From positions 185,348-249,347 of the IMG/VR virus record IMGVR_UViG_3300046507_000667: a DNA stretch of 64,000 bases; one strand, given 5' to 3'. Shown piece after piece: positions 1-64,000 of this stretch (positions are counted from its first letter, which is position 1; every line of letters begins with the position of its first letter). Both the position numbers and the translations under genes were made by a program. The notes under the pieces were generated by a model, which saw nothing but the letters and a program-made list of their open reading frames with translations, ran no database searches and was not told where the DNA came from.

Positions 1-230
1 CCATCGGAGTCTGCATCGGCAAGGATGATGATTTTGTTGAACTTGAGCTTTTCAAGATTAAAGCTACTACCAGTATCACACTTAAGGATAGTAACAATAT
101 CGTCAATTTCATCATTATTTCGCGCTTTATGCGGTTCAAGTCCGAAGACATTTTTCGGCTTTCCTTTCAGTTTATATACTGCCTGAAAACGCTTATCACG
201 AGCATCCTTTACTGTACCGCCAGCCGAATC
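1..230 (-). CDS. gyrB: Type IIA topoisomerase (gyrase B/ParE-like) exon 2, TOPRIM part; runs off the window
   Basis: Minus strand from 230 reads DSAGGTVKDARDKRFQAVYKLKGKPKNV...KIIILADADSDG, which continues the EG-DSA TOPRIM motif of exon 1 and contains the DxDxDG motif. Confidence 0.93.
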
Positions 231-1280
231 CATATGTTAACCCTAGTATCGTTATTACTAAAGTATGTATGATTTAAATTTCTAAATCAATAATATCCCG
301 CTCATATAATTGCTTAATGATAAAAGCAGATGTCATCATTCCATGTAGAGAAGGAACTCGAATTACTTCAATTCCATGCTCTTTGCAAAGTTTAAACTTA
401 GTTTTGTCTCTATTCATTGTCTTTGGAAATTCAGCTTCTCTTCCTTGCTTGGAAATATAATGCTGTTCACCATCACATTCAATAGCTAAGTTGTACTCTG
501 GTAGGAAGAAATCAATCCTAAGACCAAATTCTAGCTTAAGCCAGTCAAAAGTCTTTTCTTCTTCATATACAATTTCAACTTCATCCAGTACTTCTTTAAC
601 TGCAATTGAAGTCTTTGATTTAGTTTGATTACATGGACACCTAGTACCATTATGAAATAAATCAGGACGAGTTTTCCAATCCTTTCCACAGGTCTTATGT
701 CTAAGTAATACATGAGTTTTGTTATTCACATAGCTACTAATTAAAGTATATTCATTTCCTGTCAAATCTTTTAGCTTTTGACTAAATTCTTCAGCAGTAT
801 AACTCCATGATCTATGTGTAGCACACTTGGGACAATTATTCGGTTTTGGTTTAAGAAAATCATAAGGAGACGTGGTTCCCCACTCATGCCCACACTTATT
901 GTGTTTGAGCATAATAGGATCATGATTCCGAATATACTGTCCTAGAACTGTATACTCTTTACCATATCGATCGCTAACTCGTTTACAAAATTCATCATGT
1001 GTAAGTTGTTTTGGCATTACAATTCTCAGTAGTAGAAACTAAGAATCTGTTACACAATCACCCTCTACCGATACATATCTCATGCTTTCACATGAGTTCA
1101 GATCATATCTTCATACTTAGTTTCAAGTATGTCTCCCGTTTCCCCTGCACTTGCAGAGTACGCCTTATGGCTGATCGTTGAACGTTCCTTTTTCAAGGCT
1201 TCGCTGCTGATTGTCCTCATCTTTACATGTTAGGAGTTTCCAGCAATTAGAGAGATTTAATGAGAGCAACTCGGCAGTTT
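231..1280 (-). mobile_element. Group I self-splicing intron in gyrB
   Basis: 5' exon ends in U (GAGGGU) and the intron ends in G; P1 (GAGGGU/GCUCUC) and P10 (GCCGAGUU/GAUUCGGC) both pair; core elements AAUUGCUGGAAAC, AAUCAGCAG, GUUCAACGAUCA and GAAGAUAUGAUCUG are present; splicing restores LVEG-DSAGG. Confidence 0.93.
274..1017 (-). CDS. Intron-encoded homing endonuclease (Vsr/EDxHD-like nuclease with two Cys-containing N-terminal repeats)
   Basis: Two repeats (HNKCGHEW..CPKC, HKTCGKDW..CP) and C-terminal RIDFFLPEYNLAIECDGEQH; lies entirely inside the intron. Confidence 0.8.
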   Translation of the reverse strand: MPKQLTHDEFCKRVSDRYGKEYTVLGQYIRNHDPIMLKHNKCGHEWGTTSPYDFLKPKPNNCPKCATHRSWSYTAEEFSQKLKDLTGNEYTLISSYVNNKTHVLLRHKTCGKDWKTRPDLFHNGTRCPCNQTKSKTSIAVKEVLDEVEIVYEEEKTFDWLKLEFGLRIDFFLPEYNLAIECDGEQHYISKQGREAEFPKTMNRDKTKFKLCKEHGIEVIRVPSLHGMMTSAFIIKQLYERDIIDLEI

Positions 1281-2618
1281 ACCCTCAACGAGATATAGCT
1301 CTGTACGTACACCGTCTTTTTCTTGACAATCTACGAACTTTGAGATATTGGAAAGTGACGTTACAAATGAACCACTTTCTTTCTTCACATTCTCAAGAGC
1401 ACGTTTCTGTGCTAGACGAGACTTAGCTGAAAGAGCAAACTTAGTCGCAAGGATTTTCATTTCCTTTGGACTATTATTCATCCACTCATCTAGCTTTGCA
1501 TTTGTATACGACAATACATGGCCCGCTACATCAGTATTGACAAGCTTCTGTTTAGTCTGTGATGAATATTTCGGATTGAATACGAATACTGATACTACTG
1601 CTTCAAGACCAACGAATACATCTTCATTGTCAATCTTTTCTTTCGTAAGATTCTTTTCACGAACGAATGCAGTTACTTTCTGACTCAATGACCGTTTGAA
1701 ACCAGTCACATGAGTACCACCTTCAGTAGTCTTAATAGTATTGGTAAATGACGTAATATTGTCACTTGCAAAACTATCATTCCAAGTTAAAGCAATTTCA
1801 ATCTTAGTATCATTAATAACTTCTGAGGCAAGAGATACAGGAGCAATGATACCTTTCTTACCTACTGCTTCGGCTAGGAAGTCAGCTACACCTTCCTTGA
1901 AGTTATGAATAATCGGCTTTTCTTGATGACAGCTATGATATTCAACTGTCAAGCCAGAATTAAGTTGTGCAACTTCACGGAGGAATTTGACAATTTCTTC
2001 TTCAATAGGTAAAGTACCTTCCTCAAAGAATTGAGGATTGAATTGGAAGTTGACACGAGTTGAAGACTTCTTATAACGCTTATCAGCTGGTAAAGTAACA
2101 TTTTTCGATACCTTTACCTTCTGCTCATAACCATTATTGAAGGTAATTTCACCCTTATCAGTTCCTCGTTGTGCTTCTACATAAAAGATTGCTGAAAGAG
2201 CATTAACACATGACGCACCAACACCATTTAGACCAGTAGAATATACTGTCTTCTTTTCAAAGTTACGACCAGCATGGAGCTTGCCAAAAATCTTTGATAG
2301 GGTATTGGAACCATCATCTTGCTTATCAAATGGAACACCTCGGCCATTATCATAGACAGAGAAGCTATAGTCATCATGCCGTGTAACAATGATAGCCGTT
2401 GCAAAACCTGCAAGAAATTCATCAACTGAGTTATTGATGATTTCTCGAATAGCTGTCAAATAACCTGCAGAGTCATTTGGACCAATATACATCTGTGGAC
2501 GTACTTGGACACATTCCGGAAATGGAAGTTCTTTAATGTCCTTACCAGTATAGTCATTTGCTACTTTAGTAGCTGCTGCAGCAATAGCCGTTTTTTCTAC
2601 AGACTTAGTACGAGCCAT
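1281..2618 (-). CDS. gyrB: Type IIA topoisomerase (gyrase B/ParE-like) exon 1, GHKL ATPase and transducer domains
   Basis: VRPQMYIG, EIINNSVDE, DNGRGVP, GLNGVGASCVNALS, EGGTHVTGF, ELYLVEG; the KLPSCSH tail in the ORF track is intron sequence. Confidence 0.95.
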
Positions 2619-2770
2619 GAATTTCTACCTTTCAAATATTTATTTTAGCGAATCTGAAGTATAACTACCAAAATAATTAGGACTATAACAATCAGTTCTC
2701 TTTTGCGTTCACGGAGAGTTGTTAGTACCTTTTTGTTACCTTTTTGTGGCATCTTGAACCTATCCTATAT

Positions 2771-3181
2771 TTACTTACCATAGTAAATGTACTTCGGATT
2801 TACTATGAGGGATTCACGAGACATTTTTAGATGATATCCATTGACATATGATCCATCACCACTATAATTATGATCTGGGTAGATAGCTTTTTGAATTAGC
2901 CATTTACGAATAAAATCTGCTAATTCTCCACAATCATCAATAGGGAAAGGAAGCTCTAGAATACTTTTATTATGATGACTTAATTTGTATGGAGCTAAAT
3001 AAAGTAAATGATCTTTATTAGAAATTTCATCAGTACCGAATGAATATACAGTAAGTTTTTGTACTGTATGAAGTACAATGGCACAAGCACTTTCTAAAAC
3101 TTGAAAGTTATCTCCTTGAATATCAAGGATAGTCTGACCACCACTGCTATTCCAACTAAATTCTTTCTTATTCTTAATCAT
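2771..3181 (-). CDS. Hypothetical protein
   Basis: 136-aa ORF co-oriented and tightly packed with neighbours. Confidence 0.7.
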   Translation of the reverse strand: MIKNKKEFSWNSSGGQTILDIQGDNFQVLESACAIVLHTVQKLTVYSFGTDEISNKDHLLYLAPYKLSHHNKSILELPFPIDDCGELADFIRKWLIQKAIYPDHNYSGDGSYVNGYHLKMSRESLIVNPKYIYYGK

Positions 3182-3184
3182 TTA

Positions 3185-3673
3185 TTATTCCAAAGTATCT
3201 GAATTACTATTATCACCAAGCAACTTATTAATATTTACAAGATCTAGAATCTTCTTATAAGTTGTCTTAGCCATATATACTGCACATACTGCATCATCTT
3301 CAACAATACATGGCTCATCTTCCGGTACACAGAAAAATGCAAAGAAAGCCTTAACTCCACTACAGCTTGTAATTTCATTTGCTGGAATGAAACATGACTT
3401 CATCCATGATTGCCAATTGGTACACTCACAATTAGTAGGAACACCTGCAACCATGATTACATCATCCCAACTATTTACTTTAAGATGCTCTAAGGCATCT
3501 TTACAAATCAATGGTTCAGGTTCAACCAAGGCATCTTCTTGGTTTAGTCTAAAATATGGATATGGCGTATCAGTATCATCATTTGCAGGTCTAGCATAAA
3601 ATTCATCAGGGCCATCAGCACCAATGAACTCTTTTTCCTCATCAAGATTGTATTGCTTACCATAGATAGACAT
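3185..3673 (-). CDS. Hypothetical protein (acidic, Cys-containing)
   Basis: 162-aa ORF downstream of an ATATATTAT motif, GGAG Shine-Dalgarno. Confidence 0.75.
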   Translation of the reverse strand: MSIYGKQYNLDEEKEFIGADGPDEFYARPANDDTDTPYPYFRLNQEDALVEPEPLICKDALEHLKVNSWDDVIMVAGVPTNCECTNWQSWMKSCFIPANEITSCSGVKAFFAFFCVPEDEPCIVEDDAVCAVYMAKTTYKKILDLVNINKLLGDNSNSDTLE

Positions 3674-3735
3674 TCAAAACTCCTAGATTTATTCAAATAT
3701 ATAATATATTTACAAAAAAGAAGTTAGATTTAGCT

Positions 3736-3769
3736 AATCCCCTATACCTTTTTACGGGTATAGGGGATT
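3736..3769. terminator. CCCTATAC-family hairpin terminator
   Basis: AATCCCCTATACC...GGTATAGGGGATT. Confidence 0.8.
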
Positions 3770-3774
3770 TACTA

Positions 3775-5268
3775 TCAGATTACAAGTCCTCGACCATATG
3801 GACAATTCTGGATATTTCGTTCAAACCTCTCAGGTACCAACCAGAAGATATTCTGATTAGTCTTCTCTGGAAAGTCTGCTTCCATATCAGTCACTGCCAA
3901 TACTGGAAAACGATTACGAATCTTGTCAAGGTGTTCTAGCCATGATACAAAGCTAGTACCACCACCACCCTTAGTAGCTTTTTGGAGCTTTTCTACTGTG
4001 ATAGAATTCGTAATATCGAAGACTTCATAATGAGCAATTGCAGTATCAACTGCATAGTAATGAATACGATATGAATTGAACGATGCGACAATGCTCAATA
4101 CTTCTCGTACCGTCTCATGCAATTCTTCAAATCGACTACCTGAAGTATCGCACATGAATACGATCTCAATCGTATTAGACTTCATACTCTCAATGTAGAT
4201 TCCATGTGGTAAATAACGACGGTTTGGACGACGCGTTGCTTCTCGCTTGAACTCATTGATGATTGCTTGCTGAAGAATTTGAGTATAACGAACTCGGGAA
4301 TTACGTTTATCGTATTCTTTGACAATAAGCTCGGCACCACCGGAAAGTTTCTCTCCAGACATACGAGCATTCATCACTGCTTTACGAATCACATTATCCC
4401 ATTTACGCATTGCCTCTTTGAACTTTTCAGAGCTACCATTAAACATGTGCTCATGATTATCAAAGCTATCATCATCGCCGAAAGAATCTGAATCAGAATC
4501 TTCTTCACCGGGAGGTTTTTCTTTGATAAGTTCAGCGTAAACTTCTTCAGCCGACATTCCCCTGAATTTTTCATCAAGGCAACAGTCTTCTACAAGCTGA
4601 ATCAAATTCGATTTAGCTCGTGCATCATCTTTGAGAGAGATATTGATTGGATGATCAAGTGCAATATTGATCTTCCGAAAGCCTTTCTTGATTTTCCAAG
4701 TAAGCTTTCCAACTTCTTTTTCATCAATATCATCTTTCTTCAAGAGATCTTCTAGTTCTTTCTTTAGTTCTCGGAAAGCTTTAAAGATCGGACTAGTATT
4801 GACTCGTGCCATATGAAGCAGGGCACAATGTAATACTTCATGAAGATAGACAAAGATACGGTTAGGGGTTGAGATATTGGAGAAGAAATGCTCGTTCCAA
4901 ATGATATTTGTAAAGTCGGTAGCTGCTCGCATTCCCAAATATACTTCAACGATTTCTCCTGTATCTTGATTGTAAACTACATTGAAAGACCGAGTCTTTT
5001 CAAACTTAGTCTTCAATGCATCAAGCAAGATAGAATAAAATCGAAAATTGACTGTGATGATCAATTTGATTTTACTAATCAACTTATCCATTTCATCTTT
5101 AGATAAGAGGACAGGATACTTCTTTTCAAAAGCCTTAAATTCCTCTTCGAAATCTTTACGAAAGACTTCAGCATAAGGAATTTCTACAGATGCATAGGTA
5201 GGCTCTTTCTTCTCTTCTTTTACTTCATCTTGTACTTCTTCTTGTTCAACAACGTTGTCAAGATTCAT
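3775..5268 (-). CDS. Putative metallopeptidase plus VWA-like domain protein (DUF2201-like)
   Basis: HEVLH zincin motif, acidic linker, RRPNRR, MIDAS-like DTSGS and GGGGTSF; adjacent to a MoxR-type AAA gene. Confidence 0.85.
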   Translation of the reverse strand: MNLDNVVEQEEVQDEVKEEKKEPTYASVEIPYAEVFRKDFEEEFKAFEKKYPVLLSKDEMDKLISKIKLIITVNFRFYSILLDALKTKFEKTRSFNVVYNQDTGEIVEVYLGMRAATDFTNIIWNEHFFSNISTPNRIFVYLHEVLHCALLHMARVNTSPIFKAFRELKKELEDLLKKDDIDEKEVGKLTWKIKKGFRKINIALDHPINISLKDDARAKSNLIQLVEDCCLDEKFRGMSAEEVYAELIKEKPPGEEDSDSDSFGDDDSFDNHEHMFNGSSEKFKEAMRKWDNVIRKAVMNARMSGEKLSGGAELIVKEYDKRNSRVRYTQILQQAIINEFKREATRRPNRRYLPHGIYIESMKSNTIEIVFMCDTSGSRFEELHETVREVLSIVASFNSYRIHYYAVDTAIAHYEVFDITNSITVEKLQKATKGGGGTSFVSWLEHLDKIRNRFPVLAVTDMEADFPEKTNQNIFWLVPERFERNIQNCPYGRGLVI

Positions 5269-5270
5269 TT

Positions 5271-6524
5271 TTAGATGGTAATTTCTTGTGCAGTAGTCTT
5301 GATCAAAGAGCAGAATTGCTGACCAAGTTCACTATTACGGATTTCTGGAGTACCAACAATTAGACCAGACAGTTTCGATCCTGTACCTTGATTTACATTC
5401 ATCCAGAATGCAATCTGGAATTCTACTGAACTAAATTGAGCAGTAAATAGAATATCAAGGAACTTCTTAAGAATCACTGTCGGAGTCTTAGTTGTGGTTA
5501 GATGAGCCTTAATACGTGATCCAAGAATATAACTGAATGCATAAACCTTTGTCGAATCTGTAAGATCAAAGTCATGACGATCATCCTTTGAATCATCAAA
5601 GATATTGTCGAGAGTCGGAAGCACATCAAGCAGACTATCAAGCATAGCAATGAATTGATGACCAACGGCATTACCAATAGCTGATGTGACAGTGATTTCA
5701 AGCATACGACGATCATAATCAGCTTGCTTGGAACCAAGATTGCGGTTTGCACCAAACTGAGTTACATCAATATCACCTTCCGTATGATATGGGAAGTTCT
5801 TGCTGATATAAACTTGAGGATCAAGCTTATACAGTTTTGTCATAATATTGAAGAACTTCATATCCCACAACATATCACTCAATGCTGTCCATGTACGACT
5901 GGAAGGAAATGCCACACCTTCATGATTACCATTAAGCAGGTCTTGATAGTTTTCCAAGAATGCTAGAAGTAGCGGATGAATGCCATAGTTATTAGCAAAC
6001 AACAACTTCCAGTGATCCAAATCCATAACCAATTCAGCATGAATCATCCGATTGGTAAGAGGACGTGGCATTGGGAAAGTCATACCGCCAGCTTCATCAG
6101 TATTACCTGCAAGAATGATGATAGTATTTTTGGGAAGAACATACTCATCAATCTTATGGTCAAGAACTAGCTGATATGCCGCCTTCTGTACTGATGGTTC
6201 AGCAAGATTTGCCTCATCAAGAAAGATAAGATAAGTTTCTTCTGAATCTGAAGGAGGCAGGAACTGAGGAGGGAATGTCTCAGTACGACCAGTCTTTTCA
6301 TTAGGGAATGTCAGACCACGAAGATCAATATTATCTTTAGTAGTTAGACGAATGTCAAGTACATTGCTACGCTTAACATTAAGACGATCGGCTAGCTCAC
6401 CAGCAATGATAGCACTCTTACCAACGCCAGCCAAGCCCCAAATCATTACAGCTTTGCCATACTTTGCTGCAAGTTCAATCAGGTCAATCATTTCAATGGG
6501 GTTGACTTTGACGATAGACGACAT
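5271..6524 (-). CDS. MoxR-like AAA+ ATPase
   Basis: Walker A GLAGVGKS, IDLRGL, Walker B IFLDEANLA, LAGN, PLTNRMIH, FPSSRTW. Confidence 0.9.
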   Translation of the reverse strand: MSSIVKVNPIEMIDLIELAAKYGKAVMIWGLAGVGKSAIIAGELADRLNVKRSNVLDIRLTTKDNIDLRGLTFPNEKTGRTETFPPQFLPPSDSEETYLIFLDEANLAEPSVQKAAYQLVLDHKIDEYVLPKNTIIILAGNTDEAGGMTFPMPRPLTNRMIHAELVMDLDHWKLLFANNYGIHPLLLAFLENYQDLLNGNHEGVAFPSSRTWTALSDMLWDMKFFNIMTKLYKLDPQVYISKNFPYHTEGDIDVTQFGANRNLGSKQADYDRRMLEITVTSAIGNAVGHQFIAMLDSLLDVLPTLDNIFDDSKDDRHDFDLTDSTKVYAFSYILGSRIKAHLTTTKTPTVILKKFLDILFTAQFSSVEFQIAFWMNVNQGTGSKLSGLIVGTPEIRNSELGQQFCSLIKTTAQEITI

Positions 6525-6571
6525 TTGTATTACCTTTTATGTAATTAGAAAGGAAAAATAAAAATTGATTC

Positions 6572-6811
6572 TTAATAGATTACTGGATTCAAATGACCAC
6601 TAAGTGATCCAGTTTTCTCAATAGACTCTGCAAATACTGAAAGATCATCGATATACCGGCCATCATAATTTGTGGCAGCAATACCATCTTCAGACCGAGC
6701 ATAAACTTGGAAGATCTCACCTTTCTTATAGACACCATCGTCTTTTTGAAAACGTACTTTTTCACCGATAATGATTGTATTAAGGTCAGCAAGTTTCACA
6801 GCATACTCCAA
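6572..6811 (-). CDS. Hypothetical protein
   Basis: 79-aa ORF after an ATATATTAT motif, upstream of the AAA gene. Confidence 0.65.
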   Translation of the reverse strand: MEYAVKLADLNTIIIGEKVRFQKDDGVYKKGEIFQVYARSEDGIAATNYDGRYIDDLSVFAESIEKTGSLSGHLNPVIY

Positions 6812-6903
6812 TTTATTGAAATTAGGATATTATACAAAAACTATACTAAATATTTCATTAAAATAATATATTCATAATTTAGTTTTTATATTTTCTCATG
6901 CCA

Positions 6904-6915
6904 AACAATTACTTA
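6904..6915 (+). promoter_or_regulatory. Late-type promoter AACA-N6-TA
   Basis: AACA ATTACT TA upstream of the lysis cluster; fits the AR9 nvRNAP consensus AACA-N6-TR. Confidence 0.5.
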
Positions 6916-6975
6916 GTAGTCCTTCACCCAAAAGGTGTTGGAGCAGTTTAATAAGCAATAACATCGGGGCTAGAA

Positions 6976-7299
6976 ATGGATTTGTCCTTGGGTAGAATCT
7001 TAGATGAACTCGTCAATGGTGGACATTCTGCCATTTTGTCGATCGTATTATTAATTGCCGTTATTCTTGGTAATGAAGTTCGTATTTTACGAAAGGAAAG
7101 ATCTTCCCTTTTAGAGCAACAGCTCGCCGATAAAGAAAGACATTTCAAGGCTCTTGATGATTTGAAACAGAGTACCATTGTAAGAAATGAAGAAATGTTG
7201 ACGAAATATCAGGAAGCTTTAAGTAACTCTAATAGAAATTCGGAAAAGGTAAAAGAGATGCTTTCTAACTTAATCATGTTTTTAACGTTGAAGAAATAA
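6976..7299 (+). CDS. Single-TM coiled-coil membrane protein, holin-like
   Basis: Hydrophobic AILSIVLLIAVILG followed by a charged coiled coil; first gene of the lysis-type cluster. Confidence 0.55.
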   Translation: MDLSLGRILDELVNGGHSAILSIVLLIAVILGNEVRILRKERSSLLEQQLADKERHFKALDDLKQSTIVRNEEMLTKYQEALSNSNRNSEKVKEMLSNLIMFLTLKK

Positions 7300-7311
7300 G
7301 GATACCAATGT

Positions 7312-8337
7312 ATGAAATTACCAGACACGGTGTCCAAGGTCTTTGACTTAGTTCAAAGTTTTAAAAATAGGAATAAGAAAAAAATCGAGCCTATTGATTA
7401 TGATGCTTATATGGCAGACTTTCAACGGGAATTAGCAGCATCAGAGAGAAAAGTAGCTGAAAAGCTAGGAACTCAAAAGATATTGCAAGAATTCCATTCA
7501 GTCCATAAGCAAATTGACAATTTGGTTGAATATTTAGGGGAGTGTCTTGTTAATGTTGTAGACACTGAAAATATTCAGAGTGATGATGCCGCAGCAATGA
7601 ATATGCTGAATATTCTAAACTCATCGACCGACTCTATTATAGTTTGTGGCGTAAGTGGTACTATCATTTACGCTAATGCATTAGCTGAACGTCTTCTTCA
7701 AATGTCAGTATCAGAACTTCGTGGTTCTAAAATTACTGAACTATTTCCAGAACGACATGAAGATACATGCAACAGGCTAACCAACCGCCTAGCTGACATT
7801 TCTAAGCAGTTAACGACCAAATCCTTAGATATGTCTGACCAGAATGGTCGCCAAGTTACAATCGTCAACAAAGAAGGAATTGAAATTCCTGTATCAATTA
7901 AGGCATCTACAAACCGACTAAATGGTCAATCAGTTATTTGCTATGCAATTAATCAGATTCCAGTAGTTACCTCTATTATGAGGTCAGAAGCTAGATCTAT
8001 TGAGCAGATTATTAATTCAACTCCAACCAAAGATGGTCTTATTCTTATTAAAGAAGGTAAGATTGTTGGCATGAATGAAACACTACACACCAAACTCTGT
8101 AAAGATATTATGCTAGAGCAATTACGTTCTATGCATGTATTTTATTTATTTCCAAAGAATATTATCAAGGAAATAATGAAGGAGTTTAAGAACCGTTCAT
8201 TAAACACAGTAGTTGCTATTACGGCGGCTAAGGGTAAAATGAATGTAGTCTTGGATGAATACATGCTCAATGGTGATTATGTAAGACAAGTTAAGATTCT
8301 TAACTTAGTTGAACAAGATATTGATTTTGCTATTTAA
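7312..8337 (+). CDS. PAS-domain protein without a recognisable output domain
   Basis: ILNSSTDSIIVCGVSGTIIYANALAERLLQMSVSELRGSKITELFP is a typical PAS N-terminal signature; a second degenerate PAS starts at IINSTPTKDGLILIKEGKIVGMN. Confidence 0.75.
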   Translation: MKLPDTVSKVFDLVQSFKNRNKKKIEPIDYDAYMADFQRELAASERKVAEKLGTQKILQEFHSVHKQIDNLVEYLGECLVNVVDTENIQSDDAAAMNMLNILNSSTDSIIVCGVSGTIIYANALAERLLQMSVSELRGSKITELFPERHEDTCNRLTNRLADISKQLTTKSLDMSDQNGRQVTIVNKEGIEIPVSIKASTNRLNGQSVICYAINQIPVVTSIMRSEARSIEQIINSTPTKDGLILIKEGKIVGMNETLHTKLCKDIMLEQLRSMHVFYLFPKNIIKEIMKEFKNRSLNTVVAITAAKGKMNVVLDEYMLNGDYVRQVKILNLVEQDIDFAI

Positions 8338-8381
8338 TTAGCCCGCGCCGTAGTAACTAACTTCTCGTAAGGAAATCAAAA

Positions 8382-8753
8382 ATGGAAGATAATACAGGCT
8401 CAGTAGAAGTCGTTGAATCAAAGAGATCTTTTCTCGAAACACTTAAATCACAATTCCGTCTACCAGAGATTCAAATTAATTGGTGGAAAGAATTGATTTT
8501 TGCAGTTCCAGTAATCGCTCTAGTATGGGTTGCTCTCCATAATGATGCACCAGCATTTGCCGGTCTTCTAAATGGTGTAGCAGTTTCAGTAGGAAGCTTT
8601 TGGGTTGCTCATGTTGTTCGTAAGCTATTCATTCCTGAGTTTTCTATTACTCGCCTATATCTTAAAGCTGCTGAAGATCCACTCGCATCTGCTGTAACAC
8701 TCTTTGGTATCTTTTATATTACAGGTATCATTGTAGCTGCTGTACACCAGTAA
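8382..8753 (+). CDS. Multi-TM membrane protein, putative holin
   Basis: Three hydrophobic segments; immediately upstream of the transglycosylase. Confidence 0.6.
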   Translation: MEDNTGSVEVVESKRSFLETLKSQFRLPEIQINWWKELIFAVPVIALVWVALHNDAPAFAGLLNGVAVSVGSFWVAHVVRKLFIPEFSITRLYLKAAEDPLASAVTLFGIFYITGIIVAAVHQ

Positions 8754-8762
8754 TTTAGTATT

Positions 8763-8793
8763 CCCCTATACTCCTTAAAAGGGTGTATAGGGG
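8763..8793. terminator. CCCTATAC-family hairpin terminator
   Basis: CCCCTATAC...GTATAGGGG after the holin-like gene. Confidence 0.8.
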
Positions 8794-8822
8794 TTTACAA
8801 CTTATTGTAAAAAACTTCAGGA

Positions 8823-8834
8823 AACACTGGAGTA
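8823..8834 (+). promoter_or_regulatory. Late-type promoter AACA-N6-TA
   Basis: AACA CTGGAG TA between a terminator and the endolysin gene. Confidence 0.5.
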
Positions 8835-8893
8835 ATGAGGGTTGACGGGGACAAACAAGTTCAAGTTAAATTTTTATGTAAGAGGTATTTAAG

Positions 8894-9676
8894 ATGAAAA
8901 AGAAATTAGTAGTACTAGCATTTATTGGGGCTGCTATTTCTGTTTTCGCTCCTAAGTCAAAAGCATATGATGTCATTAAAGACACAGCTTTTCAAAGGAA
9001 TTTTCCAGTATTTAAGCAAGCTTTAAGTAAAGATTGGCCCGACCAAAAGAAGGCAGCTGCATATTTTGCAGGTCAAGCTGAACAGGAATCTTGTGCTTCA
9101 CAAAGCAAATGTTGGAATGAGAAGACAGAAGCTTTTAGCTATGAAGCCATGAAATCAGGCAAAGCTAGAGAATATGGTTTCGGGATCTCACAGATTACCA
9201 TCACCAAATCCTTTGATAATTTCACTGCTCTAAAGAAAGCTAATTCAAACCTAAATGGTTGGACTTTTGATAAGCGTTTTGATGCTGGTTATCAGTTCAT
9301 TGCGATGTTTACCTTAGATCGTCAATGTTACAACCAAGTAAAATTTGCAACTACAGATTATGATCGCTATGCTTTCATGTTCTCTTGTTACAATGGTGGT
9401 TATGGTGGTATCCTTAAAGATCGTGCAGTATGCCGTGCTACCAAAGGTTGTGATCAAGACAAATGGTGGGGACATGTAGAGAAGACTTCTACAAAGTCTA
9501 AAGTACCATCAAAGATCTATGGCGGTCAAAGCATGTTCGATATTAATCGTGCATATCCAAAAAATATCATGCAATTAAGATCGAAGAAGTATGAGCCATT
9601 ACTTCAAGACTATATCAATCCAGAAAAGCCTTCTGGAGCAGCAACTAAGATTGCTTCTACAACAAAAGCAGCATAA
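8894..9676 (+). CDS. Lytic transglycosylase (SLT-like) endolysin with N-terminal signal/SAR sequence
   Basis: MKKKLVVLAFIGAAISVFA signal; catalytic QES, REYGFGISQIT, YNGG, DRAVC..GCD..WWGHVE, INRAYPKNI. Confidence 0.8.
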   Translation: MKKKLVVLAFIGAAISVFAPKSKAYDVIKDTAFQRNFPVFKQALSKDWPDQKKAAAYFAGQAEQESCASQSKCWNEKTEAFSYEAMKSGKAREYGFGISQITITKSFDNFTALKKANSNLNGWTFDKRFDAGYQFIAMFTLDRQCYNQVKFATTDYDRYAFMFSCYNGGYGGILKDRAVCRATKGCDQDKWWGHVEKTSTKSKVPSKIYGGQSMFDINRAYPKNIMQLRSKKYEPLLQDYINPEKPSGAATKIASTTKAA

Positions 9677-9681
9677 TTAAA

Positions 9682-9711
9682 TCCCTATACCCTCGAAAGA
9701 AGGTATAGGGA
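9682..9711. terminator. CCCTATAC-family hairpin terminator
   Basis: TCCCTATACCCTCGAAAGAAGGTATAGGGA followed by a T-rich tract. Confidence 0.85.
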
Positions 9712-9825
9712 ATTTTACGTATTAATGCAATATTTAGTGATATATTATTTGAATGGAATACGAATAGCCATCCGTCGCTATTTGTTGACTGCAATAATTC
9801 TTCTAATTAGGAAAAGGAAAAAGAA

Positions 9826-10344
9826 ATGCCGATCGTGAATTCGAAACCCATGCAGTCGATGCAGTACATGTCGTTTGAATGGGTAATTCACCAGATGGAA
9901 TACTCCGGTCATGTGTTTTATCTGACTGGTAGCCGTGCATTTGGCGGTGCTCGCATTGATTCGGATTGGGATTACTTCACGGAAAACACCGATGAAGTTG
10001 TCAGCCTTCTGAAGCAACTGAACTTTGTTGAGATCAGTAACATGGTAGAATACCATCGTGACAATCAGATCTCTCGTGTGTTTGAACTGGTTACACAGGA
10101 TGCCAAGCACATCCAAGTCCAACTAGTTCGTGACGTCATTGCGAAGAATGAGATTCAGGACACTCTTCTCAATGGTGAAATGCGTGAAGTTCTTCTCAAT
10201 ACTCCGAAAGATCAACGTTCGATCATTTGGAATCTTGCTTACGATGGTTACATGAAAGGCAAGCATCGTGCTTATCGTGAGCAAGCTGAAGAACGCGCAC
10301 GTCTGAAAAAGCAACAACGTCAAGACGAATTCGTGGTAAGTTAA
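9826..10344 (+). CDS. Small Pol-beta superfamily nucleotidyltransferase
   Basis: YLTGSRAFG-x5-SDWDY motif; own promoter motif and terminator. Confidence 0.75.
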   Translation: MPIVNSKPMQSMQYMSFEWVIHQMEYSGHVFYLTGSRAFGGARIDSDWDYFTENTDEVVSLLKQLNFVEISNMVEYHRDNQISRVFELVTQDAKHIQVQLVRDVIAKNEIQDTLLNGEMREVLLNTPKDQRSIIWNLAYDGYMKGKHRAYREQAEERARLKKQQRQDEFVVS

Positions 10345-10354
10345 ACGAATTGAA

Positions 10355-10385
10355 TCCCTATACCTTCTTTATGAGGGTATAGGGA
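10355..10385. terminator. CCCTATAC-family bidirectional terminator
   Basis: Between convergent ORFs ending at 10344 (+) and 10409 (-). Confidence 0.85.
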
Positions 10386-10408
10386 GTTCTTTTCATCTTG
10401 TTTTTTTT

Positions 10409-10732
10409 TTACCTTACTCGATAAGGCTTTTGAGTAAGAGTACCATAACCTACAGATTTTTGCATATAACTACGAAGACGTGCTTTCTTTTCTTCAATAT
10501 CTTGACGATTGCCAATACGTGAAGTATCAATGCCTGTTTCTTCTAGTAATTCGAGTACAGCTAATTGGTCGTTAATTTCTCTAATACATCGATCAATATT
10601 GGTACCTTGATCCGGATTAGCTGGATCTACGTTATCTTCACCAAAACGAGCAATCTTACCGACAGCTTGTGATGTTTCACCTGCTTCTTCAGATAAACAC
10701 GTCCAGAGTAGTTCTTTATAGTTCATGTGCAA
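10409..10732 (-). CDS. MazG-like NTP pyrophosphohydrolase
   Basis: LSEEAGETSQAVGK...REINDQLAVLELL, matching the EExxE...ExxD pattern. Confidence 0.75.
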   Translation of the reverse strand: MHMNYKELLWTCLSEEAGETSQAVGKIARFGEDNVDPANPDQGTNIDRCIREINDQLAVLELLEETGIDTSRIGNRQDIEEKKARLRSYMQKSVGYGTLTQKPYRVR

Positions 10733-10815
10733 TATTCCTTAAAAATAAAAGACTTTACTAATTAAATGTCTTAGAATATTACACTCGGATCATACAAAAA
10801 ATAAAAGAATAGTAG

Positions 10816-10856
10816 ATTACCCCCTATACTCCCATTTAAGGAAGTATAGGGGTAAT
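10816..10856. terminator. CCCTATAC-family hairpin terminator
   Basis: ATTACCCCCTATACT...AGTATAGGGGTAAT. Confidence 0.8.
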
Positions 10857-10859
10857 CAA

Positions 10860-11084
10860 TTAAGCTCGCGCCGAAGCTATTTGTTTCATAGCTTGACGTT
10901 CATGTTCTCTTTTCTTTGCAGCACAATCTTGATCTTTGAATGTATGTGCTTTGATGACAATGAGTTCATTGCCATTTTCATCTACAATTTTAAGCTTATC
11001 GCGAATTTCTTTTACTACTCGACAGATACCAACAGCAGGTTGTTGTGCCAAAGGAGAGAGCTTGACAAACGATACAGATTTCAT
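10860..11084 (-). CDS. Hypothetical protein
   Basis: 74-aa ORF between a promoter motif and a terminator. Confidence 0.6.
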   Translation of the reverse strand: MKSVSFVKLSPLAQQPAVGICRVVKEIRDKLKIVDENGNELIVIKAHTFKDQDCAAKKREHERQAMKQIASARA

Positions 11085-11151
11085 CTTAATTTAATAATGA
11101 AGTGGTTGATATCAAGAATAATATATATCCTTGATATCAGGTTGGTTACTA

Positions 11152-11640
11152 TTAATCAGCTTTCTTGGTATCAGACGCTAGTTCTGGATTAGTACTGCAA
11201 TTTTCACCACGTCGATAAACTTCTTGCTTACGATATGGTAAGAATCCACAAAACTCATACTGATTTACGGTAGTATTTGACATCAGGTCTACTGCCTTTG
11301 AGATGTATGCAGCTACGCCAAAAGGACGAATTACCATAATACCGTCTTTAATAAGCTGCTCAATTGCACGACTAGTAGGAGTACTAAAGAAAGCTACCTT
11401 GCCCACTACTACCTTATTGATTTCATTAAATTCTAGCTCTTTAATTTGGAATACACTATCTTCAATAGAAGGAGCAAATTCATTAGTAAAACGAGCAGGT
11501 AGTTCTGATACACCAACTATACCATTTGGATGCTTTTTATTAAATTCATCAATGGCTTTCTTCAATACTTCAGTTGGATAGATTACACCATTTACATTAG
11601 GTTTATCAGCATGAAGTACTGAATGAAGAGTGAATTCCAT
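11152..11640 (-). CDS. Prohead-protease-like protein (T4 gp21-like N-terminus), probably catalytically inactive
   Basis: LHADKPNVNGVIYPTEVLKKAI resembles the gp21/S77 N-terminal motif; the GELxHP and GVSSRG catalytic motifs are not conserved. Confidence 0.5.
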   Translation of the reverse strand: MEFTLHSVLHADKPNVNGVIYPTEVLKKAIDEFNKKHPNGIVGVSELPARFTNEFAPSIEDSVFQIKELEFNEINKVVVGKVAFFSTPTSRAIEQLIKDGIMVIRPFGVAAYISKAVDLMSNTTVNQYEFCGFLPYRKQEVYRRGENCSTNPELASDTKKAD

Positions 11641-11643
11641 TTA

Positions 11644-13002
11644 TTATCCTTTCACAATAAGAAGTTTGGATACTGCTCGGGTACAGGCCGTATATAACCA
11701 ACGTCGATGAAACGCTTGGTCGCCTAACCGTTCCTCATATACCATCAATTTGTCATATGATGAACCTTGAGATTTGTGGCAAGTAATGCAGTAGCCAAAA
11801 TCCATCTGATAGATATTTTCTTCTTTAGTAAAACCACCGACAATATGAGGTTCATCCTTGTACTTAGTGTACATATTGTCACGAGGAAGAATGGCCTTTA
11901 TTAGACGTTCTTCACCATTATCGCCTCTTAACCTAATAAAATGACGATGACTTTCACTTTGAGCTAAATTAGAATAGTCTTCACCAGAAGTCCATTGTTG
12001 ACCATTGAATACCATATACATCTGTACATTTGACAGACCAATGAGCTTTTCACCCATATATGGCATCTTTTTAACATCATACCCATGTACTTTACGCATA
12101 TGAGTATTGACATTCTTACGAGTCTCATTCTTACCACAAATAATCTGATCAACATACTTCATCATCTTATCAGTGATTTCATCAGCAGATGCTTTAAAGA
12201 CACCGGGACCATATTGACCAAATGGAATCGGTTTACCTTCTCGGATATCTAATGAAAGTCTAATAATTGGTGAGTCTAATGCCTGACGATGGATTTCAGT
12301 AAGCCTATCTTCAGCTTTAACCATGAAATCCTTATCATCAGGATCATTACTAATAGCAGGTAACTGACCTGAGTCACCTACATAGAGTACAGGGATACCG
12401 AATGATTCAATATCCTTACGCATCTTGCTATCGACCATTGATGCTTCATCAACGACGATTAATGAATAAGCATTTCGTACATCATTAGCTGAACGACGTA
12501 CAAAGATTGGCATCATTGCAGATGGATCTTCTAATTCATAGAAAAGCGAATGGATACTGGTAGCTTCAACACCACGCTTTTGAAGAACAAGAGCAGCTTT
12601 CCATGTGAATGTACACACTGCAATATTCTTTTCCTTCATATACGAAGGAAAGGTTTCTTGTGCCGTATTCAAGAAGTATGAGATAACAGCAGTCTTACCA
12701 GTACCAGCAAAACCTGCTAGACGCCTAAATGGAGTACGAGAATTTGGATTCTCATATAACCATTTAAGGATATTTTTTACTGCACCATATTGTTCATCAG
12801 ATAGAGTAAGGTTATACTCTGGTAGCTGAAGAACACGAGTCATCTTACCAAAATCAAAAGTTTCAGTAGGATTATAACTACCATAGGGTGATAGAACATC
12901 TTCTATCTTGAAAGATGCACTACCTTCAAAGAATTTAGCTTCAATATCTCTATTAGCATTCTTATTGACCTTTGGCATTATAGGTAGTGGTTTCAATACC
13001 AT
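11644..13002 (-). CDS. dda: SF1B helicase (Dda/RecD-like)
   Basis: AGFAGTGKT, TSIHSLFY, IVVDEASMV, VGDSGQLP, LTEIHRQ, YCITCHKSQGSSY, YTACTRA. Confidence 0.88.
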   Translation of the reverse strand: MVLKPLPIMPKVNKNANRDIEAKFFEGSASFKIEDVLSPYGSYNPTETFDFGKMTRVLQLPEYNLTLSDEQYGAVKNILKWLYENPNSRTPFRRLAGFAGTGKTAVISYFLNTAQETFPSYMKEKNIAVCTFTWKAALVLQKRGVEATSIHSLFYELEDPSAMMPIFVRRSANDVRNAYSLIVVDEASMVDSKMRKDIESFGIPVLYVGDSGQLPAISNDPDDKDFMVKAEDRLTEIHRQALDSPIIRLSLDIREGKPIPFGQYGPGVFKASADEITDKMMKYVDQIICGKNETRKNVNTHMRKVHGYDVKKMPYMGEKLIGLSNVQMYMVFNGQQWTSGEDYSNLAQSESHRHFIRLRGDNGEERLIKAILPRDNMYTKYKDEPHIVGGFTKEENIYQMDFGYCITCHKSQGSSYDKLMVYEERLGDQAFHRRWLYTACTRAVSKLLIVKG

Positions 13003-13043
13003 TATAATTCCTGATTTATTTGTATAATTATATGTATCTTTTA

Positions 13044-13430
13044 CTAAATCAATCCAAGAAGCTTTAAAGATTCTTCGTATTTTGGTGGAAGCTTGAAATT
13101 GTTTTCAACTCTAACACGAAAACTATAATGCATCTCTCTTTTGATTACATCTTTTTCGAATTGAAAGCTAGATGAATCTAACTCTACAAGAATGGATGCA
13201 ATCTTCATGCTATGAGTAGTACTAACATCAAACTTTTTGTAACCACTATTTTTTAATTTCGTTTCTAGATCAATTAGTAAAATGCTGATAATATGCTGCC
13301 ATGCATCATCAGCTGTAATGAATAACTGATTATCGTGAGTACTAGATTTTTCTTTATGTTTTTGATGATTTAATTCTTCAGTTGCTTTGAATGTTGTAAC
13401 TTCAGTAGTTGTTTTTTGAATAGCGTACAT
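13044..13430 (-). CDS. LP...LKLLG family paralogue (cluster 1)
   Basis: LFITADDA; ends KLPPKYEESLKLLGLI. Confidence 0.8.
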   Translation of the reverse strand: MYAIQKTTTEVTTFKATEELNHQKHKEKSSTHDNQLFITADDAWQHIISILLIDLETKLKNSGYKKFDVSTTHSMKIASILVELDSSSFQFEKDVIKREMHYSFRVRVENNFKLPPKYEESLKLLGLI

Positions 13431-13804
13431 TAGTTTTTTCCCACATTGTATCCATGAAGCTTTAAAATATTTAAAGCATCTTCTGGAATGGTATACATGC
13501 CAACTCCAACAGTAACTGTAATTTGAATTTTAGCATTGGAATCAGGTCTTGCAAGGACAATATGGAAGACACCTCCCATTGAATATTCTTCTTCAATGAA
13601 ACCATCTTGAAAGATTTCACCTTTAATGACTTTTTCTTTGATTTTATGAGCTACTTTAGATAACTCTTCTCTAGCTTGTTCTGGACTAAAGTAGAAGGTA
13701 GAATGATTGTGCCTAGCTTTAGGCTGCATTTCCTCTACTACTTTCTTATTAGGAGTATCAATCTCACGATACCATTGTGTTTCTGAAGAAAGAATATACA
13801 TCAT
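13430..13804 (-). CDS. LP...LKLLG family paralogue (cluster 1)
   Basis: YFSPEQA; TIPEDALNILKLHG. Confidence 0.8.
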   Translation of the reverse strand: MMYILSSETQWYREIDTPNKKVVEEMQPKARHNHSTFYFSPEQAREELSKVAHKIKEKVIKGEIFQDGFIEEEYSMGGVFHIVLARPDSNAKIQITVTVGVGMYTIPEDALNILKLHGYNVGKN

Positions 13805-13805
13805 T

Positions 13806-14183
13806 TTAAGCCTCTATTAGTAGATCAAGCATCTTAAGAGCATTCATATATTCTTCTGGTAGTTGATAATTCCTTTTTTCAATCTCAACAGCAACTACGA
13901 GATTATTCAATGGATTATCATAGTCAATAGTTCTTTGATTTTCATCTCTGACTAATACTGTTGACCATTCTCTATTAGTAACTTTGATGACAGGCCATTG
14001 ATATGGTAACAAATATAGCACTTTGATCTTTTCTACCTCAGCCGCCATTTCTTCTTCCATCTTCTTATGGGCTATTTCTAAGGTAGGACAGATAAGTTCA
14101 CACGCTCTATAAAAAATTCTTTTGGTATCTTGAGCTTTACCAGATCGAGCTAGTGTATGACACTGTACAATTATTCTATACAT
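13806..14183 (-). CDS. LP...LKLLG family paralogue (cluster 1)
   Basis: Start moved to the ATG at 14183 (MYRIIV), coupled to the upstream stop; CPTLEIA; QLPEEYMNALKMLD. Confidence 0.78.
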   Translation of the reverse strand: MYRIIVQCHTLARSGKAQDTKRIFYRACELICPTLEIAHKKMEEEMAAEVEKIKVLYLLPYQWPVIKVTNREWSTVLVRDENQRTIDYDNPLNNLVVAVEIEKRNYQLPEEYMNALKMLDLLIEA

Positions 14184-14718
14184 TGATAGGATATGACCAC
14201 TGAAGAAGAGTTTGACGTTGCCGAGAACGACATTCAAGATCACCCGGTTTACATGCAGCTTGAATTTGAGCTACATGGCGCTTAATACTTAGCCATCGAT
14301 TAATCTGAATCTTATCAGTTTCTGGTTCTCGCCTTCCATAATAAAGACGACAGTACCATTGCATCCAACCTCTTGGATCATTACCATAAATCCAACCATT
14401 CTCTTGCCACTCTTTAAGAGACTTACGAGCTACTAATCCAAAATAGTTTAGTGAGGGATCTCCATGATCACCTTTAGCTTCTTTAGCATGAGTAAACCAG
14501 TTTGAAGGAAATTCATGATGACAATCTCTCATGTATTTACCTTCAAATACTCCCATTTCTAGCATTTGTTTAGGAGTAAAAGCTGGATTGAAATTAGGGT
14601 ATTGCTTTTTGATATCTGATAGATCGCCTTCTGGCATCACCAATTCATATGAATAATTCTTTTGCATCTTATCATTCACATGAATAATCCTACTTCTACT
14701 CTCTAAAAAGATTGCCAT
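14176..14718 (-). CDS. Conserved hypothetical protein (FTPKQMLEMGVF...DPRGWMQWYCR family), unrelated to the flanking array
   Basis: Trp/Arg-rich motifs that I recall from a widespread uncharacterised family of large viruses and bacteria. Confidence 0.75.
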   Translation of the reverse strand: MAIFLESRSRIIHVNDKMQKNYSYELVMPEGDLSDIKKQYPNFNPAFTPKQMLEMGVFEGKYMRDCHHEFPSNWFTHAKEAKGDHGDPSLNYFGLVARKSLKEWQENGWIYGNDPRGWMQWYCRLYYGRREPETDKIQINRWLSIKRHVAQIQAACKPGDLECRSRQRQTLLQWSYPINV

Positions 14719-15072
14719 TTATTCACCTAAAAGCACTAATTTATTAATGATTACATCAGGAAGTCTATGGTGTTTCATATTGATATAGACTGTACAATCT
14801 TTACTACATTCTTCTTCTTTACCACCTTCATATCTTTGAATAAATACTTCTTGATATGTAATTACAATAGTGGTAGGTGTTTGCCGTATTTTTTTATTTC
14901 TTATATTTGGATTATCTACAATATCATCAATCCAAGTATCTAGTGCATATTTCCAAGCAGCATCTTCTTCAGTAAATAATTGAGGAAGATGAAGCTCTAG
15001 AAATTGCTGAGAATTTGGATTATTTGCTGTCTTAGCATAACCATAAGCAGCTAATGCATATACCGTGTTCAT
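14719..15072 (-). CDS. LP...LKLLG family paralogue (cluster 1)
   Basis: LFTEEDAA; RLPDVIINKLVLLGE. Confidence 0.8.
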   Translation of the reverse strand: MNTVYALAAYGYAKTANNPNSQQFLELHLPQLFTEEDAAWKYALDTWIDDIVDNPNIRNKKIRQTPTTIVITYQEVFIQRYEGGKEEECSKDCTVYINMKHHRLPDVIINKLVLLGE

Positions 15073-15464
15073 TATTCTCCTAATAGCATAAGCTTATTAA
15101 TGATTAAATCTGGAAGAACATGGATTCTTATTCTAAAACGAATTTCACATGGAACTATTTGAGAAAAACATTCTGCAGGAGATCCATCTTCTGGAAGTGT
15201 GGCTCTATTAAGCCAATCCATATAGCATACATTTACCGCCATTGGACCTCTAAGAATTTTGAATTCTTTTCCAGTATTTTGTGTTTTAATAAGCTTTGGT
15301 GCCCACTCTTTTTCACAAAAATCTAATGCTTCATCAAAATCTAAAAATAGTTGTGGATGGTTATATATACTATTTGTACTAATATCAAGTATAGGTAATC
15401 CTACTCCTTTAGCTATAGTTGCTTGTATTGCAATTACTTCATGTTTTGGATCATGCATACTCAT
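15072..15464 (-). CDS. LP...LKLLG family paralogue (cluster 1)
   Basis: LFLDFDEA; VLPDLIINKLMLLGE. Confidence 0.8.
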   Translation of the reverse strand: MSMHDPKHEVIAIQATIAKGVGLPILDISTNSIYNHPQLFLDFDEALDFCEKEWAPKLIKTQNTGKEFKILRGPMAVNVCYMDWLNRATLPEDGSPAECFSQIVPCEIRFRIRIHVLPDLIINKLMLLGE

Positions 15465-15798
15465 TCAATCCTAAAATCTGAAGAACTCCTTTTACTTCTT
15501 CAGAAATTTCCATTTTTTGAATAGTAAAAAATGTAATATATCGCCATTGAATTCCACTAACTACTTGAAGCCAAGTTACAAAGCCACCAGTCTTATTTCT
15601 AATTTTTGATATTTCAGAAACATTTTCTTCTAACTTTGCTTCATCAAATTCTAGTTCCATTAATCCGTCAGAAACTGCATTCATTGCTGACTGTTTAGTA
15701 GTAAATAGTTGCTTACGAATTTTAGTACTAAATGGAACGCTAGTTGTATCAAACTGCTCTGGAGTACAACGACGACGTTCGACAATTATGATATACAT
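15451..15798 (-). CDS. LP...LKLLG family paralogue (cluster 1)
   Basis: LFTTKQSA; EISEEVKGVLQILGL. Confidence 0.78.
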   Translation of the reverse strand: MYIIIVERRRCTPEQFDTTSVPFSTKIRKQLFTTKQSAMNAVSDGLMELEFDEAKLEENVSEISKIRNKTGGFVTWLQVVSGIQWRYITFFTIQKMEISEEVKGVLQILGLNEYA

Positions 15799-16199
15799 TA
15801 AAGTAATCCCATTAATTTTAAAGCACTTTCCATTTCAGAAGGAAGATCTACTTTATCCCATGTTAGAATTGCAGTAAATTCAAATTCTTCTTTTATTTGT
15901 TTATAATTTGCTAGAATAAATTTATCATATACTGTTGGAGAATTAGATAAATCTTTCTTTTTTAATGCTACTAAATCTAATGCTTTCCATCTAAAATTAA
16001 AAGCATTGGCATTTGGAGAAGGTTTATTAAAAGAAATAAGATCTTCTTTTGTTTTAGCATAACGTATTAAAATCTCAGCAATTTTTGATTCAGCAAATTC
16101 CTGTGCTTGATCTTTAGTTACAAATAATGGAGAGTAATTTGATTTATCAAATGGAAGTTTATTGTCACTTCTATATAAAGCTTTATTTACAATCCACAT
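15798..16199 (-). CDS. LP...LKLLG family paralogue (cluster 1)
   Basis: LFVTKDQA; DLPSEMESALKLMGLL. Confidence 0.8.
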   Translation of the reverse strand: MWIVNKALYRSDNKLPFDKSNYSPLFVTKDQAQEFAESKIAEILIRYAKTKEDLISFNKPSPNANAFNFRWKALDLVALKKKDLSNSPTVYDKFILANYKQIKEEFEFTAILTWDKVDLPSEMESALKLMGLL

Positions 16200-16534
16200 T
16201 AACTTACTCCATCTTCACCATGTCCCATTAGAGTAAGTAGATTATCTAGTTGAGGACCAAGATGCATTGGTTTAATAGTATATTCAAGATGCAATATAGC
16301 TTTCTCATCATGCTTACTATGCTTTAGATTTGCTCTAATTTCAAGTATTGGATGAGGTGCAATGTAATCTATTATTTCCCGATGCTTTACATGAGGAACA
16401 TGCATTGCAATATTCGCATGAATAGCTGCTTTAGCCTCTGGAATTGAATCAAAAAGATTATTAAAAGAATTAGCAAAGCTGATAAGACCATCGCTATCAC
16501 GCTTTACCATATGTACGCCATATTGAATAATCAT
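16199..16534 (-). CDS. LP...LKLLG family paralogue (cluster 1)
   Basis: LFDSIPEA; HLGPQLDNLLTLMG. Confidence 0.78.
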   Translation of the reverse strand: MIIQYGVHMVKRDSDGLISFANSFNNLFDSIPEAKAAIHANIAMHVPHVKHREIIDYIAPHPILEIRANLKHSKHDEKAILHLEYTIKPMHLGPQLDNLLTLMGHGEDGVS

Positions 16535-16830
16535 GACCGAAGTTCCTCTGGTAGCTTAAGTCCACCAATAATATGATACGTTCTATTGATTTTCCAATTA
16601 TTGCTAATTTCAATATCAATAGAAGCTGCTGAACCAACAATTTTTAGTCTTGCTCGATTCTCATCAATTTTAGTTTTTAATTCATATGAAACTTTCTTGA
16701 TATAATGGGGAAATACAACTTCTCTAATATAGTTTGCAGCAGAAGCTTGATCTAAAAAAGTTTGCTTTTCAATATCAAAATCAATCTGTGGCTTATCTTT
16801 TTCTTTCGAATAGCTTAAAATAACAAACAT
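16531..16830 (-). CDS. LP...LKLLG family paralogue with truncated C-terminal motif (cluster 1)
   Basis: TFLDQASA; ends KLPEELRS-stop. Confidence 0.7.
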   Translation of the reverse strand: MFVILSYSKEKDKPQIDFDIEKQTFLDQASAANYIREVVFPHYIKKVSYELKTKIDENRARLKIVGSAASIDIEISNNWKINRTYHIIGGLKLPEELRS

Positions 16831-16932
16831 AGATTTCTCTAAAAATAATGAAAAATAAAGAAAAAAGTAGCTCTCTTACGAGCTACTCACAAGTCTGGCC
16901 ATTACTTGTTTTGGTACTACTTTTGTATTACC

Positions 16933-17418
16933 TTACAGGACAGTTTCGAAACCGACCCGAGGTGTATATTTTTTAATATAGAAAAGCACCTTCCGAATTG
17001 CTGCTAATGCTGCTACCTTGCAAACCCCCGACATGGATTCATAACGAGTAAACCGAAGTTTACCCAGATCCTCATTCTGGTATTTCAGATCCAGAAAACC
17101 TACTAACCGCATATTTGTAGGAGTCAGGAGCCAAAATTCTTCATAGAGGCCAATATCAGGTACTTCGTTGATAGATGGCTTATGAAGATTCATATGCCTA
17201 TCATCTGGTGAGTAGATGAAGGCAATCCCTGTCATGCGAAATGCATCTTGTGCAGTTCGGGTCTTTAGATTCAAAGACCAACCATGAAGGGCTTCCGCCA
17301 AAGACGGAGCTACACAGATACGCTTGGTAGCTACGTCCTCCCCGGTGGCGCAAAACATCGGTACTCTTGGAATAAATTCACAGTTGCTTCCAAGATATTT
17401 GGTGCTGATGTGATACAT
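16933..17418 (-). CDS. Hypothetical protein, possible ADP-ribosyltransferase-like fold
   Basis: YHIS...FIPRVP...ED..TKRICVAPSL...EEFWL pattern; the fold assignment is inference. Confidence 0.45.
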   Translation of the reverse strand: MYHISTKYLGSNCEFIPRVPMFCATGEDVATKRICVAPSLAEALHGWSLNLKTRTAQDAFRMTGIAFIYSPDDRHMNLHKPSINEVPDIGLYEEFWLLTPTNMRLVGFLDLKYQNEDLGKLRFTRYESMSGVCKVAALAAIRKVLFYIKKYTPRVGFETVL

Positions 17419-17514
17419 TAAGTTTGATCTCTTTTTTAGTAAATCACAGGTACATCAACGAGGTACTACATTATTATAATATATTTATATTTCTCTTTTT
17501 GATTCTAAAATAAA

Positions 17515-18435
17515 ATGGCAAACGATTTAAAGGCAATTGTACCAATTACCACTAGTGGAAGAAAAAGAGCAGTAGTTATCCGCCGTGATGACCCAATGCT
17601 TCAGGGTCGGATTGGTGTATTAATTCCTGAACTAATGCCTTTTGCAGATCCAAATAGTGCAGATTCTCTTGAGGTAGCAGAGAATATTGATCCAAGTTTA
17701 GCAGCTAATAAAGACATCAAACCATTAATTCCATCTAAAGTAGTTACTACAAACTATGTCTGGGCTAGACCGCCTAAAGATAGTAAAGGCTCATATGATG
17801 TTCCATATAAAGGACAAACTGTGTGGGTAGAGATGGAAGATGGCGATCCATCTAAATTATACTATATGACTACTGGACCTTCACTAAATGGTGAAACTCC
17901 ACCAGTAGATCAAATTAGTGATACTAATTCAGCATACAATGCTGCTAGAAAGCCTAATATTACTATTCTCAAGTCATGGGCCGATGGTTCAATCATGTAC
18001 TATAATGAGAATGGTGATACTCGTGAATTTGTAGTTAAATTTGCAAATCAAGCAGGTATTACTGTAGCTGACAATGGATCAGACAAAAAAGTCGAGTTTA
18101 GAACAGCTAGGAATGACTTCTGTACTTTGAATGAAAAAGAGCAGAATATTACTATTCAGACTGCTGGTGGACACTCAGCTATTCTAGATGATAAGAACAA
18201 AGCTATCACTACAAAATCTAGTGGAGGTCACAGTGTCAAACTAGATGATGGCGGCTCTAATATTAGTATTGATTCTTCTGGTGGACATTCATTAACTATG
18301 GATGATGGTGGTGGAAATGTTACTATCAAAGAAAAGTCAGGCAATACTCTTATTATGAATGCTGGAGGAATCCAAATGACTGGTAATGGTGGTGCTAAGA
18401 TGACTATGAAGGATGGTAAAGTTTTATTTAACTAA
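17515..18435 (+). CDS. Baseplate central spike / gp5-VgrG-GpV-like protein
   Basis: OB-fold DDPMLQGRIGVLIP...VPYKGQTVWVEMEDGDP plus beta-helix repeats TAGGHSAILDD, SSGGHSVKLDD, SSGGHSLTMDD. Confidence 0.8.
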   Translation: MANDLKAIVPITTSGRKRAVVIRRDDPMLQGRIGVLIPELMPFADPNSADSLEVAENIDPSLAANKDIKPLIPSKVVTTNYVWARPPKDSKGSYDVPYKGQTVWVEMEDGDPSKLYYMTTGPSLNGETPPVDQISDTNSAYNAARKPNITILKSWADGSIMYYNENGDTREFVVKFANQAGITVADNGSDKKVEFRTARNDFCTLNEKEQNITIQTAGGHSAILDDKNKAITTKSSGGHSVKLDDGGSNISIDSSGGHSLTMDDGGGNVTIKEKSGNTLIMNAGGIQMTGNGGAKMTMKDGKVLFN

Positions 18436-18457
18436 AAAAAACAACGAAGTTCATAAA

Positions 18458-18487
18458 CCCCTATACCCCCGAAAGGAGGTATAGGGA
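18458..18487. terminator. CCCTATAC-family bidirectional terminator
   Basis: Between convergent ORFs ending at 18435 (+) and 18506 (-). Confidence 0.85.
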
Positions 18488-18505
18488 GTTTTACAAACTA
18501 ACTAC

Positions 18506-19378
18506 TTACTTTGCAAACTTGGATTGCAATGCAGTAAGTGATTCAGCCGATGGTGCTGTTACGGCCTTCTTTGTCGTCTTCTTTGCAACTGCCTTCTTAA
18601 CAGGAGCTTTTACTACAACTGCTTCAGCTTCTGCCGCAGCCTCAACTACATCACTGATTTCTTCAGCGATATTGAGTGCAGGTGCTTCAACCTTCTTAGC
18701 AGGAGCCTTCTTCTTTGCAGGAACCTTCTTAGCTACTGAAACAGCATCGGTAACAGTTTCTGCTTGGACTTCAGCTTCTTGAACTGTTTCTGCCTTTTCT
18801 TCAGCAAATACCTTTGCAACCTTCACAGGCTTTTCTGCTTGCTTATTATAAGGCTTCTTTGCATACGGTTGCTTTGCTGCAGGCTTCTTATTGAATTGAG
18901 TTGCCGGATCAAAATTCTTATTACCAGCAAAGTTCCAATTGCTTGGGAACCCTTCAAATTCAACGATGGTATCAGGAATATTACGAATATTCGATACCAG
19001 ATACTGACCAAGAACGCTTGCACCAAGAACATGTACTTCAACTTCTTCATTCGTAAGAGCAGCAAGTTCAGTAACAGTCTTGATAAGACCGAATACCAAG
19101 AAGTTATTGACGATTGTTTCAGGAGTGAAAGTACGTTCAATAACTTCAGTTGAACTTGTATTACCGTAGTTACGGCTACGTTCATTAATTACCTTCATAC
19201 CACCATCAAGCTGCTGCTTGAACATGTTACGCATGAAAATAGGAAGACGACGACCATCACCGTGAAATGGTGACAGAGTAATGGCATCTGCAGGAATACC
19301 AGCAACTTCAGCAGCGTAGTGAACGACGAGTTTCAGTTTTTGGTTGATAGCAGCATTAGTCATTTTAGATAAATCCAA
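18506..19378 (-). CDS. Hypothetical protein with histone H1-like Lys/Ala/Pro-rich C-terminal tail
   Basis: AKKVPAKKKAPAKK and APVKKAVAKKTTKKA repeats; own promoter motif. Confidence 0.7.
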   Translation of the reverse strand: MDLSKMTNAAINQKLKLVVHYAAEVAGIPADAITLSPFHGDGRRLPIFMRNMFKQQLDGGMKVINERSRNYGNTSSTEVIERTFTPETIVNNFLVFGLIKTVTELAALTNEEVEVHVLGASVLGQYLVSNIRNIPDTIVEFEGFPSNWNFAGNKNFDPATQFNKKPAAKQPYAKKPYNKQAEKPVKVAKVFAEEKAETVQEAEVQAETVTDAVSVAKKVPAKKKAPAKKVEAPALNIAEEISDVVEAAAEAEAVVVKAPVKKAVAKKTTKKAVTAPSAESLTALQSKFAK

Positions 19379-19483
19379 GTTAGTTTGTATTTGAATAGAA
19401 GGGGTACTACAAATAGGAGCTTTGAATACTATATTGGTATTGTGCTCACTAAAATAATATATACTTATTCAGTAAGTTAAATT

Positions 19484-19822
19484 TTACAAAACACCAGTAC
19501 GACGGAATTGCAATACCTTGTCAAGCATAATACAAAGCTTATTATCTTCAGTAAGCTGACGACGACGATCTGTATTTGGTACTACTTGTTTACCTTCATA
19601 GACTTGCAGCATGTTAATATCCTTATAACCCGGATATTGATCATACTGTTCTTGAGTGTAAATGAATGAAATTACATCATATTCGATTCCACCTTCAATA
19701 GTGAAACGAACTTCTTCATTGAATTCAATAAGAATAGGCTTCTTATGCTCAGTATTAATTGTATCATGGAGCTTTAAAAGACCAAGACTATCGGTTACTG
19801 CAATAAGTTCTGGAAGACGCAT
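19484..19822 (-). CDS. Hypothetical protein
   Basis: 112-aa ORF at the end of the cluster-2 operon; lacks the family motif. Confidence 0.7.
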   Translation of the reverse strand: MRLPELIAVTDSLGLLKLHDTINTEHKKPILIEFNEEVRFTIEGGIEYDVISFIYTQEQYDQYPGYKDINMLQVYEGKQVVPNTDRRRQLTEDNKLCIMLDKVLQFRRTGVL

Positions 19823-19824
19823 TT

Positions 19825-20244
19825 TTATCCTAGAAGTTTAAGTTTATTTGCAATTACTGGTGGAAGCTCAAGCATATGTATAGTCCAATATGCCGGATTG
19901 GTACAATTTTTCAAATTTCTAAAAATGAAATCCGCTGAAAGACTACCACTAAATTCAGCCCAACCATTATTACGAAAGAATAAATGAATCAGATTACCTT
20001 CATGAATTGCTTTGTATTTAGGGGCATATTCTTTCCATTCTTCTTCAATGTCTTCAAAAAATGGAATAAGCTGTGATTCTAAGATATGCTTTTTATAAAC
20101 ACGAGATAAAATATCGTTTACTGCCTCTTGATATGTAGCATAACCGCATTCTTTTCCATCTTCATTACAAACTGTTTCTTGACTTGTTAGTTTTCCTTGG
20201 TTATTAAGCTCATACTGTCTTACATAGTAAATTTCAGTATTCAT
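19825..20244 (-). CDS. LP...LKLLG family paralogue (cluster 2)
   Basis: GYATYQEA; ELPPVIANKLKLLG. Confidence 0.8.
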   Translation of the reverse strand: MNTEIYYVRQYELNNQGKLTSQETVCNEDGKECGYATYQEAVNDILSRVYKKHILESQLIPFFEDIEEEWKEYAPKYKAIHEGNLIHLFFRNNGWAEFSGSLSADFIFRNLKNCTNPAYWTIHMLELPPVIANKLKLLG

Positions 20245-20245
20245 C

Positions 20246-20593
20246 TTATAATCCTAGCAAACTAATGGTATTGACTAATTCTAAAGGAAGTTCAATTTCT
20301 TTGATATTGAAATAGAACTTATTTTCATCTGAACTGTAATCTTGATATTCATTTTCTTTATACTTGATTACAAAATTTCTTTCATCAGAAGAATTGAAAA
20401 GAGAAAACTTTTCTTCATCTAGTTCACTACCAATAGAAAGAGTCATTCTTACTTTGGGATAAAGTACTTCCCTAATAAATTTGACAGCATCTTCTAGTTT
20501 TAGAAAACTACGATAATGCCAAATATTATCTGCTTTAGTAAGATCATGTAGCTTACTAATTGGAGCATTCTCCATTATTGCAAAGATATTCAT
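20246..20593 (-). CDS. LP...LKLLG family paralogue (cluster 2)
   Basis: SFLKLEDA; ELPLELVNTISLLGL. Confidence 0.8.
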   Translation of the reverse strand: MNIFAIMENAPISKLHDLTKADNIWHYRSFLKLEDAVKFIREVLYPKVRMTLSIGSELDEEKFSLFNSSDERNFVIKYKENEYQDYSSDENKFYFNIKEIELPLELVNTISLLGL

Positions 20594-20961
20594 CCAAGTA
20601 CTTTGAGCTTATTAGCTACTGCTTGTGGAAGGTAAATTTCTTCTATATCGAACCAATATTTGACACAATCTGTAGTTATTCTTTTTACATCTAATGTCTT
20701 AAGATCTAAATTTGGATGGTATTCTATTGCAGCCGTATCTGAATTGACTCCATATACAGGCAAGAAATCTACATATCGCATCTTTCCTAAACTATCTTTA
20801 ACCATCCTGTCAATTGTAGCTGGAATCCATAATTCCTTAATAGCTGTCATTGCATCTTCAACAGTTTCAAAACTAATTAGATTAGTCGTTCCAGGAAGAG
20901 GTAAAATTGCAGACAGTTTTGAAAGAGTTCCATTACCTTTCACTACAAATACTTTTTCCAT
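20590..20961 (-). CDS. LP...LKLLG family paralogue (cluster 2)
   Basis: SFETVEDA; YLPQAVANKLKVLG. Confidence 0.8.
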   Translation of the reverse strand: MEKVFVVKGNGTLSKLSAILPLPGTTNLISFETVEDAMTAIKELWIPATIDRMVKDSLGKMRYVDFLPVYGVNSDTAAIEYHPNLDLKTLDVKRITTDCVKYWFDIEEIYLPQAVANKLKVLG

Positions 20962-21275
20962 TATGATAATACTTCTATAAAAGGAATTAATTCGGTAGGT
21001 GCTCTAAGTTTACTAATAATGTATGTCAATACAACTCTATTTTGTGAAGAACCATAGTGCTTATGTGATAGCATTATAAAACGATAGCAATTTGACCCTT
21101 CAGTGGTGTGCATCTCGTATTTTTCATTTACATGAGATTTTTTCCATTCTTCAAAACGCCATTCAATTTCTTTTATGCATTCTTCTACAGTCAATGCTGA
21201 AAAGCTATGATCAACATCCGGTTCTTTATAAGGAGGTCGAACTACTTCAAGAAAATAGATGTATTTCTTCGTCAT
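20961..21275 (-). CDS. LP...LKLLG family paralogue, divergent (cluster 2)
   Basis: SALTVEEC; RAPTELIPFIEVLS. Confidence 0.65.
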   Translation of the reverse strand: MTKKYIYFLEVVRPPYKEPDVDHSFSALTVEECIKEIEWRFEEWKKSHVNEKYEMHTTEGSNCYRFIMLSHKHYGSSQNRVVLTYIISKLRAPTELIPFIEVLS

Positions 21276-21634
21276 AGTACCTTAAGGATATTTGAAACTT
21301 CTTTTGGATAAGGCATCTTACCATAGCTATAAGAAAACATGCATGCTTCCTTATGATACATAGTAACATTAGTTGACATTAGCTCAGATACATGAATAAC
21401 TTGCTTATTGTTTACTAGATCATAACTATTGTAATTTTCATTTTTCTTTGAAAAATAATCCTTTTCATCATGCTGTACACCAATAACAGCATGCTTTTCA
21501 ATATCACCAAGAATTGTCTTTCGATGAAAATCTCTTACAAACTCATCTAGTTTTTCTTTGCTGGTGAAGGTTGCTGTAGCAATCTCTTCATAACCCATAC
21601 AAGCTTCAAAGTACCACAAAAATTCGCTATCCAT
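21272..21634 (-). CDS. LP...LKLLG family paralogue (cluster 2)
   Basis: TFTSKEKL; PYPKEVSNILKVL. Confidence 0.75.
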   Translation of the reverse strand: MDSEFLWYFEACMGYEEIATATFTSKEKLDEFVRDFHRKTILGDIEKHAVIGVQHDEKDYFSKKNENYNSYDLVNNKQVIHVSELMSTNVTMYHKEACMFSYSYGKMPYPKEVSNILKVL

Positions 21635-21975
21635 TACATACCTAAAAGAGTTAATTGATTAGCTATAATGTCTGGCATTGGAAGCTTGCCCATGATATAC
21701 CTTCCAATTTCAGTATCGGCATACATAACTGTAAATGTTGTATGTGCATTCCAGTCATTACAACTAATTGAATTAGTTTTAAATCTATAGTCGTTTAGAT
21801 CAGTATCTTTGTTAAATTTCCTTTTTATTTTACTTTGATGAGCAAGAATAATCTCTTTATATTTCTTCTGTCGAGCATCATCATACTCATCAATTGTAAG
21901 AAAAGTACGTTTATCTACCTTTGGATGATCAAAAGCTTCAGTATGAATGATATAATAGATTAATCTATCAGTCAT
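21634..21975 (-). CDS. LP...LKLLG family paralogue (cluster 2)
   Basis: TFLTIDEY; PMPDIIANQLTLLGM. Confidence 0.8.
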   Translation of the reverse strand: MTDRLIYYIIHTEAFDHPKVDKRTFLTIDEYDDARQKKYKEIILAHQSKIKRKFNKDTDLNDYRFKTNSISCNDWNAHTTFTVMYADTEIGRYIMGKLPMPDIIANQLTLLGM

Positions 21976-22333
21976 TACTCATTCCTAAAAGCTTAAGTTG
22001 ATTAGATATTTCTTCTGGAAGCTCAATATACCTGATATATATTCTATTGATAGTTTCAGTCTTAGTATCAACTGTAATTTGACCAGAATATGGATCTTTA
22101 CAACGAAAGATTCGATACGCAAACTCATCTCGACCTGCTTCAGTTTCTACATCATAGTCAGATCGAGATAGTTTGTGAGTGTTATATGGTTTTTTATTAT
22201 TACCTTCGATATCCTTAGCAATAATAAGCTCTGCAGCTTTCATAGCTGCTTGATTAGCTTCATCCATTGTGATAAAGCTTTTCTGAACTGACTCAGGACT
22301 GGCTTTGATTTGAATATTCCAAATTGATTTCAT
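21968..22333 (-). CDS. LP...LKLLG family paralogue (cluster 2)
   Basis: SFITMDEA; ELPEEISNQLKLLGM. Confidence 0.8.
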   Translation of the reverse strand: MKSIWNIQIKASPESVQKSFITMDEANQAAMKAAELIIAKDIEGNNKKPYNTHKLSRSDYDVETEAGRDEFAYRIFRCKDPYSGQITVDTKTETINRIYIRYIELPEEISNQLKLLGMSND

Positions 22334-23160
22334 ACACGATGACGGAAAGAGATTTTAGTATCAAAACCATGCTGAAGGATCTTTTGTTTATTATCTACTT
22401 CAGCAGGTGGCTCTTTATCGGGTGAAGTATTAATTACGTTCTGAAAGTAAGCAGTAATACACTTATACATTGAATCTGCATCAATGAACTTAGGAAGACC
22501 AAGTTCTGCAAGATTTGGAATGTATCGATAGATATCATACTGCATATCCAAACGACTTTCTTTAGAATCTTTGTAATTTTGAATCAAAAATACAGGCTGT
22601 TTAAGCTGACGACTGATTTCATCAAGCAATGGATGAGTCTTAAGACTTACCATATCAATACAAGTTTGCTCATAATCAATCAATCGACGGCGATTTTCAT
22701 AACGCTGCTTCTTATGATTATATACAGTATTATGATGCCATACTCGTTGATAAGTCTTTGGAGTGGTATCGGGAAGAATCAATTCACATTTGACCAATTC
22801 ACTATAGTTATCACGAACTTTGACTACAGGAAAGATATTACCACAGATAGAAATCCAACCATAGTAGCCGTCATGAATTTGATCACGATTGGAATAATAA
22901 TCATTATGGAAATGACTAAACCACATCTGTTCCATATTTCTTGCATTCTCAACGAATACAGGAACTACCGAATTCCATTCTCCTTCACGATACTTTTCAT
23001 ACATTTCCTTTTCTTTCTTAGTCTGAGGCCAACTACTCTTCGGTTTATTTCCACGTTGGATCAGATCAATCCGATTATACACAATATTAGTGTCTACACC
23101 GTATACATGAGCCAAGTAATCGTAATAGTCTTTGTTTGCTGAACTAGTATTGATTTTCAT
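22330..23160 (-). CDS. Conserved hypothetical phage protein
   Basis: DYYDY..YGVD..IVY.R N-terminus and DNKQKILQHGFDTKISFRHR C-terminus recalled from many phages; first gene of the cluster-2 operon. Confidence 0.75.
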   Translation of the reverse strand: MKINTSSANKDYYDYLAHVYGVDTNIVYNRIDLIQRGNKPKSSWPQTKKEKEMYEKYREGEWNSVVPVFVENARNMEQMWFSHFHNDYYSNRDQIHDGYYGWISICGNIFPVVKVRDNYSELVKCELILPDTTPKTYQRVWHHNTVYNHKKQRYENRRRLIDYEQTCIDMVSLKTHPLLDEISRQLKQPVFLIQNYKDSKESRLDMQYDIYRYIPNLAELGLPKFIDADSMYKCITAYFQNVINTSPDKEPPAEVDNKQKILQHGFDTKISFRHRV

Positions 23161-23338
23161 ATGGTTCTCTATAGTACAAAGGGGAATTTAAGGGGTTTAA
23201 ATAATTTAATATATTTATTTATATTTTAAACTATTTAAAATCTTTACATAAAAATAATATATTTACAAATTCTATATTAAATTATTTAAAATTTTAAACA
23301 GTTTAAACCTTTTAATAGAAGATTTAAGGAATTTTAAA

Positions 23339-24076
23339 ATGGTTAAAAAAATTAAAAAGGTTGTGGATGATACTTTAATCGACACATCCTTAGTTATCGA
23401 AGCACCTAAAAGACCTGAGCCGGACGAAGAGGAATTTGATCCTACAAAATCCATCAAAGTAGACATTGATAATCTGGAACCAGATGACGACAATATTGAG
23501 ATTTTAGGAAAAAATCAACAATATTCATTGACGATGTATCTTGACAAAAATGTCGATGCATCTACATATGTAAAGTTTATCAAAGCTTGTGAACGAGGAA
23601 TTCGTTCTAATGAAGATTATAAGCTTTATTTAGATTCTTTACGTGAATTGGATTTCTTTTGTCAAGATGCTTTCTTATCAAAGATTACATCAATGGATGC
23701 TGAAATTCAAATTCATCACCATCCTCTTACATTATATTCTATTACTTCAGCTATTGTCTCTAAGATGTTAGACTCTGGAGAAAAGGTATCATCATTTATT
23801 GTAGCTGATCGAGTTCTTAATCTACATTTTACCAATCAAGTTGGTCTGACTCCATTGACAGTTACCAATCATGAATTAGCCCACATGAACCAATTGAAGC
23901 TTCAACGTAGGCAGATCTTTGGTAATTGGGAGAAGTTCTTTGAGGAACATCGTGGTTATTTCAATGATTACGATAGAGAAGTAGTAAAGACTCTAGTAGA
24001 ACGTGTTAGGATTGAACGTTCAGATGATACTGTAAAGCAAATCGGTTATTCTAAGAAGGAGCAAGAAAATGGCTGA
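23339..24076 (+). CDS. HNH-like (His-Me) protein, paralogue 1
   Basis: GIRSNEDYKLYL...EIQIHHHPLTLY...VGLTPLTVTNHELAH. Confidence 0.6.
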   Translation: MVKKIKKVVDDTLIDTSLVIEAPKRPEPDEEEFDPTKSIKVDIDNLEPDDDNIEILGKNQQYSLTMYLDKNVDASTYVKFIKACERGIRSNEDYKLYLDSLRELDFFCQDAFLSKITSMDAEIQIHHHPLTLYSITSAIVSKMLDSGEKVSSFIVADRVLNLHFTNQVGLTPLTVTNHELAHMNQLKLQRRQIFGNWEKFFEEHRGYFNDYDREVVKTLVERVRIERSDDTVKQIGYSKKEQENG

Positions 24077-24779
24077 AGAAAGTAAAGCAGTACCATATAG
24101 TAAATTTCAGCCTGACTTTGACTACTATGGTAAACCAGCATTCTATGCAGAAATGCAGCTTCTTGACAATGAGAAGAATAAAGAAAAATTCGTTAAATCT
24201 ATTGAACGAGCTATCCGTACCTCTCCAGAATATAGAAACTACATTAAATATCTAAAGACTGAGGCATTACTTAACTACTGTGTACTTATGGGAGCAATGC
24301 CTGAAGAAGTTGCACAGAAACTTAAGATTGAAATGCACCACTGTCCAATTACACTTTATGATCTAGTAGATACAGTTCTTATTAAATATCTAGTATTGGA
24401 CAAGCCTTTCACACGTCTATCAATTGCTAATGAAGTAATGGATGCGCACTTCATGTCTAATATTGGTATCGTGCCAATGACTGTAACTGCACATCAGATG
24501 GCTCATAAAGGTGTAAAACTTATTAAACCTACTGATATCTTTGGTAATTTCCATCGATTTTTAGAACAATATGAAAACTTTGTACCAGAGGAAACTCGTA
24601 GTAAAGTTGCTGGACTCCTAGCTCTTAAGTCTGAATTTGTCGAAACTATTCGAGAGAATGTATTGACTGTAGATGAGAAGTTATTCATTGAAGATGATCT
24701 AAAGAATTATTATCGTCTAGAGTTTAATATGGAGCCTCAAGAAGTTTCTGAGGATGAAGAAAAAGAAAACGATGACTGA
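24069..24779 (+). CDS. HNH-like (His-Me) protein, paralogue 2
   Basis: AIRTSPEYRNYI...KIEMHHCPITLY...IGIVPMTVTAHQMAH. Confidence 0.6.
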   Translation: MAEESKAVPYSKFQPDFDYYGKPAFYAEMQLLDNEKNKEKFVKSIERAIRTSPEYRNYIKYLKTEALLNYCVLMGAMPEEVAQKLKIEMHHCPITLYDLVDTVLIKYLVLDKPFTRLSIANEVMDAHFMSNIGIVPMTVTAHQMAHKGVKLIKPTDIFGNFHRFLEQYENFVPEETRSKVAGLLALKSEFVETIRENVLTVDEKLFIEDDLKNYYRLEFNMEPQEVSEDEEKENDD

Positions 24780-24785
24780 TTATAC

Positions 24786-24815
24786 TCCCTATACCCTCGA
24801 AAGAAGGTATAGGGG
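24786..24815. terminator. CCCTATAC-family bidirectional terminator
   Basis: TCCCTATACCCTCGAAAGAAGGTATAGGG, identical to the 9682 copy; convergent genes. Confidence 0.85.
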
Positions 24816-24827
24816 ATTAATTGGCTA

Positions 24828-25190
24828 TCAGTTCGGATGTCTGATGAAAGATCGATCAAACTGCATATCAAGCCTATGTTTCATGCTTTTAAATTTCTCA
24901 TACTTAAGCAGATCCATATTAACTATCGTCATCTCAAATAATTGTGTAATTTCTTCGATGATGAAGTCAGCATCTAACTTTACAAAATCCTCTACCGGGA
25001 TTTTGACCTCTGGTTCTCTCTTTATTGTAAGTACACCTGTACCAAAGGTAGTATCATTATGAAACTGGACGTATATGGTCTGATTTTTATAAGCAGCTTC
25101 TATCAACCTGACTGCCTCATGTGCTGGACATATGAGACAGATAGTTTTCAGGTAGTCTGCTTTAGTACGTGTGTATTCGTACTCAACCAT
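24828..25190 (-). CDS. Hypothetical protein
   Basis: 120-aa ORF between a promoter motif and a bidirectional terminator. Confidence 0.7.
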   Translation of the reverse strand: MVEYEYTRTKADYLKTICLICPAHEAVRLIEAAYKNQTIYVQFHNDTTFGTGVLTIKREPEVKIPVEDFVKLDADFIIEEITQLFEMTIVNMDLLKYEKFKSMKHRLDMQFDRSFIRHPN

Positions 25191-25266
25191 GATAATCCTT
25201 TCCTTTATTAGATGAATTACTGGGTACTACAAATTTATAATATATTCATAAATACAATGCTAGTAC

Positions 25267-25278
25267 AACAGTTTAGTA
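25267..25278 (+). promoter_or_regulatory. Late-type promoter AACA-N6-TA
   Basis: AACA GTTTAG TA, 22 nt before ORF 25301. Confidence 0.55.
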
Positions 25279-25300
25279 TATTGAAAATATGAGGTAACTT

Positions 25301-25705
25301 ATGAACTGGAAGTTTTGGGAAAAGAAGAAAGTTGAAGAAACTGTAGACTACAGTCCATCACCGGGTACTCGCTTTGTCAATACTAATTTTGAAGAGCATA
25401 CCAAAGCATTATTTTTTCTAATTGGACATGAAGTAAAGCTAATTCATAGTCGAATCAATTTAGCTCATGATCCTAAAGTTATCTTTCGTGATAGGCAAGT
25501 AGTCACTTATGTAAGTGAAGCCTTTCAGAAAATTGATGCAGCTATTGCTGAACCACATCGCCGTCTTCTATTAATGTACTTTACTAAAGATTCACTGGAT
25601 AACCTAATCCAAGAAACTCTAGTAGCTCAATTAGTACAACGTGGTATTGATATCAATGCTGCAGTAATTGAAGGTGATAATAACGAAGAATCTAAGGATT
25701 TATAA
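25301..25705 (+). CDS. Hypothetical protein (late-type promoter upstream)
   Basis: 134 aa, GAGG Shine-Dalgarno, AACA-N6-TA at 25267. Confidence 0.75.
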   Translation: MNWKFWEKKKVEETVDYSPSPGTRFVNTNFEEHTKALFFLIGHEVKLIHSRINLAHDPKVIFRDRQVVTYVSEAFQKIDAAIAEPHRRLLLMYFTKDSLDNLIQETLVAQLVQRGIDINAAVIEGDNNEESKDL

Positions 25706-25716
25706 AAAAAAAATAA

Positions 25717-25749
25717 GCTCCCTTAAGATCATATAGACCTTAAGGGAGT
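25717..25749. terminator. Bidirectional hairpin terminator
   Basis: CTCCCTTAAG...CTTAAGGGAG flanked by A and T tracts between convergent genes. Confidence 0.75.
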
Positions 25750-25750
25750 T

Positions 25751-26536
25751 TTATAAAAATATTTCACATAAAGGAATTATAATATTCCGATAGTTCCACA
25801 TAATATCCACATTACTAATATTGTCATCATCAATATGGTCGGAATATGTGGTACAATTAACTAAGGACTCTTTTAGTTTGAATCCATTAAGTGCTGAAAG
25901 TTCTTTATAATAGTTATTAGTTAGATCTAGTGTTACATATGCATGGCGAAGTTCAGCTAAATGCTTTGCTACTCTTTTCTTACTATTGGCAATCTCTGCT
26001 ATCTTCATTAAAGTAAAGATTTCTTCAACTAAAGTTTCTTCATACGAATCAATTGGAAGACCTTTAGCTAAAGTAGCACCTGTTTTACCATTATAATAAA
26101 ACTCAAGTTTACCAATTTTAAGATAGCTGCTAAAAGTGCCACGATTTGTGAACTTAACTGTCTTAAACTTAGTACGCTTGACTGTAGATGAATGGAATGT
26201 AATCGAGTCCTTTTTAATAGCAATTACATTACCTTCCTCTATGTCATTTAGAGTGATAAAAGCACCAATATATTTTTGAAAGCCTTCATGAAGCTTTTTA
26301 GTGAACTCAGTATTTTCTTTAGCATAATTACCTAAGATAATTTGCTTCTCTTTCTTAGATGCTAAACTAAGTTCTTCTAATATATCTTCATCATCAATTA
26401 GTTTTTCAGACAAAGCTACATTATAGCCGCCACTAGCAATATCATATTCATGAATTATCTTATTTCTAAGATATCTCACATCGCTGCTATAAATTAAAGG
26501 GAACAGCATTTCTGCCTCCAAGTATCTTGCTATCAC
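25751..26536 (-). CDS. Putative family-B DNA polymerase palm-like protein (small)
   Basis: HEYDIASGG (motif A DxxS-like) and IAIKKDSITF (motif C-like) within 261 aa; true start may be the Met at 26509. Confidence 0.5.
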   Translation of the reverse strand: MIARYLEAEMLFPLIYSSDVRYLRNKIIHEYDIASGGYNVALSEKLIDDEDILEELSLASKKEKQIILGNYAKENTEFTKKLHEGFQKYIGAFITLNDIEEGNVIAIKKDSITFHSSTVKRTKFKTVKFTNRGTFSSYLKIGKLEFYYNGKTGATLAKGLPIDSYEETLVEEIFTLMKIAEIANSKKRVAKHLAELRHAYVTLDLTNNYYKELSALNGFKLKESLVNCTTYSDHIDDDNISNVDIMWNYRNIIIPLCEIFL

Positions 26537-26631
26537 ATAAATAATATATGCTTAATTATTTCTTTGTATAGAGAATTTTTTCTGTGCTCCGGTAAAGAAT
26601 TTGAATTAACCTTGATAAATATATTATATAT

Positions 26632-27066
26632 TTGAAGGAAACTTCAATAACTTTTAACAAGGATAAGAAAATGACCACTGGTATTACACTATTCAATATG
26701 AGTATTGGGATTTCAATTTTGGTATTAGGTAGTATTGCTTTGCTTTGTGCATTTCTATATTGTGCATTAATGGGTTCTGTAAATCAACTGAAGAAGGCAG
26801 CAAACTTCTTTGCAATTTCCGCCATTATCCTTGCATGTATCGGAATGCTAATTAATTTTGCACATGCAGGACAGCAGTATTATGAGAATACTAAGTTTCT
26901 AAAAACTAATCATATTCATAATTGTGTAGAATATGATGTACAAAAGAAGCTATTTAATTTTGGGGAAGATAGCCAAGTTGTTGTACCTGGTATGAAATCA
27001 TTTCGCTGCCAGAATACTATCAATGGAAATGATGTAATTGTAGTATCAACCGCAATTAACCTATAA
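26632..27066 (+). CDS. Membrane protein (2 TM)
   Basis: Two long hydrophobic segments; true start probably at MTTG. Confidence 0.7.
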   Translation: MKETSITFNKDKKMTTGITLFNMSIGISILVLGSIALLCAFLYCALMGSVNQLKKAANFFAISAIILACIGMLINFAHAGQQYYENTKFLKTNHIHNCVEYDVQKKLFNFGEDSQVVVPGMKSFRCQNTINGNDVIVVSTAINL

Positions 27067-27083
27067 GAACTCTTAGGAAAGTT

Positions 27084-28436
27084 ATGCTCAAGGTAGAACC
27101 ACGAAATCTGAATGAAGATGTTGATCTAACAAAACTAATTACAAACCCTAATCCGCTTGAGTCGGATTATGTCACATTCAATCAGGATGGAGTATTCTCT
27201 CAATCAATTTTTGGTAGCCTATCTAATTCAGTTGACTGGTCTTGCCATTGTGGAAGTCTAGTTGGTGAATTTAATAAGGGTATTGAGTGTCATAGCTGTG
27301 GTCATCCAGTCGCATTTAAAGGACTGATGATGGAACGTGAAGGTTGGATTGATATGGTTGATCCAGTCATCCATCCACTATTCTATCGATATATTAAGAA
27401 GGTCGTAGGTGGAACTGCACTAGAAAAGATTATCAATTATCGTGCAGAAATCAAGGTTGAGGGTCTTCCAATTGATCCTCCTATTGAACCACCATATGCA
27501 AGTATCGGTATGGGAGCATTGATTGAGAATTTTGAAGAGATTCTTAATCACTTCCTAGAAAAGAAAAATCAGAAATTCTATAAAGAATATAAGTTCATTG
27601 TTGATAATATTGACAAGGTATTCATTCAATACCTTCCAGTTATTAATAGTCGTCTTCGTCCTGCTATCCTAGTAGATGGTGAATTCAGCTTTGATGCTAT
27701 TAATAATCTATACAATCAGCTGATCCAGAATAGTAATCTATTGAAGAGTCTGTCAACTCCAGAGCGGATTCCTCTCAATATTTATGCATTGCAGTATAAG
27801 AATCAGAAACTTGTCAACGAGATCTATGACACTATTACTTCTAACCTATCTTCCAAAGAAGGTTATATTCGTAGCACTCTTTTCGGTAATCGTCTTAATT
27901 TCACTTCTCGTTGTGTCATCACCCCTCTGGACGGAAGCTACGACATTGATGATATTGTCATCCCTTACAATGCCGCACTAGAACTATTAAAGCCTCAAGT
28001 ACTTCGTCGTCTAGCAAATCTAAAAAAATGCACATTGACGGCAGCTACAGAGATCTTTAATAAGGCTGTACTAGAGTTTGATAGTCTTGTTTACAAGATT
28101 ATGATCGATATCATTGAGAATGGTAATGTCCGGATGCTTCTTAATCGAAATCCATCGATTAATCTGGGTTCAATTCTTATGGTAAAGATTGCTGGTATTA
28201 AGAGAGACATGTCAGATCTTACTGTATCTCTACACAATCTAATCTTAAAGCCTATTGGTGGCGATTATGATGGTGACGTTCTTAACTTCATCTTGCTATA
28301 TGGTCAAGAATTCATCGATCTATTTGCTAAGTTTAAGCCTTCCCATATTATGATTGATATGGATAATGGTACCTTTAATAAGGCATTCCTGCCAGCTAAA
28401 GACACCATTCTTGGTCTAGAGAGTCTATTCAATTGA
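27084..28436 (+). CDS. rpoC: Non-virion RNA polymerase beta' subunit, N-terminal part (AR9 gp270-like)
   Basis: DGVFSQSIFG, CHCG..CHSCG zinc site, LRPA, GNRLNFTSRCVITP, LNRNPSI, catalytic GDYDGD. Confidence 0.92.
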   Translation: MLKVEPRNLNEDVDLTKLITNPNPLESDYVTFNQDGVFSQSIFGSLSNSVDWSCHCGSLVGEFNKGIECHSCGHPVAFKGLMMEREGWIDMVDPVIHPLFYRYIKKVVGGTALEKIINYRAEIKVEGLPIDPPIEPPYASIGMGALIENFEEILNHFLEKKNQKFYKEYKFIVDNIDKVFIQYLPVINSRLRPAILVDGEFSFDAINNLYNQLIQNSNLLKSLSTPERIPLNIYALQYKNQKLVNEIYDTITSNLSSKEGYIRSTLFGNRLNFTSRCVITPLDGSYDIDDIVIPYNAALELLKPQVLRRLANLKKCTLTAATEIFNKAVLEFDSLVYKIMIDIIENGNVRMLLNRNPSINLGSILMVKIAGIKRDMSDLTVSLHNLILKPIGGDYDGDVLNFILLYGQEFIDLFAKFKPSHIMIDMDNGTFNKAFLPAKDTILGLESLFN

Positions 28437-28531
28437 TAGAATTTATTTCTAATGCTTGGACTGCCTTTTGTTATGTCTGGACATGGATAACTCTTCCAAT
28501 CGCAATATTTTACTTACTTAATAGATAATAA

Positions 28532-28563
28532 ATAGGGTAACTGTCTTCGGACGGTTACCCTAT
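28532..28563 (+). terminator. Hairpin with UUCG loop after the beta' gene
   Basis: ATAGGGTAACTGTC-TTCG-GACGGTTACCCTAT. Confidence 0.75.
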
Positions 28564-28581
28564 ATTCTTTCAGGAAATACA

Positions 28582-29265
28582 ATGAGCGTCTATGCAGAAG
28601 TCTTTTCTCGTGATTCTACTTTTAATAATATTATCACAATTCATCCAGAAGCAATTTGTAATAATCTTGATGAAATCTATAAGATGATTGATATTGTCAA
28701 GCGATTGATAAATGTTCGTCTTGAATTTATAGATGTTAATGAAAAGAATGTAAGTATTGATGATCGCACAAAGACAATGATCATCAAGAATATGGGATTG
28801 ACTTTCCATGATGGTTCTCGATACCTAGTACCACAAATTGTTGGAAATCATTATGGTGCTTTGGTATATGATGATCTTCGTGATGATCGTAGTAAGAAAG
28901 TTCGTAGTGCTATTATTGGACAACTTCTACAGCAACTAGAAAACTTTAAATCACAACTTGAATATGTAGGTGAACGAGCATTAGTCATTGATGATGACAA
29001 TATTCAAGATATGATTGCAGTTGTTATTCAAATTGAAGATAGTAAGCTTCTTGATTTGAAAGGTACTGAAGACTTTTCACTATATGAAGGAAACTTCGAA
29101 TTTGATGAGCTTGAATTGTTTCTTCAAGATGGTATTAAGGTAATCATCAAAGATCAATACTTTGGTGATCCTGGATTGCTTACATGGGAACGATTGACAG
29201 AAGACCATAAGCAAAATGTAAAGTATTCGATTACTGAACGTCTTCGTGAAATTATCGGAGTATGA
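28582..29265 (+). CDS. Hypothetical protein
   Basis: 227-aa ORF, first of a tightly packed plus-strand run. Confidence 0.75.
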   Translation: MSVYAEVFSRDSTFNNIITIHPEAICNNLDEIYKMIDIVKRLINVRLEFIDVNEKNVSIDDRTKTMIIKNMGLTFHDGSRYLVPQIVGNHYGALVYDDLRDDRSKKVRSAIIGQLLQQLENFKSQLEYVGERALVIDDDNIQDMIAVVIQIEDSKLLDLKGTEDFSLYEGNFEFDELELFLQDGIKVIIKDQYFGDPGLLTWERLTEDHKQNVKYSITERLREIIGV

Positions 29266-29677
29266 AATGATTGTACGTCGTTATCTTTCCAACCTTTTCC
29301 GTGATTGCTATCAAATTATTGATGGTATTCCACAAGAAAATATTGTGTCTCGTTTTGGTCGTCATGATGAGACACATAAAAGCTTTGCAGAATGGATTTA
29401 TCTATTCTTTTATCTGATTGAATTTCCAAATGAAAAGTATAATGAACTTCCTTGGAATGTCAGTGCATTTAAAACTATTGATGATGTCATCGAGCGGTAT
29501 TCAAAATATACACCTAGTACAGTTCCGGGTATGATCCATATGAGACTCAATCAGTTGTATATTGCTGATCATCATGATAAGGATCAAATTCTAATGTATT
29601 TTAAAGACATTATTCGTATCACAGATAGTTATGAACGCTGTCAACAATTGAAACCTGAAAATGAACTTACTCAGTAA
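29246..29677 (+). CDS. GIP family paralogue 1
   Basis: YQIIDGIPQENI...SFAEWIYLFF. Confidence 0.72.
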   Translation: MKLSEYEMIVRRYLSNLFRDCYQIIDGIPQENIVSRFGRHDETHKSFAEWIYLFFYLIEFPNEKYNELPWNVSAFKTIDDVIERYSKYTPSTVPGMIHMRLNQLYIADHHDKDQILMYFKDIIRITDSYERCQQLKPENELTQ

Positions 29678-29918
29678 TTATCACTACCTTTTTACTATTC
29701 CTCTCTTTGGGGCAATAGTTCTCTTTGCAATCTTTTATATCTGGATAGCAGTCGATTGCTATAAAGGTAAAGCTACATCAGGTCTTATTTGTGGTAGGAA
29801 AGGAAGTATTAAAGATGCACTAATCCTTCCTTTAGCTCTCTTTGCATTCGTATTTTTAGCTATAGTTCCTATTGTAATTGCAGCAATTCAAAAACTATTC
29901 AAATCACAAGGAAAGTAA
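29661..29918 (+). CDS. Small membrane protein (2 TM)
   Basis: Two hydrophobic segments. Confidence 0.65.
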   Translation: MNLLSNYHYLFTIPLFGAIVLFAIFYIWIAVDCYKGKATSGLICGRKGSIKDALILPLALFAFVFLAIVPIVIAAIQKLFKSQGK

Positions 29919-29920
29919 TC

Positions 29921-30160
29921 ATGCGTCTCGTTTATGCAGAAGATAATCTGAAGCACAAGAAAGGTGAAGAAGTTAAGATTTATGATATCGTAACTGGTCA
30001 TAACTTTCATAAGAATGGTGAAGTTCTTCATATTGAGAAGCCTAGGCATGGTGGATCTACTGGTCGAGTCTATATTAGCTATGATTCAGGTGCTACTCAA
30101 AGTGGATACTTTCCTTCAGTAATCGATGCAAAATGGATTGAGCGTGAGGATCAAGAATAA
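29921..30160 (+). CDS. Small beta-rich (SH3-like) hypothetical protein
   Basis: EEVKIYDIV...STGRVYI...YFPSVIDAKW; resembles the next ORF. Confidence 0.65.
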   Translation: MRLVYAEDNLKHKKGEEVKIYDIVTGHNFHKNGEVLHIEKPRHGGSTGRVYISYDSGATQSGYFPSVIDAKWIEREDQE

Positions 30161-30162
30161 AA

Positions 30163-30390
30163 ATGAATATTAAACTCATTTCATCCATTAACCAACAAGA
30201 AATCAAGGTTGGTGATACAGTTCAGCGTCATTCAGCTATTATGGATATCAAAGTACCAGTAAAAGTTAATGGTATTAAGTATCCTGATGCAAGCCTTAAA
30301 GGTGGTTTGATTAGTGTACAGAGTGACCATTCACCTTTCAGCAATCTAGTTACTGAAAAAGAAATTGATGTTGAATGGTGTGTATCATAA
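30163..30390 (+). CDS. Small beta-rich (SH3-like) hypothetical protein, likely paralogue of the previous ORF
   Basis: QEIKVGDTV...KGGLISV...KEIDVEW. Confidence 0.6.
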   Translation: MNIKLISSINQQEIKVGDTVQRHSAIMDIKVPVKVNGIKYPDASLKGGLISVQSDHSPFSNLVTEKEIDVEWCVS

Positions 30391-30809
30391 TGGCAGTCCA
30401 TCCTCCAATCGTAGATAATCTCAAGCTATCTAATACTAATAGACTACTTGGAGATTTCTTTGAAATCCTTTCAGGGATTCCAGATAAAAACATTGCAACT
30501 CCTTTGAATGAACATGATTGTCATAAGAATTTCAAAGGTAAGCAAATCAAGAGTCTTAAACTAACTCCTTGGCAATGGTTCATGATGTTCCATTTCCTTA
30601 AGGATTATAAAGAAAAACCAGAAACTCTTGATGTAATGCATGCTTGCTATTCTGAAAAACACTGGAGAGATGCTGAAACCCTCAAGGATTTTCTGAATGC
30701 AGCTAAAGCAATTTATCAAATGAATCTAATTGGTAGCGGTAAGTCTGTAAAACAGTCTTATCTAGAAGCTGCCAGAATGTCATTCAATCTTACTAAAGTA
30801 GACTATTAA
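30375..30809 (+). CDS. GIP family paralogue 2
   Basis: FEILSGIPDKNI...LTPWQWFMMF. Confidence 0.72.
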   Translation: MVCIIMAVHPPIVDNLKLSNTNRLLGDFFEILSGIPDKNIATPLNEHDCHKNFKGKQIKSLKLTPWQWFMMFHFLKDYKEKPETLDVMHACYSEKHWRDAETLKDFLNAAKAIYQMNLIGSGKSVKQSYLEAARMSFNLTKVDY

Positions 30810-30812
30810 ATC

Positions 30813-31277
30813 ATGAAGAAAGAACTCGGTGCCAAAGTTATTCGTATTCATTCAATTCTAGCAGGTATTCCATCAAAGAATATCAGTCTTGATGTAGATG
30901 TAGAGACTAATAGTCTAAGTCAGCTAACTCCCTATTTTAAGATTCCTGTCATTATTCGGAAAGATAAGGATATTAGCAAGCTGGTTCTTCTTCCTTCAGA
31001 ATGGATTAAGATCTATTCATGTATTCGTAAGAATGCATTAAAGTCTTCTCCAAAGGGTATTGCTGATCTTATTGTTGATCTAGATATTACTACTGCACCA
31101 GCTTGGGATACTCTTGATCTAGGTGTAGAAGATACCTACCACTATACTGAAGCAGAAATCCGTTGGATTATGGCTACTCTTATGGAGCAGCCTGAAGCTA
31201 AGATCCGTTCTGCCAAGTCATATGTATTGAAAGAACTTCAAAACTTCTGTAAAGAACGAGGATTCAATAAAAAATGA
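30813..31277 (+). CDS. GIP family paralogue 3
   Basis: HSILAGIPSKNI...LLPSEWIKIY. Confidence 0.72.
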   Translation: MKKELGAKVIRIHSILAGIPSKNISLDVDVETNSLSQLTPYFKIPVIIRKDKDISKLVLLPSEWIKIYSCIRKNALKSSPKGIADLIVDLDITTAPAWDTLDLGVEDTYHYTEAEIRWIMATLMEQPEAKIRSAKSYVLKELQNFCKERGFNKK

Positions 31278-31699
31278 TTAAGAAACCTGAAACTATTGAA
31301 GAATTTCGTCAGTTCCTTATTGCTTGCTATCAGGTAATTAGTGGTATTCCATCAGGTCAAATCTGTATGGATGTCAATACTCTTCATAAGTACGATCTAC
31401 CTGATCCCGGTCCTGATCATGCTGAATTCATTAAGGAAGTAACTCTTCACCCTAATGAATGGCTACATCTTTACTTCTTCAATGAGGGAGGTGAAAATGA
31501 TCATCTGACAGTACCTGAAAATCTCCAAGAAGTAGATATTAGTGATGTCTATCTAAGTAATCTACTTAATGGATTGGGTACTGGAGCATTTGATCTTAAT
31601 CTTACTATTTATGAAGAAAAAACTAACAAATCTCACAAAGATATCTTTCTAAATCGTATGAAAGCTACACTAACATCACTCGATAAAATTAACATTTAA
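31274..31699 (+). CDS. GIP family paralogue 4
   Basis: YQVISGIPSGQI...LHPNEWLHLYF. Confidence 0.72.
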   Translation: MIKKPETIEEFRQFLIACYQVISGIPSGQICMDVNTLHKYDLPDPGPDHAEFIKEVTLHPNEWLHLYFFNEGGENDHLTVPENLQEVDISDVYLSNLLNGLGTGAFDLNLTIYEEKTNKSHKDIFLNRMKATLTSLDKINI

Positions 31700-31728
31700 A
31701 AACTTTCTTTCATGTTTATATCGATCAT

Positions 31729-31843
31729 TTAACTTTTAAGGATTTCTGATTTCCCTAGGAGTAACATGAGATTAGATGCGGCCTGATGAACCGCTTCTGT
31801 TCATAGTTCCTTTGTTGGGCATGATCCTTTCCTAAGAAGTTAA
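31729..31843 (+). ncRNA. Candidate structured RNA (long irregular stem-loop)
   Basis: Nested pairings 31729-42/31830-43, CCC/GGG, GGA..AUGA..UAGA/UCUG..UCAU..UCC and GCGG/CCGC; G-U pairs favour the plus strand; no ORF. Confidence 0.35.
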
Positions 31844-31847
31844 GTTC

Positions 31848-31876
31848 TCCCCTATACCTTTACCGGGTATAGGGGA
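31848..31876. terminator. CCCTATAC-family hairpin terminator
   Basis: TCCCCTATACC...GGTATAGGGGA followed by a T tract. Confidence 0.8.
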
Positions 31877-32026
31877 ATTTTTCGTTTTCGTCTTCTTTTT
31901 TGTCAAACTGTGGTAATACCTAAGTCGTAAATATATTATAAATATGAGGCCGTTTTAACACAGGTCTCTCCTGTAATACTTTCTAGTAATACTATCTATA
32001 ATGGAAATACGACGGAGGATTTACCG

Positions 32027-32728
32027 ATGGCTATCAGGCAACACCACATGACATTGAAGTACAAACGAATGACGCTGTATGGTAATACAGATGTTAAGCC
32101 ATCAAGTAATTCTGGATTTACTTGTGGAACTCTTCCTTCTTTGATGGAAATGCTAGGAGGGTCACATCACGATGAAAGAAATGACCAATTTACTGAATCT
32201 GCACCTCATCTGCTGGTCAAGCTAGTTGGTGGTATCAGTAATGTCAATTATCTTCCCGGTAGCCTTGTTGATATATTAGAGACAAAGCTTCATAAAGAAA
32301 ATATCGATATCACCCGTCTTGTAAGAAAGTACGTATACTGGCTGTTAACAGACGATCAACATGGATTAATATATAATATGCCCATGCTCGCCTGTGATTA
32401 TAAGTCTGTAAGAAATTATGCCTTATTTGTGCTAGCACGTAATAAGAATAAGATCTTTGATGGTGGTGTCATCCAATCTTCTGAATGGCTTAGCTTTGAT
32501 GCTCGTTCTATTTGCGAAAAAGCAGGTTTACAAGCTATTCAGAATAGTGTTGAACTGTTACTCAATTGCTCATTTGAAGTCGGTAAGGCTTCGGATGATT
32601 TGTATTCATTTCAGCTGAGAAGTCAACGAGGTATTACACCTCAACAAGTTGAATTAAAGCTTGAGCAGTATAGGAACGTGAAAGTCGAATGTCTTATTGC
32701 ACTACTGAAAGCCGAACTACAAATGTAA
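32027..32728 (+). CDS. Hypothetical protein
   Basis: 233 aa, GGAGG Shine-Dalgarno, own promoter motif (31931) and terminator (about 32736). Confidence 0.75.
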   Translation: MAIRQHHMTLKYKRMTLYGNTDVKPSSNSGFTCGTLPSLMEMLGGSHHDERNDQFTESAPHLLVKLVGGISNVNYLPGSLVDILETKLHKENIDITRLVRKYVYWLLTDDQHGLIYNMPMLACDYKSVRNYALFVLARNKNKIFDGGVIQSSEWLSFDARSICEKAGLQAIQNSVELLLNCSFEVGKASDDLYSFQLRSQRGITPQQVELKLEQYRNVKVECLIALLKAELQM

Positions 32729-32793
32729 AAAGAATAGGTCTTCTTCCAGAAATGGGAGAAGACCTAATTTACGTATCTTTTTTGAAAAAGTGA

Positions 32794-32894
32794 ATATATT
32801 ATTTATTTGGTCGTGCCAAAGAACTGCACTAGATATTTCTTGACAATTTTCTCATCTTAGAGTACTCAAAAGAGTATTTTAGGATGAGAAAATT
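32794..32894 (+). ncRNA. Candidate small RNA or leader: promoter motif followed by a 23-bp hairpin
   Basis: ATATATTAT at 32794-32802; stem 32845-32867/32872-32894 fully paired with three G-U pairs on the plus strand. Confidence 0.35.
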
Positions 32895-32984
32895 ATGAAA
32901 TCGTATTATTTTTTGTTTATTTTTACAAAAGTTTGAAATTTTTATACATATTTATAGAGATTTCCTATCACTGGAGAAAGCTTT

Positions 32985-34328
32985 ATGGACCTTAAAGAGA
33001 AAAGGTTAGTTGCAACAAAGTATGATATTAACGTAACAAATGCCCTTTATAGTAGTATTCTAGGCTTAGTTACTGATTATCTAACGAAACTATTCCCTCC
33101 TAATTATCTTGCATATATTTACGTAGGAAATAGTATTGCTGCGCTAACTGAATCAAATCTAGATGACGATACTAAGATGGTTAAGGATAATCCTAACTTT
33201 AGTATCAAAATGAATTATGCTCCACAAGATTCTTCTTTTAATGGAGACCCATTCTTAATGGGTAATATGCTAGTATGGCGTGATGTCCATGCCTATAAAC
33301 ATGCATATTCTAGAATTCTTGCTGATTTTAATGAGCAGGTATTTATTAGTGGATTCGAAACTAGAGCAAAGCATAGTTTTGATATCACTGTCACTGTAAA
33401 TACTGAAATGGAGGCATTAAACCTACAGGGTTTCCTTCGCCAGAAATTAGGTATTAATAGACCTTACTTCCTAAATCGTAGATTTATTGAAGTTCCTCTA
33501 CCAAAATCATTAATTGGAGCTATTGCTGCAGTTAAAGGCTTTGATTTTACTACTCCACAGAACGTTCAAGACTTTAATAGGTACCTAGATGGTATTGCTG
33601 ATGGAGTTGTTACCTATAAAAAGCATTCTATCTCAGGTAAATACCTATATTTTTATAAATATTGTGCAAATTTACTATTTAGAGTAGAAGGTTTTGATGA
33701 TATCGATACTCAACGTGAAGGTAAAGTAATTACTTCTAGTTCAGTCAAATTTACTTGCAGTGTAGAATATAATAATCATCAATCTTTCATCTCAGAATGC
33801 TATAAGGTATACCAACCTACATTCACAGATGAAGATTTTGTCCTAGGTGACAATGAAGTTGGAGCTATTATTCATTGGGCAACTAACTTTGTAGTCCAAG
33901 AACAACTTCCTGATGGTAGAAAATGTATTGCTAAGATTGAAGTAGTAACTGACGTCAATACACCCTTAGATTCTACCTGCTTTAAACCTGAACTTGCATC
34001 AATTATTATTAAATATATTGAAGCACTTAAAGTAGCACCCATTCCAGATGGTACAACAGATACTGATCCATTTCAAGTGGTCAATTCTAAGGTCAAATTA
34101 ATGGTCTTTAGAGATACTGTACCATTAAAATTAAACGATGATTTTACTATTGATTGGAATACTTATACCATCAATATTAATAATCCTCGATATAATTATG
34201 AATATCGTATTTTTATCTATGTTCCGATGAGTGAAGTAGGCGCACTTGCCGCAAGTCAACCTATTAAAGGTGACACCATTGGTAATGCTCTGATTGAAGA
34301 TACAGATCCTTCAGAAAGCAACATATAA
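32985..34328 (+). CDS. Probable virion structural protein
   Basis: 447 aa, beta-rich, first of a plus-strand late-type cluster; no specific motif recognised. Confidence 0.55.
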   Translation: MDLKEKRLVATKYDINVTNALYSSILGLVTDYLTKLFPPNYLAYIYVGNSIAALTESNLDDDTKMVKDNPNFSIKMNYAPQDSSFNGDPFLMGNMLVWRDVHAYKHAYSRILADFNEQVFISGFETRAKHSFDITVTVNTEMEALNLQGFLRQKLGINRPYFLNRRFIEVPLPKSLIGAIAAVKGFDFTTPQNVQDFNRYLDGIADGVVTYKKHSISGKYLYFYKYCANLLFRVEGFDDIDTQREGKVITSSSVKFTCSVEYNNHQSFISECYKVYQPTFTDEDFVLGDNEVGAIIHWATNFVVQEQLPDGRKCIAKIEVVTDVNTPLDSTCFKPELASIIIKYIEALKVAPIPDGTTDTDPFQVVNSKVKLMVFRDTVPLKLNDDFTIDWNTYTININNPRYNYEYRIFIYVPMSEVGALAASQPIKGDTIGNALIEDTDPSESNI

Positions 34329-34331
34329 ATA
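34320..34331 (+). promoter_or_regulatory. Late-type promoter AACA-N6-TA
   Basis: AACA TATAAA TA before ORF 34375. Confidence 0.5.
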
Positions 34332-34374
34332 ATATAGATTTTCAAGTTTTCATAACTTACATGGAATACTAATA

Positions 34375-36180
34375 ATGTCATACTCCGATGCTGAAAGCGC
34401 TTTGGGAATTAAGAATTTCCGAAGAGACCTAGCTGGTCTAGTATATCCATTATCTCAAATGAAGCCCATTGATTTCAATGTGGATGATAAAGATGATGAG
34501 AAAACATATAATGATCGCTTTAAACAAATTGCAGCTGCTCTTCGCTACTGTTTCAGTGCTGCTGGAGACATTGCAATTCGAGATAAGCGCTATCTAGCTA
34601 CATTTTTTGCTGGTTATGCTAATCCATTGACATCGAATACTTACAAGTATGCCGATAAGACAATGTATAAGAGCATGACTAACTTCGATTATAATGGAGT
34701 ACCCATTACATTTACCAAGCCAATGATTGAATATAGAATCAATACATTTGGCACTCTTGACTTCTCAGCAGTTTATACATGGGTCTTCAAGAATGGTAAG
34801 TTAATGGATCCAAGTCAGTATACTCTTTTGAATACTGCCTATGGTGTTAAGTGTTTTATTGCTGATACTTTAGTTGCTAATAATGATGAAATTAGTATCG
34901 TTATTAATCGCATCTATAACGTAAGTAAAGATCACTATACTTATACTTCAACAACAGCAGGTTCGTCATTAACACTGATCATTCCAGTAAGTCAGCTAGG
35001 TACTTTCTATCACCAGAAATACCTTAAGCTATTTATTGAACGTGGTAATGATCCTAAGTTATCATTCTATGAAATTGATCAAGCTAACTGTGATTGGCAG
35101 ATTGATGTAACTGGACAGAATGTAAAATTAGAGATTCGTAATCTTACTAGTGGTTCTACTGGACCATTCCGAGTAGGAGATATTTTCCATGTAGTCAACA
35201 CAGTCTACTTTTGGGAATATCATAATACTAATCTTACTACTCCTGCTACTGGTTCATGGACAGATACTAAGCAAGATGAGATTGAACTAATCGAAATTTA
35301 TAATGGTAGTAAATGGAGACCAGTTCCATTCTATTTCATTGAAGATTTTGATGTTTTCTTTGATGGTTTCTTACTAATTCCCGGTGAGCATTATACAATC
35401 ATCAAGGGTGGTAATGATTTCTCTACATATAAGATTAAATTCTTATTTACACCTGCTCCAGGTACCAAGCATTCTGTTCATATTTGGAAGAATGAAGCCT
35501 GTGCAGATGATAGAGACACCATCATTGTACGTTCAGATCTAGATTCTCATGGTATGGTAGTAGCCTCAGACTACACTGTTGTACCAGTAATGACAAATCT
35601 TGGTCATCCATTCCTAAATAATAAGTATATCGGTAACGCTCGTCTAGAAGAAAAGCATCGTCGTGTACTTCATGTGAATGATGTTACAGATACTACAAAT
35701 TTCAACTATAAAGTTCGTCTTTTAAATACAATTGACATTGAACAAGTAGTTGACTTTGTTGTAGATAATCTATCAGAATTCGACATTGTTGGTGAGTGGA
35801 TTGGTACTGATACTCTAGTAAATCAAATTTACGCTAATAAGTATCCCGCCATTACAGTTGATCCAAATAATAAGAGTTTTGAAGAAACTAATCCTACTTG
35901 GACTTTCTACGACGTTCTTACTGCAGCAGTTGAGCAATATCGTGTCATTAAAGCCTTCTATGAATCGAAGCTTAATGCATATACTGCTGGTGCTGGTAAT
36001 CTTAATACTAATACTACTTCGGTAGAAGCTCTAGGATTCCCATTAAGTAATATTGCTAGTGAACCTAATGATATTACTGGTAATGAGCTACTCGTTCTTG
36101 ACTCGAATATGGCACAGTCTGCTGCTATGGTTATCGATTCAAGTAAGATTTATAGTACAAGAACTACACCTATTAATTAA
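34375..36180 (+). CDS. Probable virion structural protein
   Basis: 601 aa, Thr/Asn/Tyr-rich with Ig-like segments (DVFFDGFLLIPGEHYTII); AACA-N6-TA at 34320. Confidence 0.55.
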   Translation: MSYSDAESALGIKNFRRDLAGLVYPLSQMKPIDFNVDDKDDEKTYNDRFKQIAAALRYCFSAAGDIAIRDKRYLATFFAGYANPLTSNTYKYADKTMYKSMTNFDYNGVPITFTKPMIEYRINTFGTLDFSAVYTWVFKNGKLMDPSQYTLLNTAYGVKCFIADTLVANNDEISIVINRIYNVSKDHYTYTSTTAGSSLTLIIPVSQLGTFYHQKYLKLFIERGNDPKLSFYEIDQANCDWQIDVTGQNVKLEIRNLTSGSTGPFRVGDIFHVVNTVYFWEYHNTNLTTPATGSWTDTKQDEIELIEIYNGSKWRPVPFYFIEDFDVFFDGFLLIPGEHYTIIKGGNDFSTYKIKFLFTPAPGTKHSVHIWKNEACADDRDTIIVRSDLDSHGMVVASDYTVVPVMTNLGHPFLNNKYIGNARLEEKHRRVLHVNDVTDTTNFNYKVRLLNTIDIEQVVDFVVDNLSEFDIVGEWIGTDTLVNQIYANKYPAITVDPNNKSFEETNPTWTFYDVLTAAVEQYRVIKAFYESKLNAYTAGAGNLNTNTTSVEALGFPLSNIASEPNDITGNELLVLDSNMAQSAAMVIDSSKIYSTRTTPIN

Positions 36181-36189
36181 GGAATAAAC

Positions 36190-37131
36190 ATGGCAGCTTT
36201 TCAAGATACTTATGTCTTTAAGCAAATTGGTCTAGGTATTAATCTAGATCGTATTGCAGAAATTAATTCAAATCTAGAAGCAGCTAAGATTAAACCTGCT
36301 GACCTTGAAGCCATTACATCTGATATTAAGCATAAGATCAATGTATATGGTAAAGAAGTTATTCTAGATGAACTAGAAACTGGCAAAACCATTATGGTAT
36401 ATGCTCCACGAGTTCAATTACCTGTGTGGGCATTAGTTGATCCAAAGGGTCAAGTTATTTCAGTAGCTAACGTATTTGGTGCTGCTAATTTTACACCAGA
36501 TAAGCCAGTTAATATTCAGCAACCACGTAAGATTTATACACTTGCTTTGATGGCCTACGTTGTTCGTAAGTTTTATGAATATCGTAAGCAGATTACTCAA
36601 AATAATCAATTTAATACTGCTGCTGGTAAGATTTACGTTCGATTCTTTGCTCGTATTCTTGATGTACTCTATACAGTATCATCAAGTCCAATCCAGATGT
36701 CAGGTGTTGAATTCGTTCTAGGTAAGTTCTTCTCACGTTACATTGTTGAACGTACAAACCTTTCACCAGACTTTGAAAATAACTTTGCTCATAGTATTAC
36801 AAGCAAAGGCCGTGATACAACTATCACTGCACTAATTGAAACTACTAAGGGTTTCACTGATGAAGATTATTCAAGCCTAGACAAGTTTGTAGCTGCTCTA
36901 GCTAGAGAATTTACTCTTCTTCGTCAGGCTGATACAAATACAATCCTACGTCGTTTCATCTCAATGTATGGTGAGAAATCACTATTAATGATTGAAAACT
37001 ACCAGTACTTCATTGGATATACTCTCTCAGCAGTATATTCAGGTAGCCTTATTAAAGACTTTGCATATGAGTCTACAATGGGTAATGATGGAGCAAAGGT
37101 AGCACAGCTTTATCTTAATATCGTTAAGTAA
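36190..37131 (+). CDS. Hypothetical protein, probably virion-associated
   Basis: 313 aa, AAGGA Shine-Dalgarno, same operon as the previous gene. Confidence 0.55.
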   Translation: MAAFQDTYVFKQIGLGINLDRIAEINSNLEAAKIKPADLEAITSDIKHKINVYGKEVILDELETGKTIMVYAPRVQLPVWALVDPKGQVISVANVFGAANFTPDKPVNIQQPRKIYTLALMAYVVRKFYEYRKQITQNNQFNTAAGKIYVRFFARILDVLYTVSSSPIQMSGVEFVLGKFFSRYIVERTNLSPDFENNFAHSITSKGRDTTITALIETTKGFTDEDYSSLDKFVAALAREFTLLRQADTNTILRRFISMYGEKSLLMIENYQYFIGYTLSAVYSGSLIKDFAYESTMGNDGAKVAQLYLNIVK

Positions 37132-37137
37132 ATTAAT

Positions 37138-37169
37138 TCCCTATACCTTCTGAAAAGAGGGTATAGGGG
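37138..37169. terminator. CCCTATAC-family bidirectional terminator
   Basis: Between convergent ORFs ending at 37131 (+) and 37242 (-). Confidence 0.85.
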
Positions 37170-37241
37170 TTATTTACAAAAAAAAAAGAAAGTAAAAGAA
37201 AAGGATCTAGAAACCCAAAGGCTCCTAGATCCATATATCAA

Positions 37242-38753
37242 TTACTTCTTCTTGAGAAACTTCATCAATGTATCAATATGCCCATCAATAACAGTTGATA
37301 CCGGGAACTTAGGAATCTCTGATTCTTTCTTATACAGATTCAGTTCAGCCTTATCCCTTGCATGATAGTTAGAGATATCGAAGAATGTCGAAGCGTGAAG
37401 AATAGCAGCATCTTCATAAGTCATCTTACTAAGACTATTGCTACGATTACGATCACATACATTGATAAACAGCGTACTATATGCTTGGTTAATTACATCA
37501 ATAATTAATTGCTTAGCCTTTACGTAACGACGACGGCAATCAAGCATTTCAAGCAGTGGTTGATAATCACTACCAATAATACATTCTTCGGCAAATGGAG
37601 CAAGTGTTACTGGAAGTACAATAGTAGGAATACCATAATCAGATACCAGACTATTGAAATAATAGTTTTCCGTAGCTAGCTGAGTATGCTTAAGGAAACT
37701 TACCTTCCTGCTATGCTTCTTAGTAATCCCATTAAGGTACATTTCACGCATTTCTTCCTTAATAGTTTCAATACTATCCTCTGCTTTAGAACACCATACA
37801 GAAGCAATCTGGACTAGAGCCTTACTAGCCTCAGTACCAAGATTAACGCCACGCTTACGAAGCTCCTTATAATATTTAAGATCACCAAGAGTTACATTAG
37901 CTACCTTATCCTTAAGAACGAATGCAAATTCCCTATCTTTCATTCGAGCCTTAAAGATGTCAACTAATTCATTCTTGAATTCAAAACTATCTAGACTATA
38001 TGGGACAAAGAGAGTATGCTGACCGTTGAGTACGTTAACATCATACAATCGATATAAGAGATTTTGAATTTCTTGAGCAGTATTATCATATTTCTCTAGG
38101 AATGAATCGACAATAGCTTCCATAATCATCCTATGGAGCATATTACCTTTATATCGAGTCTCACGAACTTCACTTGCTGGTAGAGCTAGGATATTATAAC
38201 CGAAATCCTTTACTACGATCACTTTAACCTCATCATCAATATCAAGACGATGATGATGAATGTAGTGATCAAGCAATACCTTAATGATACCTGGAACCTT
38301 CAATGCATGAATATAATCACGACCTAGCTTTTCAAGTTTAGCATAGTCAATCAGCTTACTCTTAGCTCGGTATTCATCAAAGGTAGTAATATCACCCTTA
38401 GCATCCAATCCCATAAAACGAAGAATAGCTCGCTCAATAAAGGGAATAGGATCTACTTTACCACAAGTAACGTGATCAATATATCGCAACAAGATTTCAA
38501 TATCGAATGTACGATTAAAGAAAGCTGTACGATTATCCCTATCTGATTCAAATGCTAGAATCTGAAGATTATCTGGATCTAGGTTAGTATGTTGTAATAC
38601 TGACTCCGAATAGTCTCCCAGATCCTTAAGGGTACGAAAATGTGTATCCCATAGAGCATATGTAATATCTACACCATCTACATTATTCAGGAAACTCCAC
38701 GGTGCTTTCTTAGTCGTCTTCTTTGCTGCAGGTTTAAAGTTTTTATCTGTCAT
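37242..38753 (-). CDS. Hypothetical protein
   Basis: 503-aa mostly helical ORF. Confidence 0.8.
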   Translation of the reverse strand: MTDKNFKPAAKKTTKKAPWSFLNNVDGVDITYALWDTHFRTLKDLGDYSESVLQHTNLDPDNLQILAFESDRDNRTAFFNRTFDIEILLRYIDHVTCGKVDPIPFIERAILRFMGLDAKGDITTFDEYRAKSKLIDYAKLEKLGRDYIHALKVPGIIKVLLDHYIHHHRLDIDDEVKVIVVKDFGYNILALPASEVRETRYKGNMLHRMIMEAIVDSFLEKYDNTAQEIQNLLYRLYDVNVLNGQHTLFVPYSLDSFEFKNELVDIFKARMKDREFAFVLKDKVANVTLGDLKYYKELRKRGVNLGTEASKALVQIASVWCSKAEDSIETIKEEMREMYLNGITKKHSRKVSFLKHTQLATENYYFNSLVSDYGIPTIVLPVTLAPFAEECIIGSDYQPLLEMLDCRRRYVKAKQLIIDVINQAYSTLFINVCDRNRSNSLSKMTYEDAAILHASTFFDISNYHARDKAELNLYKKESEIPKFPVSTVIDGHIDTLMKFLKKK

Positions 38754-38786
38754 GGTAAATAGTTTATTGATCTTTAATTATTTAGT

Positions 38787-40079
38787 TCAACGATATTGAC
38801 GAATGGCAGAATACAAAATAGAGGCATTCTGAAGGATTTTATTACGATCTGCAAAATCAATCAGTTTTGACAATAATTTTCGATAGCTACCACTCTGTAG
38901 GACATCATATAGATTCTCTGCCGGTACATTATCGCTCAAATGCTTATAAATATAGCGATATGAATTAATACTATGCTCTAGACCGTAAGTTTCTTTAAGT
39001 GGAATTAGATCCTTAATATAATTATCAATCAATTCCAGAATCTTATCTTTATTAAATACGTCTAGTACATGCTTACGGACAGTATTATCGAATGCTGCTG
39101 AGTGGTAAATCTTATGGTCAGTCAGTTTAGGATTTCGTTTCTTTGTCTCTACTAGATATTCGTCAATCAATGAAAGATGACTACCAATAGTCTCAAGTTC
39201 AATAATGAGTCTATTTACTGTGGCTTCAAAAATATAATTCGAAGAGTTATCAGAATCAATATCTTGATCTAGAAGCTGTTTACTAAGATTCAATAGATAA
39301 TCGTACTTACCCTGCAGATTTAGACCTGCATAATTCACTACCATTGGTTTGATTTCTTCTAGAATGGCTTCTGTAAGTTTACGATGGTTATACATCGTTT
39401 GATAATGCTTACGGAATTTATCTACTACTCCATCCTTAAGAACTACACAGTGCCAATTGTCCTTGAGCCAGAATTTCTTATCTTTGTTGGTGGCTACATT
39501 GAAGGCTGATTGAGAAATGATATTGAGTGTAGATGTACGGAACCTAGGTAGGGTTATGAATGGGGACTCTACTACCTTATCTACGATATATTTAGGAATA
39601 TAGAATTTGCAACGTTCATCTACTTCTAGAGTATTATTGATTGGATTATACTTGTAGATAAAGATTTGAAATTCATCACCGTATTCTTTGACAGGACCAG
39701 TTTCTCCTACGCTATGTGGCTGATAGGGACCGTATTCTAGGAATTCAGGAGTAGGAATACCGGAACCTAGAATCTTACTGATGAAGAGCGGATTGCTCTC
39801 CATGATATGCTTTTCTAGCATTTGAAGATTTTCAAGAGCATTGTGATAAGCGGCAATAGCTTTGGTACCTGACTTATTTTCCCATGCTTCTTTAATCTTA
39901 CCAGCGGCTAGTTCACTGAATGGAGCTAAGAGATCAGTCTTAGTCCAGATATAGGAACCTTTGAAGTTAGGCTTACCTTGACTGAAATCTAGTGCGATAT
40001 CTTGCTTAGTGTCAGTAAGCATTTCATTGATACGTTCTACTAGATGTGCAAGTTTAAAATTGTTAAATAGGTTTTTCAT
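38787..40079 (-). CDS. Hypothetical protein
   Basis: 430-aa ORF after an ATATATTAT motif. Confidence 0.8.
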   Translation of the reverse strand: MKNLFNNFKLAHLVERINEMLTDTKQDIALDFSQGKPNFKGSYIWTKTDLLAPFSELAAGKIKEAWENKSGTKAIAAYHNALENLQMLEKHIMESNPLFISKILGSGIPTPEFLEYGPYQPHSVGETGPVKEYGDEFQIFIYKYNPINNTLEVDERCKFYIPKYIVDKVVESPFITLPRFRTSTLNIISQSAFNVATNKDKKFWLKDNWHCVVLKDGVVDKFRKHYQTMYNHRKLTEAILEEIKPMVVNYAGLNLQGKYDYLLNLSKQLLDQDIDSDNSSNYIFEATVNRLIIELETIGSHLSLIDEYLVETKKRNPKLTDHKIYHSAAFDNTVRKHVLDVFNKDKILELIDNYIKDLIPLKETYGLEHSINSYRYIYKHLSDNVPAENLYDVLQSGSYRKLLSKLIDFADRNKILQNASILYSAIRQYR

Positions 40080-40235
40080 AATTAATCCTTAAGTGAATTG
40101 GATACTCAATTGTACTTCAAATATATAATATATGCACTAAGGATATTTCAAATTTACAAAAAAAAAAGATCCCGTTTTACCGGGATCGAAACCTTATCCT
40201 CGGGGTCTAGCCGATAGGACAGGCGTTATCATTCT

Positions 40236-40724
40236 TTAGGCTGCAACCGAGATCCACTTCTTGCTAACCATCTTATCGAACGTAAGACGATTGCCACGAG
40301 TGAATTCACCATGCGATTCAAAGCAACGATCCTTGATGAAGGATTCTTTATTGCTCACGAACTCTTCCAACTTCTTATAGAAGAATTCTGCTGCATGATT
40401 TTCTACGGTACGACCAGTTGCCATCGAAATCCAACCACGAGCCAGAAAACCTTGACGCTTCTTGGCTTCAATAGTCAATTGGAAAATGGCATTCAGCGGT
40501 TCGATTGCGATATGGTACATGCCGTCATCCTTCAATTCCTTGGTGACTCGGCAGACCATATTGTTGACTTCGAAGTAACCATGAAGCTTGCCTTTCATGA
40601 CGAGCTTCATGCACTTATCTGCCAACTTGAAATGGTTAATCGCATCTTTTTTCTTCTTGTCAACTTCCGGCTTTGCAGCAATGATAGCGAAAGTGGACTT
40701 AGCGATTTGGGCGATCTTCGACAT
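40236..40724 (-). CDS. Hypothetical basic protein
   Basis: 162 aa, AAGGA Shine-Dalgarno, followed by hairpins. Confidence 0.75.
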   Translation of the reverse strand: MSKIAQIAKSTFAIIAAKPEVDKKKKDAINHFKLADKCMKLVMKGKLHGYFEVNNMVCRVTKELKDDGMYHIAIEPLNAIFQLTIEAKKRQGFLARGWISMATGRTVENHAAEFFYKKLEEFVSNKESFIKDRCFESHGEFTRGNRLTFDKMVSKKWISVAA

Positions 40725-40823
40725 GATACTTTTTTCCTTTACGATTAATTAATATTAGAATCCACGATATATTTATTCGTGGTCATGAAGAAAATATATA
40801 CTTAAATCGCCCTTTGATACGCT

Positions 40824-41429
40824 TTATTGCACAATAAGATGATCTACTGTCTTATTGATAGTTACATTCATTTCAATATGAAGAATATTCATATCAATAG
40901 AATTAACAACTCGCTTCTTTTTAGCAGGTGCCTTAAAAGCTTGCTTAGGAGTTCCTGGTGTTAGAGCAATATCTGAATCTAGTTCATAGCCTTCACCTTC
41001 GTCATCATTCTGACTATGACGTTTTACAAGAGCTTTAATGATATCATCTTTTACAAAGGTATCATGTGCTATATGAAAATTCTGGAGTTCAACTTGAACA
41101 CCATCAATCAAAGCACGTTCTAGTACATCTCTAAAATTGTAAAGAATGATTGCAAAAACCTCAAAATTATCACGATAACCTTGAGTCCTTAGTTGGTCAT
41201 GAACTGACTCAATAATACGATTCCAATTATTGAGCCATTGTTCAGAACTAACATGCTTCGATAGTTGACGAAGAGTATGAGCAACTACTTGAATATTAGC
41301 ATTCAAACAATGATAACTATTATGCAAACGAAGATTGAATGTAATATTATTTACTGCATCTGATTCATCATGAGCAAAACTACCATTAGGCATTTCAATA
41401 GGCTTGAATGGAATTTGATTGTCAGACAT
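40824..41429 (-). CDS. Hypothetical protein
   Basis: 201-aa ORF. Confidence 0.75.
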   Translation of the reverse strand: MSDNQIPFKPIEMPNGSFAHDESDAVNNITFNLRLHNSYHCLNANIQVVAHTLRQLSKHVSSEQWLNNWNRIIESVHDQLRTQGYRDNFEVFAIILYNFRDVLERALIDGVQVELQNFHIAHDTFVKDDIIKALVKRHSQNDDEGEGYELDSDIALTPGTPKQAFKAPAKKKRVVNSIDMNILHIEMNVTINKTVDHLIVQ

Positions 41430-41446
41430 GATTTATTTCCTTAGAA

Positions 41447-41638
41447 TTAGAGATTAAAAATAATACCAGTAGATGCCATCATTACTGCAAGCTTAAGCAT
41501 CATTGGAGAATGCTTAATTTGTGGAAGATCTGTATGTTGTAAGCATTTTTCTTTAGGTTCAATCTTCCACATATAGCAATAACCCTCTGGATCATTACTA
41601 TTTCTATACTTACACGTTTCGCAATTATTTAAGACCAT
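41447..41638 (-). CDS. Small Cys-rich hypothetical protein
   Basis: Start moved to 41638 (MVLNNCETCKY..GYCYMW..EKCLQH). Confidence 0.55.
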   Translation of the reverse strand: MVLNNCETCKYRNSNDPEGYCYMWKIEPKEKCLQHTDLPQIKHSPMMLKLAVMMASTGIIFNL

Positions 41639-42398
41639 TTTTGAGTAGGAAACATTGTTCAGCATACTTACGAATAATATTGGCACCTTGCTCAGTCTGT
41701 TCTTTGCACTGCTGAACTAGATCATCTTTGAATCCGGATAGGTCATAAGTTGACCAAAATTCTGCACCAAAATGTCGGTACCCATTATCAACCTCATCTT
41801 GGGTTGGAATCCGACCATCTTGTGAAAAACCTGCCCAACCTAGTAGACGAATACGGCCCATCGTAAGCATAGCATCAAATAGCTGTGCATTACGGACAAT
41901 ATCATCTTCTTCTAGAACTCCAGGAATCTTTTCATCAAGATTCATTCCGGTAAGTTGGAATGCCTTGACTACTAGACCGTCTGAAATATCCATTGATCCA
42001 TCACCATGCTTAAAAGCTTTAGCCATATTAGCACGCATGGCCAGATCTTTCATAATTAGCATAAGTAGTTCAGACATTTCTTGTTCTGGAGTCTTACCTG
42101 CTGATACGAATGACATAGCACCGAACCAACGAGTAATCAGACGTGAGAAGATACGTCCATCTGGAAGCTTATAAGAAATGGTGATTGGGTAATCGCTTTT
42201 ATCTTGACGATCTGATTCAGATGTAACACAAACGATCTGATATTCTTTACCAGATTTGTCATGCTTCCACCAATATCCTGGCTTTAGATAAGCTAGGTCA
42301 TACTCATGACTATTATCTTCGGCATCTTGAACTGTAACTAGTTCAGCAGCAAGCTTAGGACGAAAACGAGGATAAGGTGCTTTGAATTCTTTTTTCAT
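41625..42398 (-). CDS. Hypothetical protein with N-terminal DUF1653-like SH3-type domain
   Basis: PGYWWKHDKSGKEYQIV...ISYK..DGRIFSR pattern. Confidence 0.55.
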   Translation of the reverse strand: MKKEFKAPYPRFRPKLAAELVTVQDAEDNSHEYDLAYLKPGYWWKHDKSGKEYQIVCVTSESDRQDKSDYPITISYKLPDGRIFSRLITRWFGAMSFVSAGKTPEQEMSELLMLIMKDLAMRANMAKAFKHGDGSMDISDGLVVKAFQLTGMNLDEKIPGVLEEDDIVRNAQLFDAMLTMGRIRLLGWAGFSQDGRIPTQDEVDNGYRHFGAEFWSTYDLSGFKDDLVQQCKEQTEQGANIIRKYAEQCFLLKNGLK

Positions 42399-42403
42399 GA
42401 TTA

Positions 42404-42814
42404 TTAATCTGGAAGATATGAAACGTGAATGTAAATGGTAACTCGCGCTTTCTTGGTATCTGCTAATTCTTCTATACGAAATGAGTAATCACACTCATTG
42501 ATGATATAACCTTCTTTATGGAATACTGACTTTACCTTTTTATCAAGCATTTCTTTTACTGCAGTTTCAATGATGTCAATACTATCTTCAATAGTCTCTT
42601 CATGACTGAGATCAAGAGACATAACCTCTAAAAATCCATCAGAGACATTGCAAATAAATTCAAGTTGAATATCTCTCGAATAATTATCCAATGCAATATC
42701 TTTTTGCTTACGCCATTCACGCTCAAACTTCATTTGGAAGTCTGAAAGAACACAGGTACGCTTTTCGTATTCTTCAGCAAGTTCTTTTGCTGATTGAATG
42801 AAATATAGGTCCAT
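42404..42814 (-). CDS. Hypothetical protein
   Basis: 136-aa acidic ORF. Confidence 0.7.
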   Translation of the reverse strand: MDLYFIQSAKELAEEYEKRTCVLSDFQMKFEREWRKQKDIALDNYSRDIQLEFICNVSDGFLEVMSLDLSHEETIEDSIDIIETAVKEMLDKKVKSVFHKEGYIINECDYSFRIEELADTKKARVTIYIHVSYLPD

Positions 42815-42819
42815 TTTTA

Positions 42820-43188
42820 TTATTCCTTACTAATAAGAAGACGTGAGCTAAGCCAATCAATCTGAAATACCATTGGAACCTTTGGATCATCTTTAATCTT
42901 AACTCCGATAATTCGTTGATCAAGTTCATGAGGTATATTTACAAAACTAATTATTTCTGGTTGAAATTCCTTACCAACTTTACTAAGCTTTGGATCATCT
43001 ACAATATCTTTAAGGCGTTGAATTGCATCTCCGATAACATCCATCTGAGGACGATATCCTAGAACTTCTGTAATGAAATGATGAAGGGTATTAATATCTT
43101 CAACCGGATCGTAATTAGTAGACATTTTAAAATGTATAAGAAAAAGAAATGAGACTATCAAGAAAAAATTAGGTGAAATTATTTTCAC
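42820..43188 (-). CDS. Hypothetical protein
   Basis: 122-aa ORF; true start probably at MSTNY. Confidence 0.65.
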   Translation of the reverse strand: MKIISPNFFLIVSFLFLIHFKMSTNYDPVEDINTLHHFITEVLGYRPQMDVIGDAIQRLKDIVDDPKLSKVGKEFQPEIISFVNIPHELDQRIIGVKIKDDPKVPMVFQIDWLSSRLLISKE

Positions 43189-43203
43189 CTAATCTTATAT
43201 CAT

Positions 43204-43899
43204 TTAACAAGCTTCAAGTTTCATTTCATCTTTATCGATGATCATGACACCTGATGAAAGAACGGCGCAAATTGACATTCGTACGTGATTAGCCTCATCT
43301 TTATTTATTAGCTGTGCATCATCACGATTTTCAGACCATCCAACAATGCTATTTTCAATACCTGTATAGTATCGGCGACCAAATTTAAGGGTCACATATT
43401 GATCTGCAAAGACTTGGATACGAGCTTTCCACAATTCAAAGTGATCATAACGCGCATTACTATTATATTGGAAGATTAGGCTGTCGTAATCACTTAGTCC
43501 AGTAGTTCCAAAGATATCAGTAATATCATTGAAATTGATATGGAATATATCAGCAAGAGCATCATATCCATCGCCGGAAGATGGTACTTTATCTTGATTG
43601 GGTCTACCAAGTACAATAATCTTTCCAGCATTTTCAGGCGATAATGCATCATAAGGAGCAACATAAAGCTTTAGACCACGTTGTTGCCACTTTTTAAATT
43701 GAGCTAACCAACCTGCAGCACAAGCCACTGTACCACATACAGGTTCTTCAGCATCTGCAATCTTTTCTTGTTCTTCTTTTGAAAGTCTTTGATCAACCCA
43801 TTGATTGAGCCAAAGCTTCTTACCTTTCTCAATAAGTGGGGTAATATCAGCTACAGCTTCACGTAGAAGAGAGATTGTGCTGAAATAGTAAGTCATCAT
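43204..43899 (-). CDS. Hypothetical protein with CGTVACAAGW motif
   Basis: Motif recalled from many uncharacterised phage proteins. Confidence 0.7.
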   Translation of the reverse strand: MMTYYFSTISLLREAVADITPLIEKGKKLWLNQWVDQRLSKEEQEKIADAEEPVCGTVACAAGWLAQFKKWQQRGLKLYVAPYDALSPENAGKIIVLGRPNQDKVPSSGDGYDALADIFHINFNDITDIFGTTGLSDYDSLIFQYNSNARYDHFELWKARIQVFADQYVTLKFGRRYYTGIENSIVGWSENRDDAQLINKDEANHVRMSICAVLSSGVMIIDKDEMKLEAC

Positions 43900-43976
43900 A
43901 ATACTTTTCCTTAAGTATTAAAATATTAATGGTTACTTCACTAAAATAATATATCCCTAAAATAACCATTAATAAC

Positions 43977-44006
43977 TCCCCTAACCCTCTTTTGAAGGTT
44001 AGGGGA
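43977..44006 (-). terminator. CCCTAACC variant hairpin terminator
   Basis: TCCCCTAACC...GGTTAGGGGA after ligA. Confidence 0.8.
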
Positions 44007-44012
44007 TTATGA

Positions 44013-46010
44013 TTACTTCAGAAGATCAATCATCTCTTGCACAGAGATAATTTTTACACCTAGATTGGCAGCATCACGATTCTTGCCAGTACCGGAAGTA
44101 GTGTCATTAGTAACTAGATAATCTGTCTTAGCAGTTACCTTGCCAACTAATGAATGACCTTTCTCAATCAAGAATTTCTTTAGATCATCCCGAGTAGTGA
44201 ATGGATCAGAACTACCAGTAGTACAAAACTTAAGAGCCTTAAAGTCAGCTGCTCGCTCTTGTTTAGTTTGGATAACCTTAATAGGATTACCTGAGAATAA
44301 GAATTTGATATCATCAAAATTCTCAGTTAGACCTTTCTTAAGAGCATTAATCGTTTCAGTACCAACCTTTTCAATCTTAGTTAATTCATTAAGCTTCTTA
44401 TTTTGATAAAGATCAATGATTTCATCCATTGTATATTCACGAAGAATAGTCAATGCTCGACCTTTACTAATAAGATCAATATTCAAACTACCGAGAATCT
44501 GATAGTCTGAAGTTCCATTTTCCTTTAGATCACAGAACCAAGTCTTGAACTTAGTTAGAGTCGATGTACCACAACCTTCAATCTTTGGTAATTCATTATA
44601 GTTGAAAGTAAATAGATCACCGACATTAGAGACTAGGTTAGCTTCAACCATCTTGCGAATTGTCTCTAGATCAATGAACTTACCTTCAGTACCTTTAATG
44701 AACTTAAGAATGCTACCAACTTGATTTAAAGGACACTTCTTATTATCACAGAATAGGAATACTTCATTTTCATCTGTATATAGCTCTTCACCACATTTAT
44801 GACAGAAGTTAGGAGCCTCATATTTTTTATATAGTCCTACTGCATCCTTATTACGCTTCTCATGATCATCATAAAGTTCTACATATCCTAGAACGTCATT
44901 GGATAGTTTAAACTTAATCCTATCACCTTGCTTTAGACCTAACTCATTGAATCGAGCATAGTTGGCAAGAGATACCTTTTGATAGGTATTACCAAAGATC
45001 TTGATTGGAGTGAACCAGACTCGTGGAGTAAAGGTAGCAGTAAAGCCCTCACATAGCCAATCCATATTAGTTACTATAACTTCACGCTCAATAGCAGGAA
45101 ATTTAAGAGCAGTTGCAAAGTTAGGTTCATTATTGGTATAGCCAAGTTTGTTACGATCTGCCTGAATTGCTGATTCAATTACTAGACCATCACACATGAC
45201 ATCTAGTACTTTACGATCAAATCGTGCTTCAGTTAGATAGTTATAGCTTTCCTCAATATCATCAATAGTTACTTCTTCATGAATCTCCTCATAAGCAAGA
45301 TTCTGAATACTATTGATGTATTGAATTTCTTCTTCACGGCTAAGAACTACATCTTTACCCTTCATTCGAAGAGGAACTAGGGTTACATATTTAAATAGAT
45401 GAGCATTCTCTGTAGTGAATACACCAGCCATTGCATTACGTGGATTTTTGTAAGGTGTTTCTACTTCTTTATTCAACTCATCAAAATTACTAAATTGGAG
45501 TACGGCTTCATATCCAATAGCATAGTCAAAGCCAGTATCAATCAAAGGAATATGTTTGACATTAGCTTTAAATAGCGCTGTAAGATCTTTACCTTTACCA
45601 TCCTTACCACGAGTTAGTGCTTTATGAATTACATTACGACCAGCACTAACTACAGTTTCTACGGTAATTGAATATCCATCAAACTTCAATGAGCAGTATA
45701 GCTTATTTGGGTTAACTTTCTTTTTTCGTAGCCATTCTCTCAAATCATCCATTGACTGACATTTCGAAAGAGTACCAGCAAAATCAGAATAAGAATGATC
45801 GAGATCAAGAGTCGTACCGATCTTGACTGCCGCACCAACCGGTAATTTCTTACCAGATACCATTTCATATTGCCGAGCCATTTTGTCATAATCGTCATCC
45901 TGAATATCAGAAATGCCATTATTATAATACTTATCAGCTTGGTCAAGAAGAAACTCCTCAAGAGCTTCAATTGTAAATTCACCATGAGGAGTATGAATTA
46001 GCTTTGACAT
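44013..46010 (-). CDS. ligA: NAD-dependent DNA ligase
   Basis: YYNNG..DIQDDDYD, KFDG active site, RGKDGKG, PRNAMAG, DGLVI, ALKFP, zinc finger, HhH, C-terminal BRCT (FCTTGS..VTAKTDYLV). Confidence 0.95.
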   Translation of the reverse strand: MSKLIHTPHGEFTIEALEEFLLDQADKYYNNGISDIQDDDYDKMARQYEMVSGKKLPVGAAVKIGTTLDLDHSYSDFAGTLSKCQSMDDLREWLRKKKVNPNKLYCSLKFDGYSITVETVVSAGRNVIHKALTRGKDGKGKDLTALFKANVKHIPLIDTGFDYAIGYEAVLQFSNFDELNKEVETPYKNPRNAMAGVFTTENAHLFKYVTLVPLRMKGKDVVLSREEEIQYINSIQNLAYEEIHEEVTIDDIEESYNYLTEARFDRKVLDVMCDGLVIESAIQADRNKLGYTNNEPNFATALKFPAIEREVIVTNMDWLCEGFTATFTPRVWFTPIKIFGNTYQKVSLANYARFNELGLKQGDRIKFKLSNDVLGYVELYDDHEKRNKDAVGLYKKYEAPNFCHKCGEELYTDENEVFLFCDNKKCPLNQVGSILKFIKGTEGKFIDLETIRKMVEANLVSNVGDLFTFNYNELPKIEGCGTSTLTKFKTWFCDLKENGTSDYQILGSLNIDLISKGRALTILREYTMDEIIDLYQNKKLNELTKIEKVGTETINALKKGLTENFDDIKFLFSGNPIKVIQTKQERAADFKALKFCTTGSSDPFTTRDDLKKFLIEKGHSLVGKVTAKTDYLVTNDTTSGTGKNRDAANLGVKIISVQEMIDLLK

Positions 46011-46066
46011 GAAAGTCCTTTCCTGTAGTTATATTAATCTACTTCAAATTAATAATATATCCTTGA

Positions 46067-47005
46067 TTAGAATTTTGTGAAGACTACATTGGATCTACTA
46101 ATTTGAGGTGTAAAAGCTACATAGTGCTTATCGATTTCAAAAGTAATACATGAAATTGATTGCTGAAACTCTGGATGATCTTCAATATACTGCTTATAAT
46201 TTTCACGTAAATAAGCAAGCAATGTTTCTCTTACATCATCCTTGTGATCATCTAGCTCAATATTAGTTCGTACATCTAATAACCATGCAAAACCTAGCTC
46301 AGTCACAGTTGGTTCATTACCAATTTTATAAGACCAAGCAGCATCACCCTTATATTCAGTAGATTTATACCAAAGCTTTACATCACTAGCAGTAGATTGT
46401 TTATACATATGCTGTGCTAGATCAGTACGCATATAATCTAGTAATGGCATATACAATTCACTTGCTTTCATCCTAAATTCATGGGATTTAGGATCAACTT
46501 CTACTGTCTTAAAGAACTTCTTATTTGGAGTAATACGGATATTCAGTCCTACATAGAACTGCTCTTCTTTATTATCTTCTGTAAGATTCATTTCTTCAAG
46601 ATTATGCATTTGTGCATCATCTATATGCTGTAATTCATTATATAATACACTTAGACCACTAGCATAGTGATAATGTTCTGGAGATTGAAAATTTGTACCA
46701 TACTCATAATCTTTCTCTTTAATAAAGTAATGCTTAAAGTCTCTGCTATTTAGAAGGATATTGTTACCTTCAATAAATAAATTACCATTTAAGAGAATGC
46801 ATGTACTTTGGGCAAATGTATCTACTGTAACGACTAACTGACTATTTCCTGCCTCATCTTGTATCCATTTGGCATTCAGGCTTTTAATCTGAGATTGGAG
46901 AAGAATAAGTAACTGCCAACCAAACTGAATTCGTTTCAGTGTAGTCTTAATTTTCCATACAAATTTAGAAAAAAATAAAAAGTGATTCTTCTTATCTGAA
47001 GCCAT
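46067..47005 (-). CDS. Hypothetical protein
   Basis: 312-aa ORF. Confidence 0.75.
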   Translation of the reverse strand: MASDKKNHFLFFSKFVWKIKTTLKRIQFGWQLLILLQSQIKSLNAKWIQDEAGNSQLVVTVDTFAQSTCILLNGNLFIEGNNILLNSRDFKHYFIKEKDYEYGTNFQSPEHYHYASGLSVLYNELQHIDDAQMHNLEEMNLTEDNKEEQFYVGLNIRITPNKKFFKTVEVDPKSHEFRMKASELYMPLLDYMRTDLAQHMYKQSTASDVKLWYKSTEYKGDAAWSYKIGNEPTVTELGFAWLLDVRTNIELDDHKDDVRETLLAYLRENYKQYIEDHPEFQQSISCITFEIDKHYVAFTPQISRSNVVFTKF

Positions 47006-47072
47006 ATGGCCTCCTATGTAATAGAAAAGGGATATACTGCCATTTTTACATAGACAGTATATCCCGTTGTTA

Positions 47073-49016
47073 TTATTCTACTTCACTTTCAGACGTCTTT
47101 ACAACCTTAACACCGATACCATTAAACATTGCACGTACTGACTGTGCAGCATTCGATGCATCGATATCTTGATCAATTTCAATAGATTCTAAAGTTTTTA
47201 CATCCTTCTGTAGAAGAGTCCGAATCATATTTTGTCGATTGGTACGACTTGATGAATATGCCTTAAGGAACTTATCAACTGTCTCCGGTTGCTCAAGCAA
47301 AGCAAAGTTAAAATATTCCTGTTCGCCAAATTTGATAGGATTTGAATTGAAAAGTGCATTTCCCTTTTTGTACTTATCATTATTCTTATACGGCACATCT
47401 AGCAGACTTGTCATTTCCGCCGCTCGTGCAGAGAACTTACCTGCTGGTACGTGCTTAAGCATGATAAAATACATATCACCAATAACGAGCTTATCTTCAA
47501 CTCCCTTGAATTTAATCTTTTCTACAGGGAACCGAGTATACAAGTCTTCCATGAGTTGAGGTGTTGAATTCTCATAGAATGGTGGTTGATGGATAAGAAT
47601 ACCATGCTCTTTAGCCTCTTCAAGCCACAAAGCAAGTACTTCATTCTCGCCATCATCAGTGTCAATGATATTCTCTTGGATGAACTGACCATACTTCGGA
47701 CAGACCATTTCATAGAATGTCATAATTTCACTGAGAAGCTTCTCATCATCATCTTTATTCTCACGGATGATATAGTCTGCAATGAAGTTTAATTCTTGCT
47801 CAAAACACTGAGCCAGATTCATACGACCAATAACACCTAGAGAATTCAGTGCAATATCAGCACGATGGAGACCATCTTCTGACATAGGCATTTCATCATC
47901 AGGTACAATTTTCGAGATAACACCCTTATTGCCGTATCGACCAGTAAGCTTAGCACCTACAGCTAGTGGAACATCAATAATGACTGTTACACGGACTACA
48001 ATACCTTCAAATTCACGCTTATCGAAGCTAAACTTGATTTCAGGATTCTTATAGTCTTTAGCTTTCTGGTACCAATAAGATAGATCCTCACTTAGCTTAC
48101 TACCTGCTTTCTTGTATTTTTCCACAAGATTAATAAGCTTAGTATAAATCTTATCTTGGGTATCAGCAATCTCTTTAAAATAGCTATTGTATGCTAAATC
48201 TAGCTCTTCTAGAAGATTACAGAATACTTCGATATCAGTAACAGTACCTGATGCATAGAATGGAGTATCATTAGGATTTACCTTACGAAACTCTGTATCA
48301 CGCATTTCATCTAGCATTGTACTATAGTTAATCCGACGACGAGCAGCTAGAATACCGCCAGTAATCTTTTCACCAATACGAGGAATACCTTTATAAACTT
48401 CTTTGGTACCTAGAAGATTAATTAAGATATCATTCTGATTAAGAACGATATCGAAGATCTGAACTTGCTGGTGACCATATTTCTCTGAAGCAGATTGACC
48501 AATGACAATACCATCTTCATAGGTAAGACCGTGAAATGGAATGAATACTGACTTGAGATTATTCCCAAACTTAAGGTTCAGGTTTTCATCATACATACCA
48601 TTCTTATAAATCCAGTCACCTTCAGCAATTGTATTACCTTTGACTACTTCTGTTTCATTTAGTTCTTGTTCAAAGCCATAAGTTTCAGTAAGATTCTTAG
48701 CCTTGGTCCAATTGATGATATTATATTCATCACCATCAAAAGTAATGATTAGCTTATGATTCTGATTAAATTCAAGAATCTCCATAATCTGAAGATCTTT
48801 CTTTGCAATCTTAAGACCAGTAGAATACTTACCGATCTGCTTTTCAAAACGAGTAAATACCTTTGGTGGTTCAGCACCTTTATATACAAGAAGCTGACCT
48901 TGATGACTAGTAAACATATTGACTCGACCACCATCACAGTGATTGACATTGGGAATCAGTAGTTCTTCTGCCAAGAATGAATGATCTAAAATTTCTTTTG
49001 TTGGTGTATCTGACAT
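47073..49016 (-). CDS. rpoB: RNA polymerase beta subunit, C-terminal part (non-virion, AR9 gp089-like)
   Basis: RVNMFTSHQGQ, GNNLKSVF, YEDGIVI, GAKLTGRYGNKGVISKI, LGVIGRMN, GKFSAR, KFGEQE. Confidence 0.92.
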   Translation of the reverse strand: MSDTPTKEILDHSFLAEELLIPNVNHCDGGRVNMFTSHQGQLLVYKGAEPPKVFTRFEKQIGKYSTGLKIAKKDLQIMEILEFNQNHKLIITFDGDEYNIINWTKAKNLTETYGFEQELNETEVVKGNTIAEGDWIYKNGMYDENLNLKFGNNLKSVFIPFHGLTYEDGIVIGQSASEKYGHQQVQIFDIVLNQNDILINLLGTKEVYKGIPRIGEKITGGILAARRRINYSTMLDEMRDTEFRKVNPNDTPFYASGTVTDIEVFCNLLEELDLAYNSYFKEIADTQDKIYTKLINLVEKYKKAGSKLSEDLSYWYQKAKDYKNPEIKFSFDKREFEGIVVRVTVIIDVPLAVGAKLTGRYGNKGVISKIVPDDEMPMSEDGLHRADIALNSLGVIGRMNLAQCFEQELNFIADYIIRENKDDDEKLLSEIMTFYEMVCPKYGQFIQENIIDTDDGENEVLALWLEEAKEHGILIHQPPFYENSTPQLMEDLYTRFPVEKIKFKGVEDKLVIGDMYFIMLKHVPAGKFSARAAEMTSLLDVPYKNNDKYKKGNALFNSNPIKFGEQEYFNFALLEQPETVDKFLKAYSSSRTNRQNMIRTLLQKDVKTLESIEIDQDIDASNAAQSVRAMFNGIGVKVVKTSESEVE

Positions 49017-49034
49017 GAATCTCTTTCCTAAGAA

Positions 49035-49583
49035 TTATTCTGAATCGATTGCACTGCCAAGACTTTCTGCCATTTGCTCATCAAAATCCATAATACCCAT
49101 TTTAACAAGTTTGGTTTCAGTAAAGCCAAGTTTATCAAATTCTACTTGAATTTCTTCTACATACTTAGCATCAACTGTAGATTCAATGTAATTAAGATAA
49201 TGACGAATCCATTCATTACGATTAAGATAATGAATATCTTCAGTAGCCATAGCAATATCTTTGGCTAGAAAAGTCACACAGTGAATAGAATTCTTTGATT
49301 CCTTATTATGAACAGGAAATCCCATTGGTTCATACTTAGCTTTTCCATTATTATGAGCTAAAGTATGAATTGGGCTTACAATTTTGATTGTACCTTTTTG
49401 CAATTGCTCTTGTAGTGTATAAGGACTATCTAGATGCCCAATAACAACAGTACATGTTGGTAGATGCATAAATGTAACAAGCTGCATCTTATGATTAATC
49501 ATTGACATTGAATGCTCATCACTACCAGTGAGAATATTGATTTTATTATAAGCATTCTTAATAATCAATTCATTGCGGCGCAT
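49035..49583 (-). CDS. Hypothetical protein
   Basis: 182-aa ORF after an ATATATTAT motif, upstream of the beta-C gene. Confidence 0.7.
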   Translation of the reverse strand: MRRNELIIKNAYNKINILTGSDEHSMSMINHKMQLVTFMHLPTCTVVIGHLDSPYTLQEQLQKGTIKIVSPIHTLAHNNGKAKYEPMGFPVHNKESKNSIHCVTFLAKDIAMATEDIHYLNRNEWIRHYLNYIESTVDAKYVEEIQVEFDKLGFTETKLVKMGIMDFDEQMAESLGSAIDSE

Positions 49584-49663
49584 TTTCTTTTCCTTAGTAT
49601 AGAGAAATAGATGTTACTGCTACACTAAGATAATATATTCATAATTTTACAATAAAAAAAGAG

Positions 49664-49732
49664 AAAGGATCTTCAGTAGGGAAGTCTTGGGAGATCTATA
49701 GGTAGAATCCCCACTGTCCTAATAGATCCTTT
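49664..49732 (-). terminator. Long irregular hairpin terminator
   Basis: AAAGGATCT/AGATCCTTT closing stem, inner CAGTAGGGA/TCCCCACTG stem, U tract on the minus strand. Confidence 0.65.
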
Positions 49733-49749
49733 CCTTAAGGAGAATTCAG

Positions 49750-50418
49750 TTACCTCTTCATCGTTCTCCTATTGGAAGATCCGGAAGATGACTTATTGTT
49801 GTCATCTTGCCTTGATCTAGATGAGGAAGATGATGATTTATTACTATCATTTTGCTGTCGATTACCCATTTCTTTTTGAGCAATCTTTATTGCAGCCTCT
49901 TCAACTTGTGATCGTCTTCCTCGATGGTGTGGGATTTCTCCTTTTTGAACCATCTGCTCTGCCATCTTTTTGACGTTATCATCGTCGTTCTTTGTTGAAC
50001 GCCCTCTTGATGAATTTTCTTGAGTATTGGAGCCGGAACTAGCATTGCTTTGACTAGATTGCCGTCGTTGTGAAGTATTATCATTTCGACTATTGCTATC
50101 ACTTGAAGCTCGCTTATCCACTGGTGCAGTGTTGGGATCTCTAGCTCCTTCATTTGATAGCCCCTTAGATACATTTCTAGCTATTTTAACAGCTTCACTA
50201 TGACTAATAGAATGATTATTTACTACTTGACCCTCAATCCCTTTGACGATCGTTTCTACATGCTGTGGTAATTCTTTAATCTTTGCTGTTGAGGCTATCA
50301 TTTCTTTTGCAGTTTCAATCGCAATACCAGTTCGCTTAGCGATTTCTGGATTGTGAGCAACTGCACGGAACAACCTGCTTTGCGCTTGGGATCGAATAGG
50401 CATGGTGTACTCCTTCAT
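49750..50418 (-). CDS. Protein with short conserved N-terminal helical module and long disordered S/N/R/D-rich tail
   Basis: MPIRSQAQSRLFRAVAHNPEIAKRTGI N-terminus; low-complexity C-terminal half. Confidence 0.7.
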   Translation of the reverse strand: MKEYTMPIRSQAQSRLFRAVAHNPEIAKRTGIAIETAKEMIASTAKIKELPQHVETIVKGIEGQVVNNHSISHSEAVKIARNVSKGLSNEGARDPNTAPVDKRASSDSNSRNDNTSQRRQSSQSNASSGSNTQENSSRGRSTKNDDDNVKKMAEQMVQKGEIPHHRGRRSQVEEAAIKIAQKEMGNRQQNDSNKSSSSSSRSRQDDNNKSSSGSSNRRTMKR

Positions 50419-50517
50419 GAATAGACTATATTATTTACAGCATTAATATAATATATTCATAAAAGAATTCAGTTTACAATGAAAAAAAGGAAGGGTAACT
50501 AGTACCCTCCACCAACA

Positions 50518-50958
50518 TTAGTCGTGTTGTCTTGCACCTACATATGAATTGTATTCAGCAACCCATTTTTCAGTAAGACTTCTATGAATTGAATCTGTAA
50601 AGTCTACAACTCGATGCATAGGTATATCTATTGAATATTGACGAACAGTTTTAAGACGGCCATCCTCATCAGCATAGGGTGATTCTTTAGGTTTGATCTC
50701 ACAATTAGCATCAAACTCATCTGTAGTCATTTCAAATGGAAGATGAATTTGAAGCGTACCACATACTTCTAGATCAGCTAAATTGGCAATAGCTACATGG
50801 CCAAAGTAATACTTACCTTTACCTAGATTGACTAGAATGACTGTGATGTCATCTTCATCATCAATCTTCATAATCTTTGGCAATTCAATTGAAGCTAGAT
50901 TAATCTTATTTGGATTATCACCATATTCTACAATTTGACTATTCATCTTGACCACCAA
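50518..50958 (-). CDS. Hypothetical protein
   Basis: 146-aa ORF. Confidence 0.7.
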   Translation of the reverse strand: MVVKMNSQIVEYGDNPNKINLASIELPKIMKIDDEDDITVILVNLGKGKYYFGHVAIANLADLEVCGTLQIHLPFEMTTDEFDANCEIKPKESPYADEDGRLKTVRQYSIDIPMHRVVDFTDSIHRSLTEKWVAEYNSYVGARQHD

Positions 50959-51385
50959 TATATTTTAAGATTTCTTTAGACAACCAAACTGCATTAAATT
51001 GATCTTCACGAAACTTCCAACGACGACGAAGAGTTACCTTATCCCAATAAATAATACCATCACGCCTTTCAATTGTACTAGGTTTAGATTCAACACCTAG
51101 AGCAAATGCTTGCTTAGTGACAATATATTTTGGAGTAACCTTTACAATCTCTAATTCAAACCCATTAAGAGATTGATAGTTACCAGAGCCAAATACAGCT
51201 ACAGAAGTTGGAAGCTTTACTTCTTTCTTAGGTACTACCATTGATAGAGTCTTTCTAGTATTTGGAACTACTTCAGAAAGATCTGTTTCAATAAATTTAG
51301 GATTATTAGTATTATTTACTTCAACATCTTGTGATTTTTGTTGTGCTTGCAAGAATGCCAATTGCATTGCATTTAGTTCACTCAT
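50939..51385 (-). CDS. Hypothetical protein
   Basis: 148-aa ORF. Confidence 0.7.
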   Translation of the reverse strand: MSELNAMQLAFLQAQQKSQDVEVNNTNNPKFIETDLSEVVPNTRKTLSMVVPKKEVKLPTSVAVFGSGNYQSLNGFELEIVKVTPKYIVTKQAFALGVESKPSTIERRDGIIYWDKVTLRRRWKFREDQFNAVWLSKEILKYIGGQDE

Positions 51386-51410
51386 TTCTTATAATCCTTA
51401 GTAAAGAAAG

Positions 51411-51442
51411 AACCCTAATACCGATAATTTGGTATTAGGGTT
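51411..51442 (-). terminator. Hairpin terminator after recA/uvsX
   Basis: AACCCTAATACC...GGTATTAGGGTT. Confidence 0.8.
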
Positions 51443-51449
51443 ATATTAC

Positions 51450-52667
51450 TTATTCTTCTTCGCCGAATTCTTCAGCTAGTTCATTTTCACTTGATGAACC
51501 ATCAAGTTCAGTATACTTATCTTGAACGAATCCACTATATACTTCATTAATAACGCTATTGAATGCTTCTTGGAAGCCTTCATCTGAATTATATAGGTAA
51601 ATAAATTGCTTCTGCGTGAACTTCCACTCTTCATGACCCTTCAATGAGAAACCTGATTTACCACCACCTACTAGGAAACCATTTTCCTTCAAGTGCATGA
51701 AGTTAGCAAGAACGTTACTAAAGCCTTTCTTAGCAGTAAGAATAAACTTCTCACGGCTATTATTGAAGCCTGAACGTGTCTTAATAAAGCGGACATCAGT
51801 AGCACGACCTTCAATCTGAAGATCCTTATCGGCCTTCATTTCAGCGCCAGAAGTAAGCTTGAATACATATGAAGGCATAAACGACCAGCAGTTACCGCCC
51901 GGTAGATTCTCATCATCACCAAGACCAGGAAGTTGAACCTTACGTGGAGCGTAAGCATTCGTATTGATCTTTGTAGTGATGTGATTAATTGCTAGAATCG
52001 TAATATTGTATTGCTCAAGAATCGATACAACTGATGTGAGCATTGCCTTATTAGATGCTGCCATCTTACCCGGAATCATATTATTATCAAGATCAGGATT
52101 CTCAACAACTTCCTTTGGCTTCATTGCTGGTACTGAGTCCAGAATGACGATGGTAGGAGGATAAATCTTGATTGTATTGCCCTTAAAGTCGAGCCACTCA
52201 ACCATATCCTTTGCTGTAAGCTTCTTCTTCATTTCCGCAATATCGAAAATGAGTTTCTTGAAGAATTCAGTAGTAAGATCAATCTGATTAAAGATTGTAA
52301 AGGTATTATGATACTCTTCTTCTGAACAGCCAGTAATCTGACGTAGACGTGCTTCAGGATTATTTAGACCACGTTCGAAGTCACAATATACAATGTCGCC
52401 ATTTAGTGGTGATGCCATTGCCCATGCAATTTGAGCAATTAGAGTTGATTTACCACCTTGTGAGTTACCAATTGCCTCAATGATCTTACCCATTGGTAGA
52501 CCAAGATTAAGGAATTCTTCACCATCTTCATTGATACAGATCGTTGCACAACGATAATCAATGATATCAAAACCGGTCTGAATTGAAAGTGCTTCAGTAA
52601 CAGAGCCTGGAAGAATTTTAACTTCCTTCTTTTGCTTTTCTTGAAGACTCTTCTTTAGAATACCCAT
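51450..52667 (-). CDS. uvsX: RecA/UvsX-like recombinase
   Basis: IQTGFDIID, Walker A GNSQGGKST, DFERG, ILDSVPAM, ILAINH, LPGG, FIKTR. Confidence 0.9.
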   Translation of the reverse strand: MGILKKSLQEKQKKEVKILPGSVTEALSIQTGFDIIDYRCATICINEDGEEFLNLGLPMGKIIEAIGNSQGGKSTLIAQIAWAMASPLNGDIVYCDFERGLNNPEARLRQITGCSEEEYHNTFTIFNQIDLTTEFFKKLIFDIAEMKKKLTAKDMVEWLDFKGNTIKIYPPTIVILDSVPAMKPKEVVENPDLDNNMIPGKMAASNKAMLTSVVSILEQYNITILAINHITTKINTNAYAPRKVQLPGLGDDENLPGGNCWSFMPSYVFKLTSGAEMKADKDLQIEGRATDVRFIKTRSGFNNSREKFILTAKKGFSNVLANFMHLKENGFLVGGGKSGFSLKGHEEWKFTQKQFIYLYNSDEGFQEAFNSVINEVYSGFVQDKYTELDGSSSENELAEEFGEEE

Positions 52668-52684
52668 AGCTCACTTTTCCTAGT

Positions 52685-53077
52685 TTATAAACATAATGAA
52701 ACGGTACCAAGGATCGGTGTAGCTAAGTCATCCAAATCAGAGACTGTTGCCACAACCATAAGAACCTTTGATTTCCGCAAAATGGAATTTTCACTTTCCG
52801 TATTATTTCCATGTTGCAAAATCGAAACAACTCGGTCCATGGTTGAATTTGCAAGCTCAGTAATCATTTCCGGCATTGATGATTGAACATCAGGTGCAAA
52901 TGAAAATAAGGATGTCATAATACAATCCATATTATCATTCAATACCTTAAAAGAAACGTCAAATACCTTCCCTACAGGTCGATGAAGAAATTCTTGAGCT
53001 AGTTTTACAGTACCCCAAGCACCATGTTTTTCATTTTGAACGACCATGCGATGGAAGATAGTATTATTCAACATCAT
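52685..53077 (-). CDS. Hypothetical protein
   Basis: 130-aa ORF. Confidence 0.65.
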   Translation of the reverse strand: MMLNNTIFHRMVVQNEKHGAWGTVKLAQEFLHRPVGKVFDVSFKVLNDNMDCIMTSLFSFAPDVQSSMPEMITELANSTMDRVVSILQHGNNTESENSILRKSKVLMVVATVSDLDDLATPILGTVSLCL

Positions 53078-53098
53078 AGTTTCCTAATATTAGAAGAT

Positions 53099-54007
53099 TT
53101 ATGGTTGCTTACGAATCATTGGATACGACGACATTAGCATTGCATGAGGACCATATAAGAAGTTTTGTAGGTTTCTCTCAAAATCCTTTATTGCTTTACT
53201 ACGACTAGGTTCTATTGATTCAGGTTCAAGCCTAACCATATCCATTGGCATCATTCCATAAATACCAGCACTTATTGCTTCGATATTTGGAAATTGACGA
53301 TCCATTATCAATTGATAAATAATGACATAGTAAAGTTTGCTTACATCATCAATCAGTAAGAAATCTTTTGGTACATCAAAAGTATCAAGAAACGCTTCCA
53401 TAATATCACCGGAAGTATTTTCTGTATGATCAAACTCTGCTGCAATATACTCAATCATTGGTTGACGTTCTTGATTGAGATCAAATGGATCAGAAATATG
53501 AAACTCGATCCAGTAATGAATTAAAAGGTCAATCACTTGCTCTTTAGTTGACTTTGAAGCACTTTGAAGACTTTGTGGTAGCTGACGATTCCAACTATTC
53601 AATTCAATAAGAAATTCTCGATCAGCTAGGTCACTGAGAATTCGAAAGCACTTGAAATATACATCATAGAATACAATGAAACTGCATACATATGATTCAA
53701 TATACATGAAATGACAATGGTTGAGATCTTCATCCATCATCTTATCAATATATGCAATAGACTCTGTAATATCAGTGATATCTGCATCAGTAAGGATGGT
53801 AGCTTCACCCTCAATGAATTTAGTAACTAAACCATTTAGACCTGTGAAATCATCACAGGTATGCATGAATCGTTTAAGATGCTGATAGTAGAAGTCTTCA
53901 AAAGCTGACATATTAGTCACTCCTGAATAATCTACACGACCATGAAATACGTCAAGTAAAGACTGGAACGGAATTGGTAGTTCTTCTTTATTCATATTAG
54001 TATCCAT
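53099..54007 (-). CDS. Hypothetical protein (acidic, helical)
   Basis: 302-aa ORF. Confidence 0.75.
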   Translation of the reverse strand: MDTNMNKEELPIPFQSLLDVFHGRVDYSGVTNMSAFEDFYYQHLKRFMHTCDDFTGLNGLVTKFIEGEATILTDADITDITESIAYIDKMMDEDLNHCHFMYIESYVCSFIVFYDVYFKCFRILSDLADREFLIELNSWNRQLPQSLQSASKSTKEQVIDLLIHYWIEFHISDPFDLNQERQPMIEYIAAEFDHTENTSGDIMEAFLDTFDVPKDFLLIDDVSKLYYVIIYQLIMDRQFPNIEAISAGIYGMMPMDMVRLEPESIEPSRSKAIKDFERNLQNFLYGPHAMLMSSYPMIRKQP

Positions 54008-54051
54008 ATTTAGTCAAAAAAGAAACCGTGGTTAAATCCACGGTCTCTATA

Positions 54052-54249
54052 CTACCAGAGATTAGGTACCTTTACTCGTCTTTCACCTGGAAGGTAGGTA
54101 TTAAGACCTTTTACAATTCTTTCAATTTCTCTAAATTTTATAGAAAGATTCTCATATTTCTTACTAAGATCGTCATTCCTTTTTCTAAGAGTTATGATTT
54201 CTTGCTCTAGCTGCTCATTGCTTTTTGGCATAGCTGAAAAATGGTTCAT
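54052..54249 (-). CDS. Small coiled-coil protein
   Basis: Heptad pattern EQLEQEIITLRKRNDDLSKKYENLSIKF; likely start MPKS at 54231. Confidence 0.6.
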   Translation of the reverse strand: MNHFSAMPKSNEQLEQEIITLRKRNDDLSKKYENLSIKFREIERIVKGLNTYLPGERRVKVPNLW

Positions 54250-55003
54250 CTTTCCAAGTTAGTGAATCAAAGACCAAGAAATCAATCTTAGTTTTGGTAG
54301 TATTACAACCTAGAGTATTATTAACATTAATAAAATACTGATACAGATCACCAACTCCAGTATACTTGACAACCTCATTGAATCTTTCATCAGGTGTCTT
54401 AGTCATATCAATGATACGAATAAACCGTTGTTCGATTGGAAGATTCTGATCAAAAGCATCACTAAAGTCTTTACCGCCAAGTGCCCACTGAGTGAACAAA
54501 AGATCTACTACATCAATAAGATCCATACGGGAAGAGACATCAAGTTGATGATACTGAGCCTTTTCTTCGAAACCAACAGGAACTTTATTATCATGCTTTT
54601 GAAGCTCACCATCGATCCAAATACGATACGAATTTACATTCGGATCATACAAAATATCTGATTGTACTTCTTCATATACAGTAAAAATACGTCGAATATT
54701 TGCTTCTTGCTTCTTAAAATCATGAGCAAGGTAAGCGATTGCATCTAGGAGGCTAAATACTTTAGTCTGCTCAAATGAATCAGCAAACTGTTCCATGATA
54801 TTATTGAAAACAGTATCTTCAGTATTACCAATTTCCTTCATATTAGTGAAGAAAAGACCATTGGGTCGTAAGGTAATTAGATAATCAAAGTAACCTGCTA
54901 GAAGATCTAGCCTTTGATTATATGCTGAAAAATCTGTAATACCATAACGATCGGACGATGCTTTAATCTCTTTTACATCTACATCGTTAAAGATAGCTTG
55001 CAT
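54215..55003 (-). CDS. Hypothetical protein, tandem paralogue B
   Basis: Aligns by eye with 55075..55863 (QSDI.YD..Y.RIWID, W.LG..DF, FDSLTWK). Confidence 0.78.
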   Translation of the reverse strand: MQAIFNDVDVKEIKASSDRYGITDFSAYNQRLDLLAGYFDYLITLRPNGLFFTNMKEIGNTEDTVFNNIMEQFADSFEQTKVFSLLDAIAYLAHDFKKQEANIRRIFTVYEEVQSDILYDPNVNSYRIWIDGELQKHDNKVPVGFEEKAQYHQLDVSSRMDLIDVVDLLFTQWALGGKDFSDAFDQNLPIEQRFIRIIDMTKTPDERFNEVVKYTGVGDLYQYFINVNNTLGCNTTKTKIDFLVFDSLTWKDEPFFSYAKKQ

Positions 55004-55037
55004 GATTTATTTTAGAAGAATAAAGAAAAAAATAAAT

Positions 55038-55066
55038 ACCCTAACCCTCTTTTTGAAGGTTAGGGT
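55038..55066 (-). terminator. CCCTAACC variant hairpin terminator
   Basis: ACCCTAACCCTCTTTTTGAAGGTTAGGGT, nearly identical to the 43977 copy. Confidence 0.8.
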
Positions 55067-55074
55067 TTATCACG

Positions 55075-55863
55075 TTACTTCCAAGTCAGTTGATCGAAAA
55101 TGATTTCATCGAGACCTTGAGCTTCTCGATTAACATCTGGCTCATCATCAACCCAGATTCCATCAATAAACTTACCTCGAATATAGAAGTGAGCAACACC
55201 TGAATGTTTAGCTACTTGTACGAATCGCTCTACTTCTGATTTATTCATATCAATGTTATTAACATAATCACTGATATTATCTTTACGGAATGAAGCAAAG
55301 TCATGTTGACCAAATGCCCATGAGTAGAGAATACCATCAGCAATTTCTAGGAAACTCATTGCACTTAGATTTTCTACTGTTGCACGATCTTGACTTAGCT
55401 CAGATTCACTATTCCTCATTGTGAGGATAGTATCAATCCATTGGCGGTAGCATTGCTTTTCTTCATCCCATACAATATCACATTGAATCTCGTCATGATA
55501 TGTGAAATGATGTCGATGATTTGCCAATGGATGACGGAATTCGCCATCTAGATATTGAAGGACTTGTAGAACGCCGTCTACTTGGTCTTCATCTAGGTTA
55601 TGGTTATTATCTACAATAATATCCAAGATGGATTGATGGTCTGGTGTCTTATACTCTTTTACCATTCCCATGAAAACACCATCTGGTTTTGCTTTAACTA
55701 CTTTTGCTACATATGCAAGTAAGAGTTCTAGTTTCTCTAGATATTTTTTCTTATCAGTCTTAATGTCAATACCAGTGATAAACATCTGATCAACAGATTC
55801 TTCGCTCGATACTAGCAGAGTCATTTCTCTTCCTTTTCCTTTAAGTATTAGTGCGATAGGCAA
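55075..55863 (-). CDS. Hypothetical protein, tandem paralogue A
   Basis: QCDIVWD..CYRQWID, WAFGQHDF, FDQLTWK. Confidence 0.78.
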   Translation of the reverse strand: MPIALILKGKGREMTLLVSSEESVDQMFITGIDIKTDKKKYLEKLELLLAYVAKVVKAKPDGVFMGMVKEYKTPDHQSILDIIVDNNHNLDEDQVDGVLQVLQYLDGEFRHPLANHRHHFTYHDEIQCDIVWDEEKQCYRQWIDTILTMRNSESELSQDRATVENLSAMSFLEIADGILYSWAFGQHDFASFRKDNISDYVNNIDMNKSEVERFVQVAKHSGVAHFYIRGKFIDGIWVDDEPDVNREAQGLDEIIFDQLTWK

Positions 55864-55897
55864 ATTACTTTACCTATCACATTAATAATATATCCTT

Positions 55898-56959
55898 TCA
55901 TTTGAGTTTAAACACTTTTTCTTTTATTTTGTCCTTGCTTACCCCAAAGTCTTTTTCTTTCTTAAACGTATTATAGTGAATACGAATAGAATTAAAGTTA
56001 TCGTAATCCAAGATAAACTTATAGTAATCTAGATCAACATCATTATCCGAATACATATCAAGATTCATGCTTAGGAATCCAAGTCGTCTTAGCATTTTTA
56101 CCACTAATAGAAATGACTTACCATTAGCACTACAAAAGACTGTATCTTTAGACTTTTCTTTGTCATAAAGATTTAGCCATACTGAAGTAATATCCATAAC
56201 ACCTTCAGTTAAGACTAAATTCAAAGTTGGTGACAGTAGATCTAGTTCACCACCAATTGTATAGATTTTACTACCTATATCAAATGGTCTATTCATTGAC
56301 TCAGTATAGTAACGTCGTCCACTATGATGATCTTGAGTGTGTCGAAAACCCATATAGTTAGTATCCATTGATAGAAATCCCAATGAATACTTCTCTAAGA
56401 AAGTTCTCAAGCTAGCCAAACCATTTGACTGCTCATAATACTCTTTTAGATGCTCCATTTCATTCAATTTCATAAAAGAATTCAATGAAGTAACTATCTT
56501 TAAATCTTCTAGATCTTGCATCGTTAAATCAACACCCATTCGATCTACTAAATATTCGATCTTGTCTCGATAATGCTTCTTACCTAGACTAATTGGAGGT
56601 CTCTTAAAACGTTTCTTTTCTAGAAATGGGTTATCAGTATCACTGACATAACGACCTGTATCTCTTAAAGTCTTTTTAGAAGTCTTACCAATTCGATTGA
56701 TTAGATCTTGGTCATCAACTTCCATATCTCTAAGAGATCCATTATTCAAGAATCCCTTAGTATTGCAACGCTGGCAATAAAAAGCAAATGGACTGGTAGT
56801 GGAGATATATAAGTGAGCATGTGTTAAATCATTCTTCGAGTCACCACAATATGGACACCGAATAATCAACTCACTACCAGAAGTATTACGATAAACTACT
56901 TTACTATTAGACCTTAGGTTTTGCTCGAACTCAACTAGTAAGCTTGAGCTATCTGACAT
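55898..56959 (-). CDS. DNA primase (T4 gp61-like, zinc-binding domain plus TOPRIM)
   Basis: RCPYCGDSK..HLY..FYCQRC; LTEGVMDITSV; YSDND. Confidence 0.8.
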   Translation of the reverse strand: MSDSSSLLVEFEQNLRSNSKVVYRNTSGSELIIRCPYCGDSKNDLTHAHLYISTTSPFAFYCQRCNTKGFLNNGSLRDMEVDDQDLINRIGKTSKKTLRDTGRYVSDTDNPFLEKKRFKRPPISLGKKHYRDKIEYLVDRMGVDLTMQDLEDLKIVTSLNSFMKLNEMEHLKEYYEQSNGLASLRTFLEKYSLGFLSMDTNYMGFRHTQDHHSGRRYYTESMNRPFDIGSKIYTIGGELDLLSPTLNLVLTEGVMDITSVWLNLYDKEKSKDTVFCSANGKSFLLVVKMLRRLGFLSMNLDMYSDNDVDLDYYKFILDYDNFNSIRIHYNTFKKEKDFGVSKDKIKEKVFKLK

Positions 56960-57228
56960 CAGGGATTACCATAGTCTTCACGGAGATCTTCTTGCATATC
57001 ATGGAAACCATCATTGAAGTTTTCACGTACAAGTTCAACGACTTCATTGGTTTCTACATCGCCTTCAATATTTGCTGCAAGGATATTTACAACAGCAAGA
57101 ATTTGCTCATCGGTGATAAGCCAATTGTTCAACCAATCCCTAATTGAATGCTTTGAAAAGCGGTACTTAGGAAGAGTTTCATCATCACAAACAATGATAT
57201 CATCAGGGTTAGTAATAACAGTACTCAT
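56959..57228 (-). CDS. Hypothetical protein
   Basis: Start moved to 57228 (MSTVITNPDD), directly after the upstream stop. Confidence 0.65.
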   Translation of the reverse strand: MSTVITNPDDIIVCDDETLPKYRFSKHSIRDWLNNWLITDEQILAVVNILAANIEGDVETNEVVELVRENFNDGFHDMQEDLREDYGNP

Positions 57229-57229
57229 T

Positions 57230-58696
57230 TTATAGTTGCTCCACATAATTAAGGATTTCGACCATTGCTGATTTAATACTGATTTCCTTGGTAGGCTGAT
57301 AAGGCTCACCATTAGGTAGATTATACTCAGCAAAGTCTGTATTGATAACTTCACCAATAAATTGAGTAATCACTGTAATATCAGCTTTGGTATCGAGATG
57401 CTTATACTTATCGGCAATATTCTTAAAGACAGATGATTCTTTAATCTCTAAGAAATTCTTACCACGAGTAAAATTGTGTTTGATGGTATGCTTTGGTACT
57501 GGCTTACCAAGAAGAATATAGCTAATAAATGGATAGTTATTACGTTCAAACCATTCTTTTGCAATAAGAACTACCTTAACATAGTCCTCTTTATTCATCA
57601 TATAAGAATCAATTCCTTTACCAATCTGATTTGAGATAAAGAAATTGAGAATTTTGGTTTGCCCTGTATGAATGTCAATATGCTTCTTATAATAATCAAA
57701 TAGTGCAGGATCGACATACTTCATATTACGATCAATGAAGTTAGCGATATCTTCACGCATCAATACAATTTGAAGCTCACTAGATGTCTTCAGTAGTTTC
57801 TGTTCAACCTTTACAAAAGGATTGGAAGCATCTGAATCAGTCTTAGTAATACTCAGTGGCTTATAGGTTAACCGGAAGTTAGCAGTAAAATTGTATTCAA
57901 TTTGTTTCTTAATAACAACGTGAAAGAATGAGACAATTGACTTATTAACATCAAGCTTTGGAAGAATACTTGTCAATACATTACGATGGATTTCAATAGC
58001 CATTGTCTTATCATTGATAGATAAATTCTTCAAATAAGACCACATGACCTTATCAGAATACAATGTATTTGCTACTGCTGTTTCAACAAACTTCTGAATC
58101 TTGATGACTAGATCCAGTGGTTCACCATCATCATCAAAGTTGAACTTCTGGAGAATATGGTGGACAACTTCTAGAAAGAGTGTATCTTCTTTACGAATAT
58201 TATGTACTGCCATGAAATGACAGAGAAGAGGAATCACAGTCCGGAAAAGGATTGCAGAACCAATAATTCGCTTTGCATAGGAATCTTTGAACTGCAATTG
58301 ATTGTCTTTAGAAGGACTTTCAATAGTGATTTGATAATTCTCTTCAACGTAATCATAAATAGATTGAATTAGAGGTTCATCCTCAATAATATAATCACGA
58401 ATTGCTTCTGCAAGACGGATACGATCTTCTTGGCTATCACCATATTCACCTTGGTCCAGTAGCCCCTTGATAGTCAAATATGTTTCTGCAAGATGTGGGT
58501 TCTTTCCCAAAAAAGTATTTACATCGTCAATGAAAATATCAATTGACTTATGGAAAACACGCTTCTTAAGAAAGCTAAATCCAAACGACACGGTATCCAA
58601 AAGGCTTTCATCGGAGATATGTCCTTCAAAAACTTTATTCTTGAAGTCGATGTTGACAATTTTGTCTCCGTTGTGTGTTACAAATTTAGCGGCCAT
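57230..58696 (-). CDS. Sigma-like promoter-specificity subunit of the non-virion RNAP (AR9 gp226 / phiKZ gp68-like)
   Basis: LFRTVIPLLCHF, YSDKVMWSYLKNLS and ILPKLDVNKSIVSFFHVVIKKQIEY..TYKPL match my recollection of AR9 gp226; lies two genes from the chaperonin, as gp226 does from gp228. Confidence 0.75.
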   Translation of the reverse strand: MAAKFVTHNGDKIVNIDFKNKVFEGHISDESLLDTVSFGFSFLKKRVFHKSIDIFIDDVNTFLGKNPHLAETYLTIKGLLDQGEYGDSQEDRIRLAEAIRDYIIEDEPLIQSIYDYVEENYQITIESPSKDNQLQFKDSYAKRIIGSAILFRTVIPLLCHFMAVHNIRKEDTLFLEVVHHILQKFNFDDDGEPLDLVIKIQKFVETAVANTLYSDKVMWSYLKNLSINDKTMAIEIHRNVLTSILPKLDVNKSIVSFFHVVIKKQIEYNFTANFRLTYKPLSITKTDSDASNPFVKVEQKLLKTSSELQIVLMREDIANFIDRNMKYVDPALFDYYKKHIDIHTGQTKILNFFISNQIGKGIDSYMMNKEDYVKVVLIAKEWFERNNYPFISYILLGKPVPKHTIKHNFTRGKNFLEIKESSVFKNIADKYKHLDTKADITVITQFIGEVINTDFAEYNLPNGEPYQPTKEISIKSAMVEILNYVEQL

Positions 58697-58753
58697 GCTT
58701 TTCCTAATTAAAAGATTTATTAAAGTACGTCAATATTATAATATATTTATACT

Positions 58754-59650
58754 TTATTTTTTAACTTTGTTATTAACTTTATTATTCAACTTATTGTCAA
58801 CTTTGTTATTGACTGTAAAGTTAGCTTTATTTTTACCAGTATTGGTAACTGAAATACCTTTCTTAGAACGATTCTTTCTACCCTTCTCAAGATGATCCAA
58901 ACCAGCAGTGATAGTCTCTTTAGGAGCCTGTCGTGCTATACGTTTAGCCTTCTTTTCTGCAATTTTTGTATGCTCCGCAGCAGTTTTAGCTTTATTGTAT
59001 TCTTCTAACTTAGTGACAGAAGAAGGTACACTTTGCTTAAATTTAATCTTATTTAGCGGAACCATCGATGTAGCATAAGCACTTCGATCTAATAGATGAT
59101 TATCTTTAAGATAAATCAGTGCAAAAGTAATGCTCTTTTCAAAGAACATGATTGCATCTGGGTTACGCTTTTCTGGATAAGTATCTAGTGCTTTCTTAGC
59201 AAGCTTATCTTTCAAGAACTCAATTAAGAGATCATGAAAATTGAAAATATAAGCATATGTAAAGTTAAATGATGGGCCATTCGTAAAGAAACGAATATTG
59301 TAAGTAGTCAATGATGTTGGAGTTCCTTCAACTTCTTGAAACTCAAATACGACATCATAGAATAGATCATCATAAGATTCTGAAGGTACTTTGACAGTTA
59401 CAAAGATACTTGAGGCTACTCTAAAATAACTATGGGCAAATTTCTTACCCCTTCTTAGCATATTAGCAAGTTTTGATCTAATAGAATCAAGATAAAGCTT
59501 TGCTTGAGCTGAGGCATTTCCAGGATTGCCTGTTGGATTAGTAAGGAAAGAATTTACAGTAAATGTCTTAGGAACTTTCTTTTCATTCCCAATGGTCTGT
59601 AAATCTTTTGGACTTACTTTACCTATAGGCGCTGCATTCGGCTGAGCCAT
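58754..59650 (-). CDS. Hypothetical protein with basic C-terminal tail
   Basis: 298 aa; FFTNGPSFNFTYAY; tail NNKVDNKLNNKVNNKVKK. Confidence 0.75.
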   Translation of the reverse strand: MAQPNAAPIGKVSPKDLQTIGNEKKVPKTFTVNSFLTNPTGNPGNASAQAKLYLDSIRSKLANMLRRGKKFAHSYFRVASSIFVTVKVPSESYDDLFYDVVFEFQEVEGTPTSLTTYNIRFFTNGPSFNFTYAYIFNFHDLLIEFLKDKLAKKALDTYPEKRNPDAIMFFEKSITFALIYLKDNHLLDRSAYATSMVPLNKIKFKQSVPSSVTKLEEYNKAKTAAEHTKIAEKKAKRIARQAPKETITAGLDHLEKGRKNRSKKGISVTNTGKNKANFTVNNKVDNKLNNKVNNKVKK

Positions 59651-59665
59651 AATTATAACACCTAA

Positions 59666-59715
59666 AATGAAAAAATCCCGATATATTCCTATTGTTAGTT
59701 GGAATATATCGGGAT
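59666..59715 (-). terminator. Hairpin terminator after groEL
   Basis: ATCCCGATATATTCC...GGAATATATCGGGAT with an adjacent A tract. Confidence 0.75.
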
Positions 59716-59735
59716 TAGAATTACATCAATTTGTA

Positions 59736-61649
59736 TTAAAGGGACAATTGATTTGAATTAAGTAGTAGACCTACAATAGAGAATGATGCCCTTAAAATTT
59801 CAAGGTCTGTCTCTACTGGAGCTAAAACTGAAGTAGTTGTAATACTTTCAATTTCATCATTTACAATATTAAGAATCTTTGGGAAGCTCTTAGCATTGCA
59901 TTCAATTTCACCTACACTTAGTTCAATTGAATCTTCATAGAATGTATTAACCTTAGTTGGCATATCATTGATATATGATAGCCATGCCTCATAATCATTC
60001 TCTGCATCTGTCGGCATATCACGATTCTCAAATGGAATCATAGCTAGACTAACGTATGCAATAATTAAATCATTAATAACGTTCCATGCACACATATCTT
60101 CATTGTATTTATATAGATTCAATGATGGATCTACTTCATACAATGCTTTAAGAGTAATCAATGCATACAATGGAACAACGTTACCACCCATTGTATAACC
60201 ATTACGCATTACTGACTGACAAGCTAAAACTGAATCTTCTACTAGTTCTTTGATAGAAGTCTTTTCATCTTCAGTACGTCCACCAACAAAGATAGTTGAA
60301 TGAACACCTACTAGACTTGCTAGACGATTACGTAACTGACCACGCTTAATGATTAGATTCTTGGAAGTCTCATCAAGTTCTTTCTGAATATCAGCCATAC
60401 GTTTAGTATATGCTTCAGTACTCATACGAACTCCAGCACCAGTTTCAAATAATACTCCTTGAGGAGTAATAGTAACTTTACGTGCATTACCAATAAATGA
60501 GCCAAGATCCATATCTTTAATATTGTCTGGAGATACTTGTGAAAGACCTAATGGGTCAGTCTTAATATAAGCTGCCAAATCAAGGAATTTCTCATTAGCA
60601 TCATTACTTTCTAGACTTTCTGTCTTAAGATAGTATACTGAAAGTTCTTTAGCTAAGAATGATTCCTGTACAATCTTTTGAATAATTTCAGCTTGATATA
60701 CATCAGCAATAACTACGATTGGAGGAAGCTTTCCATCCTTACCATTAGCCACTACAGACATATTAGCTTTGATACCATCCACAATCTTTGAATGGAAATC
60801 GAAAAATTCATAACCTTGTAAGATCATAGGGTTCTCTAGCTCTACTGAAGTCTCTGACTTAAATAGAGAAGGATGAACCATACTTAATGCAGTAGTATGA
60901 TAGCCATAACGATTATTGATCTTAAGACCTTCATTATCGTCTGGAGCAAGCTTGATAGCTACTACTGAATGTGAGCTAAGAGTTGACATAAGTTGTGCAA
61001 CTTCTTGACCAATACTCTTATCATTATTATTTGATAAGGTTGCTACAGTAGTTAGAATACGAAGCTTATCTTCTTGTGACAATTCATCAAGTCGATATGT
61101 ATAATAGCGCTTAATGATAGTCTCTAGATCTTTTTGAAGCAGGTCTAAAAATGATACAAACTGCTTACGAGTACGGAAAGTATCTAGAATACTTTGATCA
61201 TTTTCATCAAATGTATCTTTGAGTACTTTATATACTTCATTAGCTGCCAGAATAGCTGATGTTGAACCATCACCAACCTTTTGTACTAGATTAGATGAAA
61301 TACTCATCACTAAACGATAGATAGTATCAGCACTAATGGTTGGAATCTTCATTGACTTAAGGATAGCTAAACCATCCTTAGTTACTAATTGCTCACCACC
61401 TTGACGAATTACTGTATTCGCACCATATGGACCATATGATTTACGAAGTACATCTGAAATTTCTTGAAGAACCTTTGATGTATTGTCGGTAAGAGTTTTA
61501 GCATCAAACATGTTCTCAATAAGCTTACTCTTAGTAGACTCTGTCTTGACAATTTCACCTGCAGGGGTATCATTAAAGTCAATGTCAGATAGCTTATTTT
61601 CTGCTACTAGTTCACGAATGAATGCTTTAATAGCTGCCTTGATAGTCAT
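59736..61649 (-). CDS. groEL: GroEL-like phage chaperonin
   Basis: LRKSYGPYGANTVI, VTKDGLAIL, VGDGSTSA, IFVGGRTEDE, EDSVLACQS, GGNVV. Confidence 0.88.
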   Translation of the reverse strand: MTIKAAIKAFIRELVAENKLSDIDFNDTPAGEIVKTESTKSKLIENMFDAKTLTDNTSKVLQEISDVLRKSYGPYGANTVIRQGGEQLVTKDGLAILKSMKIPTISADTIYRLVMSISSNLVQKVGDGSTSAILAANEVYKVLKDTFDENDQSILDTFRTRKQFVSFLDLLQKDLETIIKRYYTYRLDELSQEDKLRILTTVATLSNNNDKSIGQEVAQLMSTLSSHSVVAIKLAPDDNEGLKINNRYGYHTTALSMVHPSLFKSETSVELENPMILQGYEFFDFHSKIVDGIKANMSVVANGKDGKLPPIVVIADVYQAEIIQKIVQESFLAKELSVYYLKTESLESNDANEKFLDLAAYIKTDPLGLSQVSPDNIKDMDLGSFIGNARKVTITPQGVLFETGAGVRMSTEAYTKRMADIQKELDETSKNLIIKRGQLRNRLASLVGVHSTIFVGGRTEDEKTSIKELVEDSVLACQSVMRNGYTMGGNVVPLYALITLKALYEVDPSLNLYKYNEDMCAWNVINDLIIAYVSLAMIPFENRDMPTDAENDYEAWLSYINDMPTKVNTFYEDSIELSVGEIECNAKSFPKILNIVNDEIESITTTSVLAPVETDLEILRASFSIVGLLLNSNQLSL

Positions 61650-61684
61650 TGATTCTTTCCTAAATTTTTATGAGTAAATAAATA

Positions 61685-61717
61685 GCCCGAACTTCTTGTC
61701 TAATAAGAAGTTCGGGT
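61685..61717 (-). terminator. Hairpin terminator after the frameshift extension
   Basis: CCCGAACTTCTT...AAGAAGTTCGGG. Confidence 0.75.
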
Positions 61718-61721
61718 ATTT

Positions 61722-61979
61722 TTAAGTTCTCTTTCGTTGTTGTTCTTTCATCGCATCTTCTTCAGCTTTCTTCTTTTCTTTAAGATAATCAATCTGAGCA
61801 GTAGTCAGATCATTTAAGAAAGGGATTGGAATCTGGAGAAGTTCAGAGAGTGACATCCGACCTTGAAATAAATCCAAAGTAGATACCACTCCCTTTAGCT
61901 GCATCTTATAGAATTCTTCTGATGTAGCTTCTGCCTCAGCAACTACTTCAATTATACCGAAGTTGCTTCGGCGATAGCG
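61722..61979 (-). CDS. C-terminal extension reached by -1 frameshift from the upstream gene (includes the 61722..61904 ORF)
   Basis: The -1 frame is open from the slippery site: RYRRSNFG...EEFYKMQLKGVVSTLDLFQGRMSLSELL. Confidence 0.7.
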   Translation of the reverse strand, partial: RYRRSNFGIIEVVAEAEATSEEFYKMQLKGVVSTLDLFQGRMSLSELLQIPIPFLNDLTTAQIDYLKEKKKAEEDAMKEQQRKRT

Positions 61980-63361
61980 AAAAAAAGCAGACTTGTAATA
62001 TCTACGTCAATATTTTCAATTAGCTTCTTGCAAGTATCACCAGCACAATTAAAAGCAGGAATACGATACTGTACTCGATATTGACGAATACGATCGCTAA
62101 TTGCCTTATTTAGTACCTTTAGATCACCTGCTGAAAGATTAGCGATTGAAGGTAGAATCTGATGAATATCAGAAACTTCGTAGTATCGAACTTGACCACG
62201 GCTAAATGCTTCAACATCTGGCACCATGATTTGCTTGATATACTTGTGAAGAACGATAATTTCATCTTCGAACTTACCAGCAAACTTTTGTGTCAGACTC
62301 ATATTGTCTAGCATACGCTGTAGTGTTGGCGTAAGTAGTTCAATAACGATACGTGAATCTGGAAGAATAATACGCTTGGTCTTAGCTACCATTGAGTTAC
62401 TTAGGAACTCACGACCACGGTTTACACCTTGAAGAACATCAGCAACATATGTACCAGCTTTTTCTTGATCGACTACTTCAATTAGAGTGTCTGGTAATAG
62501 CTTGATGTTGTTTTTCGCAGCACAATGGGGACATTGCACAGTGTATTCTGTAGCTTGAGGGAAAGTAGGATAGTAGATACCATACAGAAGTGTTTCATAA
62601 TCTTCATCCGCAGTTACGTTCAGAAAATCAGCAAATTTCATTGAACCAACTGATGTTTCTGCAATTTTAGAGAAAACTAGCTTTAGTAGCTTAATTGTCT
62701 GATCGTAAGGAGTTCCACGGAAATTACGAACTGCAATCTTATCGTTATTATTCAGTGCCTTAAATGAAAGACGATAGCCACTCTTTAGAGCAATAACAGG
62801 GAATGATGGTGATGCATCAATTGTGTTAATGATCTGCAGTTGTTGTTGAATTGGTAGTGGATTATCGGCTTTAACAGGTACAATGGCATCTACGTCCACT
62901 GATACATTATTAAGAATATTCCTAACCTTATCAACTTGAGCACCAGCACCTTGAGCTTTGCGCTGTGCAAATAGCTCTTGCATTGCATCTAGTAATAGAT
63001 TAACTACTTCCATACGGTTAGGATCTTTTTCATCAGCCTCAACATCTTCAGCTAGAGTAGCTTCAAGAGTTGGCTTGACTTCTGCCTTAACAGGAGTAGC
63101 GGGTATGGCTGGAATTACAGCTACTGGATCAATGGTAGTTGATTGAACAGCAGTGCTTACTGGTTGTGCTAGTTCTTGTGGCAATGTAGTTGATGATTGC
63201 TGTGCAATTGCTTCTTGAGCTTGTTGTACTGCCATCTGTTCAGGAGTCAGATCAGCATCACTAATAGCTGTTGTTGGTGCAGCTACTTGACCGGGAGTCT
63301 GAAGTGAACTGATTAGGTCTGTGACTGAACCAAATGATTGATTTTCCATAATTCTTTCCAA
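61952..63361 (-). CDS. Baseplate hub / tail assembly chaperone (T4 gp26-like) with low-complexity N-terminus
   Basis: YETLLYGIYYPTF...YTVQCPHC..N, LLTPTL, FNCAGDTCKK; follows a gp25-like gene. Confidence 0.65.
   Translation of the reverse strand: MERIMENQSFGSVTDLISSLQTPGQVAAPTTAISDADLTPEQMAVQQAQEAIAQQSSTTLPQELAQPVSTAVQSTTIDPVAVIPAIPATPVKAEVKPTLEATLAEDVEADEKDPNRMEVVNLLLDAMQELFAQRKAQGAGAQVDKVRNILNNVSVDVDAIVPVKADNPLPIQQQLQIINTIDASPSFPVIALKSGYRLSFKALNNNDKIAVRNFRGTPYDQTIKLLKLVFSKIAETSVGSMKFADFLNVTADEDYETLLYGIYYPTFPQATEYTVQCPHCAAKNNIKLLPDTLIEVVDQEKAGTYVADVLQGVNRGREFLSNSMVAKTKRIILPDSRIVIELLTPTLQRMLDNMSLTQKFAGKFEDEIIVLHKYIKQIMVPDVEAFSRGQVRYYEVSDIHQILPSIANLSAGDLKVLNKAISDRIRQYRVQYRIPAFNCAGDTCKKLIENIDVDITSLLFFAIAEATSV
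61957..61985 (-). promoter_or_regulatory. Programmed -1 ribosomal frameshift signal
   Basis: In-phase T TTT TTC heptamer (61985-61979), 7-nt spacer, CCGAAG-CAA-CTTCGG hairpin (61971-61957). Confidence 0.75.
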
Positions 63362-63453
63362 AGAAGTTATTGTGATACGATAGGAGAAACAGACTTCGAC
63401 TAATTTGAAGTTCGAATTCTGAGTCTCCTACCAAAATGTGATAAAAGTTCTTA

Positions 63454-63957
63454 TTAGATATAAATCTGTGAAACTAAGCTACCAGATCTTGTCACATTAC
63501 CATCTACTGTGATAGCGAATGCATTTGAGCTATTAAATTGTGTATTAGTATTCTTTAGCTGAAAAATGATTGCTACTTTATTTCGATCGGTAATCTGAGG
63601 ATTTGGTGTTAAAGTAAAATCAACGATTTGATCGGTTGGAAGCCATATATCAATTTGACTTTGAATAGCTTGCTTGAGATCTGAAAGAGTAATACTATCA
63701 GCAATTTCCATTAGATAGTTACGGATACCAACCCCCATACTTGGTGCTGCAGGATTGGTACCACGTTCCATTAATAGTAAATCTCTCAAGCGGAAAGCTA
63801 ATGCAATGTAATCTGAGTATGTTTGTGTTTGATTGAATGCATTCATAGTGAAAGAAATTTCATCTTTCAATGCTTCAGTCTGTGCATCTGTAAATACATT
63901 GCTAAATGTAGCTAAAGTAGAAGCAATCGACGCATTAGGAGAGATTGGTGCTGGCAT
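63454..63957 (-). CDS. Baseplate wedge protein (T4 gp25 / GpW-like)
   Basis: RDLLLMERGTNPAAPSMGVGIRNYL...IQSQIDIWLP. Confidence 0.75.
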   Translation of the reverse strand: MPAPISPNASIASTLATFSNVFTDAQTEALKDEISFTMNAFNQTQTYSDYIALAFRLRDLLLMERGTNPAAPSMGVGIRNYLMEIADSITLSDLKQAIQSQIDIWLPTDQIVDFTLTPNPQITDRNKVAIIFQLKNTNTQFNSSNAFAITVDGNVTRSGSLVSQIYI

Positions 63958-63958
63958 A

Positions 63959-64000
63959 TCACTGCTCGTCTAGATTGATTTTACGATGATGATCTTCATC
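63959..64000 (-). CDS. 3' end of an upstream gene (partial)
   Basis: Open frame DEDHHRKINLDEQ-stop abutting the gp25 start (TGATATG). Confidence 0.45.
   Translation of the reverse strand, partial: DEDHHRKINLDEQ

What the first reader, a model, noticed from the sequence alone, without database searches (positions are those of the whole stretch)
57230..58746. AR9 gp226-like sigma subunit plus AACA-N6-TA promoters predicts possible uracil-containing DNA
Established: the AR9 non-virion RNAP recognises template-strand 3'-UUGU-N6-AY-5' and requires deoxyuridines, via gp226. Seen here: a protein matching my recollection of gp226 motifs, in the same neighbourhood as the chaperonin, and exact AACA-N6-TA sites before four late-type genes (6904, 8823, 25267, 34320). 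Inference: the late-promoter logic is conserved in a phage that probably infects a Gram-negative host, and its genome may contain dU instead of T. Caveat: this short motif occurs by chance about once per kb per strand in AT-rich DNA.
Basis: partly seen in the sequence, partly recalled or inferred. Interest (0 to 1): 0.6.

Follow-up and report, generated by a model that had tools for sequence, protein, structure and literature searches.

The report
Uracil-DNA jumbo phage sigma-like subunit
This gene encodes the promoter-recognition subunit of a giant phage's own RNA polymerase, and its conserved uracil-selecting residue, matching late promoters and uracil-pathway genes predict that this uncultivated rhizosphere phage, a distant relative of Yersinia phage phiR1-37, has uracil in place of thymine in its DNA.

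Summary
Window 57230-58696 (-) encodes a 488-aa ortholog of AR9 gp226 (PDB 7S01 chain A, E 2.8e-26; full-length fold match E 5.6e-17). Its closest named relative is Yersinia phage phiR1-37 g245 (43% identity). The GroEL-x-gp226-primase gene order is conserved.

The window is the last 64 kb of a complete 249-kb metagenomic jumbo phage. It shares 108 of 316 ORFs with phiR1-37, at a median 42% identity.

The uracil-selecting valine (AR9 V206 = V217 here) is invariant in 32 homologs. All four split nvRNAP core subunits are present.

AACA-N6-TA is not a chance motif:
- It is 3.4-fold depleted outside upstream zones.
- 58 of its 97 copies lie within 150 nt upstream of genes, in sense.
- AACA-N6-TAG (35 of 41 copies upstream) came second in an unbiased scan.
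- It precedes structural genes, and orthologous sites exist in phiR1-37.

An AR9-like early motif (ATATATTAT-N6-G) drives the gp226-like gene itself.

The genome has orthologs of the phiR1-37 dCTP deaminase and dTTP pyrophosphatase. It has no ThyA, ThyX, dUTPase or UDG.

dU-DNA is therefore well supported (about 0.8) but not chemically shown. I rate this a new member of a known kind.

The parts
57230..58696 (-). gp226-like promoter-specificity (sigma-like) subunit of the non-virion RNA polymerase, 488 aa. The 2.1bis helix reads YSDKVMWSYLKN (residues 213-224), and V217 corresponds to AR9 V206.
   Evidence: PDB 7s01_A E 2.8e-26. PHROG 25005. phiR1-37 g245 43% identity over 91% of the length. 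V217 invariant in 32 homologs. AlphaFold model pLDDT 82.5; Foldseek 7s01_A E 5.6e-17.
58731..58746 (-). Early-type (virion RNAP) promoter of the gp226-like gene. ATATATTAT lies at 58746-58738, followed by N6 and then G at 58731, the predicted start site.
   Evidence: Motif instance. It matches the AR9 early consensus AAATATATATTAT-N6-G (PMC5312081) and the annotated promoter before phiR1-37 g245. 50 of 64 genome copies lie within 150 nt upstream of a gene, in sense.
58754..59650 (-). Ortholog of phiR1-37 g244, a virion protein and one of the proteins reported as exclusive to uracil-DNA phages.
   Evidence: 39% identity. Table 3 of PMC10303552.
59736..61649 (-). Divergent GroEL-like chaperonin.
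   Evidence: Cpn60_TCP1 E 8e-16. 33% identity to phiR1-37 g243. Same position relative to gp226 in AR9, S6, LPJP1 and phiR1-37.
55898..56959 (-). DNA primase ortholog, which completes the conserved GroEL-x-gp226-primase block.
   Evidence: 42% identity to phiR1-37 g247. AR9 g225 primase holds the same position.
27084..28436 (+). nvRNAP beta'N subunit.
   Evidence: PDB 7s00_d E 4.1e-66. Rpb1 domains 1 and 2. 54% identity to non-virion phiR1-37 g274. It lies downstream of the early motif at 26619.
47073..49016 (-). nvRNAP betaC subunit.
   Evidence: PDB 7s00_C E 9.4e-114. Rpb2_6. 48% identity to phiR1-37 g261.
6904..6915 (+). Late-type promoter AACAATTACTTA(G) before ORF 6976-7299.
   Evidence: The phiR1-37 ortholog g302 carries the same motif upstream.
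8823..8834 (+). Late-type promoter before the endolysin gene 8894-9676.
   Evidence: Endolysin is 57% identical to phiR1-37 g289.
25267..25278 (+). Late-type promoter before ORF 25301-25705. It sits back to back with an early motif at 25245 (-).
34320..34331 (+). Late-type promoter before the structural gene 34375-36180.
   Evidence: The ortholog phiR1-37 g271 is a virion protein with the same motif 45 nt upstream.
1040..1051 (-). Further late-type promoter (AACA-N6-TAG) before ORF 274-1017.
2726..2737 (-). Further late-type site before the topoisomerase II gene 1257-2618.
47060..47071 (-). Further late-type site before ORF 46067-47005.
23339..24779 (+). Paralogous pair orthologous to phiR1-37 g282 and g278, which are reported as uracil-DNA-phage-exclusive proteins.
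   Evidence: 51% identity each. They are paralogs of each other. Table 3 of PMC10303552.

Best explanation
The window belongs to a complete 249-kb jumbo phage from rhizosphere metagenomes. It is a distant relative of Yersinia phage phiR1-37 and shares the AR9/PBS1 transcription scheme of two phage-encoded RNA polymerases.

The inferred sequence of events is as follows.
1. A virion-packaged RNA polymerase transcribes early genes from ATATATTAT-N6-G promoters. These genes include the gp226-like gene, the four split beta/beta' subunits of the non-virion polymerase, a dCTP deaminase (Dcd) and a dTTP pyrophosphatase (Dtt).
2. Dcd makes dUTP and Dtt removes dTTP, so replication yields DNA with dU in place of dT.
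3. The gp226-like protein joins the non-virion core as a sigma-like subunit and reads the template strand 3'-UUGU-5' at -11 to -8, which appears as AACA on the coding strand.
4. The -10 uracil sits in a pocket formed by the 2.1bis helix (V217, M218) and betaN (R372, R383). The valine side chain leaves no room for a thymine methyl group.
5. Transcription starts 6 nt downstream, at the A of TA(G), and drives structural, lysis and virion-polymerase genes.

What is shown: the homologies, residue conservation, motif statistics, gene content and synteny. What is inferred: holoenzyme assembly, the start sites, uracil dependence and the dU content of the DNA.
For: gp226 orthology:
- PDB 7s01_A E 2.8e-26.
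- Full-length fold match, followed only by phiKZ gp68.
- 43% identity to phiR1-37 g245.
- GroEL-x-gp226-primase order conserved in five phages.

Pocket:
- YSDxV[IM]WxYL is present in all 32 homologs, and V217 is invariant.
- Fraser 2022 shows that V206 excludes thymine and that V206G accepts it.
- In betaN, R363 is conserved and K375 is replaced by R. phiR1-37, a proven dU phage, has the same residues.

Core enzyme: all four chains match the AR9 nvRNAP at E 4e-66 to 9e-114.

Late promoter:
- 58 of 97 AACA-N6-TA sites lie within 150 nt upstream of genes, in sense.
- Fifteen other dinucleotides at the TA position give at most 13% upstream. One-base variants of AACA give at most 9 of 22.
- AACA-N6-TAG ranked second among roughly 100,000 gapped patterns (33 of 41 upstream, P 6e-30).
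- The motif is depleted elsewhere in the genome (38 against 129 expected).
- Genes behind the late motif: 26 have virion-protein orthologs, 17 have non-virion orthologs and 14 have no phiR1-37 ortholog. For the early motif the counts are 0, 5 and 40.
- phiR1-37 has the same motif (58 of 69 TAG sites upstream). 30 ortholog pairs carry it in both genomes (odds ratio 7, P 4e-6).

dU pathway:
- Dcd ortholog at 51% identity, with HAEE and PCxxC motifs kept.
- Dtt ortholog at 31% identity, Ham1 family.
- The two genes sit in the same neighbourhood as in phiR1-37, where both enzymes were assayed (PMC12697855).
- No ThyA, ThyX, dUTPase, UDG or thymidylate kinase in the complete genome.
- All six proteins reported as exclusive to uracil-DNA phages have orthologs.
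Against: - There is no chemical evidence on the DNA and no RNA data. All eight sequencing runs that hold the phage are DNA runs kept as contigs, so no start site is mapped.
- The Dtt ortholog is only 31% identical, so its substrate preference is not assured.
- I207 is replaced by M, and betaN K375 by R. These are shared with other clade members and with phiR1-37 respectively, but their effect is untested.
- My gene calls are a crude ORF picker, so individual promoter-to-gene distances may be off.
- The host is unknown.
Confidence: 0.8

Rival explanations
1. The transcription machinery is as described, but the DNA carries ordinary thymine or only partial substitution. On this reading the conserved valine and AACA motif are inherited features that no longer impose a need for uracil.
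For: Nothing here measures base composition chemically. The I-to-M change next to the valine and the low identity of the Dtt ortholog (31%) leave room for altered specificity.
Against: The valine is invariant in 32 homologs. The betaN pocket residues are identical to those of the proven dU phage phiR1-37. The Dcd and Dtt orthologs are retained in their conserved neighbourhood. No thymidylate synthase of either kind and no dUTPase is present in a complete genome. A phage that makes dUTP from dCTP without a dUTPase would incorporate dU.
Confidence: 0.12
2. The AACA-N6-TA sites are chance occurrences of a short AT-rich motif, and the real late promoter is something else.
For: The motif specifies only six bases.
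Against: The motif is enriched upstream (59 against 21 expected) and depleted elsewhere (38 against 129). The enrichment is specific to this spacing, to the TA dinucleotide and to each base of AACA. It ranked second in an unbiased pattern scan. It is associated with virion-protein genes and is conserved before orthologs in phiR1-37.
Confidence: 0.04
3. The protein is a phiKZ gp68-type fifth subunit with a different promoter specificity (TATG-type) and no base-modification requirement.
For: phiKZ gp68 is the second structural match (8que_B, E 7.5e-07) and is a recognised distant homolog of gp226.
Against: The match to AR9 gp226 is far stronger by sequence and by fold. The 2.1bis helix is conserved with AR9. 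The enriched late motif is AR9-like, not TATG.
Confidence: 0.03

Closest known systems
Yersinia phage phiR1-37 g245 and its genome (NC_016163)
   Same: - Closest named relative of the protein: 43% identity over 91% of its length.
- Same flanking genes (GroEL, g244, primase).
- 108 shared ORFs in long colinear blocks.
- Same early motif and, by my scan, the same late motif AACA-N6-TAG.
- Same Dcd / beta'C / Dtt neighbourhood.
- Same betaN pocket residues.
- Neither genome has ThyA or dUTPase.
   Different: - Median protein identity is only 42%, and about two thirds of ORFs are not shared.
- No homolog in the 5.8-billion-protein collection exceeds 49% identity to the gp226-like protein.
- The source is rhizosphere metagenomes, not a Yersinia isolate.
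- The virion RNAP beta gene is split by an HNH-like ORF in this genome.
- dU content is measured for phiR1-37 and only predicted here.
Bacillus phage AR9/PBS1 gp226 (PDB 7S01 chain A), the promoter-specificity subunit of the nvRNAP
   Same: - Homologous over both domains by fold.
- The 2.1bis helix has the critical valine and tyrosine.
- The partner enzyme has four split core subunits.
- Gene neighbourhood is the same.
- An early promoter lies in front of the gene.
- Late consensus is AACA-N6-T-R, and early consensus ends in TATATTAT-N6-G.
   Different: - About 24-30% identity.
- I207 is M here, F261 is A, Y263 is F and Y246 is F. AR9 contacts -9G through the main chain at F261 and Y263.
- betaN K375 is R.
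- The late start region prefers TAG rather than T-A/G.
- AR9 removes thymidine nucleotides with a dTMP phosphatase, while this lineage has a Ham1-family dTTP pyrophosphatase (PMC12697855).
- AR9 has Ugi. No known inhibitor type has been found in the phiR1-37 lineage.
phiKZ gp68, the fifth subunit of the phiKZ nvRNAP
   Same: A distant structural homolog (8que_B, E 7.5e-07) with the same role as an extra subunit needed for promoter-specific initiation.
   Different: Much weaker similarity. phiKZ has thymine DNA and TATG-type late promoters (PMC5312081).

Membership tests
AR9 gp226-type nvRNAP promoter-specificity subunit | Significant sequence homology to gp226 | tested here: met
   7s01_A E 2.8e-26. 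PHROG 25005 E 1.4e-31. tblastn hits occur only in phiR1-37, AR9/PBS1-like, S6-like and LPJP1 phages.
AR9 gp226-type nvRNAP promoter-specificity subunit | Same two-domain fold | tested here: met
   AlphaFold model pLDDT 82.5. Foldseek 7s01_A E 5.6e-17 over 499 columns. TM is only about 0.5, and I suspect (not checked per domain) that this reflects domain orientation.
AR9 gp226-type nvRNAP promoter-specificity subunit | 2.1bis helix with the thymine-excluding valine (V206), plus I207 and Y210 | tested here: met
   V217 is invariant and Y221 is at least 90% conserved in 32 homologs. I207 is M here and in four other clade members. The role of these residues is described in PMC9209446.
AR9 gp226-type nvRNAP promoter-specificity subunit | betaN residues that complete the -10U pocket (R363, K375) | tested here: met
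   R is conserved. K375 is R, identical to phiR1-37 g194. The functional effect of K to R is untested.
AR9 gp226-type nvRNAP promoter-specificity subunit | Partner enzyme: four split beta/beta' non-virion subunits | tested here: met
   betaN 3.3e-81, betaC 9.4e-114, beta'N 4.1e-66 and beta'C 9.1e-73 against the AR9 nvRNAP chains.
AR9 gp226-type nvRNAP promoter-specificity subunit | Binds the core and confers promoter-specific, uracil-dependent initiation on the template strand | not testable with these tools
   This needs reconstitution and in vitro transcription. I did not run a complex prediction.
AR9-type late promoter (AACA-N6-T-R) | Motif over-represented upstream of genes in sense orientation, specific in sequence and spacing | tested here: met
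AR9-type late promoter (AACA-N6-T-R) | Precedes late (structural) genes, not early genes | tested here: met
   For the late motif, 26 genes have virion-protein orthologs and 17 have non-virion orthologs. For the early motif the counts are 0 and 5 (Fisher P 0.015). Only one gene has both motifs.
AR9-type late promoter (AACA-N6-T-R) | Transcription starts at the purine after T | not testable with these tools
   No RNA run holds this phage.
Uracil-DNA (dU for dT) phage | Phage dCTP deaminase that supplies dUTP | tested here: met
   180-aa PF00383 protein, 51% identical to the assayed phiR1-37 Dcd, with catalytic motifs kept (PMC12697855). Its activity is not assayed.
Uracil-DNA (dU for dT) phage | Enzyme that removes thymidine nucleotides (Dtt or Dtm) | tested here: inconclusive
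   A Ham1-family protein of the same length and in the same neighbourhood as phiR1-37 Dtt, but only 31% identical. Substrate preference cannot be read from sequence.
Uracil-DNA (dU for dT) phage | No thymidylate synthase and no dUTPase | tested here: met
   PF00303, PF02511 and PF00692 have no match at E <= 1 in the complete genome, with positive controls.
Uracil-DNA (dU for dT) phage | Inhibitor of host uracil-DNA glycosylase | not tested
   No inhibitor is known in phiR1-37 despite dedicated searches (PMC10303552), so there was no query to use. The genome encodes no UDG of its own.
Uracil-DNA (dU for dT) phage | dU replaces dT in virion DNA | not testable with these tools
   This needs LC-MS or a UDG-sensitivity test.

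The most novel reading that the evidence does not exclude
The combination of a gp226 homolog with the conserved valine, AACA-N6-TAG late promoters, Dcd plus Dtt, and no ThyA or dUTPase could serve as a sequence-only signature of uracil-DNA. It marks a sizeable uncultivated radiation of phiR1-37-type jumbo phages: 28 protein clusters, and three complete genomes that carry the whole set. This phage is a deep, previously unseen branch from the rhizosphere. Within that lineage, the late promoter that the phiR1-37 transcriptome study could not define would be AACA-N6-TAG. Strong avoidance of the motif inside genes points to selection against spurious template-strand initiation.
Probability: 0.6. 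Interest if true: 0.55.

Novelty: new member of a known kind. Interest (0 to 1): 0.45.

Why it matters
Uracil-DNA phages are known from only a handful of isolates. This genome shows that the whole package is retained in a relative with only about 42% protein identity, from a soil-associated habitat. The package comprises the uracil-reading sigma-like subunit, the two promoter classes and the nucleotide-pool enzymes. That gives a practical way to predict dU-DNA from metagenomes.

The result also supplies a candidate late-promoter consensus for the phiR1-37 lineage. The AR9 transcriptome paper (PMC5312081) states that this consensus was missing. It further identifies a divergent set of pocket variants (I to M, K to R) for testing how uracil is read.

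A practical point follows. If the DNA is dU-rich, library preparation with uracil-stalling polymerases would under-sample such phages.

Tried and rejected
- Near-identity DNA search of the gene in the phage collection found no match.
- Pfam gave nothing significant for the protein.
- I looked for RNA runs to map start sites. Only rhizosphere DNA runs held as contigs exist, so I did not use read laying. Contigs cannot show transcript ends.
- I considered a complex prediction (gp226-like protein with beta'N or betaN). I did not run it, because a failure would be uninformative and the homology to all five chains of the solved holoenzyme is already strong.
- I did not attempt a UDG-inhibitor search, because none is known in this lineage.
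- I did not use the exhaustive representative-protein search, because the word-based search and the family scans had already settled the protein's identity.
- Host assignment was not resolved. The evidence is only that the clade's sole cultured member infects Yersinia, and that the protein falls in the phiR1-37-type clade rather than the Gram-positive clade.
- The last 12 kb of phiR1-37 was not fetched, so shared-gene counts are slight underestimates.
- I rejected the idea that the motif's genome-wide rarity is just AACA or TA scarcity. The depletion persists after conditioning on both counts.
Full report
**The feature**

The finding's interval holds one ORF, window 57230..58696 on the minus strand (ATG start, 488 aa). 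The protein has no significant Pfam family match; the only hits were two sub-threshold ones at E about 0.08-0.1. It matches PHROG 25005 'RNA polymerase' at E 1.4e-31. Among solved structures it matches chain A of 7S01, 7UM0 and 7UM1 at E 2.8e-26. That chain is AR9 gp226, the promoter-specificity subunit of the AR9 non-virion RNA polymerase (nvRNAP).

A translated search of 50,697 phage records found relatives in only 21 records. The best is Yersinia phage phiR1-37 g245 (43% identity, 91% coverage, E 5e-116). It is followed by Listeria phage LPJP1, the AR9/PBS1 group (30%) and the Staphylococcus S6 group (25%). The literature describes all of these as proven or presumed uracil-DNA phages (PMC9209446, PMC10303552).

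An AlphaFold model built on 28 metagenomic homologs has mean pLDDT 82.5. Searched against the PDB, it returns AR9 gp226 over its full length (E 5.6e-17), then phiKZ gp68 (E 7.5e-07), and nothing else of significance.

**Genomic context**

The window is the last 64 kb of a 249,347-bp virus record with 127-bp terminal repeats, estimated to be complete. It comes from a JGI metagenome and occurs in eight rhizosphere DNA runs.

I called 316 ORFs with a simple picker. Of these, 108 have tblastn matches in the first 250 kb of phiR1-37. Median identity is 42%, and the matches form long colinear blocks.

Around the finding, the gene order is GroEL-like chaperonin (59736..61649), g244 ortholog (58754..59650), gp226-like gene, a small ORF, then primase (55898..56959). 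This reproduces the order in phiR1-37, AR9, S6 and LPJP1.

All four split core subunits of the nvRNAP are present and match the AR9 chains:
- betaN, genome 45927..47435, E 3.3e-81
- betaC, window 47073..49016, E 9.4e-114
- beta'N, window 27084..28436, E 4.1e-66
- beta'C, genome 96766..98571, E 9.1e-73

Orthologs of the virion polymerase subunits are present as well.

**The uracil pocket**

Fraser et al. (PMC9209446) made these points about AR9:
- The obligatory -10 uracil of the template strand sits between gp226 I207 and betaN R363.
- It bonds to betaN K375 and to the main chain of V206 and I207.
- A thymine methyl group would clash with V206, and the V206G mutant accepts thymine.
- Y210 stacks on the -9 G.

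In this protein the helix reads YSDKVMWSYLKN. V217 corresponds to V206, M218 to I207 and Y221 to Y210. I aligned 32 sequences: AR9, phiR1-37, S6, LPJP1, 27 metagenomic proteins and this one. The valine is invariant and the tyrosine is at least 90% conserved. The I-to-M change recurs in four other clade members.

In betaN, R363 is conserved and K375 is arginine. phiR1-37, whose DNA is known to be dU-substituted, has exactly the same residues. So the pocket is conserved at the sequence level and is indistinguishable from that of a proven dU phage. Its specificity has not been measured.

**The promoters**

The motif is much rarer than chance. The genome has 97 copies against about 312 expected from base composition.

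Several results show that it behaves as a promoter:
- 58 of the 97 copies lie within 150 nt upstream of a gene, in sense. Permuted, re-spaced or reverse-complement controls reach 7 to 33 genes, even though they have 97 to 317 copies.
- Of the 16 dinucleotides possible at the start position, only TA is enriched. Of the one-base variants of AACA, none approaches AACA itself (35 of 41 upstream when followed by TAG).
- Given the counts of AACA and TA, upstream zones hold 59 sites against 21 expected. The rest of the genome holds 38 against 129. This is the pattern expected when spurious promoters are selected against.
- An unbiased scan of about 100,000 gapped patterns ranked ATAT-N2-TAT first and AACA-N6-TAG second (P 6e-30).

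The first pattern belongs to a second motif, ATATATTAT-N6-G. It has 64 copies, 50 of them upstream and in sense. It equals the AR9 early consensus AAATATATATTAT-N6-G (PMC5312081) and the promoters annotated in phiR1-37. One copy lies at window 58746-58738, 42 nt upstream of the gp226-like ATG. AR9 g226 and phiR1-37 g245 likewise have an early promoter in front of them.

The two motif classes partition the genes cleanly:

| Motif upstream | Virion-protein ortholog in phiR1-37 | Non-virion ortholog | No phiR1-37 ortholog |
|---|---|---|---|
| Late (AACA-N6-TA) | 26 | 17 | 14 |
| Early (ATATATTAT) | 0 | 5 | 40 |

Only one gene has both motifs. The early motif lies directly upstream of the gp226-like gene and Dtt, or upstream of a co-directional gene cluster that contains them in the case of the nvRNAP subunits and Dcd. 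The late motif precedes the major capsid, sheath, virion polymerase and endolysin genes.

phiR1-37 itself carries AACA-N6-TAG at 69 places, 58 of them upstream of genes. Thirty ortholog pairs have the late motif in both genomes (odds ratio 7, P 4e-6). PMC5312081 states that no late consensus had been obtained for phiR1-37. A library search found no later paper reporting one.

**Uracil metabolism**

Li et al. (PMC12697855) showed that phiR1-37 makes dU-DNA with two enzymes. One is a dCTP deaminase (g103). The other is a Ham1-family dTTP pyrophosphatase (g100). The two genes flank an nvRNAP subunit gene.

This genome has both enzymes in the same arrangement:
- A 180-aa PF00383 protein, 51% identical to g103, with the HAEE and PCxxC motifs intact.
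- A 353-aa PF01725 protein, 31% identical to g100 over 298 residues.

Profile searches of the complete genome found no ThyA, ThyX, dUTPase, UDG or thymidylate kinase, with positive controls in each search. All six proteins reported as exclusive to uracil-DNA phages have orthologs here. These are g196, g207, g234, g244, g278 and g282 (PMC10303552).

A second complete IMG/VR genome of the clade (263 kb) also has the Dcd-like and Dtt-like genes close together and lacks ThyA and dUTPase.

**Assessment**

Its interpretation is supported on every point that sequence analysis can reach.
- gp226 orthology is near certain.
- That AACA-N6-TA(G) is the late promoter is very likely (about 0.9).
- That the virion DNA has dU in place of dT is likely (about 0.8). 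It rests on homology to a characterised pathway and on the conserved uracil-selecting pocket, not on chemistry.
- The Gram-negative host is plausible but untested. The protein falls in the phiR1-37-type clade and not in the Gram-positive clade.

Gp226 orthologs in presumed uracil-DNA phages, phiR1-37 included, were already noted in the literature. AR9 nvRNAP is already known to partly transcribe phiR1-37 DNA (PMC5449584). This is therefore a new and rather divergent member of a known kind. No relative exceeds 49% identity among 5.8 billion proteins.

The added value has three parts: an explicit late-promoter consensus for the phiR1-37 lineage, the evidence of motif avoidance inside genes, and a sequence-only signature for predicting uracil-DNA in metagenomes.

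Noticed in passing
L002-L006 (phiR1-37, NC_016163 1-250000): phiR1-37 carries AACA-N6-TAG at 69 places, 58 of them within 150 nt upstream of ORFs in sense. These include the major head, sheath and tail-fibre genes. PMC5312081 says no late consensus had been found for this phage.
   Followed up: partly
Genome 102168-107533 (outside the window; window = genome minus 185347): The ortholog of the phiR1-37 virion RNAP beta gene g099 is in two ORFs (922 and 454 aa). An HNH-endonuclease-like ORF (104957-105928) lies between them and has its own AACA-N6-TA site 22 nt upstream. It belongs to a family of five HNH-like paralogs. Another member is at window 274-1017, between the two topoisomerase II genes.
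   Followed up: partly
Genome 71420-78307 (outside the window): The large terminase is in two pieces (71420-72832 and 77519-78307) separated by about 4.7 kb. phiR1-37 has a similar split (g143 and g145). I did not examine whether this is an intron, an intein or a homing-endonuclease insertion.
   Followed up: no
Window 3697-3709, 26619-26631 and 40121-40133: Some early motifs sit in a palindrome (AAATATATAATATATTT), so the consensus reads on both strands. At 26619/26631 there are genes on both sides. At the other two places only one orientation faces a nearby gene.
   Followed up: no
Window 6871/6904 and 25245/25267: Early (- strand) and late (+ strand) promoter motifs lie back to back in the same short intergenic regions and drive divergent genes of different temporal classes.
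   Followed up: no
Whole genome: The tetranucleotide AACA is itself under-represented outside upstream zones: 1405 copies against about 2700 expected from base composition. A second-order expectation explains most of this difference.
   Followed up: partly
L027 (IMGVR_UViG_3300046660_000716, 259 kb, complete): A very distant gp226 homolog (23% identity) keeps the YSDxV[IM]W pattern. Its genome has no PF00383 deaminase and no Dtt-like match. It does have a dUTPase-superfamily ORF (open frame 215 aa) about 3 kb downstream of the gp226 homolog. This could be a dCTP deaminase of the dUTPase fold, meaning another route to dUTP, or a true dUTPase.
   Followed up: no
Window 13044-23160 (-): A run of about 25 small co-directional ORFs (100-160 aa) has no phiR1-37 orthologs. 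They are headed by early motifs at 17484, 19462 and 23262. Only two pairs are detectable paralogs.
   Followed up: no
Window 59736-61649 (-): The GroEL-like protein is long (637 aa) and divergent. Pfam Cpn60 matches only residues 64-147, and identity to the phiR1-37 chaperonin is 33%.
   Followed up: no
Genome 109508-109582: The genome has a single tRNA gene, tRNA-Arg(TCT). phiR1-37 has five tRNA genes.
   Followed up: no

Follow-up and report, generated by a model that had tools for sequence, protein, structure and literature searches.

A conserved, probable -1 frameshift in a jumbo phage gene related to the T4 baseplate-hub assembly chaperones gp26 and gp51

Does a jumbo phage gene for a putative baseplate-hub chaperone encode one protein or two? 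The question arose from a stretch of 64,000 nucleotides (the window; positions 185,348 to 249,347 of IMG/VR record IMGVR_UViG_3300046507_000667). On its minus strand, a large ORF ends in a run of T's shortly before its stop codon, and a small ORF follows in the -1 frame. The first-pass annotation, made from the sequence alone, read this as a programmed -1 frameshift that joins a gp26-like chaperone to the downstream ORF, as in lambda G/GT. The observation was confirmed by direct reading of the sequence. The 0 frame runs CTG CTT TTT TTC GCT and on to the stop TAA at 61954-61952. After a -1 slip, the frame reads CGC TAT CGC CGA and remains open for 25 codons into ATG 61904 and on to the stop at 61724-61722. 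The nearest upstream stop in the -1 frame is a TGA at 62009-62007. The ORF list agrees. The likely start of the large gene is ATG 63349, preceded by GGAAAG, and not TTG 63361. Products of 465 and 542 amino acids are predicted from the ATG, and of 469 and 546 amino acids from the TTG. The features of the locus are collected in the table.

Table. Features on the minus strand of the window at and around the predicted frameshift site.
Position	Feature	Support
63454..63957	gp25-like baseplate wedge gene, directly upstream	PHROG 261/43 'baseplate wedge subunit'; orthologues carry PF04965 GPW_gp25
61952..63349	Large 0-frame gene, gp26/gp51-type hub assembly chaperone homologue (465 aa from ATG 63349; 469 aa if TTG 63361); residues 1-135 disordered, core residues 180-465	phrog_18873; homologues; PF12322 in the orthologue P0016 and in 10 of 17 family members; AF2 model and BFVD fold hits
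62522..62533	First zinc knuckle, CPHC (Cys273, Cys276)	Invariant columns in two alignments (A1 and A4)
62030..62047	Second cysteine pair, C-AGDT-C (Cys435, Cys440), just upstream of the slip site	C440 invariant, C435 at least 90% conserved (same alignments)
61979..61985	Slippery heptamer T TTT TTC in the 0 frame, containing the family-wide tetramer T_TTY	Sequence; [C/A]TT TT[T/C] in 22 of 22 loci; codon-choice bias
61952..62006	Overlap with both 0 and -1 frames open; the shift must occur here	Sequence; overlap of 31-79 nt in most relatives
61956..61972	Hairpin 6 nt downstream of the heptamer (7 bp, 3-nt loop); possible local stimulator, not conserved in relatives	-8.5 kcal/mol, z -2.8; no consensus structure in 11 relatives; per-locus z-scores from -3.4 to +1.4
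61722..61979	-1 frame extension of 85 aa plus stop: linker (RYRRSNFG...), helix-loop-helix domain with conserved LDLF.G...PIPFL motif, basic tail	Alignments A2/A6; AF2 pLDDT 83; 199 family members at E<=1e-3
61722..61904	60-aa ORF as seen by a gene caller (ATG 61904); 3' part of the extension	ORF list; weak Shine-Dalgarno pairing, -1.5 kcal/mol against a median of -4.2 for real starts
61686..61716	Intrinsic terminator after the extension, ending the gp25-like/chaperone transcription unit	-20.3 kcal/mol, z -6.9; annotated terminator at the same place in phiR1-37
59736..61649	GroEL-like chaperonin gene, conserved downstream neighbour	PF00118 and phrog_5725; downstream in every related locus long enough to reach the next gene

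Within a single window, a downstream gene in the -1 frame is not rare. Extensions in the -1 frame after stop codons are common because genes are tightly packed, and window-only statistics were not used as evidence. The evidence beyond chance is comparative. Examined were 22 distinct related loci from AR9/PBS1, phiR1-37, Staphylococcus jumbo phages and metagenomic contigs, including one of 65% GC. In all 22, the downstream peptide lies in the -1 frame without an intervening stop. The -1 frame is open from 31-79 nt before the 0-frame stop, more in the longest cases, and runs 68-119 codons past it. The +1 frame closes after 1-40 codons. Conservation of the heptamer in AR9/phiR1-37-like orthologues had been proposed in advance as a check, and its absence as part of a refutation. 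The full X XXY YYZ heptamer, T TTT TT[C/A/T/G], was present in 13 of the 22 loci, whereas the overlap began with [C/A]TT TT[T/C] in every one; only the tetramer T_TTY is universal. The relative with 65% GC still has CTT TTT A. The Leu codon before TTY was CTT in 14 of 14 Leu loci scored, although CTT makes up only 9-50% of Leu codons in the same genes. In E. coli, U_UU.Y is the second-best -1 tetramer class and H_HH.U_UU.Y is among the best heptamer classes (PMC4066793). The genome is complete and holds only one such gene.

The downstream peptide usually has no start codon of its own. In 14 of 19 loci scored, no ATG, GTG or TTG lies upstream of the conserved LDLF motif, and two of the related loci, L015 and L018, have none anywhere in the -1 ORF. 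Gene callers found no gene there in loci L015-L018. Yet the stretch after the 0-frame stop and before any start codon evolves as coding sequence in the -1 frame: differences between seven independent pairs fall 44/33/79 on -1-frame codon positions 1/2/3. An independent start at 61904 driven by a ribosome-binding site had been named beforehand as an outcome that would speak against the frameshift. The Shine-Dalgarno score of this ATG is typical of internal ATGs, and a start here would cut the predicted helix 14-37 of the extension in half.

The first-pass annotation had included the downstream hairpin in the signal. The hairpin is real in the window, and a longer fold reaches -19.9 kcal/mol, z -3.1. 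Some close relatives also have a structure there (z -2 to -2.5), but it is absent in many others and RNAalifold found no pairs on 11 relatives. A stimulatory structure 5-9 nt downstream of the slip site is a feature of the window and of some relatives, which leaves its part in the signal undecided, and it was rejected as a family feature.

The identity of the large protein rests on transitive homology. The window protein itself had no Pfam hit at E<=1, but it matches the homologue P0016 at E 2.7e-24. P0016 scores 33.4 bits over residues 227-471 against a gathering score of 24.5 for PF12322 (T4_baseplate), the family that holds both T4 gp26 and gp51. Ten of 17 family members hit this profile at E<=1, and hhalign against the gp51 alignment was weak (E 0.002), so that the profile match alone does not decide membership for the window protein. 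The predicted fold agrees with that of annotated hub assembly proteins. A Foldseek search of BFVD gave 58 hits at E<=1e-3, including 'Baseplate hub assembly protein, bacteriophage T4-like', 'Baseplate hub subunit' and 'Baseplate hub assembly chaperone', with TM 0.6-0.72 normalised to the target and probability 1.0. The two conserved cysteine pairs have counterparts in T4: gp51 has CPKC...CC and gp26 has C.C...CPEC.

The interpretation in the first-pass annotation was supported. Most of its claims held: the -1 link, the gp26-like label, the placement of the phage as AR9/phiR1-37-like, and the position of the gene after a gp25-like gene and before a GroEL-like gene. No tape measure gene lies nearby. 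Corrections concern the heptamer, which is not universal, the hairpin, which is not conserved, and the ATG at 61904, which has no better ribosome-binding site than a random internal ATG.

The best explanation, held with good confidence, is that the chaperone gene is decoded in two ways. Most ribosomes would end at the TAA and make the short form of 465 amino acids. A fraction would slip one base back on the T-run, with tRNA-Phe re-pairing from TTY to TTT; on the heptamer of the window, the P- and A-site tRNAs can slip together. These ribosomes would continue in the -1 frame and make the long form of 542 amino acids. In this view, the long form shares residues 1-457 with the short form (junction ...SLLFF/RYRR..., within LIENIDVDITSLLFFR) and replaces the last eight residues of the final helix by a linker of roughly 20 amino acids and a helix-loop-helix domain of roughly 60 amino acids. 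The predicted junction is ...EEMLF followed by SSSSSGGLK in AR9 and ...QILF followed by YR in phiR1-37. The analysis demonstrated the arrangement, its conservation, the lack of an independent start, the coding constraint in the -1 frame and the chaperone homology. It is by inference that the shift is ascribed to the ribosome, that the long form is taken as the minor product and that, as with lambda G/GT, both forms are thought to share a chaperone body while the extension binds a second partner during hub or tail initiation. There is no protein or ribosome-profiling evidence, no RNA run was listed, and the product ratio is unknown. Nine of 22 loci have only the tetramer, and tetramers without a stimulator are barely shifty in E. 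coli (PMC4066793). The role of the extension is unknown; a complex prediction of the extension with the chaperone core and the gp25-like protein gave no answer, and PDB fold matches of the extension were only generic helix-loop-helix structures. Literature searches found no description of this frameshift, and no GenBank annotation of it was found.

Other origins of the arrangement are unlikely. A phage RNA polymerase may stutter on the T-run and add one U to part of the mRNA, with the same protein outcome. The window has seven consecutive T's and the related locus L022 has eight. AR9-type phages use unusual multisubunit RNA polymerases, pieces of which are encoded in the window, and U7 runs are depleted in enterobacterial genes, partly because of such slippage (PMC4066793). 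However, nine of 22 loci have only four to six T's (Machias four; AR9, phiR1-37 and locus L028 five), which is too short for known polymerase slippage. The motif is always in phase with the 0 frame as NTT TTY, which matters for tRNA re-pairing but not for a polymerase. Even less likely is an independent small gene, translated from its own start (ATG 61904 here, a rare start codon elsewhere) or by termination-reinitiation, with an incidental -1 phase. The window and loci L014, L019, L021 and L007 have an ATG, GTG or TTG upstream of the conserved motif, and GenBank records annotate a separate small CDS. Against this stand the invariant -1 phase, the two loci without any start codon, annotated starts that are TTG, CTG or an ATG inside the conserved domain, the coding constraint on the start-less stretch, the poor ribosome-binding site and the maintenance of the T-run by codon choice.

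An assembly indel in the error-prone homopolymer, or a pseudogene splitting an ancestral in-frame gene, is very unlikely. The same break occurs at the same codon in isolates and in independent assemblies, the independent strain contigs X3 and X4 carry no indel in the T-run, and the 0-frame tail after the slip site is itself conserved ([FL][AG]I[AV]GE...). A profile search of 1.84 billion representatives for natural in-frame fusions found only two long database proteins, P0134 and P0218. Both are frame-switched upstream of the T-run, and the name of the P0218 contig suggests a 3x assembly. They look like indel variants or assembly errors and were rejected as support for the fusion.

The arrangement resembles the -1 frameshift of the tail assembly chaperones gpG/gpGT of lambda and E/E+E' of P2. 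Two products would share an N-terminal chaperone body, the slip lies a few codons before the 0-frame stop, the second ORF has no start of its own, and the arrangement is conserved despite low sequence identity. The gene differs in its position between a gp25-like wedge gene and a GroEL-like gene instead of immediately upstream of a tape measure gene; genes further along are ligase, RNA polymerase, UvsX and primase. The protein is three to four times larger than gpG and has a zinc-binding core of the PF12322 type, and the slippery site is a T-run rather than G GGA AAG. For residues 172-273 in the first core domain, the top VIA matches in the PDB were tail assembly chaperones (3klu YqbN, Z 4.3; 2ob9 HK97, Z 3.5-3.9; 3fgx, Z 3.3). 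This resemblance is weak; Foldseek against the PDB gave E 0.85 and no Pfam tail-assembly-chaperone family matched, so that a gpG-like fold is neither assigned nor dismissed. Residues 160-275 were not folded alone and searched against tail-assembly-chaperone structures. ESM Atlas neighbours of the extension include P2 GpE clusters. In phiR1-37, g241 and g242 lack the 'phage structural protein' note carried by g239, g240 and g244, the only hint on absence from virions; a fixed product ratio and a requirement for assembly were not assayed. The -1 sites of the IS3 family and dnaX also use Z_ZZN / X_XXZ_ZZN motifs, and U_UU.U_UU.C and U_UU.Y occur in IS elements (PMC4066793). Those sites usually have a defined stimulator, an upstream SD-like sequence or a downstream hairpin or pseudoknot, whereas no conserved stimulator was found here.

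T4 gp26 and gp51 are both listed as hub assembly chaperones (PMC3004832). Besides core fold and cysteine pairs, the location next to gene 25 is shared. T4 gp26 ends just after the second zinc knuckle (...LKEFFELL), like the short form, and gp51 continues for about 48 more residues (Pfam Gp51_C), like the long form. The protein described here has an extra disordered and helical N-terminal region of about 180 amino acids. T4 uses two separate paralogous genes without a frameshift and is the stated exception to G-T frameshifting (PMC5009743). A frameshift from T4 gene 26 into gene 25 was considered, as gene 25 is in the -1 frame of gene 26, but a TGA closes that frame and there is no slippery site. 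Sequence homology of the -1 domain to the gp51 C-terminus was not significant: hhalign gave E 0.14-0.15 with inconsistent registers, HMM searches gave E>=0.2, and the 52 small homologues carry no precomputed Pfam family. However, 41 of the 100 nearest ESM Atlas clusters for the window peptide, and 56 of 100 named clusters for the AR9 peptide, have members carrying PF28602 (Gp51_C), with scores of 0.89-0.92. PF28602 was not among the profiles searched, the model of the extension was not superposed on a T4 gp51 model, and these observations do not settle whether the two domains are related. The module was not found in phiKZ and Goslar by searches with alignments A4 and A6 or PF12322.

A more far-reaching reading is not excluded, but is tentative. 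The gp26/gp51 hub chaperones may be divergent tail assembly chaperones, and the T4 paralogues 26 (short) and 51 (long, with the Gp51_C extension) would be the unfused equivalents of the short and long products made here from one gene. In this case, the G/GT principle, one chaperone body with and without an adaptor domain, would be universal among long-tailed phages, and T4 would meet it by gene duplication instead of recoding. This may explain why T4 seemed to lack the lambda-type frameshift.

Programmed -1 frameshifting in tail assembly chaperone genes is a hallmark of long-tailed phages, and T4 is the textbook exception (PMC5009743). The well-supported and apparently undescribed frameshift places this device in a different chaperone family, the T4-type hub chaperones, in the uracil-DNA jumbo phages (PBS1/AR9, phiR1-37, Staphylococcus jumbo phages). 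It corrects the annotation of a small orphan ORF family of about 200 clusters at 50% identity and predicts a previously unseen long protein in cultivable model phages. It also gives a concrete, testable account of what gp26 and gp51 do relative to each other.

The complete 249,347-bp phage genome has direct terminal repeats, and the window is its last 64 kb. The DNA was best represented in rhizosphere metagenome runs. The nearest isolates are Yersinia phage phiR1-37 (35% identity), the Bacillus phages AR9/PBS1, and Staphylococcus and Listeria jumbo phages. On the minus strand, a gp25-like wedge gene is followed by a large ORF, a 60-aa ORF, a strong intrinsic terminator and a GroEL-like gene. 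The large ORF ends CTG CTT TTT TTC GCT ATC GCC GAA GCA ACT TCG GTA TAA and contains an in-phase slippery heptamer. The -1 frame runs without a stop through the start of the small ORF to its end. A 7-bp hairpin begins 6 nt after the heptamer. The predicted products have 465 and 542 aa, or 469 and 546 aa if translation starts at the TTG. The first-pass annotation had described a slippery heptamer with a hairpin and an open -1 frame into the 60-aa ORF, and this observation is correct in every particular.

Coordinates of the features in the window and in related loci
Feature	Position	Strand	Remarks
gp25-like wedge gene	63957-63454	minus	upstream of the large ORF
Large ORF	ATG 63349 to TAA 61954-61952	minus	ATG preceded by GGAAAG; the ORF list gives TTG 63361
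N-terminal region of the large protein	62945-63349	minus	residues 1-135, predicted to be disordered
Open -1 frame	62006 to 61722	minus	runs through ATG 61904
Heptamer T TTT TTC	61985-61979	minus	in phase with the 0 frame
Hairpin	61972-61956	minus	-8.5 kcal/mol, z -2.8
60-aa ORF	ATG 61904 to 61722	minus	
Intrinsic terminator	61716-61686	minus	
GroEL-like gene	61649-59736	minus	
Gene trio, wedge to GroEL-like	window 59736-63957		
Strain variant sites	62006-62096		7-8 positions, within the compared stretch 61650-62150
Two small ORFs (124 and 128 aa)	13044-13804	minus	overlap by one base
RNA polymerase beta-like genes	47073-49016 and 57230-58696	minus	split genes
Small ORF start, phiR1-37 g242	L001:4362		TTG
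Small ORF start, AR9 gp229	L002:3981		CTG
Small ORF start, Machias gp196	L003:4149		ATG inside the conserved domain
T4 gene 26/25 junction	L025:2803-2830		TAATG
Joined database protein P0218	L028:3001-4710		569 aa

Within one window, a downstream gene in the -1 frame is common because genes are packed. The arrangement was tested by comparison with related loci collected from GenBank phages, IMG/VR, metagenomes and assemblies. This gave 22 distinct loci with large-protein identities down to 21-23%. In all 22, the downstream peptide lies in the -1 frame of the large gene. This frame is open from a few dozen nucleotides before the 0-frame stop and continues 68-119 codons past it, while the +1 frame closes after 1-40 codons. 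In all 22, the overlap starts at the same codon pair, [C/A]TT TT[T/C], encoding the conserved ...L/I-F of the last helix. Conservation of the heptamer in AR9/phiR1-37-like orthologues had been set beforehand as a check. Thirteen loci have a canonical X XXY YYZ heptamer (T TTT TTC/A/T/G), whereas nine keep only the tetramer T_TTY, including phiR1-37 (CTT TTT ACC), AR9 (CTT TTT CAT), Machias (CTT TTC AAG) and a 65% GC contig (CTT TTT ACC). The T preceding TTY is held by codon choice: the Leu codon is CTT in 14 of 14 loci scored, although CTT is only 9-50% of Leu codons in the same genes.

The gene order is also kept. The gp25-like wedge gene, the gp26/51-like gene with its -1 extension and the GroEL-like chaperonin gene, sometimes preceded by one extra small ORF, stay together among the collected loci (L001-L028) in every relative whose contig reaches the next gene, down to 21-23% identity and in a 65% GC phage. 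The flanking genes differ. In the window and in phiR1-37, a terminator separates the chaperone unit from the GroEL-like gene.

An independent small gene with its own ribosome-binding site at ATG 61904 had been named in advance as the outcome that would count against a frameshift. This start pairs with the anti-SD at -1.5 kcal/mol, no better than a typical internal ATG (median -1.2 kcal/mol) and in contrast to a median of -4.2 kcal/mol for 43 real starts. It also falls in the middle of the predicted helix 14-37 of the extension. Two related loci (L015 and L018) have no ATG, GTG or TTG anywhere in the -1 ORF, and in 14 of 19 loci scored none lies upstream of the conserved LDLF.G motif. Gene callers found nothing there in four contigs. 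The GenBank starts of the small ORF in phiR1-37, AR9 and Machias are inconsistent and all cut off conserved residues; these CDSs look mis-annotated. Peptide similarity runs back to the T-run itself, with FFRYRRG in the phiR1-37-like clade and a Ser/Gly-rich linker in the Bacillus/Staphylococcus clade. In the stretch after the 0-frame stop and before any start codon, differences between seven independent pairs fall 44/33/79 on -1-frame codon positions 1/2/3, the signature of translated sequence. A profile of the extension found 199 clusters among 1.84 billion representatives. Nearly all are orphans of 41-123 aa whose called N-termini begin at arbitrary profile positions, and several longer ones contain the junction (TFYS.LR, NFFANLR, TFFSNFR).

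Transcriptional slippage on the seven T's cannot be excluded for this phage. T-runs of only four or five in other members and the strict phasing of the motif make it an unlikely general explanation. Assembly error is excluded by the conservation and by independent strain contigs without an indel. These contigs, X3 and X4 from two other rhizosphere runs, differ from the window only on third codon positions of the 0 frame, and no variant lies in the 356 nt from 61650 to 62005 that hold the overlap and the extension. One variant removes the upstream -1-frame stop (TGA to CGA), as in the related locus L004. Two database proteins, P0134 (313 aa) and P0218, join the chaperone body and the extension in one ORF. 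In both, the frame switches upstream of the T-run. P0218 has a stretch of out-of-frame Arg/Gly-rich sequence and comes from a contig whose name (ctg27073_3x_l) suggests 3x coverage. They are probably indel errors and not natural fusions.

In E. coli, U_UU.Y is the second most shift-prone tetramer class, H_HH.U_UU.Y heptamers are among the best, and both occur in IS elements (PMC4066793). The universal, in-phase T_TTY is what a ribosomal -1 slip of tRNA-Phe needs. The heptamer of the window would also allow tandem P/A-site slippage, and either route would give the junction ...SLLFF/RYRR. The layout, its conservation and the coding signature were read from the sequences, while the ribosomal slip is inferred. 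There are no expression data, and the efficiency is unknown. The downstream hairpin may help in this phage but is not a family feature: RNAalifold found no consensus in 11 relatives, and per-locus z-scores run from -3.4 to +1.4. The proposed interpretation as a G/GT-like -1 frameshift in a gp26-like chaperone gene was supported.

The two small ORFs at 13044-13804 of the window overlap by one base (stop/start). The second is in the -1 frame and open for 97 nt upstream, and several in-phase slippery heptamers (TTTAAAT, TTTAAAG, GGGAAAA, AAAAAAC) lie in the overlap. Neither has a PHROG match, and a Dda-like helicase gene follows. This is probably ordinary translational coupling. T4 gene 25 starts on the last base of the gene 26 stop codon and is in the -1 frame of gene 26. 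A TGA closes that frame just upstream and there is no T-run; this is coupling and not frameshifting.

The large protein of the window has no Pfam hit of its own. Its homologue P0016 (E 2.7e-24) passes the gathering score of PF12322 over residues 227-471, and 10 of 17 family members hit that family at E<=1. PF12322 matches both T4 gp26 (215.6 bits) and gp51 (177.5 bits), which are listed as hub assembly chaperones (PMC3004832). The AF2 model has a disordered N-terminal region and a core (residues 180-465) at pLDDT around 90. In BFVD, the model matches proteins named baseplate hub assembly protein, chaperone or subunit, with TM 0.6-0.72 normalised to the target. Four cysteines (273, 276, 435 and 440) are conserved, and the genome has only one such gene. 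The disordered N-terminal third is rich in Ala/Gln/Pro/Thr/Glu and varies widely in length and sequence among relatives (large proteins of 398-640 aa); T4 gp26 and gp51 have nothing like it. The extension is predicted as a helix-loop-helix with a basic tail (pLDDT 83). Its PDB matches are generic, and its partner was not identified, a complex prediction giving no answer. In other phages, a BFVD hit of the large protein and one of the extension have neighbouring UniProt accessions: I1VX76/I1VX77, A0A191ZCG4/A0A191ZCG7 in Erwinia phage Special G and A0A343LED6/A0A343LED7 in Leptospira phage LE4. The two-part module may reach beyond AR9-like phages, although phiKZ and Goslar gave no sequence hit.

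None of the six GenBank records inspected annotates a joined CDS, and literature searches found no description of this frameshift. The G/GT device itself is known, but here the gene is not beside a tape measure gene. Its neighbours are the wedge gene and the GroEL-like gene, and further along come ligase, RNA polymerase, UvsX and primase genes. The split RNA polymerase beta-like genes, typical of the phage-encoded multisubunit polymerases of AR9/phiKZ-type phages, lie among ligase, UvsX-like and primase genes; late and replication genes are interleaved here. The protein is much larger than gpG and belongs to another family.

Three weak lines of evidence point to a link with G/GT. In a scan of 48,161 PDB representatives that did not rely on Foldseek, the first core domain (residues 172-273) matched best to 3klu YqbN (Z 4.3). 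YqbN is an XkdN-like tail assembly chaperone. This name is used for the family in PMC11948020. The HK97 tail assembly chaperone 2ob9 ranked fourth (Z 3.5; Z 3.9 and the top hit in a Foldseek-seeded run), and 3fgx ranked seventh. These Z values are low and provide a lead, not proof. T4 gp26 ends right after the second zinc knuckle, like the short form, whereas gp51 carries about 48 more residues, annotated as PF28602 Gp51_C, like the long form. The ESM Atlas neighbours of the extension are largely clusters whose members carry Gp51_C, 41 of 100 for the window peptide and 56 of 100 named clusters for the AR9 peptide; P2 GpE clusters also appear. Against this, profile comparisons with T4-like gp51 are not significant, and the small homologues carry no precomputed Pfam family. 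T4 is cited as the exception to G-T frameshifting (PMC5009743). It is a tentative idea, possible rather than likely, that one gene plus a frameshift in this phage equals genes 26 and 51 in T4.
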